Part shown: positions 1-18,981 of the stretch, piece by piece
Layout of the letters: every line of letters begins with the position of its first letter
How positions within the stretch are numbered: the first letter of the stretch is position 1
Source of the DNA: a virus
Lineage: Duplodnaviria; Heunggongvirae; Uroviricota; Caudoviricetes
Length of the DNA: 18,981 bases
Direction: 5' to 3' (one strand)
IMG/VR virus record: IMGVR_UViG_2558860274_000004
Span: 1 to 18,981 of that record
Made by a program: the position numbers and the translations under genes
Notes under the pieces: generated by a model
Databases searched by the model: none
Told to the model about the DNA's origin: nothing
The model's input: the letters and a program-made list of their open reading frames with translations, nothing else

Positions 1-1233
1 ATGACTAAAAAACCATGGGAAAGAAGACTTAAAGATTTATCGCACTTGCTCAAATGCTGCATTGATACATATTTTGACCCTGAATTATTCCGCTTGAATT
101 TGAATCAATTCCTCCAAACCGCAAGAACAGTAACATTTATTATTCAAAAAAACAAAAACCAGATTATAGGATATGACATTTGGTATAACAATAATGTTAT
201 TGAAAAATGGAAAAATGATCCATTAATGGCTTGGGCTAAAAATTCTCGCAATACGATAGAAAAACAAGGCGATTTAGAAATGTATAGCGAGGCAAAGGCT
301 ACTCTTATTTCATCTTACATTGAAGAAAATGACATTGAGTTTATTACAAATGAAAGTATGTTAAACATTGGTATAAAAAAGTTAGTCAGACTTGCACAAA
401 AGAAATTACCTTCATATTTAACTGAATCATCTATTATTAAATCAGAAAGACGATGGGTCGCTAATACGCTAAAAGATTACGAATTATTACATGCCTTAGC
501 TATAATCTATGGCAGAATGTATAACTGCTGTAACTCTCTTGGCATACAAATAAACAATCCAATGGGTGACGATGTGATTTCGCCAACATCATTCGACTCT
601 TTATTTGATGAAGCCAGGAGAATAACTTATTTAAAATTAAAAGATTACTCCATAAGCAAATTGTCATTTAGCATGATACAATATGATAATAAAATAATTC
701 CTGAAGATATTAAAGAGCGTCTAAAACTGGTAGATAAGCCTAAAAATATCACTTCGACAGAAGAGTTAGTTGACTATACAGCCAAGCTTGCAGAAACGAC
801 TTTTTTAAAGGACGGTTATCACATTCAAACATTAATTTTTTATGATAAACAATTCCATCCAATTGATTTAATCAATACAACATTTGAAGATCAAGCAGAT
901 AAATATATTTTTTGGCGTTATGCAGCTGACAGAGCCAAAATAACAAATGCCTATGGCTTCATTTGGATATCAGAGCTATGGCTCAGAAAAGCAAGCATCA
1001 ACTCCAATAAACCAATACATACAATGCCAATTATAGATGAAAGACTTCAGGTAATTGGAATTGATTCAAATAATAATCAAAAATGTATTTCATGGAAAAT
1101 AGTTAGAGAAAATGAAGAAAAAAAACCGACTTTAGAAATATTAACAGCAGACTCAAAACATGACGAAAAACCATATTTCATGCGTTCAGTCTTAAAAGCA
1201 ATTGGCGGTGATGTAAACACTATGAACAATTGA
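1..1233 (+). CDS. hypothetical protein (410 aa), AT-rich orphan, function unknown
   Basis: Long uninterrupted ORF starting at ATG at position 1 and ending with TGA at 1231-1233. Composition is visibly AT-rich (about one-third G+C in the first 120 nt by hand count), unlike the rest of the window. No motif I can assign. Convergent with the Q-like gene. Confidence 0.6.
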   Translation: MTKKPWERRLKDLSHLLKCCIDTYFDPELFRLNLNQFLQTARTVTFIIQKNKNQIIGYDIWYNNNVIEKWKNDPLMAWAKNSRNTIEKQGDLEMYSEAKATLISSYIEENDIEFITNESMLNIGIKKLVRLAQKKLPSYLTESSIIKSERRWVANTLKDYELLHALAIIYGRMYNCCNSLGIQINNPMGDDVISPTSFDSLFDEARRITYLKLKDYSISKLSFSMIQYDNKIIPEDIKERLKLVDKPKNITSTEELVDYTAKLAETTFLKDGYHIQTLIFYDKQFHPIDLINTTFEDQADKYIFWRYAADRAKITNAYGFIWISELWLRKASINSNKPIHTMPIIDERLQVIGIDSNNNQKCISWKIVRENEEKKPTLEILTADSKHDEKPYFMRSVLKAIGGDVNTMNN

Positions 1234-1312
1234 GTCATAGAACTTCCATTATTCTCCTGAAGATAATAATCGCCAAATAAACCAATACTCAGTTTTACAA
1301 TATAATAACTAA

Positions 1313-1346
1313 CCGCAGAACGTTATTTCATACAACGTTTCTGCGG
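1313..1346. terminator. inverted-repeat hairpin between convergent genes (candidate terminator)
   Basis: ccgcagaacgtt (1313-1324), 9-nt loop, aacgtttctgcgg (1334-1346): near-perfect 12-bp stem. On the minus strand it is followed by a T/A-rich stretch. Lies between the stop of the 1..1233 ORF and the stop of the Q-like ORF. Confidence 0.4.
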
Positions 1347-1361
1347 CATATCACAAAACGA

Positions 1362-1759
1362 TTACTCCATAACAGGGACAGCAGGCCACTCAATATCAGG
1401 TGCAGTTGATGTATCAACACGGTTCAGCAACACCCGATACTTCTTCCAGACTTCCAGCAACGAGGTTTCTTCCTCCGTTGCGATTTCCAGATCTGCAGCA
1501 TCCTGAAGTGGCGCGATATGCTCACTGGCTACCTGCATCAGGCTGTTTTTTGTTTCTTCCGCTTCAGGCGAGCCATGCATCCACAAATGATCATCGCGTC
1601 ATCGTCACAACATTGCGGGCGGGATTTTACTTTTGAAGGGATTAGTCCTTTAAATCCTGCAGCAATAGACGACCAGGTGACATCCTCGTGATTATTTGCC
1701 ACCCATGCCCCCCAACGTTCAAGAACCATTTGAATATCACGCATCAACTTTCTCCACAA
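1362..1759 (-). pseudogene. Q-family late antiterminator-like gene, split into two frames at a T6/A6 homopolymer
   Basis: ORF 1538..1759 (minus) encodes [24 protein letters not shown]...[16 protein letters not shown], which I recall as the N-terminus of small enterobacterial Q-like antiterminators. It stops just after a homopolymer (plus-strand tttttt at 1545-1550). ORF 1362..1586 continues in another frame. A 1-nt indel in the run would join them into about 130 aa. Confidence 0.5.
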
Positions 1760-1761
1760 AA

Positions 1762-2757
1762 TCAGGCCAGCACGCCAATTGCCAGCGCACGATCGATAAA
1801 ACGAAATATCAGCTCCAGCTGGGAGCCATACTTCTCTTCAAATGCCACGGTATCCGCATGCAGCTCGTCGTGATGCTTTCTGCACAAAGGCAACACAAAA
1901 AGGTCATGCGCTTTTGTTCCCATTCCACCCTGACCGTGACCTATCAGGTGGTGGGGATCATCAGCGGGCTTTCCACAACATGCACACGGCTGTGTCATAA
2001 CCCAGCGCGTGTACTTTTCATTAACCCAGCGGCGACGTTTTGGGCGTAACATAAAAGACTCCGGCGACTCCGGATCCACTTTCAGCGCCAGCACCTTTTT
2101 CGCCTTATCCTGGATGATGCTGGTGGCAGGAACCGAAGGCACAAGGTCACTTTCCCGGGTAACAGACGGCACAACAGGCTTCGGTAATCTCAGTGCCTTA
2201 CGGGCTGCACTTTCCGGTAAGGCATCCGCCAGATCATTACGAATCAGCCACCAGCACAGTTCCGGCATTGTCACAACGTGACTGTCATCAAAACCGAGAT
2301 CCCGACGCACAACAGACAACACCCAGCGGGCACAGTTATCCGTTGCCATTGATTCCAGCCGTTCCGTGAACTGATCGCGCAGCTGGTTATCGCAGTGCCA
2401 GCACAGACGGATTGCACCCGGAGCGTGTCGCATTGTGGTCATGTTCTCGCTGTGCCAGTCGGAATGAGGCCACTGGCAGCCTTTTTCACGAAGTAACCAG
2501 CTTTCAAGACATTCCACGCCACCAGCACGACGGATCACTGCCTCATCGCGGAACACGGCCCGAACGGCAGGATCATCCGCCAGCAGTTGTGATGCCGCCG
2601 GAACGGCACCACTGGCGAAAGATGAATAACGCTCCGGCTCAGGCTCCAGCAGGACACGCCCCTGCATAAACAGGGGCATCAGCTCTGAACCTGGCCTGAA
2701 CAATACGATCCCCATACGCGGGGCAATTTCAGGGGTCAGTAGTGCTCTCACGGTCAC
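1762..2757 (-). CDS. DUF968-like prophage protein with C-terminal Cys/His-rich (HNH-like) motif
   Basis: 331-aa ORF. C-terminus [43 protein letters not shown] shows a C-x2-C ... HH ... C-x2-HH pattern typical of DUF968/HNH-like proteins found just upstream of Q in lambdoid prophages. GTG start abutting the upstream gene. Confidence 0.65.
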
Positions 2758-2758
2758 C

Positions 2759-3304
2759 TCAATGAACGGTATCGAGCAGCTTTAACAGCTCAGGGAATCG
2801 GGATTCGAAGAAATGCGGCTGCGTCTCGCGCGGATTTGCGGGACTGGTGATGTTCTTACCGAACATGCAGCCTTTCGCTGTCAGCGACCAGAATTTTTTG
2901 ATGTTGTTAATCGCGGTACGGCTGTATCGTTCGCGCTGCTCGACGATCCCCAGCTTCACCATCTGGTGATATGCCTGATTAGCCGTCAGGCGGATAACCG
3001 GTCCCCACTCCACCAGCATTCTTTTCACCTGTCTGTCGTCTTCCCACACACCCGCGTGGGTCAGGGCGTCAAACAGCGCCTTGTTATAGTTGTCCAGATC
3101 GCGGATCCGGTTAACTGGCTTTGAAGTACGGGTCTTCGCGTTTTTCTGTGTACGTGCTGACGGACGGCGATAAGCGCAGGGAAAGCTCATCCCATTTTTC
3201 CCGCAGCTTCGACGGGCTGAGCACGTTACGGCACCAGAACGGATCGCGGCTGACGCGGCTGTACATCTCGCAGATTTGTTTGTGAGTACGACCATCCTGC
3301 ACAC
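2759..3304 (-). CDS. RusA-family Holliday-junction resolvase-like ORF (motif clear, N-terminal boundary uncertain)
   Basis: Contains RIRDLDNYNKALFDALTHAGVWEDDRQV, which aligns with the RusA catalytic-Asp core ([28 protein letters not shown] from memory). The ORF-track N-terminus (GTG start, Arg/Ser/Ala-rich) does not look like RusA and overlaps the 3' end of the upstream O-like ORF by about 190 nt in another frame. True start may be the internal ATG near 3190, or the gene is frameshifted. Confidence 0.5.
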   Translation of the reverse strand: MCRMVVLTNKSARCTAASAAIRSGAVTCSARRSCGKNGMSFPCAYRRPSARTQKNAKTRTSKPVNRIRDLDNYNKALFDALTHAGVWEDDRQVKRMLVEWGPVIRLTANQAYHQMVKLGIVEQRERYSRTAINNIKKFWSLTAKGCMFGKNITSPANPRETQPHFFESRFPELLKLLDTVH

Positions 3305-4022
3305 ACATCAGGCGAATTTCGTTTGCCCAGGCTGTCCAGTTCGGTTCTTTGGGACGAACCACCTCGCCGTCACATTCGGCGGCCTGCTCGTACAGGGCAA
3401 TGATTTTTTTCCAGAGCCACTGTGCGCAGGTCAAATCATCCTGCGTTCCCCACTGGCGCTTTTTAGGGCTGAATACAACCGCATCAGGATGGCGAGTTAA
3501 AAAATCCTTTTCAGCCGTCTGCGTGTCCGGTTGCGAAGCGTCCGGACGAGAAGGTTTTTTATCTGACGGATCATGTTTTGATTTTACTGACGGATCCCCG
3601 CCAGATTCTGACGGGTGAAAACCCGCTTTTTTGCCAGATTTCGACGCATCAAATTTTGACGGGTCAGATTTTGATGCGTCAGATTTTGATGCGTCAGATT
3701 TTGACGGGTCAGAATCTGACAGTTGAGAAAATGCCGCTGCCTGAAGCTTCGCAACGTTAAGCTGATAAACATTCGACGCATTGCGGTTACCCTGGCGACG
3801 CGCCTTACGCGTTAACCAGCCTTCTGCTTCCAGCCGTGCGATAGCCGTTCTGACGGTGCTCATCCCCGCGCCAATCTGGCGGGCAATGGTTTCAATTGAT
3901 GGCCAGCACACACCTTCGTCATTACTGAAATCAGCCAGGCGGGCCATAATTGCCACGCTGGATAACTTCATGCCTGACGCAGCGCAACCATCCCATACAT
4001 AGCCGGTTAATTTAGTGCTCAT
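3111..4022 (-). CDS. replication initiator protein (lambda O-like role) with HTH N-terminus and internal iteron-encoded repeat
   Basis: 303-aa ORF with GAGG Shine-Dalgarno 7 nt upstream of ATG at 4022. N-terminal winged-HTH-like segment (SIETIARQIGAGMSTVRTAIARLEAEGWL). Central SKSDASKSDASKSDPSKFDASK repeat is encoded by 15-bp direct DNA repeats, the arrangement of lambdoid O genes that carry ori inside the coding sequence. Confidence 0.7.
   Translation of the reverse strand: MSTKLTGYVWDGCAASGMKLSSVAIMARLADFSNDEGVCWPSIETIARQIGAGMSTVRTAIARLEAEGWLTRKARRQGNRNASNVYQLNVAKLQAAAFSQLSDSDPSKSDASKSDASKSDPSKFDASKSGKKAGFHPSESGGDPSVKSKHDPSDKKPSRPDASQPDTQTAEKDFLTRHPDAVVFSPKKRQWGTQDDLTCAQWLWKKIIALYEQAAECDGEVVRPKEPNWTAWANEIRLMCVQDGRTHKQICEMYSRVSRDPFWCRNVLSPSKLREKWDELSLRLSPSVSTYTEKREDPYFKAS
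3580..3725. repeat. iteron array (candidate prophage origin of replication) inside the initiator gene
   Basis: At least four tandem 15-bp units (gtcagattttgatgc, gtcagattttgatgc, gtcagattttgacgg, gtcagaatctgacag) at about 3656-3722, plus degenerate copies upstream (ctgacggatc at 3582-3600). Each unit has internal dyad symmetry (tcagattttga vs tcaaaatctga). Confidence 0.6.
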
Positions 4023-4031
4023 GACCGACCT

Positions 4032-4370
4032 CTATTTCCCTGAATTTACGACGAAACTGTTCGAGCGGACTGAAGCATTCATGCTCATAACCTTCGCGGA
4101 GGTAGATAACCCGTTGTGTTTCCGGCTCCCAACGAATGACTCTGACGGGCACTCCGTAGTGATCTTTGAACCAGCGGTTAACTTGTCGCAAAGGACTGTC
4201 TCCTTCTGCCGGTTGAAATCACCCACAGCCCACTCTGCAAAGCTGTGGGTTACAATTTCCCTATCACCTGGTACATTCACTGCATAGCAATATTCCACCT
4301 TCGCTTTTCCACCCGGTACAGGAAGCGCAATCAGTTGCGAGCGACGGTAGTGTGTTGTTAAACTGTTCAT
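4032..4370 (-). CDS. hypothetical protein (112 aa)
   Basis: ATG at 4370 overlaps the TGA stop of the upstream CII-like gene (ATGA overlap, translational coupling). Stop at 4032-4034 lies 10 nt before the initiator start. No recognisable motif. Confidence 0.45.
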
Positions 4371-4924
4371 GCGTTAGTTTCTCCACAACCAGAAGCAATC
4401 GACGCCACGACGCCCGGAGCTGCACACTCGCGGGCGTCATTACTTTCTGAAATGCAAAAAATTTTGTAGACAAGTGCTGCATGCTCCTGCAGCTTCGAAA
4501 TTGAGAGATACAGCTCGTCGTTAATTGCTGTCTTCTCATGCGGTTCCACTACGCCGTCTTCGATTGCTGAACGAATCTGTTTTGAATAACTGCCGATCTG
4601 TTCAATGACTTCCAGCAGACGCTGGTTAATATCGGCGTTGTCCACATCCTCGACGTCAGGAAGAGACACAAAGACGCCATTTGCAGACTGCGCCACAGCA
4701 TCAGCAATGAAGTGAGTGCCACCAGCACGCTGTAAAACCATTGCCCATCCCAGCGGGAAAATCTGATCGCCATCTGCACGAAGGCGGTTGAATAAAGCGT
4801 TTTCTGTTACATCGAGCCAGTCAGCCGCTTCAGCGTAACCACCCGGCAACGCCGCGATAGTTTTTCTGACAGCTTTCACGTACCACTCAGGCTGTTTTTC
4901 CACTTTCCAGTGATGATTACCCAC
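4367..4924 (-). CDS. CII-like phage regulatory protein (family assignment tentative)
   Basis: 185-aa ORF directly downstream of cro-like gene in the same operon. GTG start preceded by AGGAGG 6 nt upstream. Position and size fit CII-like prophage regulators; no catalytic motif seen. Confidence 0.5.
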
Positions 4925-5177
4925 GGCTTACCTCCTGTTCCTGTGGTTTAAACCCATTCTGGTTTTGGCTAGATTGAAAACGTGCCGGATAAAGAATCTG
5001 CATTTCGCTGATTTCACCCTTAAAAAAATTGGCCAGACGTTCTGCAAGATCGATAGATGGAATTTGTTCCAGTCTTTCAATACGACTCAGCGTCGCTGGA
5101 TTGACCTGAACGCCAGCAGCAACATGCTGCAAAGTAAATCCGTGCGCCTTACGCACATTCCGTAATGGTGATTGCAT
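4917..5177 (-). CDS. Cro/XRE-type HTH transcriptional regulator (cro-like)
   Basis: 86-aa ORF divergent from the cI-like gene. GGAGG Shine-Dalgarno 4-8 nt upstream of ATG at 5175-5177. Helix-turn-helix-like segment FTLQHVAAGVQVNPATLSRIE. Confidence 0.75.
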   Translation of the reverse strand: MQSPLRNVRKAHGFTLQHVAAGVQVNPATLSRIERLEQIPSIDLAERLANFFKGEISEMQILYPARFQSSQNQNGFKPQEQEVSRG

Positions 5178-5274
5178 ATGACCTCCACATATTGCGTGAT
5201 GAGCATATTATTTCACGCAAATATTTTGCGCAAGTTGATTTGCTTAACGCGCAATAAAGAAATGTAATAAACGC
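5178..5274. promoter_or_regulatory. immunity-region divergent promoters and operators between cro-like and cI-like genes
   Basis: 97-bp intergenic region with repeated TTGCG(T/C) / (A/G)CGCAA half-sites: ttgcgtga-N13-tcacgcaa (5192-5220), cgcaaa-tat-tttgcg (5215-5229), ttgcgcaa (5226-5233), acgcgcaa (5247-5254). Candidate -10 taatat for the leftward (cro) promoter on the minus strand at 5205-5210. Candidate ttgctt/tgtaat rightward promoter giving a near-leaderless cI transcript. Confidence 0.55.
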
Positions 5275-5967
5275 ATGAACATAGGAAACCGAGTCAGACA
5301 ACTTCGCCAGGCGAAGAACATGAAAATCGCCGATCTCGCTGAAGCAATAGGAGTGGATGCGGCGAATATCTCACGCCTGGAAACAGGTAAGCAGAAACAA
5401 TTCACTGAACAAGCCCTGAGTAATATTGCCAAGAGCTTAGGTGTTGATATTGCTGATCTCTTTACCTCAGACTTCAAAAGTAATACTGTATGTAAAAACA
5501 GTATTAGTGAGGATGTTGCGCAGGTGAAGGATGTATTCCGTATTGAAATGCTGGATGTCAGTGCCAGTGCGGGAAATGGCCTTATCCAGGGCGGTGATGT
5601 CATTGATGTGATTCATGCCATTGAATACAGAACTGATAATGCTGTATCGATGTTTGGCGGACGGCCAGCCAATCACATTAAAGTTATCAACGTTCGTGGG
5701 GACAGTATGTGTCCAGCCATTGAGCCAGGAGATCTCATCTTCGTTGATGTCAGTATCAATCAGTTTGATGGAGATGGTATCTATGTATTTGGTTTTGATG
5801 ATAAAATTTATGTCAAACGACTGCAAATGATACCTGACAAACTACTGGTGATTTCTGATAACCAGATTTACCGTGAATGGGGAATTACCAGCGAAAATGA
5901 ACACCGGTTTATGGTCTTTGGAAAGGTCTTAATCAGCCAGTCACAAACCCTTAAGCGACACAATTAA
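5275..5967 (+). CDS. cI-like repressor, LexA/S24 family (N-terminal XRE HTH plus C-terminal autocleaving peptidase domain)
   Basis: 230-aa ORF. HTH segment MKIADLAEAIGVDAANISRLETG. Ala-Gly candidate cleavage site in SASAGNG (about residues 99-100). Ser in VRGDSMCP and Lys in YVKRL spaced 37 residues apart as in the LexA Ser/Lys dyad. Confidence 0.9.
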   Translation: MNIGNRVRQLRQAKNMKIADLAEAIGVDAANISRLETGKQKQFTEQALSNIAKSLGVDIADLFTSDFKSNTVCKNSISEDVAQVKDVFRIEMLDVSASAGNGLIQGGDVIDVIHAIEYRTDNAVSMFGGRPANHIKVINVRGDSMCPAIEPGDLIFVDVSINQFDGDGIYVFGFDDKIYVKRLQMIPDKLLVISDNQIYREWGITSENEHRFMVFGKVLISQSQTLKRHN

Positions 5968-5987
5968 CCCTTACCTCCTCATCAATT

Positions 5988-6009
5988 AGCCACCCAAAGG
6001 TGGCTTTTC
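5988..6009 (+). terminator. intrinsic terminator downstream of cI-like gene
   Basis: agccacc (5988-5994), caaa loop, ggtggct (5999-6005), followed by tttcatt. Confidence 0.5.
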
Positions 6010-6485
6010 ATTACCCTTTAAATTGCATATCTCGCAACAAAAGCACTTGCATAATGCGCAACTTCATTTTATCTTTCTTTCCAGACAAACAAACAAGGTA
6101 CTAACAAAATTTGGTTGTAACACGGCGTATGGCACATGCGTCGTTAGCGGTCTGGGGACGTTAAAGGGGACAATCCACTCCTTGCTCGGGCAAACAAACC
6201 AGGTAGCCGGAATGTGCAAGTCAATGATGATGCTGATAAGACGCCTAACCAGCGTGGCGATCCGGTTTGACGCCTGGGAAGAGACCAGGGTGCAACGATG
6301 AGGGCATTTATAGAGCCGCGACAAAGTGTGGTGCCGTAACTGGCTAAGTGCTCTCAGCGTTGTGGTAATCCGCGAAATGGCGCGGCGGTAAGTATGGCGG
6401 GGTTACTCTTTCCCCGTTGAGGACACCGGATTGTCAGGTTGACCATACGCCTGAGTGACAACCCCACCACAACAGCCACTGCTTT

Positions 6486-6532
6486 GGCGGTACCAGTTTG
6501 TACACTTGCTTCCTGCTGGTACCGCTCTTTTT
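6486..6532 (+). terminator. strong hairpin plus T-tract inside the long leader upstream of the early-left genes
   Basis: ggcggtaccag (6486-6496), about 19-nt loop, ctggtaccgc (6516-6525), followed by tcttttt (6526-6532). Confidence 0.5.
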
Positions 6533-6669
6533 ACAAAACAGAGAAGAGCATCACCGGACGACGGGCTCATAACCCAATCCATCCGGGCGGCTGCCACCGC
6601 AGGTGTTCTTCTCTGTTTTGTGGAGAAACCAACCGACCTTGCAGGGTCGATATGATGAGGAGCAGCAAA

Positions 6670-7032
6670 ATGGCTAGCGAACGCAGTACTGATGTGCAGG
6701 CATTTATCGGGGAGCTGGACGGCGGCGTATTTGAAACCAAAATCGGCGCAGTTCTCAGTGAAGTCGCTTCCGGTGTGATGAACACGAAAACCAAAGGTAA
6801 GGTCTCACTCAACCTGGAAATCGAACCATTTGATGAGAACCGTGTGAAAATCAAACACAAACTCTCATATGTTCGCCCGACTAACCGCGGGAAAATTTCC
6901 GAAGAAGACACCACCGAAACGCCGATGTATGTCAATCGCGGTGGTCGCCTGACTATTCTGCAGGAAGACCAGGGACAATTACTGACTCTTGCCGGTGAAC
7001 CTGACGGAAAACTACGCGCAGCAGGTCATTAA
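6670..7032 (+). CDS. small early prophage protein (about 121 aa), hypothetical
   Basis: ORF track gives 6439..7032, but the plausible start is ATG at 6670 with GAGGAG about 8 nt upstream. The upstream extension overlaps the terminator hairpin and has no ribosome-binding site. Size resembles a YfdP-like protein (recollection only). Confidence 0.5.
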   Translation: MASERSTDVQAFIGELDGGVFETKIGAVLSEVASGVMNTKTKGKVSLNLEIEPFDENRVKIKHKLSYVRPTNRGKISEEDTTETPMYVNRGGRLTILQEDQGQLLTLAGEPDGKLRAAGH

Positions 7033-7097
7033 TATCGTTCTTAATTAACTGATTATTTATCTCATCACTGAATATCTTTATATAGTGAGGACTTATT

Positions 7098-7922
7098 ATG
7101 TCTCAGAACTTAGACGCAACCGCAATTAATCAAATCCATGCCCTTATTTCTGCTCAGGGTGTTAATGAAATTATCAGTAATATTGGTGCCGATGCTGTGG
7201 CATTGCCTGAGAATTTCCGCATTCATGATCTGGAAAAATTTAATTTAAATCGCTTCCGTTTCCGTGGTGCGCTTTCCACTGCCAGCATCGATGACTTTAC
7301 CCGTTATTCTAAAGATCTTGCAGATGAAGGCACCCGCTGCTTTATCGATGCTGATAATATGCGTGCCGTCAGTGTACTTAACCTGGGTACTATTGATGAA
7401 CCAGGTCACGCAGATAACACCGCCACTCTCAAACTGAAAAAGACAGCACCGTTCTCTGCCCTGTTGTCTGTTAACGGCGAGCGTAACTCCCAGAAGTCAC
7501 TGGCAGAATGGATTGAAGACTGGGCCGACTACCTTGTGGGCTTTGATGCTAATGGTGACGCTATTCAGGCAACAAAAGCGGCTGCGGCAGTCCGTAAAAT
7601 CACGATTGAAGCAAACCAGACCGCTGATTTTGAAGATAATGACTTCAGCGGCAAACGCTCCCTGATGGAGTCTGTCGAAGCGAAGACCAAAGACATTATG
7701 CCAGTGGCATTTGAATTTAAATGCGTTCCGTTTGAAGGTCTGAAAGAACGTCCGTTTAAATTACGCCTCAGCATTATCACTGGCGATCGTCCTGTACTGG
7801 TTCTGCGCATTATTCAGCTGGAGGCGGTGCAGGAAGAAATGGCTAACGAATTTCGTGATCTGCTTGTTGAGAAATTCAAGGACAGCAAAGTAGAAACCTT
7901 TATTGGTACTTTCACCGCCTGA
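7098..7922 (+). CDS. DUF2303-like prophage protein (YfdQ-like, 274 aa)
   Basis: ATG at 7098 with GAGGA 8 nt upstream. Length and gene order (followed by an HD-domain gene and DUF551 genes) match my recollection of the yfdPQRST block of E. coli prophages. Identity not verified. Confidence 0.6.
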
Positions 7923-8049
7923 TTTCATTACTGCAAATGCCCCTGCGGGGGCATTTATGGAAACGTAATTTACTCAATAATCGCCGGATGGTGAGGGATT
8001 CTTTTTACCAGAATTCAGCGCGGTGCAGCGCATATACGTGGAGAACAAA

Positions 8050-8586
8050 ATGTCATTTATCAAAACTTTTTCCGGGAAGCATTTTTATTATGACAGGATA
8101 AATAAAGACGACATCGATATTAACGATATCGCGGTTTCCCTTTCAAATATCTGTCGCTTTGCCGGTCATCTTTCGCACTTCTACAGCGTCGCCCAACATG
8201 CGGTTCTTTGCAGCCAGCTGGTGCCGCAGGAATTTGCTTTTGAAGCGTTAATGCATGATGCAACAGAAGCGTATTGCCAGGACATTCCCGCACCACTGAA
8301 ACGCCTTCTTCCTGACTATAAACGGATGGAAGAAAAAATAGACGCCGTAATCCGTGAGAAATACGGGTTACCCCCGGTTATGAGTACACCCGTGAAATAT
8401 GCCGATCTCATCATGCTGGCAACCGAACGCCGCGATCTCGGGCTTGATGATGGCTCTTTCTGGCCTGTACTGGAAGGCATCCCGGCAACAGAGATGTTCA
8501 ACGTGATTCCACTGGCACCGGGCCATGCCTACGGGATGTTTATGGAACGTTTTAACGATTTATCGGAGTTACGCAAATGCGCATGA
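8050..8586 (+). CDS. HD-domain phosphohydrolase-like protein (YfdR-like, 178 aa)
   Basis: Probable start at ATG 8050 (GGAGA 6 nt upstream); ORF track begins at 8023. Candidate HD-type metal-binding residues in ...SHFYSVAQHAV...MHDATEAY... Stop overlaps the next gene start. Confidence 0.7.
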   Translation: MSFIKTFSGKHFYYDRINKDDIDINDIAVSLSNICRFAGHLSHFYSVAQHAVLCSQLVPQEFAFEALMHDATEAYCQDIPAPLKRLLPDYKRMEEKIDAVIREKYGLPPVMSTPVKYADLIMLATERRDLGLDDGSFWPVLEGIPATEMFNVIPLAPGHAYGMFMERFNDLSELRKCA

Positions 8587-8939
8587 ATGTTTTCGAAATG
8601 GAAGGGTTTCTTCGCGGGAAATGTGTACCGCGAGATCTGAAAGTGAACGAAACAAATGCTGAGTACCTGGTACGTAAATTCGACGCGCTTGAAGCTAAAT
8701 GTGCGGCACTGGAAAACAAAATAATACCAGTGTCAACTGAACTGCCACCAGCAAATGAAAGTGTTCTGTTATTTGATGCTAATGGAGAAGGCTGGCTGAT
8801 TGGCTGGCGTTCTCTCTGGTACACCTGGGGACAAAAAGAAACCGGAGAATGGCAGTGGACATTTCAGGTCGGGGACCTTGAAAACTTCAATATCACTCAC
8901 TGGGCAGTAATGCCCAAAGCGCCGGAGGCTGGAGCATAA
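8577..8939 (+). CDS. DUF551-type small prophage protein (YfdS-like, 120 aa)
   Basis: Start overlaps the preceding stop (ATGCGCATGA). C-terminal ITHWAVMPKAPE resembles the THWMPLPxPP signature of DUF551. Confidence 0.6.
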   Translation: MRMNVFEMEGFLRGKCVPRDLKVNETNAEYLVRKFDALEAKCAALENKIIPVSTELPPANESVLLFDANGEGWLIGWRSLWYTWGQKETGEWQWTFQVGDLENFNITHWAVMPKAPEAGA

Positions 8940-9451
8940 TGACCACATTTACCAATAAAGAACTGATTAAAGAAATCAAAGAACGAATCAGCAGCCTAGA
9001 GGTTCGAGACGATATTGAGCGCCGTGCTTATGAAATTGCTCTGGCATCGCTGGAAGAGGAGCCGGTGGCATGGCTGCATTCAGACAATGGCTTAGGTATT
9101 CCGGCAATAACCAGGAGCAAAAACATTGCTGACAGTTGGTTATCAATGGGCTGGTATGTTCAGCCGCTATATATAGCCAAGCCAGTACTGGTGGTGCCAG
9201 ATGCTCGTCCGTCTTTAAATAATGGCATAGTCGGTTTTGATGAAGGCTGGAACGCCTGCCGCGCTACCATGCTTCATGGTGCCAAACCTGTAAGCCAGAC
9301 TTACAAGTTGAACAAGCTGTCGGGCAACTCTCCGGTAACTCAGGATGGTTGGATAAGCTGTAGTGAGCGAATGCCGAACGATAAACAGTATGTTTGGTGT
9401 TGGGGTAAGTCTTACGGCTGGACTGAGTGCGATACCTTCGAAGGGTATTAG
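8939..9451 (+). pseudogene. 5' portion (170 codons) of an Ead/DUF551-type gene interrupted by IS66-family insertion
   Basis: ORF ends at a TAG created at the insertion junction (ta from host plus g from the IS end). The reading frame resumes after the IS at 11992 and ends with VTHWMPLPEPPQEVK, the DUF551 signature. Confidence 0.7.
9443..9450. repeat. 8-bp target-site duplication (gggtatta), left copy, IS66-family element
   Basis: Identical to 11983-11990, immediately flanking the IS ends. Confidence 0.85.
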
Positions 9452-9535
9452 TAAGCGTAAACTGACCGCCGTATGTAGCCATCAGACGAGAATTGGTAAC
9501 TTAGACGCCCATCTGATATAGACGGACATCTAAGT

Positions 9536-9961
9536 ATGGAATTACAGGACTGGCGAAAAGAACCTCGTAAAAACTATTCGAATGAATTCAAACTTCGTAT
9601 GGTGGAACTGGCATCACAACCTGGAGCTTGTGTTGCACAGATTGCACGTGAAAATGGCGTCAATGATAATGTTATTTTCAAATGGCTCAGGCTCTGGCAG
9701 AACGAAGGGCGTGTTTCGCGGCGTCTTCCGGTAACGACCTCTTCTGACACTGGCGTTGAATTATTACCTGTAGAAATAACGCCGGATGAGCAGAAAGAAC
9801 CTGTGGCGGCCATTGCGCCGTCTTTATCCACTTCCACTCAGACCAGAGTCAGTGCCAGTTCCTGCAAGGTGGAATTCCGTCACGGCAACATGACGCTGGA
9901 AAATCCATCGCCAGAGCTGCTCACAGTGTTGATCCGTGAACTGACCGGGAGGGGAAGATGA
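9536..9961 (+). CDS. tnpA: IS66-family accessory protein TnpA (orf1)
   Basis: 141-aa ORF with HTH-like N-terminus (NYSNEFKLRMVELASQPGACVAQIARENGV), first gene in the IS, overlapping tnpB by 4 nt. Confidence 0.8.
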   Translation: MELQDWRKEPRKNYSNEFKLRMVELASQPGACVAQIARENGVNDNVIFKWLRLWQNEGRVSRRLPVTTSSDTGVELLPVEITPDEQKEPVAAIAPSLSTSTQTRVSASSCKVEFRHGNMTLENPSPELLTVLIRELTGRGR

Positions 9962-10308
9962 TCTCACTCCCATCAGGTACCCGTATCTGGCTCGTTGCCG
10001 GCGTTACCGATATGCGTAAATCCTTCAACGGACTGGGAGAACAGGTACAACATGTGCTGAATGATAATCCCTTCTCCGGTCACCTGTTTATCTTCCGTGG
10101 CCGACGGGGTGACACCGTCAAAATTCTTTGGGCTGATGCTGATGGTCTGTGCCTGTTCACCAAACGCCTGGAGGAAGGCCAGTTTATCTGGCCTGCGGTA
10201 CGTGACGGCAAGGTATCCATTACCCGCTCGCAACTGGCAATGCTCCTCGATAAGCTGGACTGGCGTCAGCCAAAAACATCCAGCCGTAACTCACTGACAA
10301 TGTTGTAA
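9958..10308 (+). CDS. tnpB: IS66-family TnpB (orf2)
   Basis: 116-aa ORF (LPSGTRIWLVAGVTDMRKSFNGL...) in the characteristic middle position of IS66 elements. Confidence 0.8.
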   Translation: MISLPSGTRIWLVAGVTDMRKSFNGLGEQVQHVLNDNPFSGHLFIFRGRRGDTVKILWADADGLCLFTKRLEEGQFIWPAVRDGKVSITRSQLAMLLDKLDWRQPKTSSRNSLTML

Positions 10309-10338
10309 AAAACTCCTGACCGCATTATAAAAACGGTC

Positions 10339-11952
10339 ATGAGTCAGAAATACCTCATTCGCATCGCAGAGCTGGAAAGGTTGCTCTCTGAGCAGGCTGA
10401 AGCCCTCCGTCAGAAAGACCAGCAACTGAGTCTGGTTGAAGAGACGGAAGCCTTCCTGCGCTCTGCACTGACACGTGCCGAAGAAAAGATCGAAGAAGAT
10501 GAACGGGAAATAGAACATCTGCGGGCTCAGATAGAAAAACTGCGCCGGATGCTGTTCGGTACCCGTTCTGAAAAACTGCGTCGTGAAGTTGAACTGGCTG
10601 AGGCTCTGCTGAAACAACGTGAACAGGACAGCGATCGTTACAGTGGGCGGGAAGACGATCCTCAGGTTCCCCGCCAGTTGCGACAGTCGCGCCATCGTCG
10701 TCCGTTACCGGCACACCTTCCCCGTGAAATACACCGCCTGGAGCCAGAAGAAAGCTGTTGCCCGGAGTGTGGCGGTGAGCTGGATTATCTGGGGGAAGTC
10801 AGCGCTGAACAGCTGGAACTGGTGAGCAGTGCCCTGAAAGTGATCCGCACAGAACGGGTAAAAAAAGCCTGTACAAAATGTGACTGTATTGTTGAAGCAC
10901 CGGCGCCGTCCCGCCCGATAGAGCGTGGTATCGCGGGCCCCGGATTACTTGCCCGCGTGTTAACGGGAAAATACTGCGAACATCTGCCACTGTATCGTCA
11001 GAGTGAAATCTTTGCCCGCCAGGGTGTCGAACTGAGCCGGGCCTTACTCTCCAACTGGGTTGACGCGTGCTGCCAGTTAATGACACCGGTGAATGATGCC
11101 CTGTACCGTTATGTAATGAACACCCGCAAGGTTCACACTGATGACACACCGGTAAAGGTACTGGCACCGGGTCAGAAAAAGGCGAAAACAGGGCGTATCT
11201 GGACGTATGTCCGGGATGATCGCAATGTGGGTTCGTCATCTCCTCCAGCGGTCTGGTTCGCGTACTCGCCGAACCGGCAGGGGAAACACCCGGAGCAACA
11301 CCTCCGCCCCTTCCGGGGTATCCTGCAGGCGGATGCGTTCACAGGTTACGACAGGTTGTTCAGTGCAGGACGTGAAGGTGGTGCACTGACAGAAGTTGCG
11401 TGCTGGGCCCATGCCCGGCGAAAAATCCACGATGTATACATCAGCAGCAAAAGTGCGACGGCAGAAGAAGCACTGAAGCGAATCAGTGAACTGTACGCCA
11501 TCGAGGATGAAATACGGGGATTACCGGAGTCAGAGCGTCTTGCCGTCAGGCAGCAGCGAAGCAAAGTGTTACTGACGTCGCTGCATGAATGGATGGTGGA
11601 GAAGAATGGTACGCTGTCGAAAAAATCCAGACTGGGCGAAGCGTTCAGCTATGTACTGAATCAGTGGGATGCCCTCTGTTATTACAGTGATGACGGTCTG
11701 GCGGAGGCGGATAATAATGCTGCGGAAAGAGCGCTTCGTGCAGTCTGTCTCGGAAAGAAAAACTTTATGTTCTTTGGCAGCGATCACGGCGGCGAGCGTG
11801 GAGCACTGTTGTACGGGCTGATCGGCACCTGCCGTCTGAACGGTATCGATCCGGAAGCGTATCTGCGCCATATCCTGAGCGTACTGCCGGAATGGCCTTC
11901 CAACCGAGTTGATGAACTCCTGCCATGGAACGTAGTACTCACCAATAAATAA
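10339..11952 (+). CDS. tnpC: IS66-family transposase TnpC (orf3)
   Basis: 537-aa ORF with N-terminal coiled-coil/leucine-zipper region, CxxC...CxxC zinc-finger-like motif (CCPECGGEL...CTKCDC) and a C-terminal catalytic region, as in IS66 transposases. Confidence 0.85.
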   Translation: MSQKYLIRIAELERLLSEQAEALRQKDQQLSLVEETEAFLRSALTRAEEKIEEDEREIEHLRAQIEKLRRMLFGTRSEKLRREVELAEALLKQREQDSDRYSGREDDPQVPRQLRQSRHRRPLPAHLPREIHRLEPEESCCPECGGELDYLGEVSAEQLELVSSALKVIRTERVKKACTKCDCIVEAPAPSRPIERGIAGPGLLARVLTGKYCEHLPLYRQSEIFARQGVELSRALLSNWVDACCQLMTPVNDALYRYVMNTRKVHTDDTPVKVLAPGQKKAKTGRIWTYVRDDRNVGSSSPPAVWFAYSPNRQGKHPEQHLRPFRGILQADAFTGYDRLFSAGREGGALTEVACWAHARRKIHDVYISSKSATAEEALKRISELYAIEDEIRGLPESERLAVRQQRSKVLLTSLHEWMVEKNGTLSKKSRLGEAFSYVLNQWDALCYYSDDGLAEADNNAAERALRAVCLGKKNFMFFGSDHGGERGALLYGLIGTCRLNGIDPEAYLRHILSVLPEWPSNRVDELLPWNVVLTNK

Positions 11953-11982
11953 GCGTCAATACGGTGCTCCGTTGACGCTTAC

Positions 11983-11990
11983 GGGTATTA
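11983..11990. repeat. 8-bp target-site duplication (gggtatta), right copy, IS66-family element
   Basis: Identical to 9443-9450. Confidence 0.85.
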
Positions 11991-11991
11991 C

Positions 11992-12099
11992 GATTGGTCG
12001 AGAAACAAATGGTGGGCAGTTACTGACGATGGGGAAGAACCGGCATCGAAAGTAACCCACTGGATGCCGCTACCGGAGCCACCGCAGGAGGTGAAGTAA
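11992..12099 (+). pseudogene. 3' portion of the IS66-interrupted DUF551-type gene
   Basis: In frame with 8939..9450 once the IS and one TSD copy are removed: ...EGY-Y-DWSRNKWWAVTDDGEEPASKVTHWMPLPEPPQEVK, stop TAA at 12097-12099. Confidence 0.7.
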
Positions 12100-12293
12100 T
12101 GAACAACTTAATGACAACTAAACAAGTCGCCGACTTCTGTGGCGTTTCAGTATCGACCGTTCTTCGCTGGAACAGCGTAAACAGGAGAACTGGCCAGAAA
12201 TACAGGCCTGACTTTCCAGATCCTGATATTAAATCCTGCCCAAATAAATGGGCATCACGCAAGATATACAGGTTTGCTGGAGTTATTGAGTGA
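12099..12293 (+). CDS. small HTH DNA-binding protein, AlpA/excisionase-like (64 aa)
   Basis: ATG overlaps the preceding stop (TAATG). TTKQVADFCGVSVSTVLRW resembles the HTH of AlpA/Xis-type prophage regulators. Assignment from motif only. Confidence 0.5.
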   Translation: MNNLMTTKQVADFCGVSVSTVLRWNSVNRRTGQKYRPDFPDPDIKSCPNKWASRKIYRFAGVIE

Positions 12294-12359
12294 TGGGTAT
12301 TAGCTCATATCAGAACTAATACCCATCAATGACACAGAGCCAACTACCCACCCTGTGTC
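12291..12359. terminator. two hairpins between convergent AlpA-like and SIR2 genes
   Basis: tgatgggtattag (12291-12303), 12-nt loop, ctaatacccatca (12316-12328): perfect 13-bp stem. Second dyad gacacag (12331-12337) / ctgtgtc (12353-12359). No clear U-tract, so possibly a recombination or protein-binding dyad rather than a terminator. Confidence 0.4.
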
Positions 12360-12495
12360 AGGGGCTAACTTTTAACACCATAATTCACCGCTAGATAAAA
12401 ACTGTATTGCATTGCACGAGCGGCGCAGCATTATCAGTTAGAGTGTCTTTACCTTGTTAGGCTCCACAGTTCGCACTGTCCAACGCCTGTCACTT

Positions 12496-15400
12496 TCACA
12501 CGCTGCGCCTTCGAGAATATTCATTTAATCGCTGATAACGAACATCTTGCTCCAGTTGTGGAGCAGCTTGAACAATTTGAAGCAAGCATTGCCCCAACTC
12601 TCGAGGCCCCCAGTGTTGTTCGGCAATCACGGCATTCAGCAGGGATAGAGCGTCCGCAGGATATCGGCTGCAAATATCTGATTCTAGCAAAAGGCGAACG
12701 TCGTAGCTAAGGTGTTCGAGCGGTTGCAGCCAGTCCTGCACCACTGCCAAAGCCGCCGGAAATTCACCTCGGGCAGCAATCACCATACGAGTCAACGATT
12801 CGGATATGCGTGGGGTGGCCAAGTTGCGGGACTTTGGCCAAACCTGTTGCCAAAATGGCTGGACACGATTTTTCCAATACTCCTCGCGCTGATCGCCCGC
12901 ACCTTCAAGTGCCTGGTATAACGCCTGCGCGGCTACCTCCAGACCTTCTTGTGGAAGAGCACTAATTGCCGTTCGGAACTCCTCCACGGTATATCCCTCG
13001 GTAGGGCCCAGAGCTGCATAAGTCAGGAAAATAGCGAATTGCTGCCGGTGCTCGCCAAGATCAGAATAGTGATTGGCGCTCTCCAAAAAATCTGACTTGA
13101 AAGCTATCAGCAACGGTTCATACAGGCGTGGCGACCAGAGGAAGCCTTCCCACACAGCTTTTGCTTCGACGGGATTACTCCAAGCAAACAAGGGCAATAG
13201 ATACTGTTCGGTCCAAGGTCGATCTACGCGAAAAAATGCGATCAGCCGCGACCCCAGCAACACCCGACCATGGCGGAATAGCTCTATCTGTACATTACAC
13301 AATTTGGTGAAAAGTGTTTTCAATTCAACAGGAAGCAAATCATTGTCATTCGGGTTCTGTTTGAACCATAGGGTGATCAGTGATTGCGTGACATGCCCAA
13401 TGGGATGATTGATCGCCGTAGAAACAGGATCATAGGTCTCAATTCCGTTTCGAATGGTGCTAGACTCTGGGCTTGTTTCTATCATCAGAACCCGACGACA
13501 AAGGGCCAGTAGAATCTCCTCGTGGCAGAGGATGGTCTTCGAAGCCTCCTCCATCCACCAAGTGACAGCGTGGGAAATCTCCTGAAGTACTGCGTCAGGC
13601 ATGTCAAGCACCAACGGTGCGGCGTACCGCCACGAACGCATAATCATCCCTGGTTCAGCCCAAGTCTGCAGAGCTTCACGCCACCGACCAACAGGCCACA
13701 CATCATCTTGTGATAGTTTACGTAACGCATACAGACTGTGAAAAAAGCGCGTACGGCAAACATCACTCCAAGTGTCCTCATAGAAAGGCAGTCTTTCTGG
13801 CATAGGCTTTGCGAGCCATTGCACTAATTCCTGCCACTTACGGGGCGCAATGTCGACATCTATACTCTCCTCGAAGCCTGGATCACCGGTTCCGCTCATC
13901 CAGTGAGAGAATTCATCACGCTCGTTGGTTGCCAGTTGCCATTTTGGGTATGCTGTGGATATTTCCGTCAAACGTGTAGCCGCAGACTCTCCCAAAACAA
14001 GGCCCGCTCCCCTGAGCTTCGCTAGACACAACCAGACGGAATGAGCCACCAAATAATGCCACCTGTCTGCTTCCAAATTATCCTCGTACATCTCGCGCGG
14101 AGGCCCTGCCAAGATAGCAGTTTCCAGACGCTCTTGTGCAATTCCTGTCAGATGTCGTCCCTGCAAAACAAACAGTCTGAATACCTCTCGCCGAGTATCC
14201 GTGGCCCACAACCACCATGAACCGTCCTCTAACAACCAATTAACCCACCGCTCAGGTGGTATGCAGTTGTCTTGGCTTGCGGCAAACAGTGCCAGACGTT
14301 TGAAGGTGGGATATGGCAACTCAAACCAATTCTGAGCAATGCGCGAGGCCTGATCGCTGTCTTTGGCTCGAACGGCTAACCATGAATCCCGAAGTAATTC
14401 AATCAGGCTCACCCAATCGCGGAACCCCCGGTTCTGCCAGTGCGGAGTGATGGACGGCAAATCCCAATGCGAGCGGTCGTGACGATCGTCGGACTCTCCC
14501 AACTCCCGCAACAAGTCCAGTGCATCACGCAACAACTGCTGAAAATCTTCCAACAGGTATGGCAAGGACGATTTCCATGACTCGTCAGCAAGGTCGAACA
14601 GGGTTGAACGTACGTAATCAGCAGTCAGCACCAGCTCCCAATCCACCAATTGCTTGATTCGCAAGGGTTCATCAGTGCTGCTCGAATCGTCTTCACTATA
14701 GCGAAACGGCCGCCTCAACATAACCTTGGGAGAAAGCAACTCGCGTAACTCCAAGCGCAATGTAGTCGTCAAGCCTTCATTCTTTAAGCGGTTTTGCCAA
14801 CGATACAAATCCAGGTTCTGCAATGGCGATTTCACACGACCACTAAGCAGAAGCCGCCATAAAGTAGACATAGGTGGACCAGGAATAGCCAGGGGGGAAT
14901 GCAAGAGAATTTCATCTAACTCAGAAGTCTTACGCTCCCGCATCAGTGCTGCTAAGCGATCTAGTTCGCTCTCAATCAGAAACATCCAACGGTCGTGTAT
15001 TTGTCCGCCGCGTTCAGCAATCCATATGATCAACCTAGGGTCGCCCAGATAACGAACTAGCCAACGGGCTATATGGGACATTACGTCATCCCATTTGCTA
15101 GCACTGACACATCCAGAAACCAGCGACATCTGCGGGGCCAGCTCATAGGGCGCAGGACGCTGAACCAGACTGAATCGGAGTTTCGGGTCAATTTCGACAT
15201 GCGGAGATACACAAAAGCGTGGCAGATCGCTGTATTTAAATCGTTCGTCCGAGAAAGCTTTCAATAACCAATCCAGCGGCGGTGCAGGATTGAGTTCCGC
15301 AAAGCGTTTTGCTGGTAAACCTGATTTATCTGACAAGGCCCACAACATCCGACCAACGAAATCGTCCTGACGAGTGCTGTCCTGCGGGCGGGCCAGAGCA

Positions 15401-16323
15401 TGTTTGACGACTATAGCCTCTTTGCCCTGTATACCATCTCGATAAGTATCTGCCCAAGCGTGCAACGTTTGATGCAGCACTGAATGATCAGTGGAGCCCG
15501 CCGGTACGGTGTAAAGGATAGGAGTGACCCCTTTGGCCTCCCACTCGATGGCTTTCCGGTGCTCCTGCCCCGGCTCACACTCCCCCAGTGCCCATACTTG
15601 TGGTGTGACTTCACCGAGCCTCCGATCTGCTGCAAGCGCATCCATCATGTAGCGCAGTACCGGGTCGTTGATGCTGTAGCCAACGAAGCAGACCACATAG
15701 TTACGAAATAACTCACTCACAAAGCGAGCTGCCCAACGCTCAGTGAGATAAGCCAAGCCAAAGTCACCGCTGGTAACAACCAGACGATTCAGGGCAGTAT
15801 CATCCGCCTTTTCCGGTAACAGCCCATGCAGGTATACAAGTCCATCCCAGCGGCTGTTTTTTGGAATTGGCAGCATCGGCGCTACATAGGCCTGAAAAGC
15901 CTGGCCTGTACGTTTAGCTGCCACATGAAAGAGACGGTCAAAGTTGGTAGTGACCAATCGAAGGGCACCCTCGCGGCTACGGGCTAAACGTAACAGCGCC
16001 GCCTGAGTATCAATAGCGCCCCTACGACGGAGCTTTGGCTTAAGGGCTTTTTCCAACGCGCGTCGGACGGCTATACGCTGCCCTGGTAAGCGCCGTTCCA
16101 GCAAATCTAATGTGCCGTCAAATTGCCCACGCTCGAAAACCTCACGCTCAATTTCTGAAAGTGTTGTTCCGTTCCTCTGGTAAATTAGTTCTACCAACCC
16201 TTTGAAACCAGGTAAACCAGCAGGGTAGGAAATGCCTGCTCCACAGAAGAACACAACGCGCCCTTCCTCGTGCGCCTGCAAAAGCTCATCAGGAATATCA
16301 GGGCCGTTGGTAATGAATTGCAT
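12496..16323 (-). CDS. large SIR2-domain protein (1275 aa): N-terminal SIR2-like NAD+-binding domain plus unassigned C-terminal helical region; candidate single-gene anti-phage defence
   Basis: AGGAGG Shine-Dalgarno 7-8 nt upstream of ATG at 16323. N-terminal motifs VVFFCGAGISYPAGLPGF (GAGIS NAD-binding loop), LVTTNFDRLFH (TQNID-like with catalytic Asn) and VYLHGLL (catalytic His-Gly). No Walker A (GxxxxGK[ST]) found by eye. C-terminal 1000 aa is Leu/Trp/Arg-rich and looks helical-repeat-like. Confidence 0.85.
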   Translation of the reverse strand: MQFITNGPDIPDELLQAHEEGRVVFFCGAGISYPAGLPGFKGLVELIYQRNGTTLSEIEREVFERGQFDGTLDLLERRLPGQRIAVRRALEKALKPKLRRRGAIDTQAALLRLARSREGALRLVTTNFDRLFHVAAKRTGQAFQAYVAPMLPIPKNSRWDGLVYLHGLLPEKADDTALNRLVVTSGDFGLAYLTERWAARFVSELFRNYVVCFVGYSINDPVLRYMMDALAADRRLGEVTPQVWALGECEPGQEHRKAIEWEAKGVTPILYTVPAGSTDHSVLHQTLHAWADTYRDGIQGKEAIVVKHALARPQDSTRQDDFVGRMLWALSDKSGLPAKRFAELNPAPPLDWLLKAFSDERFKYSDLPRFCVSPHVEIDPKLRFSLVQRPAPYELAPQMSLVSGCVSASKWDDVMSHIARWLVRYLGDPRLIIWIAERGGQIHDRWMFLIESELDRLAALMRERKTSELDEILLHSPLAIPGPPMSTLWRLLLSGRVKSPLQNLDLYRWQNRLKNEGLTTTLRLELRELLSPKVMLRRPFRYSEDDSSSTDEPLRIKQLVDWELVLTADYVRSTLFDLADESWKSSLPYLLEDFQQLLRDALDLLRELGESDDRHDRSHWDLPSITPHWQNRGFRDWVSLIELLRDSWLAVRAKDSDQASRIAQNWFELPYPTFKRLALFAASQDNCIPPERWVNWLLEDGSWWLWATDTRREVFRLFVLQGRHLTGIAQERLETAILAGPPREMYEDNLEADRWHYLVAHSVWLCLAKLRGAGLVLGESAATRLTEISTAYPKWQLATNERDEFSHWMSGTGDPGFEESIDVDIAPRKWQELVQWLAKPMPERLPFYEDTWSDVCRTRFFHSLYALRKLSQDDVWPVGRWREALQTWAEPGMIMRSWRYAAPLVLDMPDAVLQEISHAVTWWMEEASKTILCHEEILLALCRRVLMIETSPESSTIRNGIETYDPVSTAINHPIGHVTQSLITLWFKQNPNDNDLLPVELKTLFTKLCNVQIELFRHGRVLLGSRLIAFFRVDRPWTEQYLLPLFAWSNPVEAKAVWEGFLWSPRLYEPLLIAFKSDFLESANHYSDLGEHRQQFAIFLTYAALGPTEGYTVEEFRTAISALPQEGLEVAAQALYQALEGAGDQREEYWKNRVQPFWQQVWPKSRNLATPRISESLTRMVIAARGEFPAALAVVQDWLQPLEHLSYDVRLLLESDICSRYPADALSLLNAVIAEQHWGPRELGQCLLQIVQAAPQLEQDVRYQRLNEYSRRRSV

Positions 16324-16505
16324 TCCTTTTCCTCCTATCCAATGTGCACGTTCATTCGAGTAAATGAAGGCAAGGGGTTACATCTTATTATACCGACCGT
16401 GCAAATCCGGCTTCCTAGCAAGCTACTTTACTTGCCAACTCATAATGTCCGAACTCCGAACAAAGCGGACTGCTAGATTTGATTGCGTTCTAGCTACGCA
16501 AAATA

Positions 16506-16608
16506 TCATTTCGAGCCTGAACGAGTACAAGTAACAATCGATTCAACTCTCTCCCACCATGCCTGGTAGGCTTTACGCTGTTCTTCTAGATAATCACTCT
16601 TGTCATAA
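16506..16608 (-). pseudogene. int: displaced 3' end of the integrase gene (encodes the C-terminal 34 residues)
   Basis: Removing the IS3-family element and one copy of its TAA duplication restores the integrase frame: ...LPGVWQVY-DKSDYLEEQRKAYQAWWERVESIVTCTRSGSK, stop TGA at 16506-16508. This is a typical P4-type integrase C-terminal tail. Confidence 0.75.
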
Positions 16609-16616
16609 TGTAGTGG

Positions 16617-17785
<1,169 letters not shown>

Positions 17786-17841
17786 TGGAGCACCTGTGTT
17801 GTTCTGAGGTGAGCATATCACCTCTGTTCAGGTGGCCAAAT

Positions 17842-18981
17842 TCAGTGTGCCACTACATAAACTTGCCATACACCTGGCAGTTTATGACCGAGCATTATTT
17901 CAGCAATATGAGGCGCAGTAAGATCAGAAAAGTTTGTTCGTGCTGTTCGTCTCAAATCATGAAGAGACCAATGAGGAAATTGATACCCCAAACGCCGCCA
18001 TGCGTACTGCATTAAATTGTAAGGCAGCGACTGCAATGATGTCCGACCAACTGGTTCCCTGCTTCCTTCCTTAGTAAAAAGCATATCGGAACCGTTGTTC
18101 ATAGAGATAACGTATTTTATAAGCTCTTCAACCGGTTCAATAATGGGCCGCTTTAGCGGTTCGCCTGTTATATCCCCTGTCTTATGTCGTTCTGGTGGTA
18201 CAGTCCATATTTTATTAATGAAATCAAAATCGTCCACCTTGGCAGTAATTAGCTCTGAACTACGGCAACCAAAATGCAGCAATAGTTTAATGAAGGCCCG
18301 GTATTTAGGAACCATTCGAGAACCATCGATCGCAGCATAAAGGATTTTAATTTCATCATGTGTCAGAAACCGTTTCTTCTGACCTTTACGGATATCCATA
18401 TCTTTACCCGTGATATCCGACAGCGGGCGAGTTTCAATGAGCTTTCTCTTATACGCCCAGACATGGGCCTGCTTTGCGTTAATTAGCAATCGGTCTGCTA
18501 TTGCTGGAGTCTTAGTGCTAAGAGGCTCCAGGACTTCTAACCAATCATGCAATGTAGCTGCATCGTGAGGGATATTCCCGATTTTAGAGAACAGGTGCAG
18601 CTCAAACGAGCGGAGTATCTGTTCAGAACCTTTTTTATTTTTTACACAATATGCTTCATACCAAGCACGGATCACAGATTCTACCGTCATGGCTTCAGTA
18701 GCTTTACGTTTTTCTGCCAGCTTGACCAATCGTGGATTGCGGTTTGACTCGAGTTCACCACGAAGACGGATAACTTCTTCTCTGGCCTCTTTTAGTCCAG
18801 TTGCCGGGTAAGTTCCGATATCAAGACGCTCACCTTTCCCCGCCCACTGATAACGATATTGGAACACTACGCGACCTTTCGGTGATACTCTAACAGACAG
18901 ACCATCACGATCGGATTTAACCAAAACCTTATCACGTTCCTTTCCAACGACTGAACGCAACCACGCATCAGACAGCGCCAT
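17842..18981 (-). CDS. int: tyrosine integrase, P4-like; C-terminal tail replaced by IS-derived codons after insertion
   Basis: ATG at the window edge (18979-18981). N-terminus MALSDAWLRSVVGKERDKVLVKSDRDGLSVRVSPKGRVVFQYRYQWAGKGERL is arm-binding-like. Catalytic region ...HDLRRTARTNF...LGHKLPGVWQVY. After the Tyr codon the frame runs into the IS end (VVAH-stop at 17842-17844). Native continuation lies at 16506-16608. Confidence 0.85.
   Translation of the reverse strand: MALSDAWLRSVVGKERDKVLVKSDRDGLSVRVSPKGRVVFQYRYQWAGKGERLDIGTYPATGLKEAREEVIRLRGELESNRNPRLVKLAEKRKATEAMTVESVIRAWYEAYCVKNKKGSEQILRSFELHLFSKIGNIPHDAATLHDWLEVLEPLSTKTPAIADRLLINAKQAHVWAYKRKLIETRPLSDITGKDMDIRKGQKKRFLTHDEIKILYAAIDGSRMVPKYRAFIKLLLHFGCRSSELITAKVDDFDFINKIWTVPPERHKTGDITGEPLKRPIIEPVEELIKYVISMNNGSDMLFTKEGSREPVGRTSLQSLPYNLMQYAWRRLGYQFPHWSLHDLRRTARTNFSDLTAPHIAEIMLGHKLPGVWQVYVVAH

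Follow-up and report, generated by a model that had tools for sequence, protein, structure and literature searches.

Prophages of the lambdoid and P2-like kinds carry exclusion genes such as RexAB, SieB, Old and Tin which, like the morons of Hendrix and colleagues, are non-essential cargo with a deviant G+C content. Anti-phage genes have also been described as single-gene cassettes in sedentary chromosomal integrons (Darracq et al., bioRxiv 2024), with 16 validated systems in Vibrio cholerae N16961. In phage λ, the b region holds Ea59 and Ea31, a PtuA-like ATPase and an HNH nuclease that together form a Septu-like pair and match the PADLOC models PDC-M01A/B and PtuA. A further class comprises the HEPN toxins and Abi proteins (MNT-HEPN 7ae2 and 5yep, Csm6, AbiD/F/J/V-type); HEPN and RelE-type toxins cleave RNA without a metal.

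Here, we analysed the first gene of an 18,981-nucleotide stretch of DNA (hereafter, the window) and compared it with these systems. The gene is ea47 of phage λ. Similarly to the exclusion genes and morons, it is non-essential cargo whose G+C departs from that of its surroundings, it is flanked by hairpins of its own, it has a promoter-like sequence and a variable site in the prophage, and it has been reported to be expressed in the lysogen. It differs from RexAB, SieB, Old and Tin in having no sequence or fold similarity to them, and an exclusion phenotype is unreported for Ea47. As with the anti-phage cassettes, Ea47 homologues are found as single-gene attC cassettes in V. cholerae and Pseudoalteromonas, whereas none of the 16 validated N16961 systems matches Ea47, judged by their descriptions. 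In the λ b region, ea47 adjoins the ea59–ea31 pair and is, like it, non-essential; in contrast, Ea47 has no sequence relationship to Ea59 or Ea31 and occurs without them in the E. coli prophages and wherever else it was examined. We infer, rather than demonstrate, that Ea47 is a defence, exclusion or abortive-infection effector. The reading we favour, with a confidence that falls somewhat short of even, is that of a self-contained single-protein accessory module that shields the cell carrying it, or the phage resident there, from other phages.

The window gene is ea47 of phage λ

The coding sequence occupies positions 1–1233 of the + strand, from an ATG start to a TGA stop, and encodes 410 amino acids. 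At its base composition one stop is expected every 12 codons and a run of 410 stop-free codons has a chance probability of 6e-16, while the other five frames across the gene contain 17–48 stops. Thus, the gene is coding and its contrast in composition is real. The original prediction, made from the letters alone, had described an AT-rich gene with roughly one-third G+C that contrasts sharply with its neighbours, and the full-gene values agree with it: G+C is 0.312 (0.265 at third codon positions) against 0.498 for the remaining window, and ten neighbouring genes have values of 0.43–0.56.

The same prediction called the gene an orphan to which no domain could be assigned, and neither description survives. 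The window gene is 99.6% identical at the nucleotide level to λ ea47 (NC_001416 22686–23918), with 5 nucleotide differences, and the two proteins share 408 of their 410 residues, the changes being Y334N and S381L. The family phrog_19262 (function unknown) matches residues 1–410 of 410 with an E value of 4e-293, and the precomputed label PF26900, ‘Phage_lambda_Ea47’, is carried by an identical protein (P0001) and by every listed homologue. The λ protein is catalogued as lambdap80, NP_040606, PHROG 19262 and Pfam PF26900. The allele of the window is found with 100% identity in at least ten of the listed complete Escherichia coli genomes, and 121 of 5426 complete E. coli genomes (2.2%) contain a gene at least 99% identical to it. 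Hence the window gene is λ ea47, present here as an allele often met in E. coli prophages, and it is ordinary as a sequence feature.

Beyond the name, the databases and the literature say little about this gene. No defence-protein or nuclease model was matched by Ea47 in Pfam (in a set searched without PF26900), NCBIfam or PADLOC, and none of the papers in the literature searched assigns it a function; there, ea47 is mostly a dispensable insertion site. It has been used as an insertion point (PMC3945230), and a CRISPRi screen found it non-essential for λ growth (PMC10695390). In a microarray study, its transcript was up at least 2-fold in a λ lysogen (PMC1151598).

A decayed lambdoid prophage with a Q-to-tfa deletion

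The window spans an entire lambdoid prophage in an advanced state of decay. It begins with ea47 (+), a tfa remnant (−), a Q remnant (−), a DUF968 gene and a partial RusA gene; it continues with an HTH replication gene, CII-like and Cro-like genes and a CI-like S24 repressor gene (+); and it ends with DUF2303, HD-domain and DUF551 genes, an IS66 element, DSR1, an IS3 element and an integrase gene. The integrase (17842–18981) lies at the window end opposite ea47, and the DSR1 defence gene, of 1275 amino acids, has been kept in the remnant.

The gene had been proposed to be convergent with a Q-like gene and to occupy the slot downstream of Q in which lambdoid phages carry morons or lysis genes. 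The nearest convergent gene is instead tfa (λ orf-194), of which the 67 C-terminal codons remain on the − strand at 1362–1565 (Pfam Caudo_TAP 67–130 of 131, E 3e-30). The Q-like part of the claim is correct to the extent that an N-terminal remnant of a Q-family antiterminator, of about 66 codons, is fused behind it, at 1563–1759 on the same strand (Pfam Phage_antitermQ 1–66 of 118). Downstream of ea47, the window is collinear with λ through a 129-nt spacer and the last 67 tfa codons, to about 1562–1565, and homology to annotated Q genes starts at 1563. The tfa and Q remnants meet at 1563–1565 and do not share a reading frame, and the open reading frame of the Q remnant (1538–1759) runs out of frame into the tfa-derived sequence and stops there. 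The window copy therefore has the same spacer, hairpin and tfa neighbour as λ ea47, and is unlike it in that tfa is truncated and joined to the Q remnant. The entire late region, with the lysis, head and tail genes, has been lost in a deletion that runs from Q to tfa, and it is because this deletion joined Q and tfa that ea47 now adjoins Q. The gene itself is in its native place, that of the λ b region, where it faces tfa in convergent orientation at the right-hand end of the lambdoid prophage, and not in a moron or lysis slot. A search of 5426 complete E. coli genomes and of IMG/VR did not recover the exact Q/tfa junction, and an assembly artefact at this point is formally conceivable.

The position at the edge of the prophage, also part of the original prediction, is not visible in the window, which starts at the ATG of ea47, but it is supported by the related E. 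coli prophages. In intact relatives, the order is prfC, a dinI-like gene, ea47, tfa, stf, lom and J, with ea47 as the last prophage gene. As a minor point, an Rfam match to the small RNA IS009 at 1405–1607 was discarded, as it falls almost entirely on the tfa coding remnant.

This neighbourhood raises the question of a tail or virion function tied to stf and tfa. ea47 always adjoins tfa in λ-type prophages, and in a yeast two-hybrid study Ea47 was linked to U in two vector combinations and to N in one, both weak links (PMC3224144). However, ea47 is convergent with tfa, with a hairpin between them, and lies outside the tail operon; beyond E. coli, the surroundings of its homologues lack tail genes; the gene is dispensable for plaque formation; and in the window it has been kept after the loss of every structural gene. 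This distribution brings a tail function close to refuted, and we regard it as highly improbable.

A large family of single-gene mobile cargo

A word-indexed protein search returned 454 Ea47 homologues, and an exhaustive profile search returned 1290 representative clusters (at 50% identity), 390 of them below E 1e-30. Nearly all of these clusters are standalone proteins of 400–445 amino acids, from Gamma-, Beta- and Alphaproteobacteria and a few other groups. Among the 115 immediate neighbours at 58 diverse loci there is no recurrent partner: no Pfam family occurs more than three times, resolvases and integrases occur three times each, and no small antitoxin-like gene recurs. In at least four lineages, represented by V. 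cholerae (L098), Pseudoalteromonas atlantica (L022) and two loci from metagenome-assembled genomes (L052 and L081), a single ea47-type gene lies as an integron cassette between attC repeats within a repeat array. In Aeromonas, a homologue is present as a single-gene insertion, and in the E. coli prophages and elsewhere, where examined, ea47 occurs without ea31 and ea59. Since it forms integron cassettes and has no recurrent partner, Ea47 works alone as a single gene, and it travels as mobile cargo. Of 16 IMG/VR contigs that are 21 kb or longer, 8 carry the ea47-type gene within 3.5 kb of one of their ends.

The separate horizontal origin that had been proposed from composition is well supported by these data. 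In addition to the low G+C of the window gene and the integron relatives, the G+C of the homologues is below that of their flanks in 56 of the 58 loci, with a mean gap of 9 points, and the same cassette stands behind ea31 in λ and behind the dinI-like gene in E. coli prophages.

Mobile cargo of this kind need not be aimed at phages. Ea47 could be a stress or physiology factor of lysogenic conversion, or a selfish toxin-like gene persisting by its mobility. Integron and prophage cargo has many other functions, and among the V. cholerae integron cassettes tested about 10–18% were active against phages and more than 80% were inactive (bioRxiv 10.1101/2024.07.02.601686). Moreover, many neighbours of the Ea47 homologues are ordinary metabolic or housekeeping genes, and no catalytic family can be assigned to the protein. 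On the other side, both the missing recurrence of a small antitoxin-like partner and the company that Ea47 keeps, described in the next section, argue against a role unrelated to phages.

Defence genes beside and fused to Ea47 homologues

Several Ea47 homologues directly adjoin bona fide defence systems. In a Vibrio prophage, the homologue follows the integrase and adjoins Lamassu LmuA/LmuB; in Pectobacterium, it adjoins AbiTii, a SIR2 protein and a GajB-like helicase; and in Shewanella, it adjoins AbiLi/AbiLii. PDC-S39 and PDC-S31 are also directly beside homologues, and the further immediate neighbours in the set of 58 loci include LmuB (three times), AriAB, a dGTPase, Drt8, HamA and Old. 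In λ itself the Septu-like pair is adjacent, and DSR1 is in the same remnant as the window gene.

The neighbourhood check that had been recommended for this gene gave a mixed answer. Defence systems do adjoin some homologues, whereas many neighbours are housekeeping genes and there is no clear enrichment of near over far genes. PADLOC models gave 149 hits in the immediate neighbours and 27 in distant genes, a gap inflated by redundant LmuB and ATPase models. The distant genes, taken from the same loci at least 6 positions away, hold about ten strong defence hits per 115, which is similar to the near set at the protein level. Because the near and far sets are similar when counted as proteins, we make no claim of enrichment; the link of Ea47 to defence genes, judged within these loci, is suggestive.

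A second line of evidence comes from rare fusion proteins in which the whole Ea47 module is N-terminal and is followed by a SEC-C motif plus TPR or TPR-S ‘sensor’ repeats. This Ea47–SEC-C–TPR arrangement is the one expected of an effector of a conflict system. In one further fusion, a DUF5677 domain stands ahead of the Ea47 module. Comparison with the defence models themselves gave no assignment: Ea47 matched none of the families of PADLOC-DB v2.0.0 at E values up to 10, and the fusion proteins P0179, P0259 and P0256 had no relevant match in PADLOC. DUF5677, which is fused to Ea47 once and adjacent to it in Pectobacterium, was also considered as a relative of Ea47 and rejected, with an hhalign probability of 0.2%.

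Taken with the repeated adjacency to defence systems, the fusion to conflict-system sensor repeats and the presence of the Septu-like pair and DSR1, a role as an accessory gene not aimed at phages seems to us possible but unlikely. A protective role against other phages, the reading preferred here, fits the same evidence and the carriage of homologues in integrons.

A conserved N-terminal domain and the HEPN question

The AlphaFold2 model of Ea47 is confident. The protein consists of a mostly helical N-terminal domain (about residues 1–190; positions 1–570, + strand), which is the best conserved part and the proposed catalytic or effector core, and an alpha/beta C-terminal domain (about residues 253–410; positions 757–1233, + strand), which may be a regulatory or sensing part. 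In the model, the latter consists of a helix packed on an antiparallel sheet and has no clear match to a solved fold; a nuclease core, PD-(D/E)xK or other, was not recognised in it by structural match. A structure search for nuclease, HEPN or Abi folds had been suggested for this gene, and it was negative: Foldseek of the model against the PDB returned nothing below E 0.1. The weaker Foldseek matches, to GAF, roadblock and kinesin folds, had TM-scores of at most 0.16 (normalised to the query) and were rejected.

In an alignment of 95 members, some with as little as 22% identity, seven residues do not vary: Y24, R42, W78, R83, D91, S96 and W152, all of them in the N-terminal domain. The near-invariant ones include R9, R31, T45, Q49, K52, N84, K88, G90, R150, E161, K301, E325, W327 and E347. 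Column counts in the alignment define a motif, R-N-x-I-E-K-x-G-D, at codons 83–91 (positions 247–273, + strand). While R83 is invariant, position 88 is Lys in 92 of the 95 members and His in three. These three His variants read AR[VT]x[IV]VH[KR]GDL, which is an R-x4-H pattern, with N84 replaced by V or T. On the alignment, then, the Ea47 motif is spaced like the R-x4-6-H motif of HEPN proteins, except that Lys mostly takes the place of His. The gene directly 5′ of one His variant (P0184) was considered as well and is unrelated.

It is tempting to place Ea47 among the HEPN proteins on this basis. However, Ea47 differs from HEPN toxins and Abi proteins in several respects: it has no profile match to them, the catalytic His is replaced by Lys in 97% of its members, non-HEPN bundles score equally well against it, and HEPN proteins have nothing that corresponds to its extra beta-sheet insert or to its 160-residue C-terminal domain. 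In Pfam, Ea47 matched none of the HEPN families at E values up to 10, and sequence searches of the PDB with the single protein and two profiles retrieved no HEPN protein, only ElaA and an ssRNA-phage maturation protein. The helical bundle of the model resembles HEPN toxins no better than it does generic four-helix bundles. As the profile match is missing and the fold match is unspecific, membership of Ea47 in the HEPN family is not established. The matches to ElaA (E 0.58) and to the maturation protein (E 0.04) were treated as chance, as was a match to vRNAP_dom (E 0.034, 15 bits against a cut-off of 27 bits).

Proposed role and mechanism

The conserved residues allow a mechanism to be sketched. 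In the N-terminal domain, R42, T45, Q49 and K52 of helix 2 would form, together with R83, N84, K88 and D91 of helix 4, a basic and polar site. By analogy with known toxins, this site may act on a phosphate-bearing substrate, most likely by metal-free cleavage of RNA, and a metal-independent RNase site based on R and K, of the HEPN or RelE kind, is the most economical guess. The poorly conserved C-terminal domain could restrain the N-terminal domain until a sign of infection is perceived, and in the rare fusions the SEC-C and TPR-sensor module may take over or add to this C-terminal sensing.

As for expression, we propose that ea47 would have its own promoter, used in the lysogen, and that early in lytic growth it would be transcribed from pL. 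Ea47 is historically an early (‘Ea’) protein of λ, and early expression from pL would equally fit a counter-defence role. Ea47 might accordingly be viewed as a counter-defence or host-takeover factor, an early pL product that neutralises a host immune system or nuclease and so helps λ rather than the lysogen. The gene belongs to the accessory b region, which is non-essential for λ, and without ea47 growth on a laboratory host is unimpaired; in addition, no defence model matches the protein, and anti-defence genes likewise cluster in accessory regions near defence genes. Nevertheless, many homologues are in chromosomal sites without phage genes, including the integron cassettes, the Aeromonas insertion and islands with housekeeping flanks; the TPR-sensor fusions have Ea47 in the effector position; the window gene has been kept in a remnant incapable of lytic growth; and the microarray data cited above suggest that ea47 is expressed in the lysogen. 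We therefore consider a counter-defence role quite improbable and return to Ea47 as an effector that protects its carrier.

A bolder form of this proposal is that Ea47 represents a widespread single-protein anti-phage family of the abortive-infection type, unrecognised before, whose effector is a derived HEPN-like domain with R-x4-K in the place of R-x4-H. In this specific form, the proposal is doubtful. If it is true, Ea47 and the Septu-like Ea59/Ea31 pair make the b region of λ a defence island on a small scale, and one of the last genes without an assignment in the best-studied phage gains a function. More generally, if Ea47 is a defence effector, it constitutes a new single-protein system and changes the view of the b region, a part of λ that is routinely deleted from cloning vectors. 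The large family, the single-gene operation, the defence company and the invariant residues turn the role of Ea47 into a sharp and testable hypothesis, and the short list of residues to mutate is Y24, R42, R83, K88, D91 and S96.

Flanking hairpins and a moron-like layout

A 34-nt hairpin lies between the convergent ea47 and tfa remnant, at 1313–1346, with a folding z-score of −4.7 on the + strand and −4.8 on the − strand. It has no T run, and a terminator scan made no call there. In λ and in the E. coli prophages, a second, direct copy (28 of 34 positions identical) is found about 243 nt 5′ of the ea47 ATG, which is outside the window. These phages share ea47 plus about 345 bp upstream; beyond that point, λ has ea31/ea59, whereas the E. 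coli prophages, including those with the exact window allele, have the dinI-like gene. The shared unit is thus bracketed by the two direct copies of the hairpin.

Between the upstream hairpin and the ATG, λ has TTGACA, a 16-nt spacer, TATCAC and a GGAGAG ribosome-binding site, a putative promoter recognised by eye, for which a promoter scan made no call. Together with the deviant composition of the gene (0.31 against 0.43–0.56 for its neighbours), this layout resembles that of a moron as far as can be read from the sequence. The hairpins were also considered as attC sites and rejected, as they are too short and have no R″/R′ core sequences, and the window holds a single 34-nt hairpin and no repeat array, so the window copy of ea47 is not recognisable as an integron cassette. 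The hairpin pattern occurs once in the window, where 0 occurrences are expected, and twice in each λ-type locus.

The ea47 cassette and its lambda neighbourhood

In lambda and in the E. coli prophages, a 34-nt hairpin lies on each side of the ea47 cassette; the two copies are direct repeats that agree at 28 of 34 positions. One copy lies at 1313-1346 of the window, while those of lambda (locus L002) occupy 5724-5757 and 7313-7346. When the lambda and E. coli prophage contexts are compared, homology starts just upstream of the first copy. These hairpins may act as terminators that insulate the cassette, or they may mark the boundaries of old recombination events.

In lambda, ea47 adjoins Ea59 and Ea31 (L002, 2946-5410), which are matched by the PADLOC models PDC-M01A (E 4e-201), PtuA (E 5e-184) and PDC-M01B (E 6e-113). 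The two genes form a Septu-like ATPase and HNH pair. This pair is present in 91 of the 5426 E. coli genomes, and several of the matches listed are laboratory strains derived from K-12.

Ea47 homologues in integrons and fusion proteins

At four loci, Ea47 homologues are single-gene integron cassettes, with attC-type repeats on either side and located within repeat arrays. These cassettes were found in Pseudoalteromonas atlantica (L022, 9870-11323), in Vibrio cholerae (L098, 2381-3875) and in two MAGs (L052, 9816-11357; L081, 9604-11461). Identity to the window protein is 50-63% for the L098 and L022 homologues, 38% for L052 and about 32% for L081.

The SEC-C fusions and DUF5677 arrangements described next come from proteins P0179, P0218, P0239, P0241, P0216, P0199 and P0259 and from L073 (9911-12547). 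Rare long relatives combine a complete Ea47 module with a C-terminal SEC-C motif, and three of these fusions, P0179, P0239 and P0241, also have TPR or TPR-S sensor repeats. One protein carries an N-terminal DUF5677 instead; in Pectobacterium a DUF5677 gene also adjoins the Ea47 homologue in convergent orientation.

DSR1 and a deletion scar in the prophage remnant

The PADLOC Dsr1 model covers a 1275-aa SIR2-domain protein (window 12496-16323, minus strand) end to end, with 2735 bits; thus, the known defence gene DSR1 is present in the prophage remnant. It lies between two insertion sequences, IS66 (9536-11952) and IS3 (16617-17821), near the integrase.

The lysis and morphogenesis genes are all missing from the remnant. 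At a deletion scar (1362-1759, minus strand), the tail-fibre assembly gene tfa, of which the last 67 codons are left, meets a Q antiterminator gene reduced to its first ~66 codons; the two parts overlap by 3 nt (1563-1565) and are in different reading frames. This exact junction was absent from the 5426 complete E. coli genomes and from IMG/VR. The Rfam family IS009 (RF02111) matches 1405-1607 on the minus strand with 179.9 bits, exceeding its gathering score. As this match falls almost wholly within the tfa coding remnant, IS009 appears here to model tail-fibre-assembly gene sequence and not a distinct sRNA.

The early-right region, too, has probably undergone rearrangement or deletion. A 181-aa ORF (2759-3304, minus strand) matches only positions 52-110 of the 124 in the RusA model, and unrelated sequence follows the matching part. 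Moreover, the region aligned to window 1563-6000 is ~2.3 kb longer in related genomes (for example, 6.8 kb versus 4.4 kb), where KilA-N and N6-adenine methyltransferase genes are annotated; none was found among the window ORFs scanned.

Lambda ea47 in public assemblies

Sequences matching lambda ea47 at 95-100% identity (mostly 99-100%) are also found in assemblies labelled as other taxa (L012-L020, L023-L027, L029, L031, L049, L053 and L054), including Chromatiales, Leeuwenhoekiella, Pseudomonas, Neobacillus, Oceanobacillus, Streptomyces and Fusobacterium. Some of the contigs are ~48.5 kb and others are short fragments, and coverage is low (~1-2.5x) in several of the assemblies that state it. 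This looks like contamination of public genomes with lambda control DNA. In one complete genome, E. coli EC27 (NZ_CP060873.1, 4036876-4038885; match H11), ea47 is split by an IS1A insertion.

Follow-up and report, generated by a model that had tools for sequence, protein, structure and literature searches.

Does the window analyzed here, an 18,981-nt stretch of viral DNA, encode a RusA-family resolvase? A mechanically called ORF of 181 codons (2759..3304, minus strand) contains the RusA catalytic motif and overlaps the replication initiator gene by 194 nt in a different frame. An earlier note on this DNA had considered that the ORF might be a frameshifted pseudogene, a divergent resolvase with a novel C-terminal extension, or the product of fusion or programmed frameshifting with the initiator. 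Comparison with intact relatives leaves us highly confident that positions 2759-3304 are not a gene and represent a chimeric pseudogene remnant, produced by two deletions in the early region of a decaying prophage. Judged from the sequence, the long ORF is an accidental sum of out-of-frame initiator sequence, 40 RusA codons and 78 codons of a KilA-N-domain protein (Table 1).

Each of the three parts could be traced to its source. The Arg/Ser/Ala-rich residues 1-64 of the ORF overlie the 3′ end of the initiator gene, and the DNA that encodes them is 99.5% identical to the intact initiator gene of the closest relative; thus, they are an out-of-frame translation, as the earlier note had suspected. 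Residues 65-104 (NRIRDLDNYNKALFDALTHAGVWEDDRQVKRMLVEWGPVI) match positions 70-109 of an intact RusA (129 aa) at 100% identity; residues 104-181 match positions 192-269 of an intact KilA-N-domain protein (269 aa), also at 100% identity and down to its stop codon. The extra ~75 aa that had been noticed beyond the normal end of RusA are therefore the 78 C-terminal residues of the protein encoded by the adjacent gene, joined in frame. The stretch identical to RusA (NRIRDLDNYNK...) starts at position 3112, directly behind the initiator stop codon and one nucleotide downstream of the initiator frame ((4022-3304) mod 3 = 1), which is the arrangement described in the earlier note. At the nucleotide level, the rusA genes of two E. 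coli prophages (strains 19451123 and JX2, see below) match the window over 122 nt at 100% identity, far beyond chance.

Profile and translated searches delimit the RusA portion. The 181-aa ORF matches the Pfam RusA family (PF05866) with E=8.8e-12, covering only profile positions 52-110 of 124; the part that follows the boundary with the initiator (junction B) covers positions 78-110, compared to 1-123 for RusA of the intact relative. The Pfam alignment which reaches back to ORF residue 38 is a chance extension into out-of-frame initiator sequence that adds only ~7 bits. Similarly, the ORF aligns with residues 62-104 only of the E. coli RusA structure (1Q8R), compared to residues 6-116 for the intact relative. 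In tblastn searches of the whole window, RusA yielded residues 68-109 alone (E=2e-26), with all remaining hits at E>2, so that residues 1-67 and 110-129 are encoded in no frame, and a RusA-like N-terminus, as previously remarked, is likewise found in none. The KilA-N protein yielded no more than residues 186-269, with full identity from 192 to 269, and the initiator residues 1-293 of 308. When all proteins of the intact module were used as queries, Dam, LexA-like and YfdN sequences, as well as any other RusA or KilA-N sequence, were absent from all frames of the window.

Table 1 Coordinates of features in the window. L004 denotes the prophage locus of E. coli 19451123.
Feature	Position in window	Strand	Description
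DUF968 (HNH-like) gene	1762..2757	-	Intact; next surviving gene of the module, immediately downstream
3′ remnant of KilA-N-domain gene	2759..2996	-	Codons 192-269 and stop; equals the conserved C-terminal domain, phrog_6486 positions 1-78 of 78
Junction A	2992..2996		Microhomology GGATA (5 bp); rusA codon 109 in frame with KilA-N codon 192
Internal rusA fragment (NRIRDLDNYNKALFDALTHAGVWEDDRQVKRMLVEWGPVI)	2993..3112	-	Codons 70-109 of 129; without native start or stop
Replication initiator gene	3111..4022	-	303 codons; Pfam HTH_36; phrog_391 'replication initiation O-like'; TAA stop at 3113-3111
Junction B	3112..3113		Microhomology TA (2 bp); initiator, 46 nt short of its natural stop, joined to rusA codon 70
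Out-of-frame initiator sequence	3114..3304	-	Arg/Ser/Ala-rich N-terminal 64 codons of the ORF; without coding meaning of its own
Alignment block	1698-2996		L004 2501-3799
Alignment block	2992-3113		L004 4453-4574
Alignment block	3112-3683		L004 6290-6861
IS66-family TnpA	9536..9961
IS66-family TnpB	9958..10308
IS66-family transposase	10339..11952
IS3-family ORF	16617..17456	-
IS3-family ORF	17483..17821	-

Taken as a whole, the window is most closely related to a prophage of E. coli 19451123 (NZ_CP191548; L004), with 98-100% identity over the shared stretches. In this prophage, the genes follow the order initiator (308 aa), yfdN (PerC), phage dam, a lexA-like gene encoding a LexA DNA-binding domain, rusA (129 aa), the KilA-N gene (269 aa), DUF968 and Q; an intact rusA/KilA-N module is also present in E. 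coli JX2 (L001). Megablast of positions 2600-3500 against 5426 complete E. coli genomes produced no contiguous match, and fourteen genomes cover the whole query split into three pieces spread over ~2.46 kb. The comparison with homologous prophages that the earlier note had proposed thus located the deletions, the breakpoints being placed by base-level comparison with both JX2 and 19451123. Relative to the latter, 1715 bp (L004 4575-6289) are missing at junction B, namely, the 3′ end of the initiator gene, yfdN, dam, the lexA-like gene and the first 69 codons of rusA. At junction A, 653 bp (L004 3800-4452) are missing; they comprise the end of rusA (codons 110-129), the intergenic spacer and the first 191 codons of the KilA-N gene, with the KilA-N domain in its entirety. 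Each breakpoint could be placed on a reference that is intact and nearly identical, and the derived reading frames are truncated, as befits a deletion-derived pseudogene.

We propose that the ancestral element had the gene order initiator, yfdN (PerC), dam, lexA-like, rusA, KilA-N-domain gene, DUF968 and Q, and that two illegitimate deletions at short microhomologies removed the 1715 and 653 bp, respectively. Through deletion B, at TA, the initiator gene would have lost its last 15 codons, gained a new TAA stop and come to abut codon 70 of rusA, which is read in another frame. Through deletion A, at GGATA, codon 109 of rusA would have been placed ahead of KilA-N codon 192 with the frame maintained. 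Of the suggestion that the locus is a frameshifted pseudogene, the pseudogene part holds and the frameshift does not, because what is left of rusA is an internal piece of 40 codons between two deletion junctions. A divergent resolvase with a novel C-terminal extension can be discarded: the RusA part is 100% identical to the intact protein yet lacks residues 1-69 and 110-129, and the extension is the tail of the KilA-N gene.

The retained fragment includes the part of RusA that first draws attention. It aligns with residues 66-104 of E. coli RusA, RDLDNYNK...WEDD in the fragment corresponding to RRDLDNLQK...WLDD of 1Q8R, and preserves the equivalents of D70, D72, K76 and D91. From the RusA literature, we take D70, D72 and D91, together with K76, to be the catalytic residues of the enzyme; the structure of a D70N mutant (PDB 2H8C) marks the first of these Asp residues and is consistent with a catalytic role for D70. 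Hence, the catalytic Asp residues, whose possible loss upon proper alignment had been raised, are kept. The rest of the enzyme is not: the ORF does not align end to end with the profile or the structure of the full-length RusA domain (~120 aa), and it has neither a RusA start of its own nor the N-terminal half, which forms the dimer core. Starting at either of the in-frame ATG codons, 3190 or 3019, produces an N-terminus that bears no relation to RusA, and no internal start gives a clean full-length RusA. Since the N-terminal 69 and the last 20 residues are missing, the RusA fold cannot form, and resolvase activity would have been lost despite the conservation of the acidic residues, with ~70% of the fold gone, including the whole N-terminal half. 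The locus occupies the usual position of lambdoid RusA genes, the interval between the replication genes and Q, typified by rusA of the K-12 prophage DLP12 and rus of phage 82 (1Q8R, 2H8C; PF05866). It differs from them in that only ~31% of the protein remains, foreign sequence is fused on both sides and the native start codon is missing. Furthermore, rusA of DLP12 is intact but silent, whereas rusA of the window is destroyed.

The C-terminal part of the ORF derives from a KilA-N-domain 'transcriptional regulator' (phrog_129) encoded by cdtI, SfV, SfIV, mEp460 and Stx2c phages, with which the last 78 residues share 98-100% identity. The KilA-N domain itself (PF04383) corresponds to residues 7-109 of the intact protein; in the window, this domain and the linker are deleted and only residues 192-269 are left, which places the ORF outside the KilA-N family. 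The retained C-terminal domain (2759-2996) corresponds exactly to phrog_6486, a 78-position PHROG of unknown function, and has no Pfam match even at E values up to 1. The domain is conserved among phages of Klebsiella, Pseudomonas, Paenibacillus, Ruminococcus and Hamiltonella (APSE), where it forms the C-terminal end of KilA-N proteins, antirepressors and proteins labelled 'DNA-binding'; tblastn detected it in the Pseudomonas, Paenibacillus, Ruminococcus and APSE phages.

The alternative that survives best, although we consider it unlikely, is that a small protein is expressed from this region, either from an 86-aa ORF starting at ATG 3019 or from a 143-aa ORF starting at ATG 3190, by way of read-through early transcripts. 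Such a protein would be a stand-alone C-terminal domain, for example, a DNA- or partner-binding competitor, and not a resolvase. The 86-aa ORF consists of RusA residues 101-109 followed by the complete C-terminal domain of the KilA-N-family protein, the retained 78 aa spanning the whole phrog_6486 profile (1-78 of 78), which is conserved in distant phages; moreover, the 86-aa or the 143-aa ORF is predicted by gene callers. The fusion at junction A is in frame, but an in-frame join is expected by chance in about one case out of three. An AGGTG Shine-Dalgarno-like sequence lies 6 nt upstream of ATG 3019; however, both are native internal rusA sequence and are found in intact genes too. The allele is present in at least two prophage contexts, yet the ORF occurs on only a handful of contigs, and its copies diverge by no more than 0.5%, differing at six positions at most, which is too low for detecting purifying selection. 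In addition, a promoter scan of positions 1600-4400 revealed no sigma-70-like site. Terminator-like hits in the same interval are consensus matches within coding sequence. Marginally less probable still is the specific scenario of a chance-made small gene, in which the early operon of a domesticated prophage would supply the 86-aa protein, kept as interference against superinfecting phages that use the full-length regulator.

The chimeric remnant, our preferred reading, gains a further dimension from E. coli AB56 (NZ_OZ547614; L003), the only one of the 5426 complete E. coli genomes that carries junction B without junction A. In AB56, an initiator ending in ...REDPYFKAS and a stop codon is followed by PVNRIRDLDN...KVEITISKYEKTAGAAA and a stop codon, that is, rusA from codon 70 onwards; an intact KilA-N gene comes next. 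In the PGAP annotation, this rusA (AC9VTE_RS20065) is a pseudogene, 'incomplete; missing N-terminus'. The sequence of junction B is identical to that in the window, but AB56 has kept the native 3′ end of rusA and the intact KilA-N gene, and the body of its initiator comes from another family. Because junction B occurs alone in AB56, which would represent the intermediate state, deletion B probably preceded deletion A. The AB56 initiator (L003 3549-4322) is a different, 257-aa HTH protein unrelated to the HTH_36/O-like initiator of the window, although the two share the last ~9 codons (REDPYFKAS; window 3111-3141) along with the identical deletion scar. Either the shared scar was moved between replication modules by recombination or the initiator families have a common C-terminal tail.

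The same genome bears on the possibility that programmed +1 frameshifting or a translational fusion yields an initiator-resolvase protein, which we regard as close to negligible. The sole point in its favor is the physical abutment of the initiator stop codon and the RusA motif. In the intact relatives, the initiator runs for 15 more codons in its own frame, and 1.7 kb with four genes separates it from rusA, so that neither a conserved two-frame arrangement nor a shift signal marks a recoding site. A rare +1 shift would be needed, unaided by any conserved signal, at a site that exists only through deletion, and the RusA part of the product would still be just 40 residues. AB56 has the same scar after a different initiator, with rusA called a pseudogene there. 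The abutment is thus a deletion scar, and the fusion or frameshift considered in the earlier note is set aside.

Beyond AB56, the scars have a narrow distribution. Junction A was not found in the 5426 complete E. coli genomes, and neither junction was found in 50,697 phage records; in all deposited phages with the module (including cdtI, SfV, SfIV, mEp460, Ayreon and Stx2c phages), rusA and the KilA-N gene are intact. A search with the junction-A 28-mer of one genome per GTDB species gave 0 matches, a result that is uninformative since the E. albertii representative evidently lacks the allele. Other prophages display deletions with breakpoints unlike those of the window. In E. coli JX2, rusA is intact, dam is gone and the gene directly after the initiator is truncated; in E. 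coli AR437 (L002), the loss starts at this truncated gene and reaches as far as the final ~38 nt of the KilA-N gene, leaving no rusA fragment. The truncated gene, which lacks its C-terminus, is located at L001 5719-6033 and L002 4199-4513. Collectively, these cases suggest that independent deletions have repeatedly eroded the interval that separates the initiator from DUF968.

The double-junction allele itself is present in a number of assemblies. In the public collection, 13 contigs encode a truncated initiator identical to the 303-aa protein of the window. We retrieved eight independent loci (L005-L012), originating from three NCBI assemblies, one JGI metagenome contig and four ENA metagenome contigs, and probed them with the 28-mers that span the junctions (GCCGTCAGGCGGATAACCGGTCCCCACT and GCGGATCCGGTTAACTGGCTTTGAAGTA). 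A sequencing or assembly artefact, be it a mis-joined or collapsed contig or a false frameshift made by an indel, is excluded, since both 28-mers are exact in all eight of these independently assembled contigs, within a DUF968-to-initiator region that is 99.5-100% identical to the window over 2261 bp; nothing was found in favor of such an artefact, against which the earlier note had suggested checking read support. One of the three NCBI assemblies, that of Escherichia albertii KF1 (CP007025.1; PMC3907721), is 100% identical to window positions 1-8022. L008 and L005 show that the allele is not tied to a single prophage background: in the metagenome contig L008, the immunity region differs and Q is intact.

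For the initiator gene, the consequence is a truncation. Compared to the intact 308-aa allele, the protein lacks the last 15 residues (YDNVDYSQIPAGFRG) and now ends in ...REDPYFKAS, its TAA stop being formed at junction B itself; it also has two additional 15-nt (SDASK) repeat units. These belong to a tandem repeat inside the initiator gene (3635-3713), in which the 15-nt unit CAGATTTTGACGCGT is present in 5.3 copies and encodes SDASK/SDPSK repeats. The array is 30 nt (two units) longer in the window than in E. coli 19451123. The 15-nt repeat is iteron-like and, for this reason, may be the replication origin.

The significance of these results concerns mainly annotation. The 143-aa protein of E. 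albertii KF1 in RefSeq (WP_077696031.1) is named a RusA family crossover junction endodeoxyribonuclease. This name is an over-annotation of a chimera with only 40 RusA residues, and the entry would better be treated as a pseudogene, as PGAP has done for the equivalent AB56 locus. A deletion-scar pseudogene in a cryptic prophage is ordinary decay and raises no new biological question. Nevertheless, the locus offers a base-resolved example of a prophage early region eroded stepwise by short-microhomology deletions, with one scar supplying the upstream gene with a new stop codon and with the intermediate preserved in another species.

The element that hosts the locus is a decaying lambdoid prophage of E. 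albertii, CPS-53/e14-like and carrying Dsr1, located between yjjG and prfC. Downstream of DUF968, a 73-aa ORF (1538-1759, minus strand) aligns with the relative's antiterminator Q (122 aa) over residues 1-65 only, at 66% identity, and represents a different, truncated Q allele. Beyond it lies an Ea47-like gene (1..1233, plus strand), followed in CP007025.1 by dinI and a chromosomal gene for an RF3-type GTPase. No lysis or structural genes are present, in the window and CP007025.1, in the stretch where relatives carry them; given that only the Ea47-like, dinI and RF3-type GTPase genes are found there, the lysis and morphogenesis genes have been deleted.

Two insertion sequences have entered the other part of the prophage. 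An IS66-family element of 2.5 kb (9451-11982), flanked by an 8-bp target duplication, is inserted relative to E. coli 19451123 and interrupts the accessory region of the prophage downstream of yfdR. An IS3-family element (16609-17855), likewise an insertion relative to that strain, lies in the 3′ end of the gene for the prophage tyrosine integrase, with flanks that overlap by 5 bp. The integrase ORF is 379 aa long, compared to ~407 aa expected, and this shortening by the IS3-family insertion has probably locked the prophage in place. Between the two elements, the gene for the Dsr1 anti-phage sirtuin (12496-16323, minus strand; 1275 aa; NCBIfam NF041818, 2059 bits) is intact, and its DNA is 100% identical to that of the E. 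coli relative, a defence cargo kept amid decaying phage functions.

Follow-up and report, generated by a model that had tools for sequence, protein, structure and literature searches.

A candidate lambda-type replication origin within the O-like initiator gene of loader-less lambdoid phages

An O-like replication initiator gene in the window (the whole 18,981-base stretch of prophage DNA analysed here) carries, between the parts encoding its two domains, a tandem array of palindromic 15-bp repeats that are very likely the initiator-binding sites (iterons) of a lambda-type origin. We find that the repeats exist, that they are clustered beyond chance, that they occupy a lambda-like position in the gene and that the gene encodes an O-like initiator. 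Origins embedded in initiator genes are textbook knowledge for lambda and P22, and an embedded origin is in itself ordinary; the value of this one is that it supplies a widespread group of temperate phages, so far unstudied, with a candidate origin. The hosts of the group are E. coli, Shigella, Klebsiella, Citrobacter, Yersinia and related genera, and it includes the Shigella serotype-converting phages SfII and SfIV. The candidate is defined by GTCARAWTCTGAC at 15-bp spacing, an isolated further copy and a GATC-bearing A+T-rich block. Together with a DnaT-like tail on the intact initiators, it makes the question of how phages with an O homologue and no helicase loader replicate directly testable.

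Repeat array and domains of the initiator gene

A first-pass annotation of the window had described, at 3580-3725, tandem 15-bp units with internal dyad symmetry that are translated in frame as an SKSDA-type peptide repeat inside a replication-initiator gene. Both the units and their translation are as described. Tandem Repeats Finder confirms the 15-bp period (5.3 copies, 85% matches, 3635-3713), and a repeat search of the window returned 5-7 in-register copies at 15-bp spacing as well as numerous inverted repeats. The units run TCA AAA TCT GAC GCA, with close variants, on the coding (minus) strand, and the 303-aa open reading frame (ORF) translates the array as SDSDP-SKSDA-SKSDA-SKSDP-SKFDA-SKSG. 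The palindrome GTCARAWTCTGAC is present in every 15-bp unit, giving six abutting palindromic units and an isolated seventh (Table 1). The array lies inside the interval first proposed, the conserved block around it reaches lower, to about 3550, and the gene that contains it is on the minus strand.

The clustering of these sites is far beyond chance. At up to two mismatches to GTCARAWTCTGAC there are 7 distinct sites, corresponding to 13 strand matches, all of them in 3600-3720 (nt 303-423 of the initiator gene), and none outside that interval across the whole window. Shuffled sequences are expected to give 1.6 +/- 1.5 matches, and 13 was reached in 0 of 200 shuffles. The number of tandem units differs between genes that are otherwise near-identical: among the 76 scorable members of a set of 80 such genes, 72 carry five units, three carry six and one carries seven. 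The window gene has the rarer six-unit form, with one 15-bp unit more than its intact relatives. Such a change in copy number by whole units is the behaviour expected of iterons.

Table 1 Positions of the features of the window discussed in the text
Feature	Position	Strand	Basis
Chimaeric ORF: internal rusA fragment and C-terminal part of KilA-N regulator	2759-3304	-	Made by two deletions
Deletion scar: internal rusA fragment joined to truncated 3' end of initiator gene	2992..3113	-	Comparison with L003
O-like replication initiator gene, 303 aa, 3'-truncated	3111..4022	-	ORF, PHROG 391, nucleotide identity
C-terminal domain homologous to lambda O C-terminal domain (aa 171-282)	3177..3512	-	tblastn, BLASTP
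Conserved A+T-rich block, presumed unwinding region	3550..3597	.	Anchored alignment of homologues
Isolated 17-bp palindrome CCGTCAGAATCTGGCGG (seventh site, 3600-3612), 33 bp from array	3598..3614	.	Motif scan
Presumed iterons: six abutting 15-bp units, each with GTCARAWTCTGAC	3633..3720	.	Repeat finders and motif scan
Six tandem sites	3633-3645, 3648-3660, 3663-3675, 3678-3690, 3693-3705, 3708-3720		
N-terminal winged-helix DNA-binding domain (aa 1-97), presumed iteron reader	3732..4022	-	Pfam HTH_36
IS66-family element, three ORFs including a 537-aa DDE transposase	9536-11952	+	
1275-aa SIR2-domain protein, full-length match to anti-phage defence protein Dsr1	12496-16323	-	PADLOC E = 0
IS3-type integrase-core transposase	16617-17456	-	
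Phage integrase	17842-18981		

A search of the encoded protein against initiator families, which the first-pass annotation had proposed as a check, places it in a family of replication initiators: it matches PHROG 391 ('replication initiation O-like') with an E value of 1.3e-129, residues 1-299 aligning to positions 1-283 of the 298-position profile. The DNA of the gene is 97% identical to that of genes of the Shigella phages SfIV and SfII, Escherichia phage Kati and many E. coli prophages. Upstream of it lie cI, cro, cII-like genes and a small gene without known function, the pattern of a lambdoid early rightward operon.

The protein combines a DNA-binding N-terminal domain with a C-terminal domain of the lambda O type. 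The N-terminal domain matches Pfam HTH_36 at aa 23-70 (E 4e-11), with weaker matches to GntR, MarR, DnaD_N and RP-C; a PDB sequence search of the initiator returned weak MarR-family chains alone (E 0.02). The C-terminal domain shares 39.3% identity with that of lambda O (E 8e-18 by tblastn and 1e-25 by pairwise BLASTP), the part of O that interacts with P in lambda. At E <= 0.01 the window initiator gives no match to Phage_rep_O (PF04492), for which lambda O itself scores 5.7e-36. The initial impression that the protein does not resemble lambda O is accordingly borne out for the N-terminal domain, an HTH_36 domain in place of Phage_rep_O, and mistaken for the C-terminal domain. Between the two domains, aa 100-166 lack secondary structure in a low-confidence single-sequence AlphaFold2 model (mean pLDDT 46.5), which is too poor for a fold search, and the array is located in the stretch coding for this linker. 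A scan of the initiator gene for promoters and terminators gave nothing informative. In two E. coli chromosomes (L063 and L086) the first 79 codons of the initiator gene, at 99% identity, continue into an unrelated 455-aa ORF and an iteron array is missing, an arrangement that resembles the fused O-like pseudogene of the K-12 prophage e14.

Conservation of the repeats as DNA

We compared the array across a homologue set of 80 loci, one genome per species, from which duplicate, truncated and fused copies were removed; with the window gene and five phage genes added, the comparison comprised 80 non-identical genes. Over the first 90 residues their products share 53-100% identity with the window protein, and they come from many Enterobacterales, the genera including Escherichia, Shigella, Citrobacter, Klebsiella, Kluyvera, Yersinia, Pantoea, Providencia, Proteus and Serratia. 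All 80 homologues have between 3 and 10 sites within nt 250-600 of the gene, and neighbouring sites are spaced by 15 bp in 256 of 364 cases, counts that derive from motif-matched sites and are to that extent biased toward conservation. The motif has a density of 15.8 per kb in nt 250-600 against 0.29 per kb elsewhere in the gene, and it hardly occurs in the flanking 5-6 kb in the 80 loci. The isolated site is the best conserved copy in 77 of the 80 homologues, with third codon positions that are 0.97-1.00 fixed.

An alignment anchored solely on G[AG]NGATCC, which is found in 77 of the 80 genes, avoids this selection of sites by motif; it covers the isolated site and the A+T-rich block only. 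Columns at fixed gene coordinates in the tandem array are blurred by differences of register, and we rely on the GATCC-anchored block instead. The anchored alignment reveals a block of about 70 nt, GGTTTTGACCCGTCAGAATCTGGCGGGGATCCGTCAGTAAATTCAAAACAAGATCCATCAGATAAAAAA, in which the four-fold degenerate third positions are mostly 0.82-1.00 fixed (TCA 1.00, TCT 0.97, GTA 1.00, CCG 0.82-0.91). The exception is the four-fold site of GGC at the edge of the palindrome, which is 0.48 fixed, like neutral sites. In the part of these genes that encodes the N-terminal domain, conserved four-fold sites (n = 23) are fixed at a mean of 0.50 and a maximum of 0.71. The first base of the same TCA codon, by comparison, is T in only 0.52 of genes, so that the encoded residue is S, P or A.

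The peptide is considerably freer to change than the DNA. Across the 80 homologues the motif-matched units, again biased toward conservation, encode 114 different pentapeptides, in which the second residue is K, E, D or N, charge reversals included, and the 3-bp spacer codon specifies A, P, T or Q, varying even among near-identical genes. In phiP27 and in a further relative (L078), two compensating frameshifts leave TTTTSACCCKTCAGAATCTG, at the isolated palindrome, intact, and the segment is read as VLTLQNL or VFTRQNL instead of GFDPSES. Bases at positions -5 and +5 of the palindrome also tend to change together (T-A 281, C-G 37, T-G 62, C-A 24; odds ratio 7, p = 4e-11), a test that ignores phylogeny and uses motif-matched sites biased toward conservation. 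Read together, these patterns indicate that the repeats are under selection as DNA, more strongly than as encoded peptide. The first-pass annotation had named an absence of DNA-level conservation across homologues as a finding that would count against an origin; the homologues show the DNA to be conserved, which contradicts a reading of the array as a coding linker only.

The anchored alignment also delimits the A+T-rich block next to the isolated site. This block contains two GATC sites, at 3593-3596 and 3569-3572, as well as a pair of GATCCGTCAG half-site repeats at a distance of 24 bp. At all codon positions, conservation is 80-100% over most of its 5' two-thirds and weaker in the 3' third. 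Its richness in A+T is modest: the consensus among homologues (a 45-nt block) has 65-75% A+T, and the peak in the window itself reaches only 57-60% (40-nt windows). No DnaA box is found near the array; TTWTNCACA occurs in the window only at 13737 and 18640, which is the level expected by chance. The GATC sites are kept in most of the 77 anchored genes, the first of them in 77 of 77, and many relatives have an adenine methyltransferase gene near the initiator (L003, L005, L006 and L007 among them). Two conserved GATC sites and nearby methyltransferase genes hint, by analogy, at a methylation-sensitive control of the origin, as is known for oriC and P1.

Comparison with known origins and other readings of the array

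The arrangement resembles lambda ori in that several palindromic repeats lie in the middle of the gene, in the part coding for the linker, with an A+T-rich stretch on their 3' side; as in lambda, the initiator follows cro and cII in the early rightward operon and has a homologous C-terminal domain (39% identity). The four lambda iterons (ATCCCTCAAAACGAGGGA and variants), at intervals of 20, 24 and 23 bp, occupy nt 349-435 of O, and an A-rich stretch comes after them. In contrast to the array described here, with its five to seven abutting 15-bp units, the lambda iterons are about 19 bp long and are read in different frames. Because a period of 15 bp is a multiple of three, the peptide is repetitive too in the window family, unlike in lambda. 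The family further differs from lambda in the N-terminal domain of the initiator, HTH_36 rather than Phage_rep_O, and in having no P gene. To the right of its A+T-rich region lambda has a palindrome (CGTCAGAGAATTCTGGCG; L169 1466-1490) that resembles the family iteron (CGTCAGAATCTGGCG; window 3598-3616); this likeness could be due to chance or be a vestige of common ancestry.

Other systems share parts of this layout. In lambda, P22 and phage L the iterons lie inside the O or 18 gene, and gene 18 of P22 and of L has, as here, initiator-specific iterons within its coding region, those of L being six imprecise short (11-bp) repeats (PMC8022706). The P22 and L modules have a DnaB-type helicase gene (gene 12) beside the initiator, whereas the window family has none. 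Like iteron plasmids of the RepA, pi and RepE type, the family combines a winged-helix initiator with repeated sites, whose binding is presumed here, beside an A+T-rich region. Plasmid iterons are typically direct repeats of about 17-22 bp that lie outside the rep gene and are accompanied by DnaA boxes; the units here, in contrast, are palindromic and intragenic, with a DnaA box absent nearby.

The conservation of the array as DNA in distant homologues and the PHROG 391 assignment argue for the lambda-style iteron array and origin that the first reading of the window had proposed, and we infer that the initiator binds the array, that the DNA unwinds beside it and that replication fires there. 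In the mechanism we propose, dimers of the N-terminal winged-helix domain would bind each palindrome, GTCARA-W-TCTGAC, and the five to seven abutting sites and the isolated site would together build a complex like the lambda 'O-some'. This complex would strain the adjoining A+T-rich block with its GATC sites, the block would open and the host DnaB helicase would be loaded next, via the C-terminal domain or tail of the initiator and host factors. Since the phages encode no loader, recruitment of DnaB would have to use that domain or tail together with host factors. The architecture of the bound complex is uncertain because the sites, abutting palindromes spaced at 15 bp (about 1.4 helical turns), are packed more tightly than in classical iteron origins. 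We found no binding, footprint or origin assay for this initiator family in the searchable literature, nor a prior description of its origin; work on SfV or Weigel and Seitz (2006) might contain one, and the paper on SfIV does not discuss the origin.

The same repeats could also be read in other ways. A slippage-prone, low-complexity coding linker, rich in Ser, Lys and Asp and without function as DNA, would account for the encoded pentapeptide repeat, for the lack of secondary structure in the low-confidence model of aa 100-166 and for changes of copy number by whole units. It is at odds with a fixation of 0.82-1.00 at four-fold positions, compared with 0.50 for the N-terminal domain, while the amino acids vary; with 114 peptides that include charge reversals; and with retention of the motif in another reading frame in phiP27 and L078. 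Because third positions are fixed, peptides vary and retention is independent of frame, we take the linker-only reading to be excluded and regard it as scarcely credible. Selection for mRNA structure, with the tandem palindromes forming a long hairpin to govern how the initiator message is translated or how stable it is, could likewise conserve the nucleotides, and we consider it very improbable. As RNA, a 186-nt stretch folds with -61 kcal/mol (z = -8.1 against shuffles), and the symmetric base changes are compatible with base pairing as well; however, any tandem palindrome array folds in this way, the DNA strand included (z = -6.4), and folding z-scores therefore do not separate the readings. 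What speaks against a hairpin is that a single unit has a 1-nt centre and forms no hairpin of its own, that gain and loss of units (3-10 per gene) shift the long-range pairing partners and that the isolated site and the A+T-rich block, conserved best of all, are outside the predicted hairpin core.

Conservation of the DNA shows that there is selection on it, not what the selection is for, and the palindromes might be protein-binding sites in another role, for instance sites through which the initiator would autoregulate or roadblock the early rightward transcript, or which some other phage or host factor would bind, with the origin elsewhere. The modest A+T-rich block and the absence of DnaA boxes would fit such a role. 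We nevertheless think it unlikely: the position in the gene, the multiple palindromic sites and the A+T-rich block downstream of them mirror lambda ori, the protein has the C-terminal domain of lambda O, and a second cluster at which replication might start instead is lacking, the motif being nearly absent from the 5-6 kb flanks of the 80 loci.

Helicase loading in intact relatives and decay of the window prophage

If the repeats are the iterons of an intragenic origin, the question of how the helicase reaches it follows. The initial reading had found no obvious loader gene after the initiator, only a gene with a RusA motif, and had suggested that the replication module might be unusual. The lack of a helicase loader is real in intact relatives, whereas the RusA neighbour is an artefact of two deletions in the window. 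Beside the initiator, the annotations of SfIV, SfII, Kati, the E. coli C6 prophage, KpF5, phiNP and YeP3 list neither P nor a DnaC-like or DnaB-like gene, and SfIV, SfII, Kati, KpF5, phiNP and YeP3 are intact, plaque-forming relatives. Searches by tblastn for homologues of lambda P, of DnaC from E. coli and of the loader and helicase of P27 gave matches in only 10 of 88 loci, a count that a loader of unknown type would escape.

The suggestion of an unusual module is upheld in that the intact relatives have an O-only, loader-less module, a class that has already been recognised. According to the relevant passages of a recent paper (Genome Res 2025, PMC12315714), 34 of 314 lambdoid phages carry only an O homologue, phage LLS being an example, and those passages state that none of this type has been studied and call its replication not understood. 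Like the O-only modules described there, those of the window family have a single lambda O homologue and no helicase or loader gene (PMC12315714). Neither 'origin' nor 'iterons' occurs in the passages of that paper that deal with these modules (0 occurrences of either term). A second group of initiators, of 335-374 aa (L021, L027, L029, L044, L046, L057, L060-L062, L067-L076 and YeP3 (L007)), ends in a different conserved tail (W-x-x-I-W-K/Q...), and no loader gene was detected for it.

In intact relatives the initiator terminates in IPxGFRG or the variant PENxGFRS (L001, L002, L003, L009-L082), a tail that is lost in the window copy (3111-3113). The tail accompanies several kinds of C-terminal domain: lambda-O-like ones, Phg_2220_C and ones that are neither. 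It resembles the end of DnaT (primosomal protein I): a profile of 12 phage C-termini aligns by hhalign with E. coli DnaT over 21 columns, at the exact C-terminus of both (probability 92%, E 5.7e-7), and the SfIV and DnaT tails are identical at 8 of 9 residues. The common part comprises the last 9-21 residues of the intact initiators. We considered membership of the initiators in the DnaT family and rejected it, the likeness being limited to those 9-21 residues; the DNA-binding domain of DnaT (PF17948) gives no match in the initiators, only in DnaT, and the trimerisation domain is absent from them as well. The database name 'primosomal protein' is misleading for these initiators because the DnaT tail alone is common to both.

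In DnaT the last 20 residues are a flexible tail, and DnaT appears to recruit DnaB-DnaC (PMC5778457). Relatives that do encode a loader differ in whether they have the tail. The exact C-terminal motif is missing in relatives with a lambda-P-type loader (L051, L079) and in those with a P27-type loader and helicase (phiP27, L078); it is found as IPPGFKG in two relatives with a close DnaC homologue (L085, L087), and in three more relatives with DnaC (L056, L077, L088) IPxGF is internal and the protein continues beyond it, an ambiguous case. One possibility, which we regard as tentative and on balance doubtful, is that O-only phages load the helicase by mimicry of DnaT, the tail recruiting host DnaB-DnaC or PriA/PriB to the intragenic origin; the pattern among loader-carrying relatives speaks for it. 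If this were true, it would also give the DnaT tail a function.

Using the intact locus of the E. coli C6 prophage (L003) as reference, we traced two deletions in the window. Window 3112-7997 corresponds to L003 6925-11795, 2992-3113 to 5088-5209 and 1563-2996 to 3001-4434, leaving 4435-5087 and 5210-6924 of L003 missing. The initiator gene thereby lost its last 46 nt and rusA both of its ends; the 5' part of a KilA-N gene went as well, together with yfdN and the genes for a LexA-like protein and a methyltransferase. The window initiator is consequently without the final 15 residues, YDNVDYSQIPAGFRG, of its intact relatives, a truncated 3' end that is common to only 1 of 80 near-identical copies. 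Because its initiator is short of these 15 residues, the window copy is probably no longer a working replicon. With a truncated initiator, deleted genes and insertion sequences, the window prophage is a decayed remnant. Two of its ORFs, at 1-1233 (+; 410 aa) and 6439-7032 (+; 197 aa), have no Pfam or PADLOC match. The gene for the SIR2-domain, Dsr1-like protein sits within the prophage between the IS66-family and IS3-family elements.

Follow-up and report, generated by a model that had tools for sequence, protein, structure and literature searches.

A complete lambdoid cI immunity module in a recently decayed prophage, with a LexA box in the linker of the repressor gene

Does an intact cI-type repressor with its operators, carried by a prophage that appears unable to excise or lyse, point to selection for the immunity switch? 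A first reading of this DNA from the letters alone (the sequence-only reading) had suggested as much, either for superinfection immunity or for SOS-responsive control of the remaining genes, possibly including the cargo. The window, i.e. the whole stretch of 18,981 nucleotides that was analysed, belongs to an element recorded under CP007025.1. We consider it likely that the locus is explained by a lambdoid, LexA-like cI switch in a young prophage wreck, together with a LexA operator in the linker of cI. The switch itself is an ordinary, already catalogued lambda-type repressor and operator system that is annotated in sequenced phages, and this type of cI is carried by 1,039 of 5,426 complete E. 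coli genomes (about a fifth).

The immunity region and its repressor

Positions 4917-6075 of the window form a complete immunity module of a lambdoid (SfII/mEp460/ST64B-type) prophage, arranged in the order cro-OR-cI-terminator-OL-early left genes. The cro-like gene (4917-5177, minus strand; 86 aa; Pfam HTH_3, E 5.8e-10) heads the rightward early (PR) operon. Its product is identical to the proteins of mEp460 and of L001, an E. coli prophage keeping Q and the lysis genes, and is annotated as Cro in SfII, PhiR63_1 and Stx2a_1447. An intact gene for a cII-like regulator (YmfL/Phage_CP76; 4367-4924, minus strand; PF06892, E 1.2e-13) is annotated as cII in SfII and Stx2a_1447. The cI gene (5275-5967, plus strand) diverges from the cro-like gene across a gap of 97 bp.

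The 230-residue cI product comprises an HTH domain (residues 3-64; Pfam HTH_3/HTH_26/HTH_31), a linker and a Peptidase_S24 domain (residues 104-218; PF00717, 67 bits, cut-off 23.3), and its best matches among solved structures are SinR/434-type HTH domains and UmuD. Ser144 (codon 5704-5706), within the active-site motif GDS144MCPA148 (5704-5718), and Lys181 (codon 5815-5817), the predicted general base of the dyad, pair with S60/K97 of UmuD by alignment and with S119/K156 of LexA in a seven-sequence profile alignment. The two residues are 37 positions apart, the same spacing as in LexA, and are invariant in the homologues compared. The predicted self-cleavage site, Ala99-Gly100 (codons 5569-5574), is located in the linker 45 residues ahead of Ser144 and forms part of a SASAG motif that is invariant in seven homologues. 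Pfam and the UmuD/LexA alignments thus bear out the earlier description of a cI-type repressor with an HTH, an Ala-Gly site and a Ser/Lys dyad at LexA-like spacing, and the proposed check for mutated catalytic residues found both intact. By its domain content, with the HTH at the N-terminus and S24 at the C-terminus, the window cI is a LexA-like repressor, and free or inducible phages carry the same repressor (96.5-98.7% identity to cI of mEp460, SfII, Stx2a_1447 and PhiR63_1). Self-cleavage stimulated by RecA would be expected by analogy with FsoR, the Fels-1 homologue (52% identical), for which a published study reports cleavage products after mitomycin C (PMC3121763).

The cro-cI gap contains inverted repeats and five TTGCG/CGCAA pentamers, making it the densest 97-bp stretch of the window in this respect (Poisson P 3.6e-6). 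Comparison with six related phages revealed that the conserved operator unit is a 15-bp TTGC-N7-GCAA dyad, of which the gap holds two conserved copies (5192-5206 and 5240-5254) with a half-site at most between them. The proposal of at least three overlapping dyads built from TTGCG/CGCAA therefore stood with regard to pentamer enrichment and inverted repeats, but not with regard to number, as the other dyads, including CGCAAATATTTTGCG and TTGCGCAA, are conserved only among E. coli-type phages. A position weight matrix (PWM) trained on the relatives alone and then scanned across the window placed four of its five best matches at 5192, 5240, 6023 and 6047, while the exact motif occurs four times in the window against 0.68 expected, with three of the four flanking cI. 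The computational operator mapping that had been suggested thus yielded four sites, at positions kept in seven phages whose repressors are 67-98% identical.

OR1, TTGCGTGATGAGCAT (5192-5206; 14.6 bits), overlaps the -10/+1 of the predicted PR and is a one-mismatch TTGC-N7-GCAA site at -76/-77 from the cI ATG in 7/7 phages. OR3, TTGCTTAACGCGCAA (5240-5254; 16.5 bits), is an exact TTGC-N7-GCAA site found at -28/-29 in 7/7 phages, and its left half forms the -35 of the predicted PRM. A possible weak operator, OR2 (5219-5233), consists of a half-site overlapping the PR -35, the other half being degenerate and the PWM score low; at this position (-49/-50) the Klebsiella, phiNP and Eeyore phages carry a one-mismatch site. 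Just past the cI terminator, and outside the interval 5178-5967 to which the sequence-only reading was confined, are OL1, TTGCATATCTCGCAA (6023-6037; exact motif, 18.9 bits, position kept in seven phages), and OL2, TTGCATAATGCGCAA (6047-6061; the top PWM match with 20.8 bits, overlapping the predicted PL), with a centre-to-centre spacing of 24 bp (22-24 bp in relatives).

The sequence CGCAAATATTTTGCG (5216-5230) is perfectly symmetric, its centre lying 24 bp from both OR1 and OR3. As a shared middle operator it was rejected, since ST64B and the Klebsiella, phiNP and Eeyore phages do not keep it. The TTGCGCAAGTTGNTTTGC block was likewise discarded as an operator, since two back-to-back -35 hexamers explain it better. 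Further matches to the operator motif inside dsr1 (14650-14664) and, more weakly, at 12248 and 1730 were attributed to chance, given approximately 0.7-0.8 expected and none located at a promoter.

The predicted PR for cro (5205-5233, minus strand) combines a -35 TTGCGC (5233-5228), a 17-bp spacer and a -10 TAATAT (5210-5205). In an ungapped alignment of seven phages, its -35, formed by the TTGCGCAA palindrome, is invariant and its -10 is kept as TAAYAT. For the predicted PRM (5240-5268, plus strand; -35 TTGCTT at 5240-5245, 17-bp spacer, -10 TGTAAT at 5263-5268), TGTAAT and the TTGC of the -35 are invariant at fixed spacing in the seven phages. The -10 of the predicted PL (6047-6075, plus strand; -35 TTGCAT at 6047-6052, 17-bp spacer, -10 TATCTT at 6070-6075) is kept in 6/7. 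These promoters score below the threshold of a simple consensus scan, and we infer their positions, as well as operator occupancy, from motif and conservation. No Shine-Dalgarno (SD) sequence was found upstream of the cI start at 5275, and by analogy with lambda PRM, transcription from PRM would probably start close to the A of the ATG of cI and so yield a leaderless mRNA. Downstream of cI, a terminator scan identified an intrinsic terminator (5988-6005, plus strand; hairpin -11.8 kcal/mol, z -4.0), whose hairpin and T run occur at the same place in all relatives and which is annotated as a terminator in SfII. Neither an Rfam search of the entire window nor a permissive scan of 4000-7200 detected an RNA family in the immunity region. 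The sole Rfam match, IS009 (1405-1607), was dismissed as the coding 3' end of a tfa remnant and is compatible with the deletion junction described below. The STnc1310 RNA of ST64B, located in the gap after cI, was not retained, since the window has no homology to that portion of the gap.

In the proposed mechanism, a cI dimer would bind the 15-bp TTGC-N7-GCAA operators, blocking the cro promoter PR from OR1 and the weak OR2 and the leftward early promoter PL from OL1 and OL2, while the overlap of OR3 with the PRM -35 would let cI limit its own synthesis. Upon DNA damage, RecA filaments would promote cutting of cI at Ala99-Gly100 by Ser144/Lys181, and PR and PL would open. As the predicted strength of OR3 exceeds that of OR1 and OR2 is nearly absent, unlike in lambda, the logic of the switch may differ.

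Recent decay and the question of selection

The state of the prophage is dominated by a deletion scar (Q'-'tfa, 1362-1747, minus strand) that joins the N-terminal ~61 codons of Q' (1747-1563) to the C-terminal 68 codons of 'tfa (1565-1362). The fusion matches the Pfam profiles Phage_antitermQ (1-66/118) and Caudo_TAP (67-130/131), its megablast breakpoints meet at 1563-1565, and the left flank of the deletion is found in other genomes at the far prophage end, adjoining prfC. Q is thus not frameshifted, as had been read, but cut short near codon 61 by a deletion, which fused the remainder to the 3' half of the tail-fibre assembly gene. The same event accounts for the absence of structural and lysis genes from the window, which was borne out in full, as the whole late region is deleted and lysis, head and tail genes are all missing. 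The interruption of the integrase was confirmed as well: an IS3-family element (16609-17855, minus strand; 1,247 bp; Pfam rve and HTH_Tnp_1; blastn against L001) entered int one codon past the predicted catalytic Tyr and replaced the last 33 residues by 4, which would be expected to impair recombination. An IS66-family element (9451-11982, plus strand; 2,532 bp with an 8-bp target duplication; Pfam IS66 domains, blastn breakpoints overlapping by 8 bp) splits the early-left operon, separating the DUF551 genes from the xis-like ORF and dsr1. Two deletions affect the nin region. Judged by this gene content, the prophage is defective: it can neither form virions nor make lysis proteins.

Downstream of PR, an O-like replication gene persists together with further early genes. 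With Q truncated, the late genes lost, int cut and the left operon split, derepression can only turn on early genes. The suggested cI control of the cargo was not supported: dsr1 lies behind the IS66 element on the strand opposite to the PL operon, the Ea47-like gene and the PR operon are transcribed towards each other, and the motif and PWM scan of the window revealed no operator at the 5' end of either. By position and orientation, neither cargo gene is placed for control by cI.

Comparison of the remnant with L001 revealed five substitutions over the 5.2 kb from 4263 to 9450 and none in dsr1 or int. The Q'-'tfa junction was absent from the 5,426 complete E. coli genomes and, in an exact search, from the GTDB species representatives, and is confined to a few identical assemblies. 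On these counts the decay is very recent, and an intact cI consequently needs no selection as an explanation. By size alone (693 of 18,981 bp), cI had a chance of approximately 83% of escaping five random disruptions, so that neutrality alone predicts the survival of a 693-bp gene when five disruptive events strike some 19 kb. The single change in cI, which is non-synonymous and falls on an invariant residue, gives no sign of strong purifying selection.

Selection could nevertheless have kept the switch, either for immunity to homoimmune phages of the mEp460, SfII and Stx2a_1447 type or for the silencing of harmful early genes. The five disruptive events left cro, the cII-like gene, cI, OR and OL untouched, the O-like replication gene and its neighbours still sit downstream of PR, and essential repressors are well established in cryptic prophages (RacR, DicA). 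Moreover, the DNA-binding domain and the operators hardly differ from those of free phages, Stx2a phages included, and cross-immunity is therefore expected; the remnant should still confer immunity to homoimmune phages, including Stx2a- and Stx2k-converting ones, which bears on their lysogenisation. Set against the few substitutions, the narrow distribution of the junction, the size of the target and the nature of the one cI change, we regard selective retention as unlikely. The selection for superinfection immunity suggested in the sequence-only reading is thus not supported, and a gene found intact in a young prophage wreck is no evidence of selection. Recency explains the intactness of the switch, yet may leave room for selection.

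The substitution in question, T148A, is the sole cI difference from L001 and lies four residues past Ser144, within the conserved GDSMxPT motif. Its codon (5716-5718) reads GCC in the window copy, to which it is private, and ACC elsewhere. Thr148 is kept in 141/141 homologous loci fetched, down to 42% identity, as well as in every top match from the 1,039 E. coli genomes with the gene, among which no exact match to the 151-bp stretch containing T148A was found. The change is the derived state in the lineage of the window. The Thr belongs to an SMxPT motif common to lambda cI and signal peptidase. T148A could alter the cleavage rate, so that the label 'SOS-cleavable' is not guaranteed for the window allele, and a repressor that still binds DNA but has lost normal SOS inducibility would leave the switch either locked (Ind-like) or leaky. 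Such strict conservation and derived status speak for this possibility, but the exchange of Thr for Ala is conservative and the aligned position is Gly in LexA and UmuD, which still cleave; the Thr hydroxyl is accordingly not mechanistically required in the superfamily. We consider a loss of normal inducibility through T148A improbable.

A LexA box within the cI gene

Linker codons 70-77 of cI contain a LexA (SOS) box, TACTGTATGTAAAAACAGTA (5484-5503), an exact and near-consensus CTGT-N8-ACAG. Its heterology index of approximately 2.1 is within the range of recA, sulA and umuDC. In 90/90 loci recruited through protein similarity, the box is found at this codon position; its core is invariant and its spacer variable, and T71, V72 and S76 provide three of only five single-codon columns among 48 invariant columns with at least fourfold degenerate residues. 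Homologues with 50-52% protein identity still have the box, while those with 42-47% do not. In distant cI genes, further CTGT-N8-ACAG matches were rejected, having GC-rich spacers and heterology indices of 14-18. No description of an intragenic LexA box or of the TTGC-N7-GCAA operator specificity was found in the literature searched, and of the whole finding only the box may be new. Through this predicted LexA operator, part of cI expression is most likely under direct control of LexA.

Just left of the window, a dinI-like gene is preceded by two LexA boxes. With these and the box in cI, the predicted SOS input is richer than had been held.

How the box might act is suggested by its surroundings. 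A promoter-like element (5461-5489, plus strand; TTTACC at 5461-5466, 17-bp spacer, TACTGT at 5484-5489) overlaps it, and an SD-like GAGGA (5509-5513) with an in-frame GTG (5524-5526, Val84) follows (5509-5526, plus strand) as a possible start of a 147-residue C-terminal fragment. The box may thus be the operator of an SOS-inducible internal promoter yielding an HTH-less cI fragment, a built-in antirepressor that would keep the cleavage site and the S24 domain and, by pairing with full-length cI, would weaken operator binding. Besides the conservation of the box at the DNA level, this is favoured by the hexamers and their 17-bp spacing, which are kept in seven homologues despite variable encoded residues between them, and by the TTTAC-N18-TACTGT-N8-ACAGT layout found upstream of small genes at most of 71 other viral loci, genes similar to the Gifsy-type antirepressors under LexA control that were described by Lemire et al. 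An SD-like motif and in-frame start within 48 nt of the box occur in 23 of 29 distinct linker variants, against 9 of 319 control segments from the same genes (2.8%). In the Fels-1 study, C-terminally tagged FsoR gives 'cleavage products' in the plural, which we take only as a lead (PMC3121763).

Several observations point the other way. TACTGT is a poor -10, the start codon moves between lineages (Val84 here, the equivalent of Val87 elsewhere), some 4 of 14 lineages lack it, and the SD-like strings could stem from Glu/Gly/Asp-rich linkers. Alternatively, LexA at the box could be a roadblock to transcription from PRM, and the same study reports that Fels-1 induction persists in a lexA3 background (PMC3121763), so that the LexA element is not essential. 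A promoter reading the minus strand from the box was rejected, as most relatives would have CACTGT/CACTGG for its -10, with no conserved -35, and so was Met92 as an internal start, which is not conserved. On balance, an internal promoter giving a built-in antirepressor is a tentative reading that we hold to be possible rather than probable. It is a little more doubtful whether the clade as a whole (Fels-1, ENT47670, ST64B, SfII, mEp460, some Stx2a phages and Klebsiella phages) takes two SOS inputs, combining RecA-stimulated self-cleavage with a LexA-repressed internal promoter that would supply a dominant-negative HTH-less fragment or tune the threshold.

Comparison with known systems

The window repressor shares with the lambda cI/LexA type (MEROPS S24) the HTH and S24 domains, the Ala-Gly site and the Ser/Lys dyad, and its immunity region resembles that of lambda in layout: cI and cro are divergent, operators flank cI, cro is followed by a cII-like gene and cI by a terminator, and the cI mRNA is probably leaderless. 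In contrast, it has little sequence similarity to lambda cI, its operators are 15-bp TTGC-N7-GCAA sites instead of 17-bp ones, and only two OR sites are clear, the strongest overlapping the promoter of cI itself, whereas lambda has three. The window also lacks rexAB and carries the LexA box in the cI linker. The closest relatives, SfII, mEp460, Stx2a_1447/WGPS2, phiSTEC1575-Stx2k and PhiR63_1, are of the same immunity type, with repressors in the 96.5-98.7% identity range. OR of mEp460, PhiR63_1 and Stx2a_1447 differs by 1-2 nt from that of the window, the OL sites are the same, and Cro is identical or nearly so. These are complete phages, however, while the window copy is a remnant without late genes and with the private T148A.

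Cryptic prophages of E. coli K-12 have likewise kept repressors, namely RacR of Rac, DicA of Qin and CohE of e14. Here too, repressor and operators survive in a prophage incapable of forming phage, and loss of the repressor would free early genes; those remnants are old and widespread, whereas the present one occurs only in a few identical assemblies and hardly differs from a prophage with Q and lysis genes still in place.

FsoR of Fels-1 belongs to the same family as the window cI and agrees with it in length, SASAG site, GDSM..TIEPGD motif and the codon position of the LexA box. FsoR differs from the window cI in DNA-binding specificity, the Fels-1 intergenic region being without TTGC-N7-GCAA sites. 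It is the only family member with published cleavage after mitomycin C, in a paper that does not mention the LexA box (Lemire, Figueroa-Bossi & Bossi 2011, PMC3121763). With the Gifsy antirepressors GfoA/GftA and with Tum of phage 186, the window element has in common a strong LexA box over TTTAC(A/C)-17-TACTGT and a putative direct LexA input to induction, but it is located inside the repressor gene in sense orientation, and its product would be a truncated repressor and not a separate small antirepressor. If functional, the LexA operator in cI would provide a direct LexA input into a cI-type switch and blur the textbook divide between cleavable repressors and LexA-controlled antirepressors.

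Remains and age of the prophage

The lambdoid prophage remnant lies nearly whole inside the window, flanked by prfC and yjjG, and CP007025.1 (assembly GCA_000512125.1), which we take to be Escherichia albertii KF1, matches it base for base across the 15,967 window bases in the fetched locus. From the left it carries an Ea47-like gene of 410 aa (1–1233, +), a 'tfa/Q fusion (1362–1747, −), a DUF968 gene, a RusA/KilA-N fusion, an O-like HTH_36 gene and a DUF4222 gene in that order, a cII-like YmfL/CP76 gene (4367–4924, −), a cro-like gene (4917–5177, −) and cI (5275–5967, +). To the right of cI follow a leader of ~700 bp, yfdP, yfdQ, yfdR and two DUF551 genes, an IS66 element (9451–11982), a small xis-like ORF with a weak HTH_17 match (12099–12293, +), the anti-phage sirtuin gene dsr1 (12496–16323, −), an IS3-family element (16609–17855) and int (17842–18981, −). 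The "hypothetical" 1–1233 protein is placed in lambda Ea47 family PF26900 by precomputed annotations, and the Pfam copy used for hmmscan gave no PF26900 match.

The prophage is dead, a setting that the sequence-only reading had proposed and that is confirmed here with one correction. Q, described there as frameshifted, is truncated instead: its first ~61 codons (Pfam profile 1–66 of 118) are joined at 1563–1565 to what remains of a gene for tail-fibre assembly, tfa, namely its final 68 codons (profile 67–130 of 131). As tfa lies in other genomes at the far prophage end, beside the Ea47-like gene, dinI and prfC, a single deletion took all lysis, head and tail genes, which bears out their reported absence from the window. 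The integrase is indeed interrupted, with the IS3-family element inserted one codon past the tyrosine of the LGHK-x7-Y motif and four residues replacing the 33 C-terminal ones; we infer from this that recombination activity was lost. Relative to L001, the closest E. coli prophage, in which Q and the lysis genes are kept, two more internal deletions (2759–3304 and 3111–4022, −) affect the nin region, and the IS66 element was inserted with an 8-bp target duplication. Through these deletions a RusA fragment of 122 bp became fused to the tail of the KilA-N gene, and the O-like replication gene had its final ~15 codons replaced; a methyltransferase gene, a small LexA-family gene and yfdN are absent compared with L001. 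An Rfam match to the IS009 "sRNA" at 1405–1607 (−), above the gathering score, was rejected, as the matched bases are the coding 3' end of the tfa remnant and just a poorly aligned tail reaches over the deletion junction.

The damage is very young. Between 4263 and 9450 the window differs from L001 by five substitutions, and no substitution occurs in the 4.6 kb covering dsr1 or in int. The Q'-'tfa junction was absent from the 5,426 complete E. coli genomes and from GTDB species representatives; it occurs in only a few assemblies, and the two besides CP007025.1 that were compared across the junction were identical to the window over 6.5–6.8 kb. By simple arithmetic, a 693-bp gene has a chance of ~83% of escaping five disruptive events over ~19 kb. 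Given such recent decay and likely chance escape, the intact switch needs no selection, and the suggestion that it was retained by selection is unsupported.

The cI repressor and its operators

The immunity module is real, ordinary and already annotated. The cI reading frame encodes 230 residues with an XRE-type HTH (residues 3–64) and a Peptidase_S24 domain (residues 104–218; 67 bits, cut-off 23.3). Comparison with solved structures by phmmer placed UmuD S60 and K97 on GDS144M and YVK181RL, a profile of seven family members aligned LexA S119/K156 with Ser144/Lys181, and the SASAG motif with Ala99-Gly100 was invariant in all seven, so that the HTH, Ala-Gly site and Ser/Lys dyad had been recognized correctly. 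With 96.5–98.7% identity to the annotated cI of mEp460, SfII, Stx2a_1447/WGPS2, phiSTEC1575-Stx2k and several PhiR phages, 83% to ST64B Sb38, ~70% to repressors of Klebsiella phages and 52% to FsoR of the Salmonella prophage Fels-1, the protein is not new; about one fifth of complete E. coli genomes (1,039 of 5,426) carry this cI type. Cleavage products of FsoR after mitomycin C (Lemire et al., PMC3121763) are the only experimental support found for self-cleavage in this family.

Calling cI "intact" should carry a caveat. Its sole change since L001, A-to-G at 5716, produces T148A (codon 5716–5718), which lies four residues past Ser144 in the GDSMCPT motif. Each of the 141 homologous loci retrieved has threonine here, and among the 1,039 E. 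coli genomes with the gene there was no exact match to the 151-bp stretch around T148A. Since the aligned residue is glycine in LexA and UmuD, the effect of the substitution is uncertain. GenBank entries for mEp460 (L002:2546), Stx2a_1447 (L215:1246) and phiNP (L086:1546) start cI at internal Met16, which would cost the HTH domain its first helix; conservation of the N-terminus, together with promoter geometry, favours a start at the SD-less ATG upstream, on a leaderless mRNA.

The 97-bp cro–cI gap contains five TTGCG/CGCAA pentamers, which makes it the densest stretch of that length in the window (Poisson P 3.6e-6), and inverted repeats were also found there. Ungapped alignment of the cro–cI intergenic regions of seven phages yielded a 15-bp dyad, TTGC-N7-GCAA, as the conserved operator unit. 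It is exact in OR3 (5240–5254), OL1 (6023–6037) and OL2 (6047–6061) and has one mismatch in OR1 (5192–5206); the middle site, OR2 (5219–5233), is a half-site only in the window and a one-mismatch match in three relatives. Exact dyads numbered 4 in the window versus 0.68 expected, and OR1, OR3, OL1 and OL2 made up four of the five best window matches to a weight matrix trained on relatives' sites only. Outside the immunity region, operator-like matches at 14650–14664, 12248–12262 and 1730–1744 (16.4, 12.3 and 11.8 bits) are all coding and, slightly above the 0.8 expected, probably due to chance.

From the alignment we predict PR (5233–5205, −; TTGCGC-17-TAATAT), whose −10/+1 region is covered by OR1, PRM (5240–5268; TTGCTT-17-TGTAAT), starting approximately at the cI ATG, and PL (6047–6075; TTGCAT-17-TATCTT). 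As no SD precedes this ATG, the PRM transcript would lack a leader, like its lambda counterpart. An operator half-site forms the −35 hexamer of all three. Of the "three overlapping dyads" proposed for the intergenic part of 5178–5967, the half-site thus stands and the architecture was only partly right, the units being 15-bp dyads with a half-site at each −35 and OL1 and OL2 lying beyond that interval, past the cI terminator (5988–6005). Between predicted PL and yfdP, ~600 bp (6066–6670) contain no convincing gene, and Rfam returned no RNA family there; the matching gap of ST64B carries the 74-nt STnc1310 RNA, raised by peroxide or NO shock, in a segment without homology to the window gap.

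Control of the cargo genes

The proposed control of cargo by cI is unsupported. The dsr1 gene lies on the strand opposite the PL operon and beyond IS66, the Ea47-like gene and the PR operon converge, and the weight-matrix scan of the window placed no operator at the 5' end of either; the match within dsr1 (14650–14664) was rejected as coding sequence within chance expectation. Located between the xis-like ORF and int and oriented as int, dsr1 is 100% identical to the copy of E. coli strain 19451123. A dinI-like accessory gene at the left end of the prophage is preceded, ~350–400 bp left of window position 1, by a TTGACA hexamer with two LexA boxes in tandem behind it (CACTGTTTATTCATACAGTT and TACTGTATACAAACACAGTA; L217:4072–4119), and is probably SOS-controlled via LexA, not cI.

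A LexA box within the cI linker

The sole element that may be new was overlooked by the sequence-only reading. Scanning the window for LexA boxes gave one near-consensus site with an exact CTGT-N8-ACAG, TACTGTATGTAAAAACAGTA, inside cI at 5484–5503 (linker codons 70–77), with an approximate heterology index of 2.1. A single base separates it from the SfII box, which we take to equal the umuDC operator. The box stands at the same codon position in each of the 90 loci recruited on protein similarity, with TACTGT and CAGT invariant and the 8-bp spacer freely variable; it is kept in Fels-1 and ENT47670 (50–52% protein identity) and absent from homologues at 42–47%. T71, V72 and S76, the sole invariant linker residues, are encoded by the codons that form the LexA half-sites, and they represent three of the five single-codon columns among 48 invariant columns with at least four-fold degenerate codons. 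Together these features indicate nucleotide-level constraint, which makes binding of LexA at 5484–5503 likely. A full-text literature search of incomplete coverage returned no description of an intragenic cI LexA box, and the site is cheap to test.

Control of an SOS-inducible, HTH-less C-terminal cI fragment by this box would fit the sense strand, where TTTACC stands exactly 17 bp before TACTGT in 7/7 homologues and where 23 of the 29 distinct variants of the linker have an SD-like motif plus an in-frame start within 48 nt after the box, compared with 2.8% of control segments from these genes (in the window, GAGGA at 5509–5513 and GTG at 5524). However, the candidate start moves between lineages and is missing from some, and an apparent SD could simply reflect an acidic or glycine-rich linker. 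When viral contigs were searched for the layout of promoter-like element and box, 120 loci matched: 49 lie within cI homologues of this family, and of the 71 others most are found upstream of small genes of ~60 residues resembling Gifsy-type antirepressors, which are LexA-controlled (Lemire et al., PMC3121763). As Fels-1 is still induced when LexA is non-cleavable (Lemire et al., PMC3121763), any role of the box in cI would be modulatory.

Follow-up and report, generated by a model that had tools for sequence, protein, structure and literature searches.

DicF is a textbook small RNA of prophage origin. In the Qin prophage of Escherichia coli K-12 it lies in an untranslated stretch of a repressor-controlled early-left operon, beside a cI/cro-type switch (dicA/dicC). 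RNase III and RNase E are required for both its 190-nt and its 53-nt form, and no internal promoter was found; the longer form has as its body the sequence upstream of dicF, and RNase III generates its 5' end (bioRxiv 10.1101/2023.04.14.536235). At the 3' end, DicF is finished either by Rho-independent termination or by RNase III, which cuts read-through RNA to give a 72-nt form; DicF binds Hfq (PMC5069750). The dicBF operon has been described in terms of partial termination and RNase III processing of read-through transcripts, with no dedicated antiterminator reported (PMC5069750; bioRxiv 10.1101/2023.04.14.536235). A search of about 2,000 phage genomes in 2016 found no DicF in active phages (PMC5069750).

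Several other systems invite comparison. STnc100 (RF02076) and PasD are prophage-encoded small RNAs of ~170-200 nt and, together with DicF, are described as abundant, Hfq-associated and trans-acting (PMC5069750; PMC8550237; bioRxiv 10.64898/2026.05.13.724894); classical STnc100 and PasD have been located in late regions, close to stx, Q and the lysis genes (PMC12370729; bioRxiv 10.64898/2026.05.13.724894). Phage P1 carries an annotated "dicF-like region" directly after the C1-controlled promoter Pban (Pban/Op72), and phage HK022 places a put RNA of ~70 nt with two stems in each of its early operons (putL and putR).

We compared these systems with the leader that separates cI from the early-left genes in the window, by which we mean the whole stretch of 18,981 nucleotides analysed. 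This leader is a chain of portable structured-RNA modules with no nut/N cassette. In a single joint judgement covering the whole explanation, we think it probable that positions 6083-6669 are the non-coding start of the repressor-controlled early-left (pL) transcript in a lambdoid prophage of SfV/mEp460/cdtI type, that a DicF-family small-RNA locus ends at the terminator reported in this leader, and that this locus operates in the way reported for the Qin dicBF operon.

Layout and coding potential of the leader

Four RNA modules follow one another on the + strand (module A, a DicF-precursor-like domain, a terminator hairpin and a long hairpin), and together with their surroundings they give the following features.

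5988-6008, + strand: terminator of the cI (immunity) transcript
6023-6075, + strand: putative OL/pL
6112-6357, + strand: module A, an unnamed structured RNA defined by covariation and a covariance model
6359-6475, + strand: DicF-precursor-like domain
6476-6532, + strand: putative DicF-like small-RNA hairpin, which is also an intrinsic terminator by structure
6533-6621, + strand: long hairpin (inverted repeat I4), a probable RNase III substrate
6562-6575, + strand: tip of the long hairpin, matching the initiator-tRNA anticodon stem-loop
6620-6669, + strand: initiation region of the first early-left gene, defined by conservation across genera

The cI gene, an S24 repressor by Pfam, ends at 5967. 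Its terminator, recognised by a terminator scan and from the sequence, is a 7-bp hairpin (AGCCACC/GGUGGCU, 5988-6005) with a short interrupted T-tail, and the weakness of this tail (UUUCAUU) suggests that it leaks. Beyond it stand two operator-like 15-mers, TTGC-N7-GCAA, at 6023-6037 and 6047-6061, with a candidate -35 element (TTGCAT, 6047-6052), a 17-nt spacer and a candidate -10 element (TATCTT, 6070-6075), from which transcription is expected to start near 6082. The same 15-mer recurs between cro and cI, at 5240 with two mismatches and in part at 5192, and similarity to phages of other immunity types starts at 6094-6106, just downstream of the putative promoter. Promoter prediction had been suggested as a check on the leader; the scan did not call this pL, and we keep it as putative because only 3 of 6 and 4 of 6 positions match the consensus elements. 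At the other end of the leader the first early-left gene, which is yfdP-like, begins with an ATG at 6670 preceded by the Shine-Dalgarno sequence GAGGAG (6657-6662), and relatives found by tblastn align from residue 1. Its initiation region opens with the near-invariant GUGGAGAAACUAAC (6620-6633), followed by a small hairpin, CGACC-UUGCAG-GGUCG (6634-6649), with one compensatory pair; other leaders carry similar hairpins with (G/U)UGCAG loops ahead of the ribosome-binding site.

The original prediction described an untranslated leader with no convincing ORF before 6670, and comparative analysis bears this out, having found no conserved small protein-coding gene, the outcome that had been named as fatal to the idea. 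There is no conserved ORF in 6010-6669 and no conserved start codon with a ribosome-binding site in the leader. At most 12 of 42 diverged representatives keep any given reading frame open through the core of module A; neither the indels between homologous leaders nor the variable inserts have lengths divisible by three; and substitutions in helices are compensatory. All of this speaks against unrecognised small protein genes, whether the minus-strand ORFs of phage mEp460 or plus-strand ORFs at 6023-6301 and 6455-6655. Such genes might be suspected from ORFs of 41-92 codons on both strands and from the "hypothetical proteins" that annotators of mEp460, Ayreon and other phages have called here. 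However, the mEp460 ORFs run on the opposite strand within covarying helices, and among the RefSeq matches listed the full-length ones carry no annotation at the leader, "hypothetical protein" appearing only under partial matches. The protein calls that several phage records make here are thus probably spurious, and we regard a protein-coding explanation as extremely improbable.

Structure prediction and covariation analysis across relatives, also suggested beforehand, revealed conserved and covarying structures in the leader. Conserved structured RNA, rather than spacer, makes up about 500 of the 650 nt, and the fold of the whole leader (6083-6675) has z = -5.2 on the + strand. G-U pairs are invariant or frequent in module A and in the long hairpin, so these are RNAs of the + strand only. 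The first reading of the sequence had overlooked this structured content. No tRNA was found by a tRNA scan of the window; Phytobacter prophages and phage TL-2011b carry real tRNAs in the same slot. A search of Rfam 15, run on the window at gathering thresholds and on 5900-6800 at E <= 10, gave no match in the region, and the probe sequences of the EPEC small RNAs PasA to PasD, with up to 4 errors allowed, had no match in the window. An Rfam match to IS009 lies elsewhere in the window, outside the leader.

The terminator and the DicF-like locus

A strong GC-rich hairpin followed by tcttttt about 140 nt upstream of the first gene was the central observation of the original prediction, and it holds. 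The 5' arm GGCGGUACCAG (6486-6496) and the 3' arm CUGGUACCGC (6516-6525) form an 11-bp stem with a fold energy of about -22 kcal/mol around a C/U-rich 19-nt loop, UUUGUACACUUGCUUCCUG, which includes CUUGCUUCC, and the stem is followed by UCUUUUU (6526-6532), the first early-left gene lying 140 nt further on. The consensus terminator scan, which accepts loops of 3-8 nt, passed over the hairpin because of this longer loop. Loss of the hairpin in relatives had been named as evidence against the idea; instead, all 21 leaders that we collected by anchoring on the downstream gene (from Escherichia, Shigella, Mangrovibacter, Enterobacter, Leclercia, Kosakonia, Phytobacter, Providencia and others) have a hairpin of -18 to -30 kcal/mol followed by at least 5 T. 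Their stems differ by compensatory changes, as in GGCGGUACC/GGUACCGCC versus GGCGGCGUC/GGCGCCGC versus GGUGGC/GCCACC, so that the structure combines the GC-rich hairpin and U-tract of an intrinsic terminator with conservation and stem covariation. The loop sequence varies widely across genera and is always C/U-rich (UUCC, UUUCCC, CCCUU). By analogy with the Qin homologue, termination would occur at 6526-6532 with some efficiency that a 19-nt loop may lower and an 11-bp stem may raise.

What lies upstream of the hairpin ties it to DicF. Positions 6359-6475, a domain of 117 nt closed by the helix GUUGUGGU (6359-6366) / ACCACAAC (6466-6473), share ~91-93% identity with the Qin sequence that directly precedes dicF, and the terminator shares UUUGGCGGUA[C/U]CAGUUU, in the 5' arm, and CCGC[U/C]CUUUUUA, with the U-tail, with DicF itself. 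The operon position agrees as well: here too the precursor domain sits in an untranslated stretch of the early-left operon next to a cI/cro switch, and in both loci a long helix directly follows the terminator. On this comparison, 6359-6532 would correspond to the 190-nt long DicF and the hairpin to the 53-nt form. A further homologue of the precursor domain is the dicF-like region of P1, where a repressor-controlled early operon likewise opens with such a domain and a terminator of its own; unlike the locus here, the P1 region ends in an unrelated hairpin, GCCCAUCUUCGGGUGGGC.

Both regions through which DicF recognises its targets are replaced here. The 19 nt of Qin with the 5' seed UUUCUGGUGACG, which pairs with xylR mRNA, are missing from the window; the loop and the 3' arm differ, and the loop has no ACUCCG stretch of the kind with which DicF pairs with ftsZ. 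Targeting of ftsZ by the new loop was not supported: its duplex energy with ftsZ -60 to +30 is worse than that of 99.8% of shuffles in a crude comparison that ignores intramolecular structure. The first downstream gene is yfdP-like rather than dicB, the helix after the terminator differs in sequence and has a tRNA-like tip here, and module A is absent from Qin. Rfam's curated DicF model (RF00039) gave no match in 5900-6800 at E <= 10, its gathering score of 48 bits was not reached, and family membership by that model fails; genuine DicF scores 76.7 bits, and the hairpins of sister leaders are weak matches at 28.4 and 15.9 bits.

A second line of comparison leads to STnc100 and PasD, whose length is close to the ~180 nt of the locus here. 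Sister leaders (those of SfII, two further relatives designated L037 and L002, and others) align with STnc100 over its full length at 34-45 bits, all below the gathering threshold of 47; the 3' terminator of the model is the same hairpin, and its closing helix (U)GGUGAAU...CACCA corresponds to the closing helix of the precursor domain here. Neither the window nor the mEp460 version matches STnc100, because other sequence has taken the place of the domain's interior; in mEp460, as in other phages, this swap leaves the closing helix intact. A tRNA-derived origin of 6359-6475, with its closing helix replacing an acceptor stem, was considered and kept as a lead only; at the same junction, tRNA-Arg comes next after module A in 5 of its 42 copies. 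Unlike classical STnc100 and PasD in their late regions, the locus described here is early.

If the locus operates as reported for Qin dicBF, then when pL fires, or when cI transcripts leak through, some polymerases would stop at 6526-6532. [quoted passage not shown] Polymerases that read through would transcribe the long hairpin, formed right after the terminator, and an RNase III cut there would separate the small RNA from the first early-gene mRNA and remodel its 5' UTR. [quoted passage not shown] With both known DicF seed regions missing, the RNA probably regulates other mRNAs through its C/U-rich loop. Of the readings originally offered, the evidence favours the one that the region may encode a regulatory RNA over put-like antitermination. 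Support for it comes from homology and shared operon position, and also from the sister-leader terminators that close full-length, sub-threshold STnc100 matches.

It could be argued instead that the leader acts purely in cis, the hairpin serving as an attenuator or insulator against leaky early-left expression in lysogens and the other structures setting mRNA stability or translation, with no trans-acting RNA at all. The terminator and long hairpin do travel as a unit before different first genes, the loop is variable between genera and has neither DicF seed, and a second barrier would be useful because cI transcripts run in the same direction and meet a weak-tailed terminator. However, the close homologues DicF, STnc100 and PasD are described as trans-acting, the loops are consistently C/U-rich like anti-Shine-Dalgarno seeds, and an insulator would not need a 117-nt domain that is more than 90% conserved between unrelated prophages. 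We consider a purely cis-acting leader distinctly unlikely.

The DicF-type cassette occurs in at least 1,148 of 5,426 complete E. coli genomes and in functional temperate phages, including mEp460, cdtI, Ayreon, Stx2c and Stx2a converting phages and SfII. It keeps the precursor body and terminator and replaces both target-recognition regions, an arrangement that would amount to a family of interchangeable seed cartridges on a common processing scaffold and that would bear on host reprogramming at induction, including that by Shiga-toxin phages.

Module A and the question of antitermination

Module A, which opens the transcript, is a conserved RNA in its own right, and its strand and covariation are well supported whatever its role. 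Its core, a pseudoknotted RNA of ~180 nt (6120-6296 by covariance model), contains a P1 hairpin (6123-6143), the invariant GGUAGCCGGAAUGUGCAAG (6202-6220), two proposed pseudoknots and a hairpin with a GGAAGAG loop; a closing helix, GAGGGCAUUUAU (6307-6318) / CUAAGUGCUCUC (6343-6354), surrounds a variable insert. In the alignment its 31 pairs are 97.3% paired and 11 of them show compensatory changes, a level reached by none of 500 shuffles, with slid controls at 25-45% paired. A long-range GGCACAU/AUGUGC pairing proposed by RNAalifold was reduced to a 4-bp pseudoknot, because the local P1 hairpin covaries and the long-range pairs never vary. The covariance model R1 was built from 26 diverged sequences and the covariation-supported structure, with the window sequence in its seed; the window scores 145 bits at 6120-6296, and independent members score as well (phage P1 139 bits, a Kosakonia leader, L021, 144 bits and a Phytobacter leader, L022, 162 bits). 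Module A is found once in the window by the R1 search and also in phages P1, P7 and phiV10 and in Stx2c phages. It is absent from Rfam 15, even though P1 is a much-studied phage.

The position of module A, between the putative pL start and the terminator, makes it natural to ask whether the terminator is an antitermination checkpoint, passed only with a processive antiterminator that is either module A in cis or a protein encoded elsewhere. In several other phages the first hairpin of module A starts 7-8 nt after a near-consensus -10, that is, at the transcript start, where putL also begins, and a promoter matching at least 9 of 12 positions lies within 75 nt upstream in 7 of 42 representatives versus 1 of 126 control windows. 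The mEp phage collection has been described as Nus-dependent (PMC11893012); mEp460 is not named there, and if it belongs to that collection, as its name leads us to assume, this would hint at a processive antitermination system. Some sister leaders also carry a perfect boxA, CGCTCTTTAACAA, after pL.

For a lambda-type system, however, the window offers little. The absence of an N gene, as originally noted, stands: there is no Arg-rich N-like ORF, Pfam is empty for N among the neighbouring genes, and the only ORF read by eye, one of 112 aa on the minus strand at 4032-4370 in the pR operon, is not Arg-rich. A boxA/boxB search of the window leader, of the kind originally suggested, found neither element; its only boxA-like string, GCTCTTTT at 6524-6531, is the terminator tail and is not conserved in relatives, and we rejected it as a nut-like site. 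Matches resembling CGCUCUUUAACAA occur in the window at chance level (13 observed, 14 expected).

A put-like RNA had been raised as a route to read-through. Module A and HK022 put are both promoter-proximal structured RNAs in N-less early-left operons, and the first hairpin of module A has a 15-nt local identity with putL: ACGGCG...CAUGCGUCG is shared, with the same 5-bp first stem (CGGCG/CGUCG) including its G-U pair and the preceding CAUG, and there is a U at the position of put U28. In contrast to put, module A is ~180 nt long with several helices and pseudoknots, its first hairpin closes on a 5-nt loop with no duplex inside, the 5' duplex/triplex of put (A3-G7 with C15-U19) is missing, and the essential G35 position is U, C or A in its relatives. 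Comparison with putL and putR by R1, with filters off, gave at best 1.9 bits on the HK022 immunity region, and that hit was not at either put site; membership of the put family was rejected. Module A is also a single copy: the best inverted repeat in the pR operon, 35 nt at 74% inside a replication gene, was taken as chance.

Comparison across phages weakens the connection between module A and the terminator further. In the P1 ban operon, which contains tRNA genes and carries module A just before its first large gene (ban), module A lies ~2.3 kb past the promoter, 2 nt after tRNA-Ile and downstream of the dicF-like terminator, and so cannot serve that terminator; nor does the P1 operon have a long hairpin with a tRNA-like tip. 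In TL-2011b module A precedes a tRNA, a context in which antitermination makes no sense, and many leaders have the same terminator without module A. On balance we rate an antitermination checkpoint as quite unlikely, and continue to prefer partial termination at a DicF-type locus.

Two proposed pseudoknots, invariant joining strands, variable peripheral stems and a terminator downstream are also what might be expected of a riboswitch or attenuator, in which module A or 6359-6475 would sense a ligand, tRNA or protein and switch the terminator by alternative pairing. Yet between module A and the terminator stand ~190 nt of a different domain that moves independently, each of the two occurs without the other (module A being found before tRNA genes or ban with no terminator nearby), no conserved alternative pairing with the terminator arm was seen, and the minimum free energy fold of the full leader keeps the terminator. 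Such a switch is very unlikely. Whatever drives its conservation, module A may be a new class of 5'-proximal phage RNA whose target is the machinery of transcription or RNA decay, such as an antiterminator that binds RNA polymerase and has a fold unrelated to put, shared by P1, P7, phiV10-like and lambdoid/Stx phages.

The long hairpin and its initiator-tRNA-like tip

Processing hairpins cut by RNase III are known from the lambda N leader and from the leader of metY-nusA-infB. The hairpin at 6533-6621 resembles them in being a long, near-perfect helix with an RNA element on its upstream side and the first gene's ribosome-binding site beyond it, and its position and helix length make it a probable RNase III substrate. 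Its arms are 6533-6557 and 6597-6621, and the helix can be extended by pairing of the U-tract at 6528-6532 with GGAGA at 6622-6626. The consensus of 15 sequences from many genera has 38 pairs, 9 of them compensatory. A T-run lies within 70 nt upstream of the long hairpin in 151 of 153 unique contexts, of which 125 have yfdP-like genes next and 28 other first genes. In Qin the analogous helix, GAAUUUUGUGAUG/CAUCACAAAAUUC, comes right after dicF; the RNase III cut that gives the 72-nt DicF (PMC5069750) would fall in this helix, 19 nt past the end of the 53-nt form.

The tip of the long hairpin, CGGGCUCAUAACCC, has a GGG/CCC stem and a CUCAUAA loop and reproduces the anticodon stem-loop of initiator tRNA. 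It is identical over 14 nt to positions 29-42 of E. coli metY (16 of 17 with flanks), compared with a longest match of 10 nt in 300 shuffled leaders, and among 21 leaders chosen without regard to this motif 18 retain it. The minimum free energy fold gives a 3-bp stem with a 7-nt loop, and the consensus fold pairs two of the three G-C. In the metY operon, too, an initiator tRNA is combined with terminators and RNase III sites, which there follow it; here, by contrast, the initiator-tRNA element is a 14-nt anticodon-arm copy at the tip of a helix, and cleavage is predicted.

MetRS recognises the anticodon arm of initiator tRNA, and VapC toxins of Shigella and Salmonella cleave initiator tRNA in that arm. 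The copy may be a functional mimic that engages the 30S P site or IF3 to load ribosomes on the first early gene, or it may be a decoy or sensor for enzymes of the arm such as MetRS and VapC. We think it unlikely, if not markedly so, that module A and the tRNA-arm copy are both RNA devices of new kinds. Conserved before the first early gene across genera, the arm copy provides a concrete way to test for translation control, or for defence and counter-defence directed at tRNA.

The leader and its prophage setting

The window is part of a lambdoid prophage of E. coli of the SfV/SfII/mEp460/cdtI type, in which the following features frame the leader between cI and the first early-left gene.

4367-4924, minus strand: cII-type gene
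4917-5177, minus strand: cro-like HTH gene
5275-5967, plus strand: cI repressor with S24 peptidase domain, facing the cro-like and cII-type genes
5988-6005: cI terminator, a 7-bp hairpin found by terminator scan
6486-6532: terminator hairpin of the leader (arms 6486-6496 and 6516-6525, 19-nt loop, tail UCUUUUU at 6526-6532)
6670 (ATG): yfdP-like gene, first after the leader, followed by a DUF2303 (yfdQ-like) gene and DUF551 genes
9536-11952: IS66 element with three ORFs, interrupting the early-left operon
12496-16323, minus strand: SIR2_2-domain ORF of 1,275 aa after the IS66, which looks like a defence gene
16617-17456, minus strand: IS3-type transposase, after the SIR2 ORF and before the integrase

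The genes after 6670 run in the same direction as cI, an arrangement that matches cI and the pL operon of lambda. The leader at 6010-6669 occupies the slot expected for pL, nutL and N. Two 15-mers of the form TTGC-N7-GCAA lie at 6023-6037 and 6047-6061, and a cro-cI intergenic motif at 5240 matches them with two mismatches. The second 15-mer overlaps a possible -35 element, TTGCAT, followed after 17 nt by TATCTT (6070-6075), from which we infer a pL start near 6082. Phages cdtI and Ayreon and the Stx2c phages, which have other immunity regions, show 99% blastn identity with the window starting at 6094-6106, the pattern expected just 3' of such a start; promoter and start remain putative because the hexamers match the consensus poorly.

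The leader RNA is far more stable than its shuffles, with z-scores of -5.2 (plus strand) and -3.7 (minus strand). The original prediction saw no convincing ORF here, and this holds: no reading frame is conserved among relatives, homologous leaders are distinguished by insertions of arbitrary length, and the ORF calls of mEp460 in this interval lie on the opposite strand and span covarying helices. Comparison by blastn with phages (134 records) and with loci retrieved through the yfdP-like protein resolved the leader into independently exchangeable modules. At least 80% of it was present in 1,148 of 5,426 complete E. coli genomes searched and some part in 4,738, mostly through the Qin-like domain; no RefSeq annotation covered it among the full-length matches listed. 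A search for boxA/boxB-like elements of a nut site found none in the window's leader. A perfect boxA (CGCTCTTTAACAA) does follow pL in sister leaders of another immunity type (L037 1200-1245; also L194), and nut-like signals are thus present or absent by leader in this phage group. The same sister leaders hold a reverse-oriented 159-aa moron with its own terminator (L037 1459-1938, minus strand).

A DicF-type terminator and the hairpin beyond it

The GC-rich hairpin with its T-tail at 6486-6532, and the cI terminator, are present in the sequence as first described; the automatic scan missed the former solely because of its long loop. This hairpin is far from a chance feature. All 21 leaders, gathered from many enterobacterial genera via the downstream protein alone, keep a hairpin (-18 to -30 kcal/mol) and, right after it, a run of five or more T, with compensatory changes in the stem, so that its conservation in relatives, on which the original prediction had hinged, is confirmed.

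Its kinship lies with dicF, the sRNA gene of the Qin dicBF operon. The Rfam family STnc100 gave full-length matches below threshold (36-45 bits against 47) in L037, L040, L002, L033, SfII and L034, with the model's 3' terminator aligned to this hairpin in those sister leaders, and weak DicF matches (28.4 and 15.9 bits) also fell on the terminator hairpin of sister leaders. Window 6359-6475 is ~91-93% identical to the 117 nt directly 5' of dicF in K-12 Qin, while DicF UUUGGCGGUAUCAGUUU aligns with 6483-6499 and DicF CCGCCCUUUUUA with 6522-6533. Both loci are an untranslated part of an operon under a cI-like repressor, and phage P1 has a further homologue of the precursor domain, an annotated 'dicF-like region' directly after the C1-controlled Pban promoter. 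On the comparison with Qin we regard it as settled that the terminator belongs to a DicF-type locus, in which 6359-6532 (174 nt) would correspond, by length, to the 190-nt DicF form. This homology favours the regulatory RNA that had been proposed as one option, and the original interpretation was half right, in that the locus is one of regulatory RNA and neither a nut/N nor a put site.

The window RNA is nevertheless a variant and not DicF itself. Missing are the 19 nt of Qin, TATCAATTTTCTGGTGACG, within which lie the DicF 5' end and its xylR-pairing seed. The loop and 3' arm are also unlike DicF, without the ACUCCG stretch, in our reading of the published pairing the core that pairs with ftsZ. 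A crude duplex calculation gave no special affinity for the ftsZ start region, and the Rfam DicF model had no match in the window (true DicF, 76.7 bits). Across genera the loops are variable yet C/U-rich (UUCC, UUUCCC, CCCUU), a composition that could favour base-pairing to Shine-Dalgarno regions.

The mechanism with most support is the one known from the dicBF operon, transferred here by homology. DicF binds Hfq; Rho-independent termination generates its 3' end, or else RNase III cuts read-through RNA to leave 72 nt (PMC5069750). By analogy, partial termination at 6526-6532 would yield DicF-family RNAs, RNases III and E would trim them, and transcripts reading through would be cleaved in the next hairpin, before the first early gene. 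This hairpin is a 25-bp inverted repeat directly 3' of the U-tract (6533-6557 with 6597-6621). Its consensus fold across 15 diverged sequences has 38 pairs, nine with compensatory changes, and the frequent U-G pairs restrict it to the plus strand; the invariant GGAGA of GUGGAGAAACUAAC is a possible pairing partner of the U-tract itself. In Qin an analogous helix, GAAUUUUGUGAUG/CAUCACAAAAUUC, begins a few bases 3' of dicF, and counting 19 nt past the 3' end of the 53-nt DicF places the reported cut (72-nt form) inside it; by this analogy we take 6533-6621 to be a probable RNase III site.

Conservation in the long hairpin is highest at the tip, CGGGCUCAUAACCC (6562-6575), which reproduces exactly the 14 nt at positions 29-42 of the E. 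coli initiator tRNA metY; the longest metY match in 300 shuffled leaders was 10 nt. Its CUCAUAA loop is closed by three G-C pairs, as in the metY anticodon stem-loop. The minimum free energy fold gives a 3-bp stem with a 7-nt loop, and in the consensus fold two of the three G-C pairs form. The form GGGCUCAU(A/U)(A/C)CCC, or one close to it, occurs in 18 of the 21 leaders, which were not selected by the tip motif. CUCAU could pair with the AUGAG overlapping the Shine-Dalgarno sequence (6655-6659), the arm could attract factors that recognise initiator tRNA, or the tip may survive from a former tRNA gene as a conserved relic.

A search with the tip sequence recovered at least 120 viral contigs. 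A T-run lies within 70 nt upstream in 151 of 153 unique contexts, and the hairpin is followed by a yfdP homologue in 125 and by other first genes in 28, several of these with an N-terminus that is RdgC-like by eye; terminator and hairpin thus form a portable cassette before the first early-left gene. New here are this variant without either DicF seed, in active phages including Shiga-toxin phages, the anticodon-arm copy and module A.

Module A and its likeness to put

Module A is a structured RNA of ~180 nt with proposed pseudoknots, located between the inferred start and the DicF-like domain. It falls within the interval of the original prediction, which did not mention it, and was unexpected.

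6112-6357, plus strand: module A in the window
2512-2695: copy in phage P1 (L237, AF234172.1)
2999-3176: copy in TL-2011b (L113)
1626-1784 and 1641-1803: copies in L017 and L019, respectively

An invariant 19-mer, GGUAGCCGGAAUGUGCAAG (6202-6220), retrieved at least 120 viral contigs, which form 42 clusters at 93% identity; collection via the 19-mer makes its invariance partly one of construction. The structure proposed from 26 diverged sequences comprises a P1 hairpin, a helix around a variable hairpin, a 4-bp helix, a GGAAGAG-loop hairpin and two proposed pseudoknots, one of which never varies. Its 31 pairs are paired in 97.3% of cells and 11 show compensatory changes, values reached in none of 500 shuffles; slid controls gave 25-45% pairing. 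R1, a covariance model built from the nested helices, scored 139-162 bits on independently found copies in phage P1 and in Kosakonia and Phytobacter prophages. Nothing in Rfam 15 resembles module A, and blastn found it in 79 phage records, among them P1, P7, D6, RCS47, phiV10/epsilon15-like phages and phages of Klebsiella, Enterobacter and Salmonella. It shows a tendency towards 5' ends: a near-consensus promoter lies no more than 75 nt upstream of seven of 42 representatives, compared with one of 126 control windows, and in three of the seven the first hairpin begins 7-8 nt after the -10. In three representatives it starts 2 nt after tRNA-Ile, as in P1. At a shared downstream junction, GUUGUGG, it is followed by tRNA-Arg(UCU) in five representatives and by an STnc100/DicF-precursor-like domain in 17. 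Lambdoid and Stx phages carry it as well, and across these phages its usual place is the 5' end of a transcript or the position directly after a tRNA.

A put-like RNA had been suggested to account for read-through. HK022 putL, once located and with its numbering checked against the published structure, shares with the first hairpin of module A the sequence ACGGCG...CAUGCGUCG, the same 5-bp stem and G-U pair, and a U at the position of put U28, a closer likeness than chance would lead us to expect. Module A is not filed under put because it has no 5' duplex/triplex, it does not conserve the essential G35, the pR operon has no second copy, R1 gives no more than 1.9 bits for the HK022 put sites, and in P1 and TL-2011b antitermination of a downstream terminator is not the element's obvious job. 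A put-like mode of action is a minority possibility. The mEp phage collection has been reported as Nus-dependent, in a paper that does not name mEp460 (PMC11893012); if mEp460 belongs to it, as we assume from its name, some antitermination system that escaped these searches may exist.

Related tRNA-like and minor elements

In K-12 Qin (L115 2933-3142) a full-length sub-threshold STnc100-like element (34.4 bits) lies between dicF and dicB, enclosed by the GAAUUUUGUGAUG/CAUCACAAAAUUC helix, and the dicF-dicB spacer is therefore itself an STnc100-type RNA domain. Directly 3' of module A in P1 (L237 2696-2720), UGAUUUUCUGGUGAUGAC resembles AUUUUCUGGUGACG, the 5' end of DicF; segments like the DicF seed seem to be scattered over these leaders. 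The DicF-precursor closing helix GUUGUGGU/ACCACAAC (6359-6366 / 6466-6473) takes exactly the acceptor-stem position of tRNA-Arg(UCU) in other phages, at the junction GUU|GUGGCAU (L113 3242-3315; L131; L135), and L098 has T-arm-like inserts, GGTTCAATTCC and GGTCCGTTCGATTCGGACC. This suggests a tRNA-gene origin, or mimicry of tRNA genes, for sRNA bodies of DicF-precursor type. In Phytobacter prophages (L017 2222-2300, L022 1186-1264) the position just 5' of the conserved terminator is taken by a tRNA-Ile whose anticodon, AAU, is unusual.

Small GC hairpins with (G/U)UGCAG loops recur just 5' of ribosome-binding sites, at times as two or three consecutive copies (window 6634-6649; SfII, L114; upstream of the first-gene site in many L239-L325 loci), and might be a protein-binding or processing signal; examples are CGACC-UUGCAG-GGUCG, GCGC-GGUGCA-GCGC and GGCGG-UGGCA-GCCGCC. 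Window 1405-1607 (minus strand), on the pR side of the prophage, is a full-length Rfam IS009 match (179.9 bits, threshold 117). Five tandem 15-bp CAGATTTTGACGGGT-like repeats at 3635-3734, within the HTH_36 replication-protein gene, are probably origin iterons.

Follow-up and report, generated by a model that had tools for sequence, protein, structure and literature searches.

A complete ISEc23 element interrupts a DUF551 gene in a defective lambdoid prophage of Escherichia albertii KF1

Overview

A complete copy of the insertion sequence ISEc23 has almost certainly transposed into a DUF551 gene (206 aa) of a defective prophage in Escherichia albertii KF1, at codon 171. The DNA analyzed here (the window, 18,981 nucleotides of one strand) was identified as part of the KF1 chromosome (CP007025.1), to which it was 100% identical over all 18,981 bases (PMC3907721). 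The insertion is established by the anatomy of the element, its identity, the target-site duplication, the empty site in related genomes, and the gene reconstructed across the junction, and nothing found in the analysis contradicts the insertion itself. The coordinates of all the features are listed in Table 1.

Table 1. Features of the ISEc23 insertion and the adjoining genes, in window coordinates
Feature	Position	Strand	Basis or remark
DUF551 gene, 5' fragment (truncated 170-aa product)	8939–9451	+	Pfam DUF551 profile positions 1–27 of 68 only
Left target-site duplication, GGGTATTA	9443–9450		Single copy in the E. coli empty site
ISEc23 (IS66 family), complete	9451–11982	+	Near-identity to E. 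coli copies with exactly the same ends
IRL, GTAAGCGTAAACTGACCGCCGTAT	9451–9474	+	20 of 24 positions agree with IRR
tnpA (141 aa), helix-turn-helix accessory protein	9536–9961	+	Pfam HTH_Tnp_1, E = 5e-12; NCBIfam IS66 TnpA models
tnpB (116 aa)	9958–10308	+	Pfam TnpB_IS66, 125 bits; NCBIfam IS66_TnpB, 121 bits (cut-off 50)
tnpC (537 aa), DDE transposase	10339–11952	+	Pfam DDE_Tnp_IS66 (PF03050), 328 bits; NCBIfam transpos_IS66 (NF033517), 452 bits (cut-off 180)
IRR, minus-strand reading GTAAGCGTCAACGGAGCACCGTAT	11959–11982	-	Reverse complement of the right end
Right target-site duplication, GGGTATTA	11983–11990		Direct reading and script
DUF551 gene, 3' fragment (last 36 codons and stop)	11991–12099	+	No longer read in frame from the gene start
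Excisionase gene (64 aa)	12099–12293	+	phrog_1553, E = 7.7e-36, residues 1–64 against profile positions 1–63 of 65

Anatomy of the element

Direct reading and a script both delimited an element of 2532 bp, with a G+C content of 53% against 47% in the left flank and 50% in the right flank. Its terminal inverted repeats are 24 bp long, start with GTAAGCG, and both open with GTAAGCGT. The three ORFs (tnpA, tnpB, and tnpC) are intact and lie on the plus strand; the ATG of tnpB overlaps the stop codon of tnpA (ATGA), and a passenger gene is absent. The profile scores of TnpB and TnpC exceeded the curated Pfam and NCBIfam cut-offs, and the other Pfam matches in TnpC were zf-IS66, LZ_Tnp_IS66, and DDE_Tnp_IS66_C (PF13005, PF13007, and PF13817). 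A first-pass annotation made from the sequence alone had described an IS66-family insertion with imperfect GTAAGCG repeats and identical flanking 8-mers. The family call was borne out by the domains, ends, and duplication, the repeats proved imperfect as described, and exact inspection gave GGGTATTA at both sides of the element. The chance of finding the same 8-mer at two fixed positions is 4^-8 (approximately 1.5e-5), and a chance origin of the duplication became irrelevant once the empty site was found in relatives.

Members of the IS66 family have inverted repeats of 20–30 bp starting with GTAAGCG and 8-bp direct repeats (PMC11946415), IS66 itself generates an 8-bp duplication (PMC6778807), and the family carries three ORFs with a DDE transposase (PMC12888890). 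The window element shows all the hallmarks of a classic three-ORF IS66 element, namely the repeats, the 8-bp duplication, the ORF layout with its overlap, and a TnpC with DDE, zinc-finger, and leucine-zipper parts. It shares with classic IS66 and IS679 the tnpA-tnpB-tnpC order, the ATGA overlap, the GTAAGCG-type repeats, and the 8-bp duplication (PMC11946415, PMC12888890, PMC6778807), and does not differ from them in kind. From what is known of DDE transposases and the IS66 family, it is likely that TnpC, together with TnpA and TnpB, would have joined the ends of the element to target strands that had been cut at an 8-bp distance, and that repair of the gaps would then have duplicated GGGTATTA.

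The interrupted gene and its empty site

Deletion of positions 9451–11990, which joins 8939–9450 to 11991–12099, left an uninterrupted in-frame ORF of 621 bp that encodes 206 aa and ends in KVTHWMPLPEPPQEVK and a stop codon, in agreement with the first-pass statement that the host frame continues across the insertion. The reconstructed protein matched DUF551 (PF04448) over profile positions 1–68 of 68 with 64.9 bits (cut-off of 22), and the DUF551 identity proposed for the host gene was thereby confirmed. It was identical to the intact ORF of E. coli ETEC H10407 and differed by one residue from the homologue of E. coli strain 19451123. The 5' fragment ends at a TAG stop codon that takes its G from the first position of the IS. 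As the truncated product keeps only the beginning of the profile (positions 1–27 of 68), the domain is split by the insertion, and the gene now ends at a TAG completed by the IS.

The uninterrupted gene was compared in E. coli relatives, where an empty site with one GGGTATTA was found in closely related prophages. In a base-level alignment to the closest relative, strain 19451123 (L003), window positions 3665–9450 corresponded to L003 6813–12598, and window positions 11983–16608 corresponded to L003 12591–17216. In L003 coordinates, the two segments overlap by 8 bp, which correspond to the single GGGTATTA, with nothing between the flanks, and this empty site is decisive for the reality of the insertion. 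A search with a 600-bp reconstructed junction, from which the IS and one duplicate had been removed, retrieved 404 E. coli genomes covering at least 80% of it, many of which matched as one piece at 99.8%. The empty site was contiguous in E. coli relatives at 99.8–100% identity, and the annotation at the empty junction was "DUF551 domain-containing protein". The occupied junction reads GAAGGGTATTAGTAAGCG, and the empty junction reads GAAGGGTATTACGATTGG.

Identity as ISEc23 and choice of target

In a megablast search covering 5,426 complete E. coli genomes, 2100 records were found to carry a copy of the element at 99% identity or higher. The best matches listed carry the annotation "IS66-like element ISEc23 family transposase" (NCBI PGAP). 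The window copy was identical to eight sampled E. coli copies at 2531 of 2532 positions, and the ends were exactly alike. The sole difference is synonymous (window position 9886 in tnpA, C versus T), and all three proteins are identical to those of the sampled copies (WP_000422741.1 for TnpA, WP_000624722.1, and WP_000080197.1 for TnpC). Each of the eight copies has its own 8-bp duplication, and they represent four distinct insertion sites; three more copies (99.7–99.8% identity), located in other prophages, have 8-bp duplications at three further sites. Judged by this near-identity, the element is a complete ISEc23, a name that rests on the PGAP annotation of the near-identical copies. The KF1 assembly was built from short reads and its gaps were filled in silico (PMC3907721), so that several copies may have been merged into a consensus in the interior of the IS.

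The window copy resembles ISEc23 of E. coli chromosomes and plasmids in its length of 2532 bp, its ends, its three proteins, and its 8-bp duplication. It differs from them in one synonymous base of tnpA, in its E. albertii host, and in an insertion site that is absent from the 5,426 complete E. coli genomes. The intact ORFs and the many near-identical copies at different E. coli sites are indirect indications that ISEc23 may be active in transposition.

The eight target 8-mers of ISEc23 are GGGTATTA, GCATTTTC, GCTTGAGC, AAAGGACT, GGTTTTCA, CAACAGGG, GGGTTCAA, and ACAATAAC, among which no common motif was found. DUF551 genes were also considered as a hotspot for the element. This was rejected, as the two E. 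coli cases near DUF551 genes were insertions in other genes, with the duplications CAACAGGG and GGGTTCAA. Separately, GGGTATTA recurs at positions 12295 and 12317, as part of a hairpin located where the excisionase gene ends, and this recurrence was judged to be a coincidence.

Prophage context

The island that carries the insertion is approximately 20 kb long and lies between prfC/dinI and yjjG. It contains, in order, an Ea47-like gene, DUF968, RusA, a replication-type helix-turn-helix gene, and the cII-like, cro-like, and cI-like (S24 peptidase) regulators, followed by yfdP, yfdQ, yfdR, a yfdS-like gene, the DUF551 gene, and the excisionase gene, with dsr1 and int on the opposite strand. Compared with the E. 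coli relative, the island lacks KilA-N, methyltransferase, and PerC genes as well as the entire part from Q on. With Q and the lysis and structural genes missing, it represents a defective lambdoid prophage. The dsr1 gene is intact (NCBIfam Dsr1, 2059 bits; cut-off of 1400), and int was truncated independently by a second insertion, of the IS3 family, with the loss of its last 32 residues. The presence of several IS in one defective prophage is likewise seen in the IS-mediated prophage decay of Shigella, E. coli O157, and related lineages, and the combination of ISEc23 with an IS3-family element in int is in no way distinctive in comparison.

The DUF551 gene is the penultimate gene of the early-left (yfdP-yfdQ-yfdR-yfdS-like) operon. 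This operon is syntenic with the yfdQ-yfdR-yfdS-yfdT cluster of the K-12 cryptic prophage CPS-53, from which it differs in that a 206-aa DUF551 protein is encoded at its end, by a gene that is disrupted. Overexpression of yfdQ-yfdR-yfdS-yfdT in K-12 inhibits the initiation of replication (PMC4776307).

The excisionase gene and possible polar effects

The gene downstream of the insertion had been labeled AlpA-like in the first-pass annotation, and this label was not upheld. No AlpA family of Pfam or NCBIfam matched the ORF at 12099–12293 (HTH_17 scored 22.6 bits, with a cut-off of 27), and all the matches to NCBIfam Xis/excisionase models were below cut-off; the full-length match was to the PHROGs excisionase phrog_1553. 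This assignment fits the position of the gene beside int and dsr1.

The excisionase gene closes the early-left operon and is now separated from the operon promoter by the IS. Its start codon overlaps the final base of the DUF551 stop codon (TAATG), and the gene is equipped with an AGGAGG ribosome-binding site of its own. Because of this overlap, a polar effect of ISEc23 on the excisionase is plausible; the insertion places the gene 2.5 kb further from the operon promoter. A consensus scan for promoters and terminators over positions 8000–12600 gave counts no higher than those of shuffled sequence, so that neither an outward promoter nor a terminator in the IS is supported and polarity is neither backed nor excluded by the scan. 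The earlier suggestion that the insertion possibly alters transcription of both this gene and the int-proximal module holds in part: it is plausible for the excisionase, which is on the same strand, and does not apply to dsr1 and int, which are on the opposite strand and not downstream.

A functional consequence can be proposed from this arrangement, in which the loss of coupling between the early promoter and the excisionase would, along with the truncation of int, have locked a Dsr1-carrying remnant in the chromosome. We regard this as possible and rather doubtful. The overlap of the excisionase start with the DUF551 stop implies that the two genes are normally co-transcribed, and the excisionase assignment, the shortened int, the intact dsr1, and the loss of Q, lysis, and structural genes are all in keeping with such a remnant. 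However, the IS genes are oriented with the operon and no convincing terminator was seen at the right end of the IS, so that read-through may express the excisionase; moreover, the remnant cannot form phage anyway, and nothing points to selection over neutral decay.

Age and spread of the insertion

The insertion had been described in the first-pass annotation as clean and apparently recent. It is clean, but its recency is called into question by the recurrence of the left junction on six contigs of other samples. Neither the perfection of a duplication nor the integrity of the ORFs gives the age of an insertion. The truncated 170-aa product, which is specific to this insertion, was found on nine contigs in a public collection, and six short contigs from other samples likewise read through the left junction into the IS, of which five were from ENA metagenomes (including chicken gut) and one from an NCBI assembly. 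The occurrence of the same occupied allele in these six contigs argues for an inherited, shared allele and not a private new event. On two contigs (L005 and L008), the upstream yfdR/yfdS region differed from KF1 by approximately 2%, with every mismatch upstream of position 8921, and all the junction contigs agreed fully in the junction and in the 512-bp gene fragment; this divergence next to an identical junction indicates that the allele has spread and recombined since the insertion. The simplest reading of these sequences is that one ancestral insertion probably occurred, after which the allele spread and the prophage underwent ordinary mosaic recombination upstream. The search for the left junction in species-representative genomes gave no match, and neither did that for the right junction in JGI metagenomes, so that the independent support is from the left side.

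That the insertion is instead very recent and private to KF1, with ISEc23 currently transposing there, is unlikely. Such a reading would accord with the perfect duplication, the three intact ORFs, the single synonymous difference from the common ISEc23 sequence, and the occupied site being found in none of the 5,426 complete E. coli genomes, but it is at odds with the truncated product on nine contigs, the left junction in six from other samples, and the upstream divergence of two contigs whose junction is unchanged. Very unlikely, in our view, is that both IS insertions have been retained because they immobilize a remnant with useful Dsr1 anti-phage cargo, as opposed to having accumulated by neutral decay; if this were true, the occupied allele shared by several gut samples would be the sign of a successful lineage of E. 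albertii with the defense island fixed in place. An assembly artefact, for which the gap-filled short-read assembly of KF1 might speak, or recombination between two IS copies in place of simple insertion can be dismissed with near certainty, as assemblers do not generate target duplications, independent assemblies reproduced the left junction, and recombination of two copies would leave unlike 8-mers, whereas those here are identical and the flanks are contiguous in the empty site.

Implications

The transposition of ISEc23 into the DUF551 gene represents a catalogued IS in a published genome with a standard mode of insertion; it is ordinary, with little significance beyond annotation and no new biology of the IS66 family. 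For E. albertii KF1, the ISEc23 insertion explains the pseudogene status of the DUF551 gene and displaces the excisionase gene from the operon promoter. In the typing of E. albertii, the occupied junction could be of use as a marker of lineage. The two IS insertions together identify the Dsr1-carrying prophage as a remnant that is decaying and is probably immobile.

Annotation of the DUF551 gene and the region downstream of the excisionase gene

In RefSeq, the uninterrupted 621-bp DUF551 ORF is divided into two 'partial' pseudogene features in both E. coli ETEC H10407 (L002 9289-9909) and the closest relative, E. coli strain 19451123 (L003 12087-12707). As each of these stretches translates as a single intact 206-aa protein, the pseudogene split is an annotation artefact.

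Downstream of the interrupted copy, the stop codon of the excisionase gene is overlapped by an inverted repeat, which also contains an 8-mer identical to the target of ISEc23; this match probably arose by chance. Another hairpin, resembling a terminator, was also identified. The defence gene dsr1 is positioned with the excisionase gene on one side and int on the other, and the aligned stretch including it (window 11983-16608) was 100% identical in DNA sequence to E. coli strain 19451123.

Features of the KF1 prophage and ISEc23 copies at three other E. coli prophage loci (L001, L020, and L021)
Feature	Location	Strand	Description
Ea47-like ORF	in the left end (window 1-1697)		410 aa; phrog_19262
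Inverted repeat	window 12291-12328		16-nt arms TGATGGGTATTAGCTC / GAACTAATACCCATCA, 94% complementary, 6-nt gap
Second hairpin	window 12351-12363		terminator-like
Dsr1 defence-associated sirtuin	window 12496-16323	-	1275 aa, intact; NCBIfam Dsr1, 2059 bits; SIR2_2 domain
IS3-family element (second insertion)	window 16609-17857		1249 bp; ends TGTAGTGG...CCACTACA
Tyrosine integrase	window 17842-18981	-	truncated; cut by the IS3-family insertion
ISEc23 copy	L001 3001-5532		between repressor gene and yfdR-like gene
ISEc23 copy	L020 2210-4741		upstream of xis/int
ISEc23 copy	L021 1502-4033		upstream of xis/int

ISEc23 in other prophages

ISEc23 was also present within the early region of each of three other lambdoid prophages of E. 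coli. The three sites were all different, and each copy was oriented as the flanking early genes. This recurrence may merely reflect the tolerance of insertions in accessory genes.

Other rearrangements of the prophage

The left end of the window (1-1697), with its Ea47-like ORF, was unrelated to E. coli strain 19451123. When window 2992-3113 was compared with L003 3799-6290 of that strain, two stretches were missing from the window: one of ~0.65 kb with a KilA-N gene, and one of ~1.7 kb with genes for a LexA-family regulator, an N6-adenine methyltransferase, and PerC/yfdN. With these absent, the remaining 181-aa ORF matches RusA only in part.

The IS3-family element lies inside the integrase gene, within its 3' end, is bordered by a 3-bp TAA duplication (16606-16608 and 17858-17860), and was absent from this position in the E. 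coli relatives compared; copies with 99.8-100% identity were found in many E. coli genomes. The integrase, which is 407 aa long in relatives, lacks its final 32 residues in the window and terminates in ...LGHKLPGVWQVY followed by VVAH and the stop codon, directly after what is probably the catalytic Tyr. The truncated integrase would probably be impaired.

Follow-up and report, generated by a model that had tools for sequence, protein, structure and literature searches.

The gene at positions 12496–16323 on the minus strand of the 18,981-nucleotide stretch of viral DNA analysed here (the window) is almost certainly dsr1: an intact copy of defence-associated sirtuin 1, carried as prophage cargo and encoding a single protein that unites a sensor with a SIR2 effector. 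According to the ORF list and the translation, the reading frame runs intact for 3828 nt (1275 codons plus a stop), as an earlier sequence-only reading of this DNA had reported. The NCBIfam equivalog model NF041818, “anti-phage defense-associated sirtuin Dsr1”, matched the product with 2059.4 bits (cut-off, 1400), the alignment spanning residues 1–1271 of the protein and positions 1–1263 of the 1263-position model. PADLOC, which the sequence-only reading had suggested as a check, also called Dsr1, with model PDLC02183 covering residues 1–1275 of 1275 at 2735 bits. A second PADLOC Dsr1 model, PDLC04166, matched only the N-terminal ~210 residues of the window protein, indicating that the name Dsr1 spans subgroups that diverge in their sensors.

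At the DNA level, the window gene matches the dsr1 gene annotated in E. coli 19451123 (WP_023993854.1; NZ_CP191548.1) with 100% identity. The exact window protein was found on 170 contigs and bears the NCBI name Dsr1 under RefSeq accession WP_023993854.1, an accession for which we found no mention in the literature searched. Full-length copies of dsr1 occur in 72 of 5426 complete E. coli genomes (~1.3%), 67 of the 72 showing at least 99% identity; three more E. coli dsr1 loci bear other WP accessions. The experimentally tested alleles of the E. coli type are EcDsr1 (WP_029488749.1) and the Dsr1 of ECOR17. The window protein (WP_023993854.1) resembles this type in its length, its full-length HMM matches, and a SIR2_2 domain whose Asn and His are invariant, as well as in its helical sensor without an NTPase, its single-gene organization, and its position between int and xis. 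Dsr1 already has a name, NCBIfam and PADLOC models, a RefSeq annotation, and a record of experimental study, and its identification here carries no novelty. The sequence-only reading had left room for a new C-terminal sensor, an expectation that did not hold up: Dsr1 models span all 1275 residues, and the RefSeq name is already Dsr1.

The host element is a decayed lambdoid prophage with dsr1 as int–xis cargo. Neither in the window nor in four E. coli loci does dsr1 have a partner gene, its neighbours being int on one side and the excisionase or prophage early genes on the other; together with the full-length Dsr1 models, this agrees with its earlier description as a DSR-type single-gene SIR2 protein. 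The integrase is a tyrosine integrase (17842–18981, minus strand; Pfam Phage_integrase, Arm-DNA-bind_3, and Phage_int_M) truncated by an insertion sequence. Compared with the native 407-aa protein, it retains native residues 1–375, followed by 4 foreign residues.

The insertion is an IS3-family element of 1249 bp (16609–17857, minus strand), which forms part of the genomic context outside the defence system and was delimited by blastn breakpoints against an uninterrupted dsr1 locus, L001. It features TG...CA ends and a TAA target duplication and carries orfA (17483–17821) and orfB (16617–17456), both on the minus strand. Pfam HTH_Tnp_1 and rve were found in the ORFs of the element, and its ORF product is annotated elsewhere as an IS3 family transposase. 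The sequence-only reading had placed dsr1 directly downstream of the integrase; in the window, this element, inserted in the integrase gene, lies between the two, while the int–dsr1 gap measures 182 bp in uninterrupted relatives. The same reading correctly recognized an excisionase-like neighbour (12099–12293; phrog_1553, E = 7.7e-36, with a weak HTH_17 match below the cut-off) but assigned it to the same strand as dsr1, whereas the gene lies on the plus strand and is convergent with dsr1. Just beyond the excisionase gene, ~510 bp downstream of dsr1, ISEc23 splits a DUF551 gene, and segments present in L001 are missing from the window prophage. Other E. coli copies carry the same gene, and the surroundings of the window copy differ from theirs in two insertions: the IS3-family element, 285 bp upstream, and ISEc23, ~510 bp downstream. 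In E. coli relatives, the corresponding prophage adjoins yjjG.

It is improbable that dsr1 is silent or inactive here, as a relic in a decaying prophage whose transcription was cut off by the IS3-family insertion. The degraded state of the prophage, with its truncated integrase, its DUF551 gene split by ISEc23, and its missing L001 segments, points in that direction, as does a simple consensus scan, which found no sigma-70 promoter-like site in the 285 bp between the element and the ATG of dsr1. A promoter and terminator scan of positions 12000–16700 returned sites no more numerous than in shuffled sequence. However, all 3828 nt of the ORF are intact and the same as in the NZ_CP191548.1 copy, and the Shine–Dalgarno sequence AGGAGG (16331–16336, minus strand), situated 7 nt before the ATG and recognized earlier as a strong ribosome-binding site, is intact as well. 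The native upstream sequence, which is the presumed promoter region and ends at the IS insertion (16324–16608, minus strand; 285 bp), is 100% identical to that of uninterrupted loci (L001 by blastn). Its length is also close to the 300 bp of upstream sequence that was enough for the expression of ECOR17 dsr1 (PMC9391042). The IS3-family element might have altered the expression of dsr1; judging from the sequence, the window copy would be both expressed and active.

The N-terminal SIR2-like NADase domain was assigned to residues 1–296 (15436–16323, minus strand), with residue 296 as a chosen cut and the boundary therefore approximate. Pfam SIR2_2 matched residues 123–269 of Dsr1 with E = 9.3e-23, far above chance. 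The three SIR2-like motifs named in the sequence-only reading are present in the order it gave: the GAGIS NAD-binding loop (residues 28–32; 16228–16242), TTNFD (residues 125–129) with the predicted catalytic Asn127 (codon 15943–15945), and HGLL (residues 166–169) with the predicted catalytic His166 (codon 15826–15828), all on the minus strand and with coordinates verified by translation. Among 33 proteins sharing 37–56% identity, all of them with SIR2_2, residues G28, G30, N127, D129, and H166 are invariant; N127 and H166 are invariant in both alignments.

A family profile built from 33 diverse Dsr1 proteins and searched against PDB sequences matched SIR2 domains only, within profile positions 12–226. 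The closest solved SIR2 domain is that of KomC (PDB 8zsf, E = 1.2e-10), and ThsA (6lhx) matched with E = 4.4e-4. Asn127 aligns with KomC Asn107, and His166 aligns with KomC His146, the residue mutated in PDB 9xvc KomC(H146N), as established by counting alignment columns by hand. The alignment of the catalytic Asn and His, which the sequence-only reading had singled out for verification, thus turned out as predicted, and its motif-based reasoning proved sound. Although the SIR2 NADases KomC and ThsA offer the closest solved SIR2 domains and align with Dsr1 at the catalytic Asn and His, they are short proteins of multi-gene systems and lack the ~980-residue sensor.

The C-terminal region, residues 297–1275 (~980 residues; 12499–15435, minus strand), appears as an all-helical sensor in a low-confidence AF2 model and is without a Pfam domain; no second Pfam domain was found in Dsr1 beyond SIR2_2. 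The model consists of helices nearly throughout, with a mean pLDDT of 65.5 and a pTM of 0.40, both indicating low confidence. Its poor quality is attributable to the input alignment of 27 homologs at 75–82% identity, which offered too little diversity, and the model is too poor to confirm the bilobed TPR architecture reported for this sensor. Foldseek comparison of the model with the PDB retrieved only generic HEAT, TPR, and karyopherin solenoids with TM scores of 0.05–0.24, and the low-confidence model gave no match to DSR2 or Avs7 there. The Foldseek result for this model seems to hold nothing informative beyond an alpha-solenoid. At the sequence level, the 33-protein Dsr1 profile found no match to the sensor among PDB sequences; since its matches were limited to SIR2, the searched copy of the PDB contains no structure of Dsr1 or of a detectably related sensor.

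In an exhaustive search of cluster representatives, 2781 clusters (50% identity) matched the sensor region at E ≤ 0.001. Among the 150 matches listed, most full-length ones start to match near residue 290–300 of a ~1250-aa protein; others are shorter proteins, probably fragments, and the architectures all look Dsr1-like. As these 150 listed matches comprise only Dsr1-like architectures, the link to the Avs7 sensor comes solely from the literature. Dsr1 proteins from Enterobacterales, Vibrio, Thauera, Ferrovum, and Nitrogeniibacter share 75–84% identity along the 1275 residues. Such conservation of the sensor is unusual for an immune receptor.

The chance that the protein is of the DSR2 type or a SIR2-STAND (Avs5) protein instead of Dsr1, equipped for tail tube sensing or with an NTPase oligomerisation module, is vanishingly small. 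The general layout, an N-terminal SIR2 domain followed by a long helical C-terminus, is common to these proteins, and the solved DSR2 chains gave a weak profile match (E = 0.002). However, this match is confined to the SIR2 core (profile positions 17–143), the PADLOC Dsr2 and Avs models gave no match even at E ≤ 1, and neither Walker A ([GA]xxxxGK[ST]) nor GK[ST] is present anywhere in the 1275 residues, while the Dsr1 models extend over the entire protein. These results refute both identities, and the exclusion of a SIR2-STAND fusion in the sequence-only reading, made from the absence of Walker A, stands.

As for the relation of Dsr1 to these systems, DSR2 of B. subtilis 29R (8k98, 8wyb) likewise combines, in one polypeptide, a SIR2 NADase at the N-terminus with a long alpha-helical C-terminal region that senses a phage structural protein, and its output is NAD+ depletion. 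It differs in its size of ~1005 aa and in its target, the tail tube protein; the target reported for EcDsr1 is the major capsid protein. In a 2026 preprint, the sensor of Avs7 (SeAvs7) is described as a bilobed TPR structure homologous to that of Dsr1, with a trigger of the same class, the major capsid protein; Avs7 is, however, a STAND NTPase with other effectors (e.g., the Cap4 nuclease), whereas Dsr1 has a SIR2 effector and is without an NTPase.

A housekeeping NAD-dependent deacylase of the CobB/sirtuin type with a long extension is next to impossible and effectively refuted: deacylase models matched faintly at the GAGIS region (residues 19–51, E = 0.17–0.18) and SIRT2/SIRT3/Hst2 chains did so with E = 0.006–0.05, but the models reached 11 bits against cut-offs of 221–243, no CxxC zinc-ribbon motif was found in Dsr1, the domain belongs to SIR2_2 and not to the canonical SIR2 family, and the gene is prophage cargo in only ~1.3% of complete E. 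coli genomes. Thoeris ThsA (SIR2 with SLOG/STALD and a ThsB TIR partner) was also rejected, as its models matched the SIR2 part only, at 20.7 bits, and no TIR gene was found near dsr1.

As a defence-associated sirtuin, Dsr1 would act alone, with the ~980-residue helical C-terminal region serving as the putative sensor and the ~300-residue N-terminal SIR2-like domain as the effector. The protein would be inactive in the uninfected cell; binding of a phage protein by the sensor would then switch on the SIR2 domain, which is predicted to split NAD+ into ADP-ribose and nicotinamide via Asn127 and His166, and the loss of NAD+ would starve phage replication. According to the 2026 preprint, it is the phage major capsid protein that sets off this response in the case of E. 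coli Dsr1.

By analogy with close or identical E. coli proteins described in the literature, the window protein probably defends against phage, needs its NADase domain to do so, and is triggered by the capsid protein. When expressed from its native 300-bp promoter, ECOR17 dsr1 protected MG1655 against a T4 clone without nrdC.5, a T4 counter-defence gene against Dsr1 (PMC9391042). In a 73-gene screen, the major capsid protein of phage ZL19 was the sole activator of EcDsr1, whose sensor is described there as shared with Avs7, and EcDsr1 with a disrupted NADase domain was neither toxic nor protective (PMC12803255 / 10.64898/2026.01.04.697583). Upon infection, NAD+ was depleted by a DSR1 that had been cloned into B. 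subtilis (10.1101/2021.12.14.472415), and this activity presumably extends, by analogy, to Dsr1 of the E. coli type.

SeAvs7 is reported to bind both EF-Tu and the capsid protein (PMC12803255 / 10.64898/2026.01.04.697583). We tentatively consider, as a possible though rather doubtful explanation of the conservation of the Dsr1 sensor, that it may be constrained by contacts with a conserved host protein as well as with the phage capsid protein; Dsr1 would then guard a host–phage complex instead of acting as a plain receptor for a phage protein.

Overall, the discovery value of the window gene is small, since the gene was already known and the undescribed sensor that had been hoped for is absent. 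The locus nevertheless provides a clean example of defence cargo lodged between prophage int and xis and frozen there by IS insertions.

The open reading frame at 12496–16323 on the minus strand (1275 codons plus a stop) is dsr1, a gene known before this analysis and annotated as such. Its product carries three SIR2 motifs in the order claimed by the sequence-only reading, namely GAGIS at residues 28–32, TTNFD at 125–129 (including Asn127) and HGLL at 166–169 (including His166), and its sole Pfam assignment, SIR2_2 (residues 123–269, E = 9.3e-23), confirms the proposed nature of the N-terminus. The ribosome-binding site described earlier was located as a Shine-Dalgarno AGGAGG at 16331–16336, 7 nt ahead of the ATG. 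A motif scan of the whole protein found no Walker A, as the reading had stated, and no GK[ST] tripeptide either; no CxxC zinc-ribbon motif was present. The SIR2-motif ORF is real and far beyond chance.

Curated Dsr1 models matched the protein along its entire length. The NCBIfam equivalog NF041818, “anti-phage defense-associated sirtuin Dsr1” (cut-off of 1400 bits), scored 2059.4 bits over protein residues 1–1271 and model positions 1–1263 of 1263, and the PADLOC Dsr1 model PDLC02183 scored 2735 bits across residues 1–1275 of 1275; a second PADLOC Dsr1 model gave 648 bits, and a third matched the N-terminal ~210 residues only. Together with the lack of an NTPase domain and of a partner gene, this supports the proposed DSR-type single-gene interpretation, with its genomic context corrected. 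The suggestion of a possibly new C-terminal sensor did not hold: the C-terminal ~1000 residues are the Dsr1 sensor, and the exact amino-acid sequence, on record from 170 contigs, already carries the NCBI name Dsr1 for Enterobacteriaceae. The coding sequence matches the annotated dsr1 of E. coli strain 19451123 (WP_023993854.1) with 100% DNA identity. A dsr1 match is present in 76 of 5426 complete E. coli genomes (at ≥99% identity in 67 of these 76), and 72 genomes have a full-length copy, all copies being chromosomal.

In uninterrupted relatives, the dsr1-bearing element adjoins yjjG, and 182 bp separate the integrase stop codon from the dsr1 start; the position “directly downstream of the integrase” is therefore the ancestral state and not that of the window, while the view of the site as a cargo hotspot next to the integrase was right. 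In the window, a 1249-bp IS3-family element intervenes (16609–17857, minus strand; TG...CA ends, TAA target duplication), whose OrfA we take to resemble IS911. Comparison with L001, an uninterrupted E. coli dsr1 locus, places it in the 3′ end of the integrase gene. The truncated prophage integrase (17842–18981, minus strand) keeps native residues 1–375 of 407, followed by four foreign residues; the last 32 were removed just past the Tyr of the GHKLPGVWQVY motif, presumably the catalytic one, judging by P4-type integrases, and the prophage is probably immobilised. The comparison with L001 also revealed a second insertion sequence, a complete ISEc23 of the IS66 family (tnpA, tnpB and tnpC; 9451–11982, plus strand), which interrupts a DUF551 gene and is flanked by the 8-bp target duplication GGGTATTA. 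The excisionase-like neighbour is indeed one (12099–12293; phrog_1553, E = 7.7e-36), but it lies on the plus strand, convergent with dsr1, rather than on the same strand. The identical stretch of RefSeq NZ_CP191548.1 has no annotated feature for this gene.

Such a decaying prophage, with an IS placed 285 bp upstream of dsr1, makes it possible that this copy is a silent relic. However, no change is seen in the ORF, the ribosome-binding site or the upstream region, the 285-bp interval between the IS and the ATG being 100% identical to L001, and we infer that the copy is expressed and active.

The catalytic residues are also intact. G28-A29-G30, N127, D129 and H166 are invariant in 27 homologs at 70–84% identity (Rahnella, Pectobacterium, Enterobacter, Vibrio, Thauera, Ferrovum and others), as are G28, G30, T125, T126, N127, D129, H166 and G167 in 32 representatives at 37–56% identity, every one of which has SIR2_2. 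In a phmmer alignment with columns counted by hand, Asn127 aligns with Asn107 of the solved SIR2 NADase KomC and His166 with its His146, which is mutated in PDB 9xvc “KomC(H146N)”, in agreement with the predicted catalytic pair.

An exhaustive search with the sensor (residues 297–1275) recovered 2781 clusters (50% identity level) with E ≤ 0.001, of which 867 reached E ≤ 1e-30. Among the 150 matches listed, most of those that are full-length align from about residue 290–300 onwards in a protein of ~1250 residues, which is the Dsr1 architecture. An AlphaFold2 model of the sensor was almost wholly helical at low confidence (pLDDT 65.5, pTM 0.40), and Foldseek of this low-confidence model against the PDB returned only generic alpha-solenoids (TM ≤ 0.24). 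The family profile matched KomC (1.2e-10), ThsA (4.4e-4) and DSR2 (0.002) among PDB sequences, in SIR2 domains only and always inside profile positions 12–226; therefore, neither Dsr1 nor a sensor detectably related to it has a solved structure in the PDB copy searched.

DSR2 is related to Dsr1 through the SIR2 core alone, and assignment to it was rejected, as was Avs5, which is at odds with the missing Walker A and GK[ST]; no Dsr2 or Avs model appeared among the PADLOC matches even at E ≤ 1. A ThsA reading fails on a defining feature tested, as ThsA models matched the SIR2 part alone. A housekeeping sirtuin is dismissed by canonical deacylase models scoring 11 bits against cut-offs of 221–243 and by the missing zinc ribbon.

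When cloned into B. subtilis, a DSR1 conferred defence against phage phi29; NAD+ fell transiently and the culture did not collapse (10.1101/2021.12.14.472415). DSR1 is overcome by NARP1, a phage NAD+-reconstitution pathway (10.1101/2024.02.11.579819). Together with 300 bp of native upstream sequence, the dsr1 of E. coli ECOR17 protected MG1655 from a T4 clone lacking nrdC.5, and supplying nrdC.5 restored infection (PMC9391042). A 2026 preprint and its April 2026 version (PMC12803255) describe the sensor of EcDsr1 (WP_029488749.1) as a homolog of the one in Avs7, a STAND family. According to the same work, the ZL19 major capsid protein alone among 73 genes screened triggered cell death through EcDsr1, and both toxicity and defence were lost when the NADase domain was disrupted. 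Given this capsid trigger, NADase dependence and NAD+ drop, capsid-triggered NAD+ hydrolysis is the most likely mechanism: the helical sensor would bind newly made phage major capsid protein and activate the SIR2 domain, possibly through oligomerisation, which would hydrolyse NAD+ via Asn127 and His166 and stall phage replication. By analogy with these sibling alleles, the window copy would share phage defence, the capsid trigger and NADase-domain dependence, and direct NAD+ depletion would be expected to apply to E. coli-type Dsr1.

The remaining window is the early region of a lambdoid prophage (cI-like repressor, CII-like protein, YfdQ and YfdR homologs, RusA, DUF968), without some segments present in L001. 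In an HTH-containing protein (3111–4022, minus strand), short repeats rich in serine and lysine follow one another (SDPSKSDASKSDASKSDPSKFDASKS). Between its gene and the DUF968 gene, segments found in the E. coli 19451123 prophage are missing, with genes for a methyltransferase, a LexA-like protein and KilA-N among them, and what is left includes a hybrid RusA ORF at 2759–3304. A 410-aa ORF at 1–1233 (plus strand; 31.6% GC inside a ~50% GC region) matched phrog_19262 (unknown function) at full length and had no Pfam or PADLOC match. It occurs in ~121 complete E. coli genomes, annotated as hypothetical, and its place next to a tail-fibre-assembly gene, a typical moron position, makes it a candidate for an uncharacterised role in defence or exclusion.

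One record in the phage collection searched carries dsr1: the 92.9-kb Stx2c-converting phage Stx2c_JNE082796 (LC727881.1; 2049–5873, 99.9% amino-acid identity), where the gene has no annotated feature. Dsr1 is 75–84% identical across the full 1275 residues in Vibrio, Thauera, Ferrovum, Nitrogeniibacter and many Enterobacterales (proteins P0016–P0134). Such conservation is unusually high for an immune sensor and suggests either that the gene has recently spread widely by horizontal transfer or that the sensor is strongly constrained.
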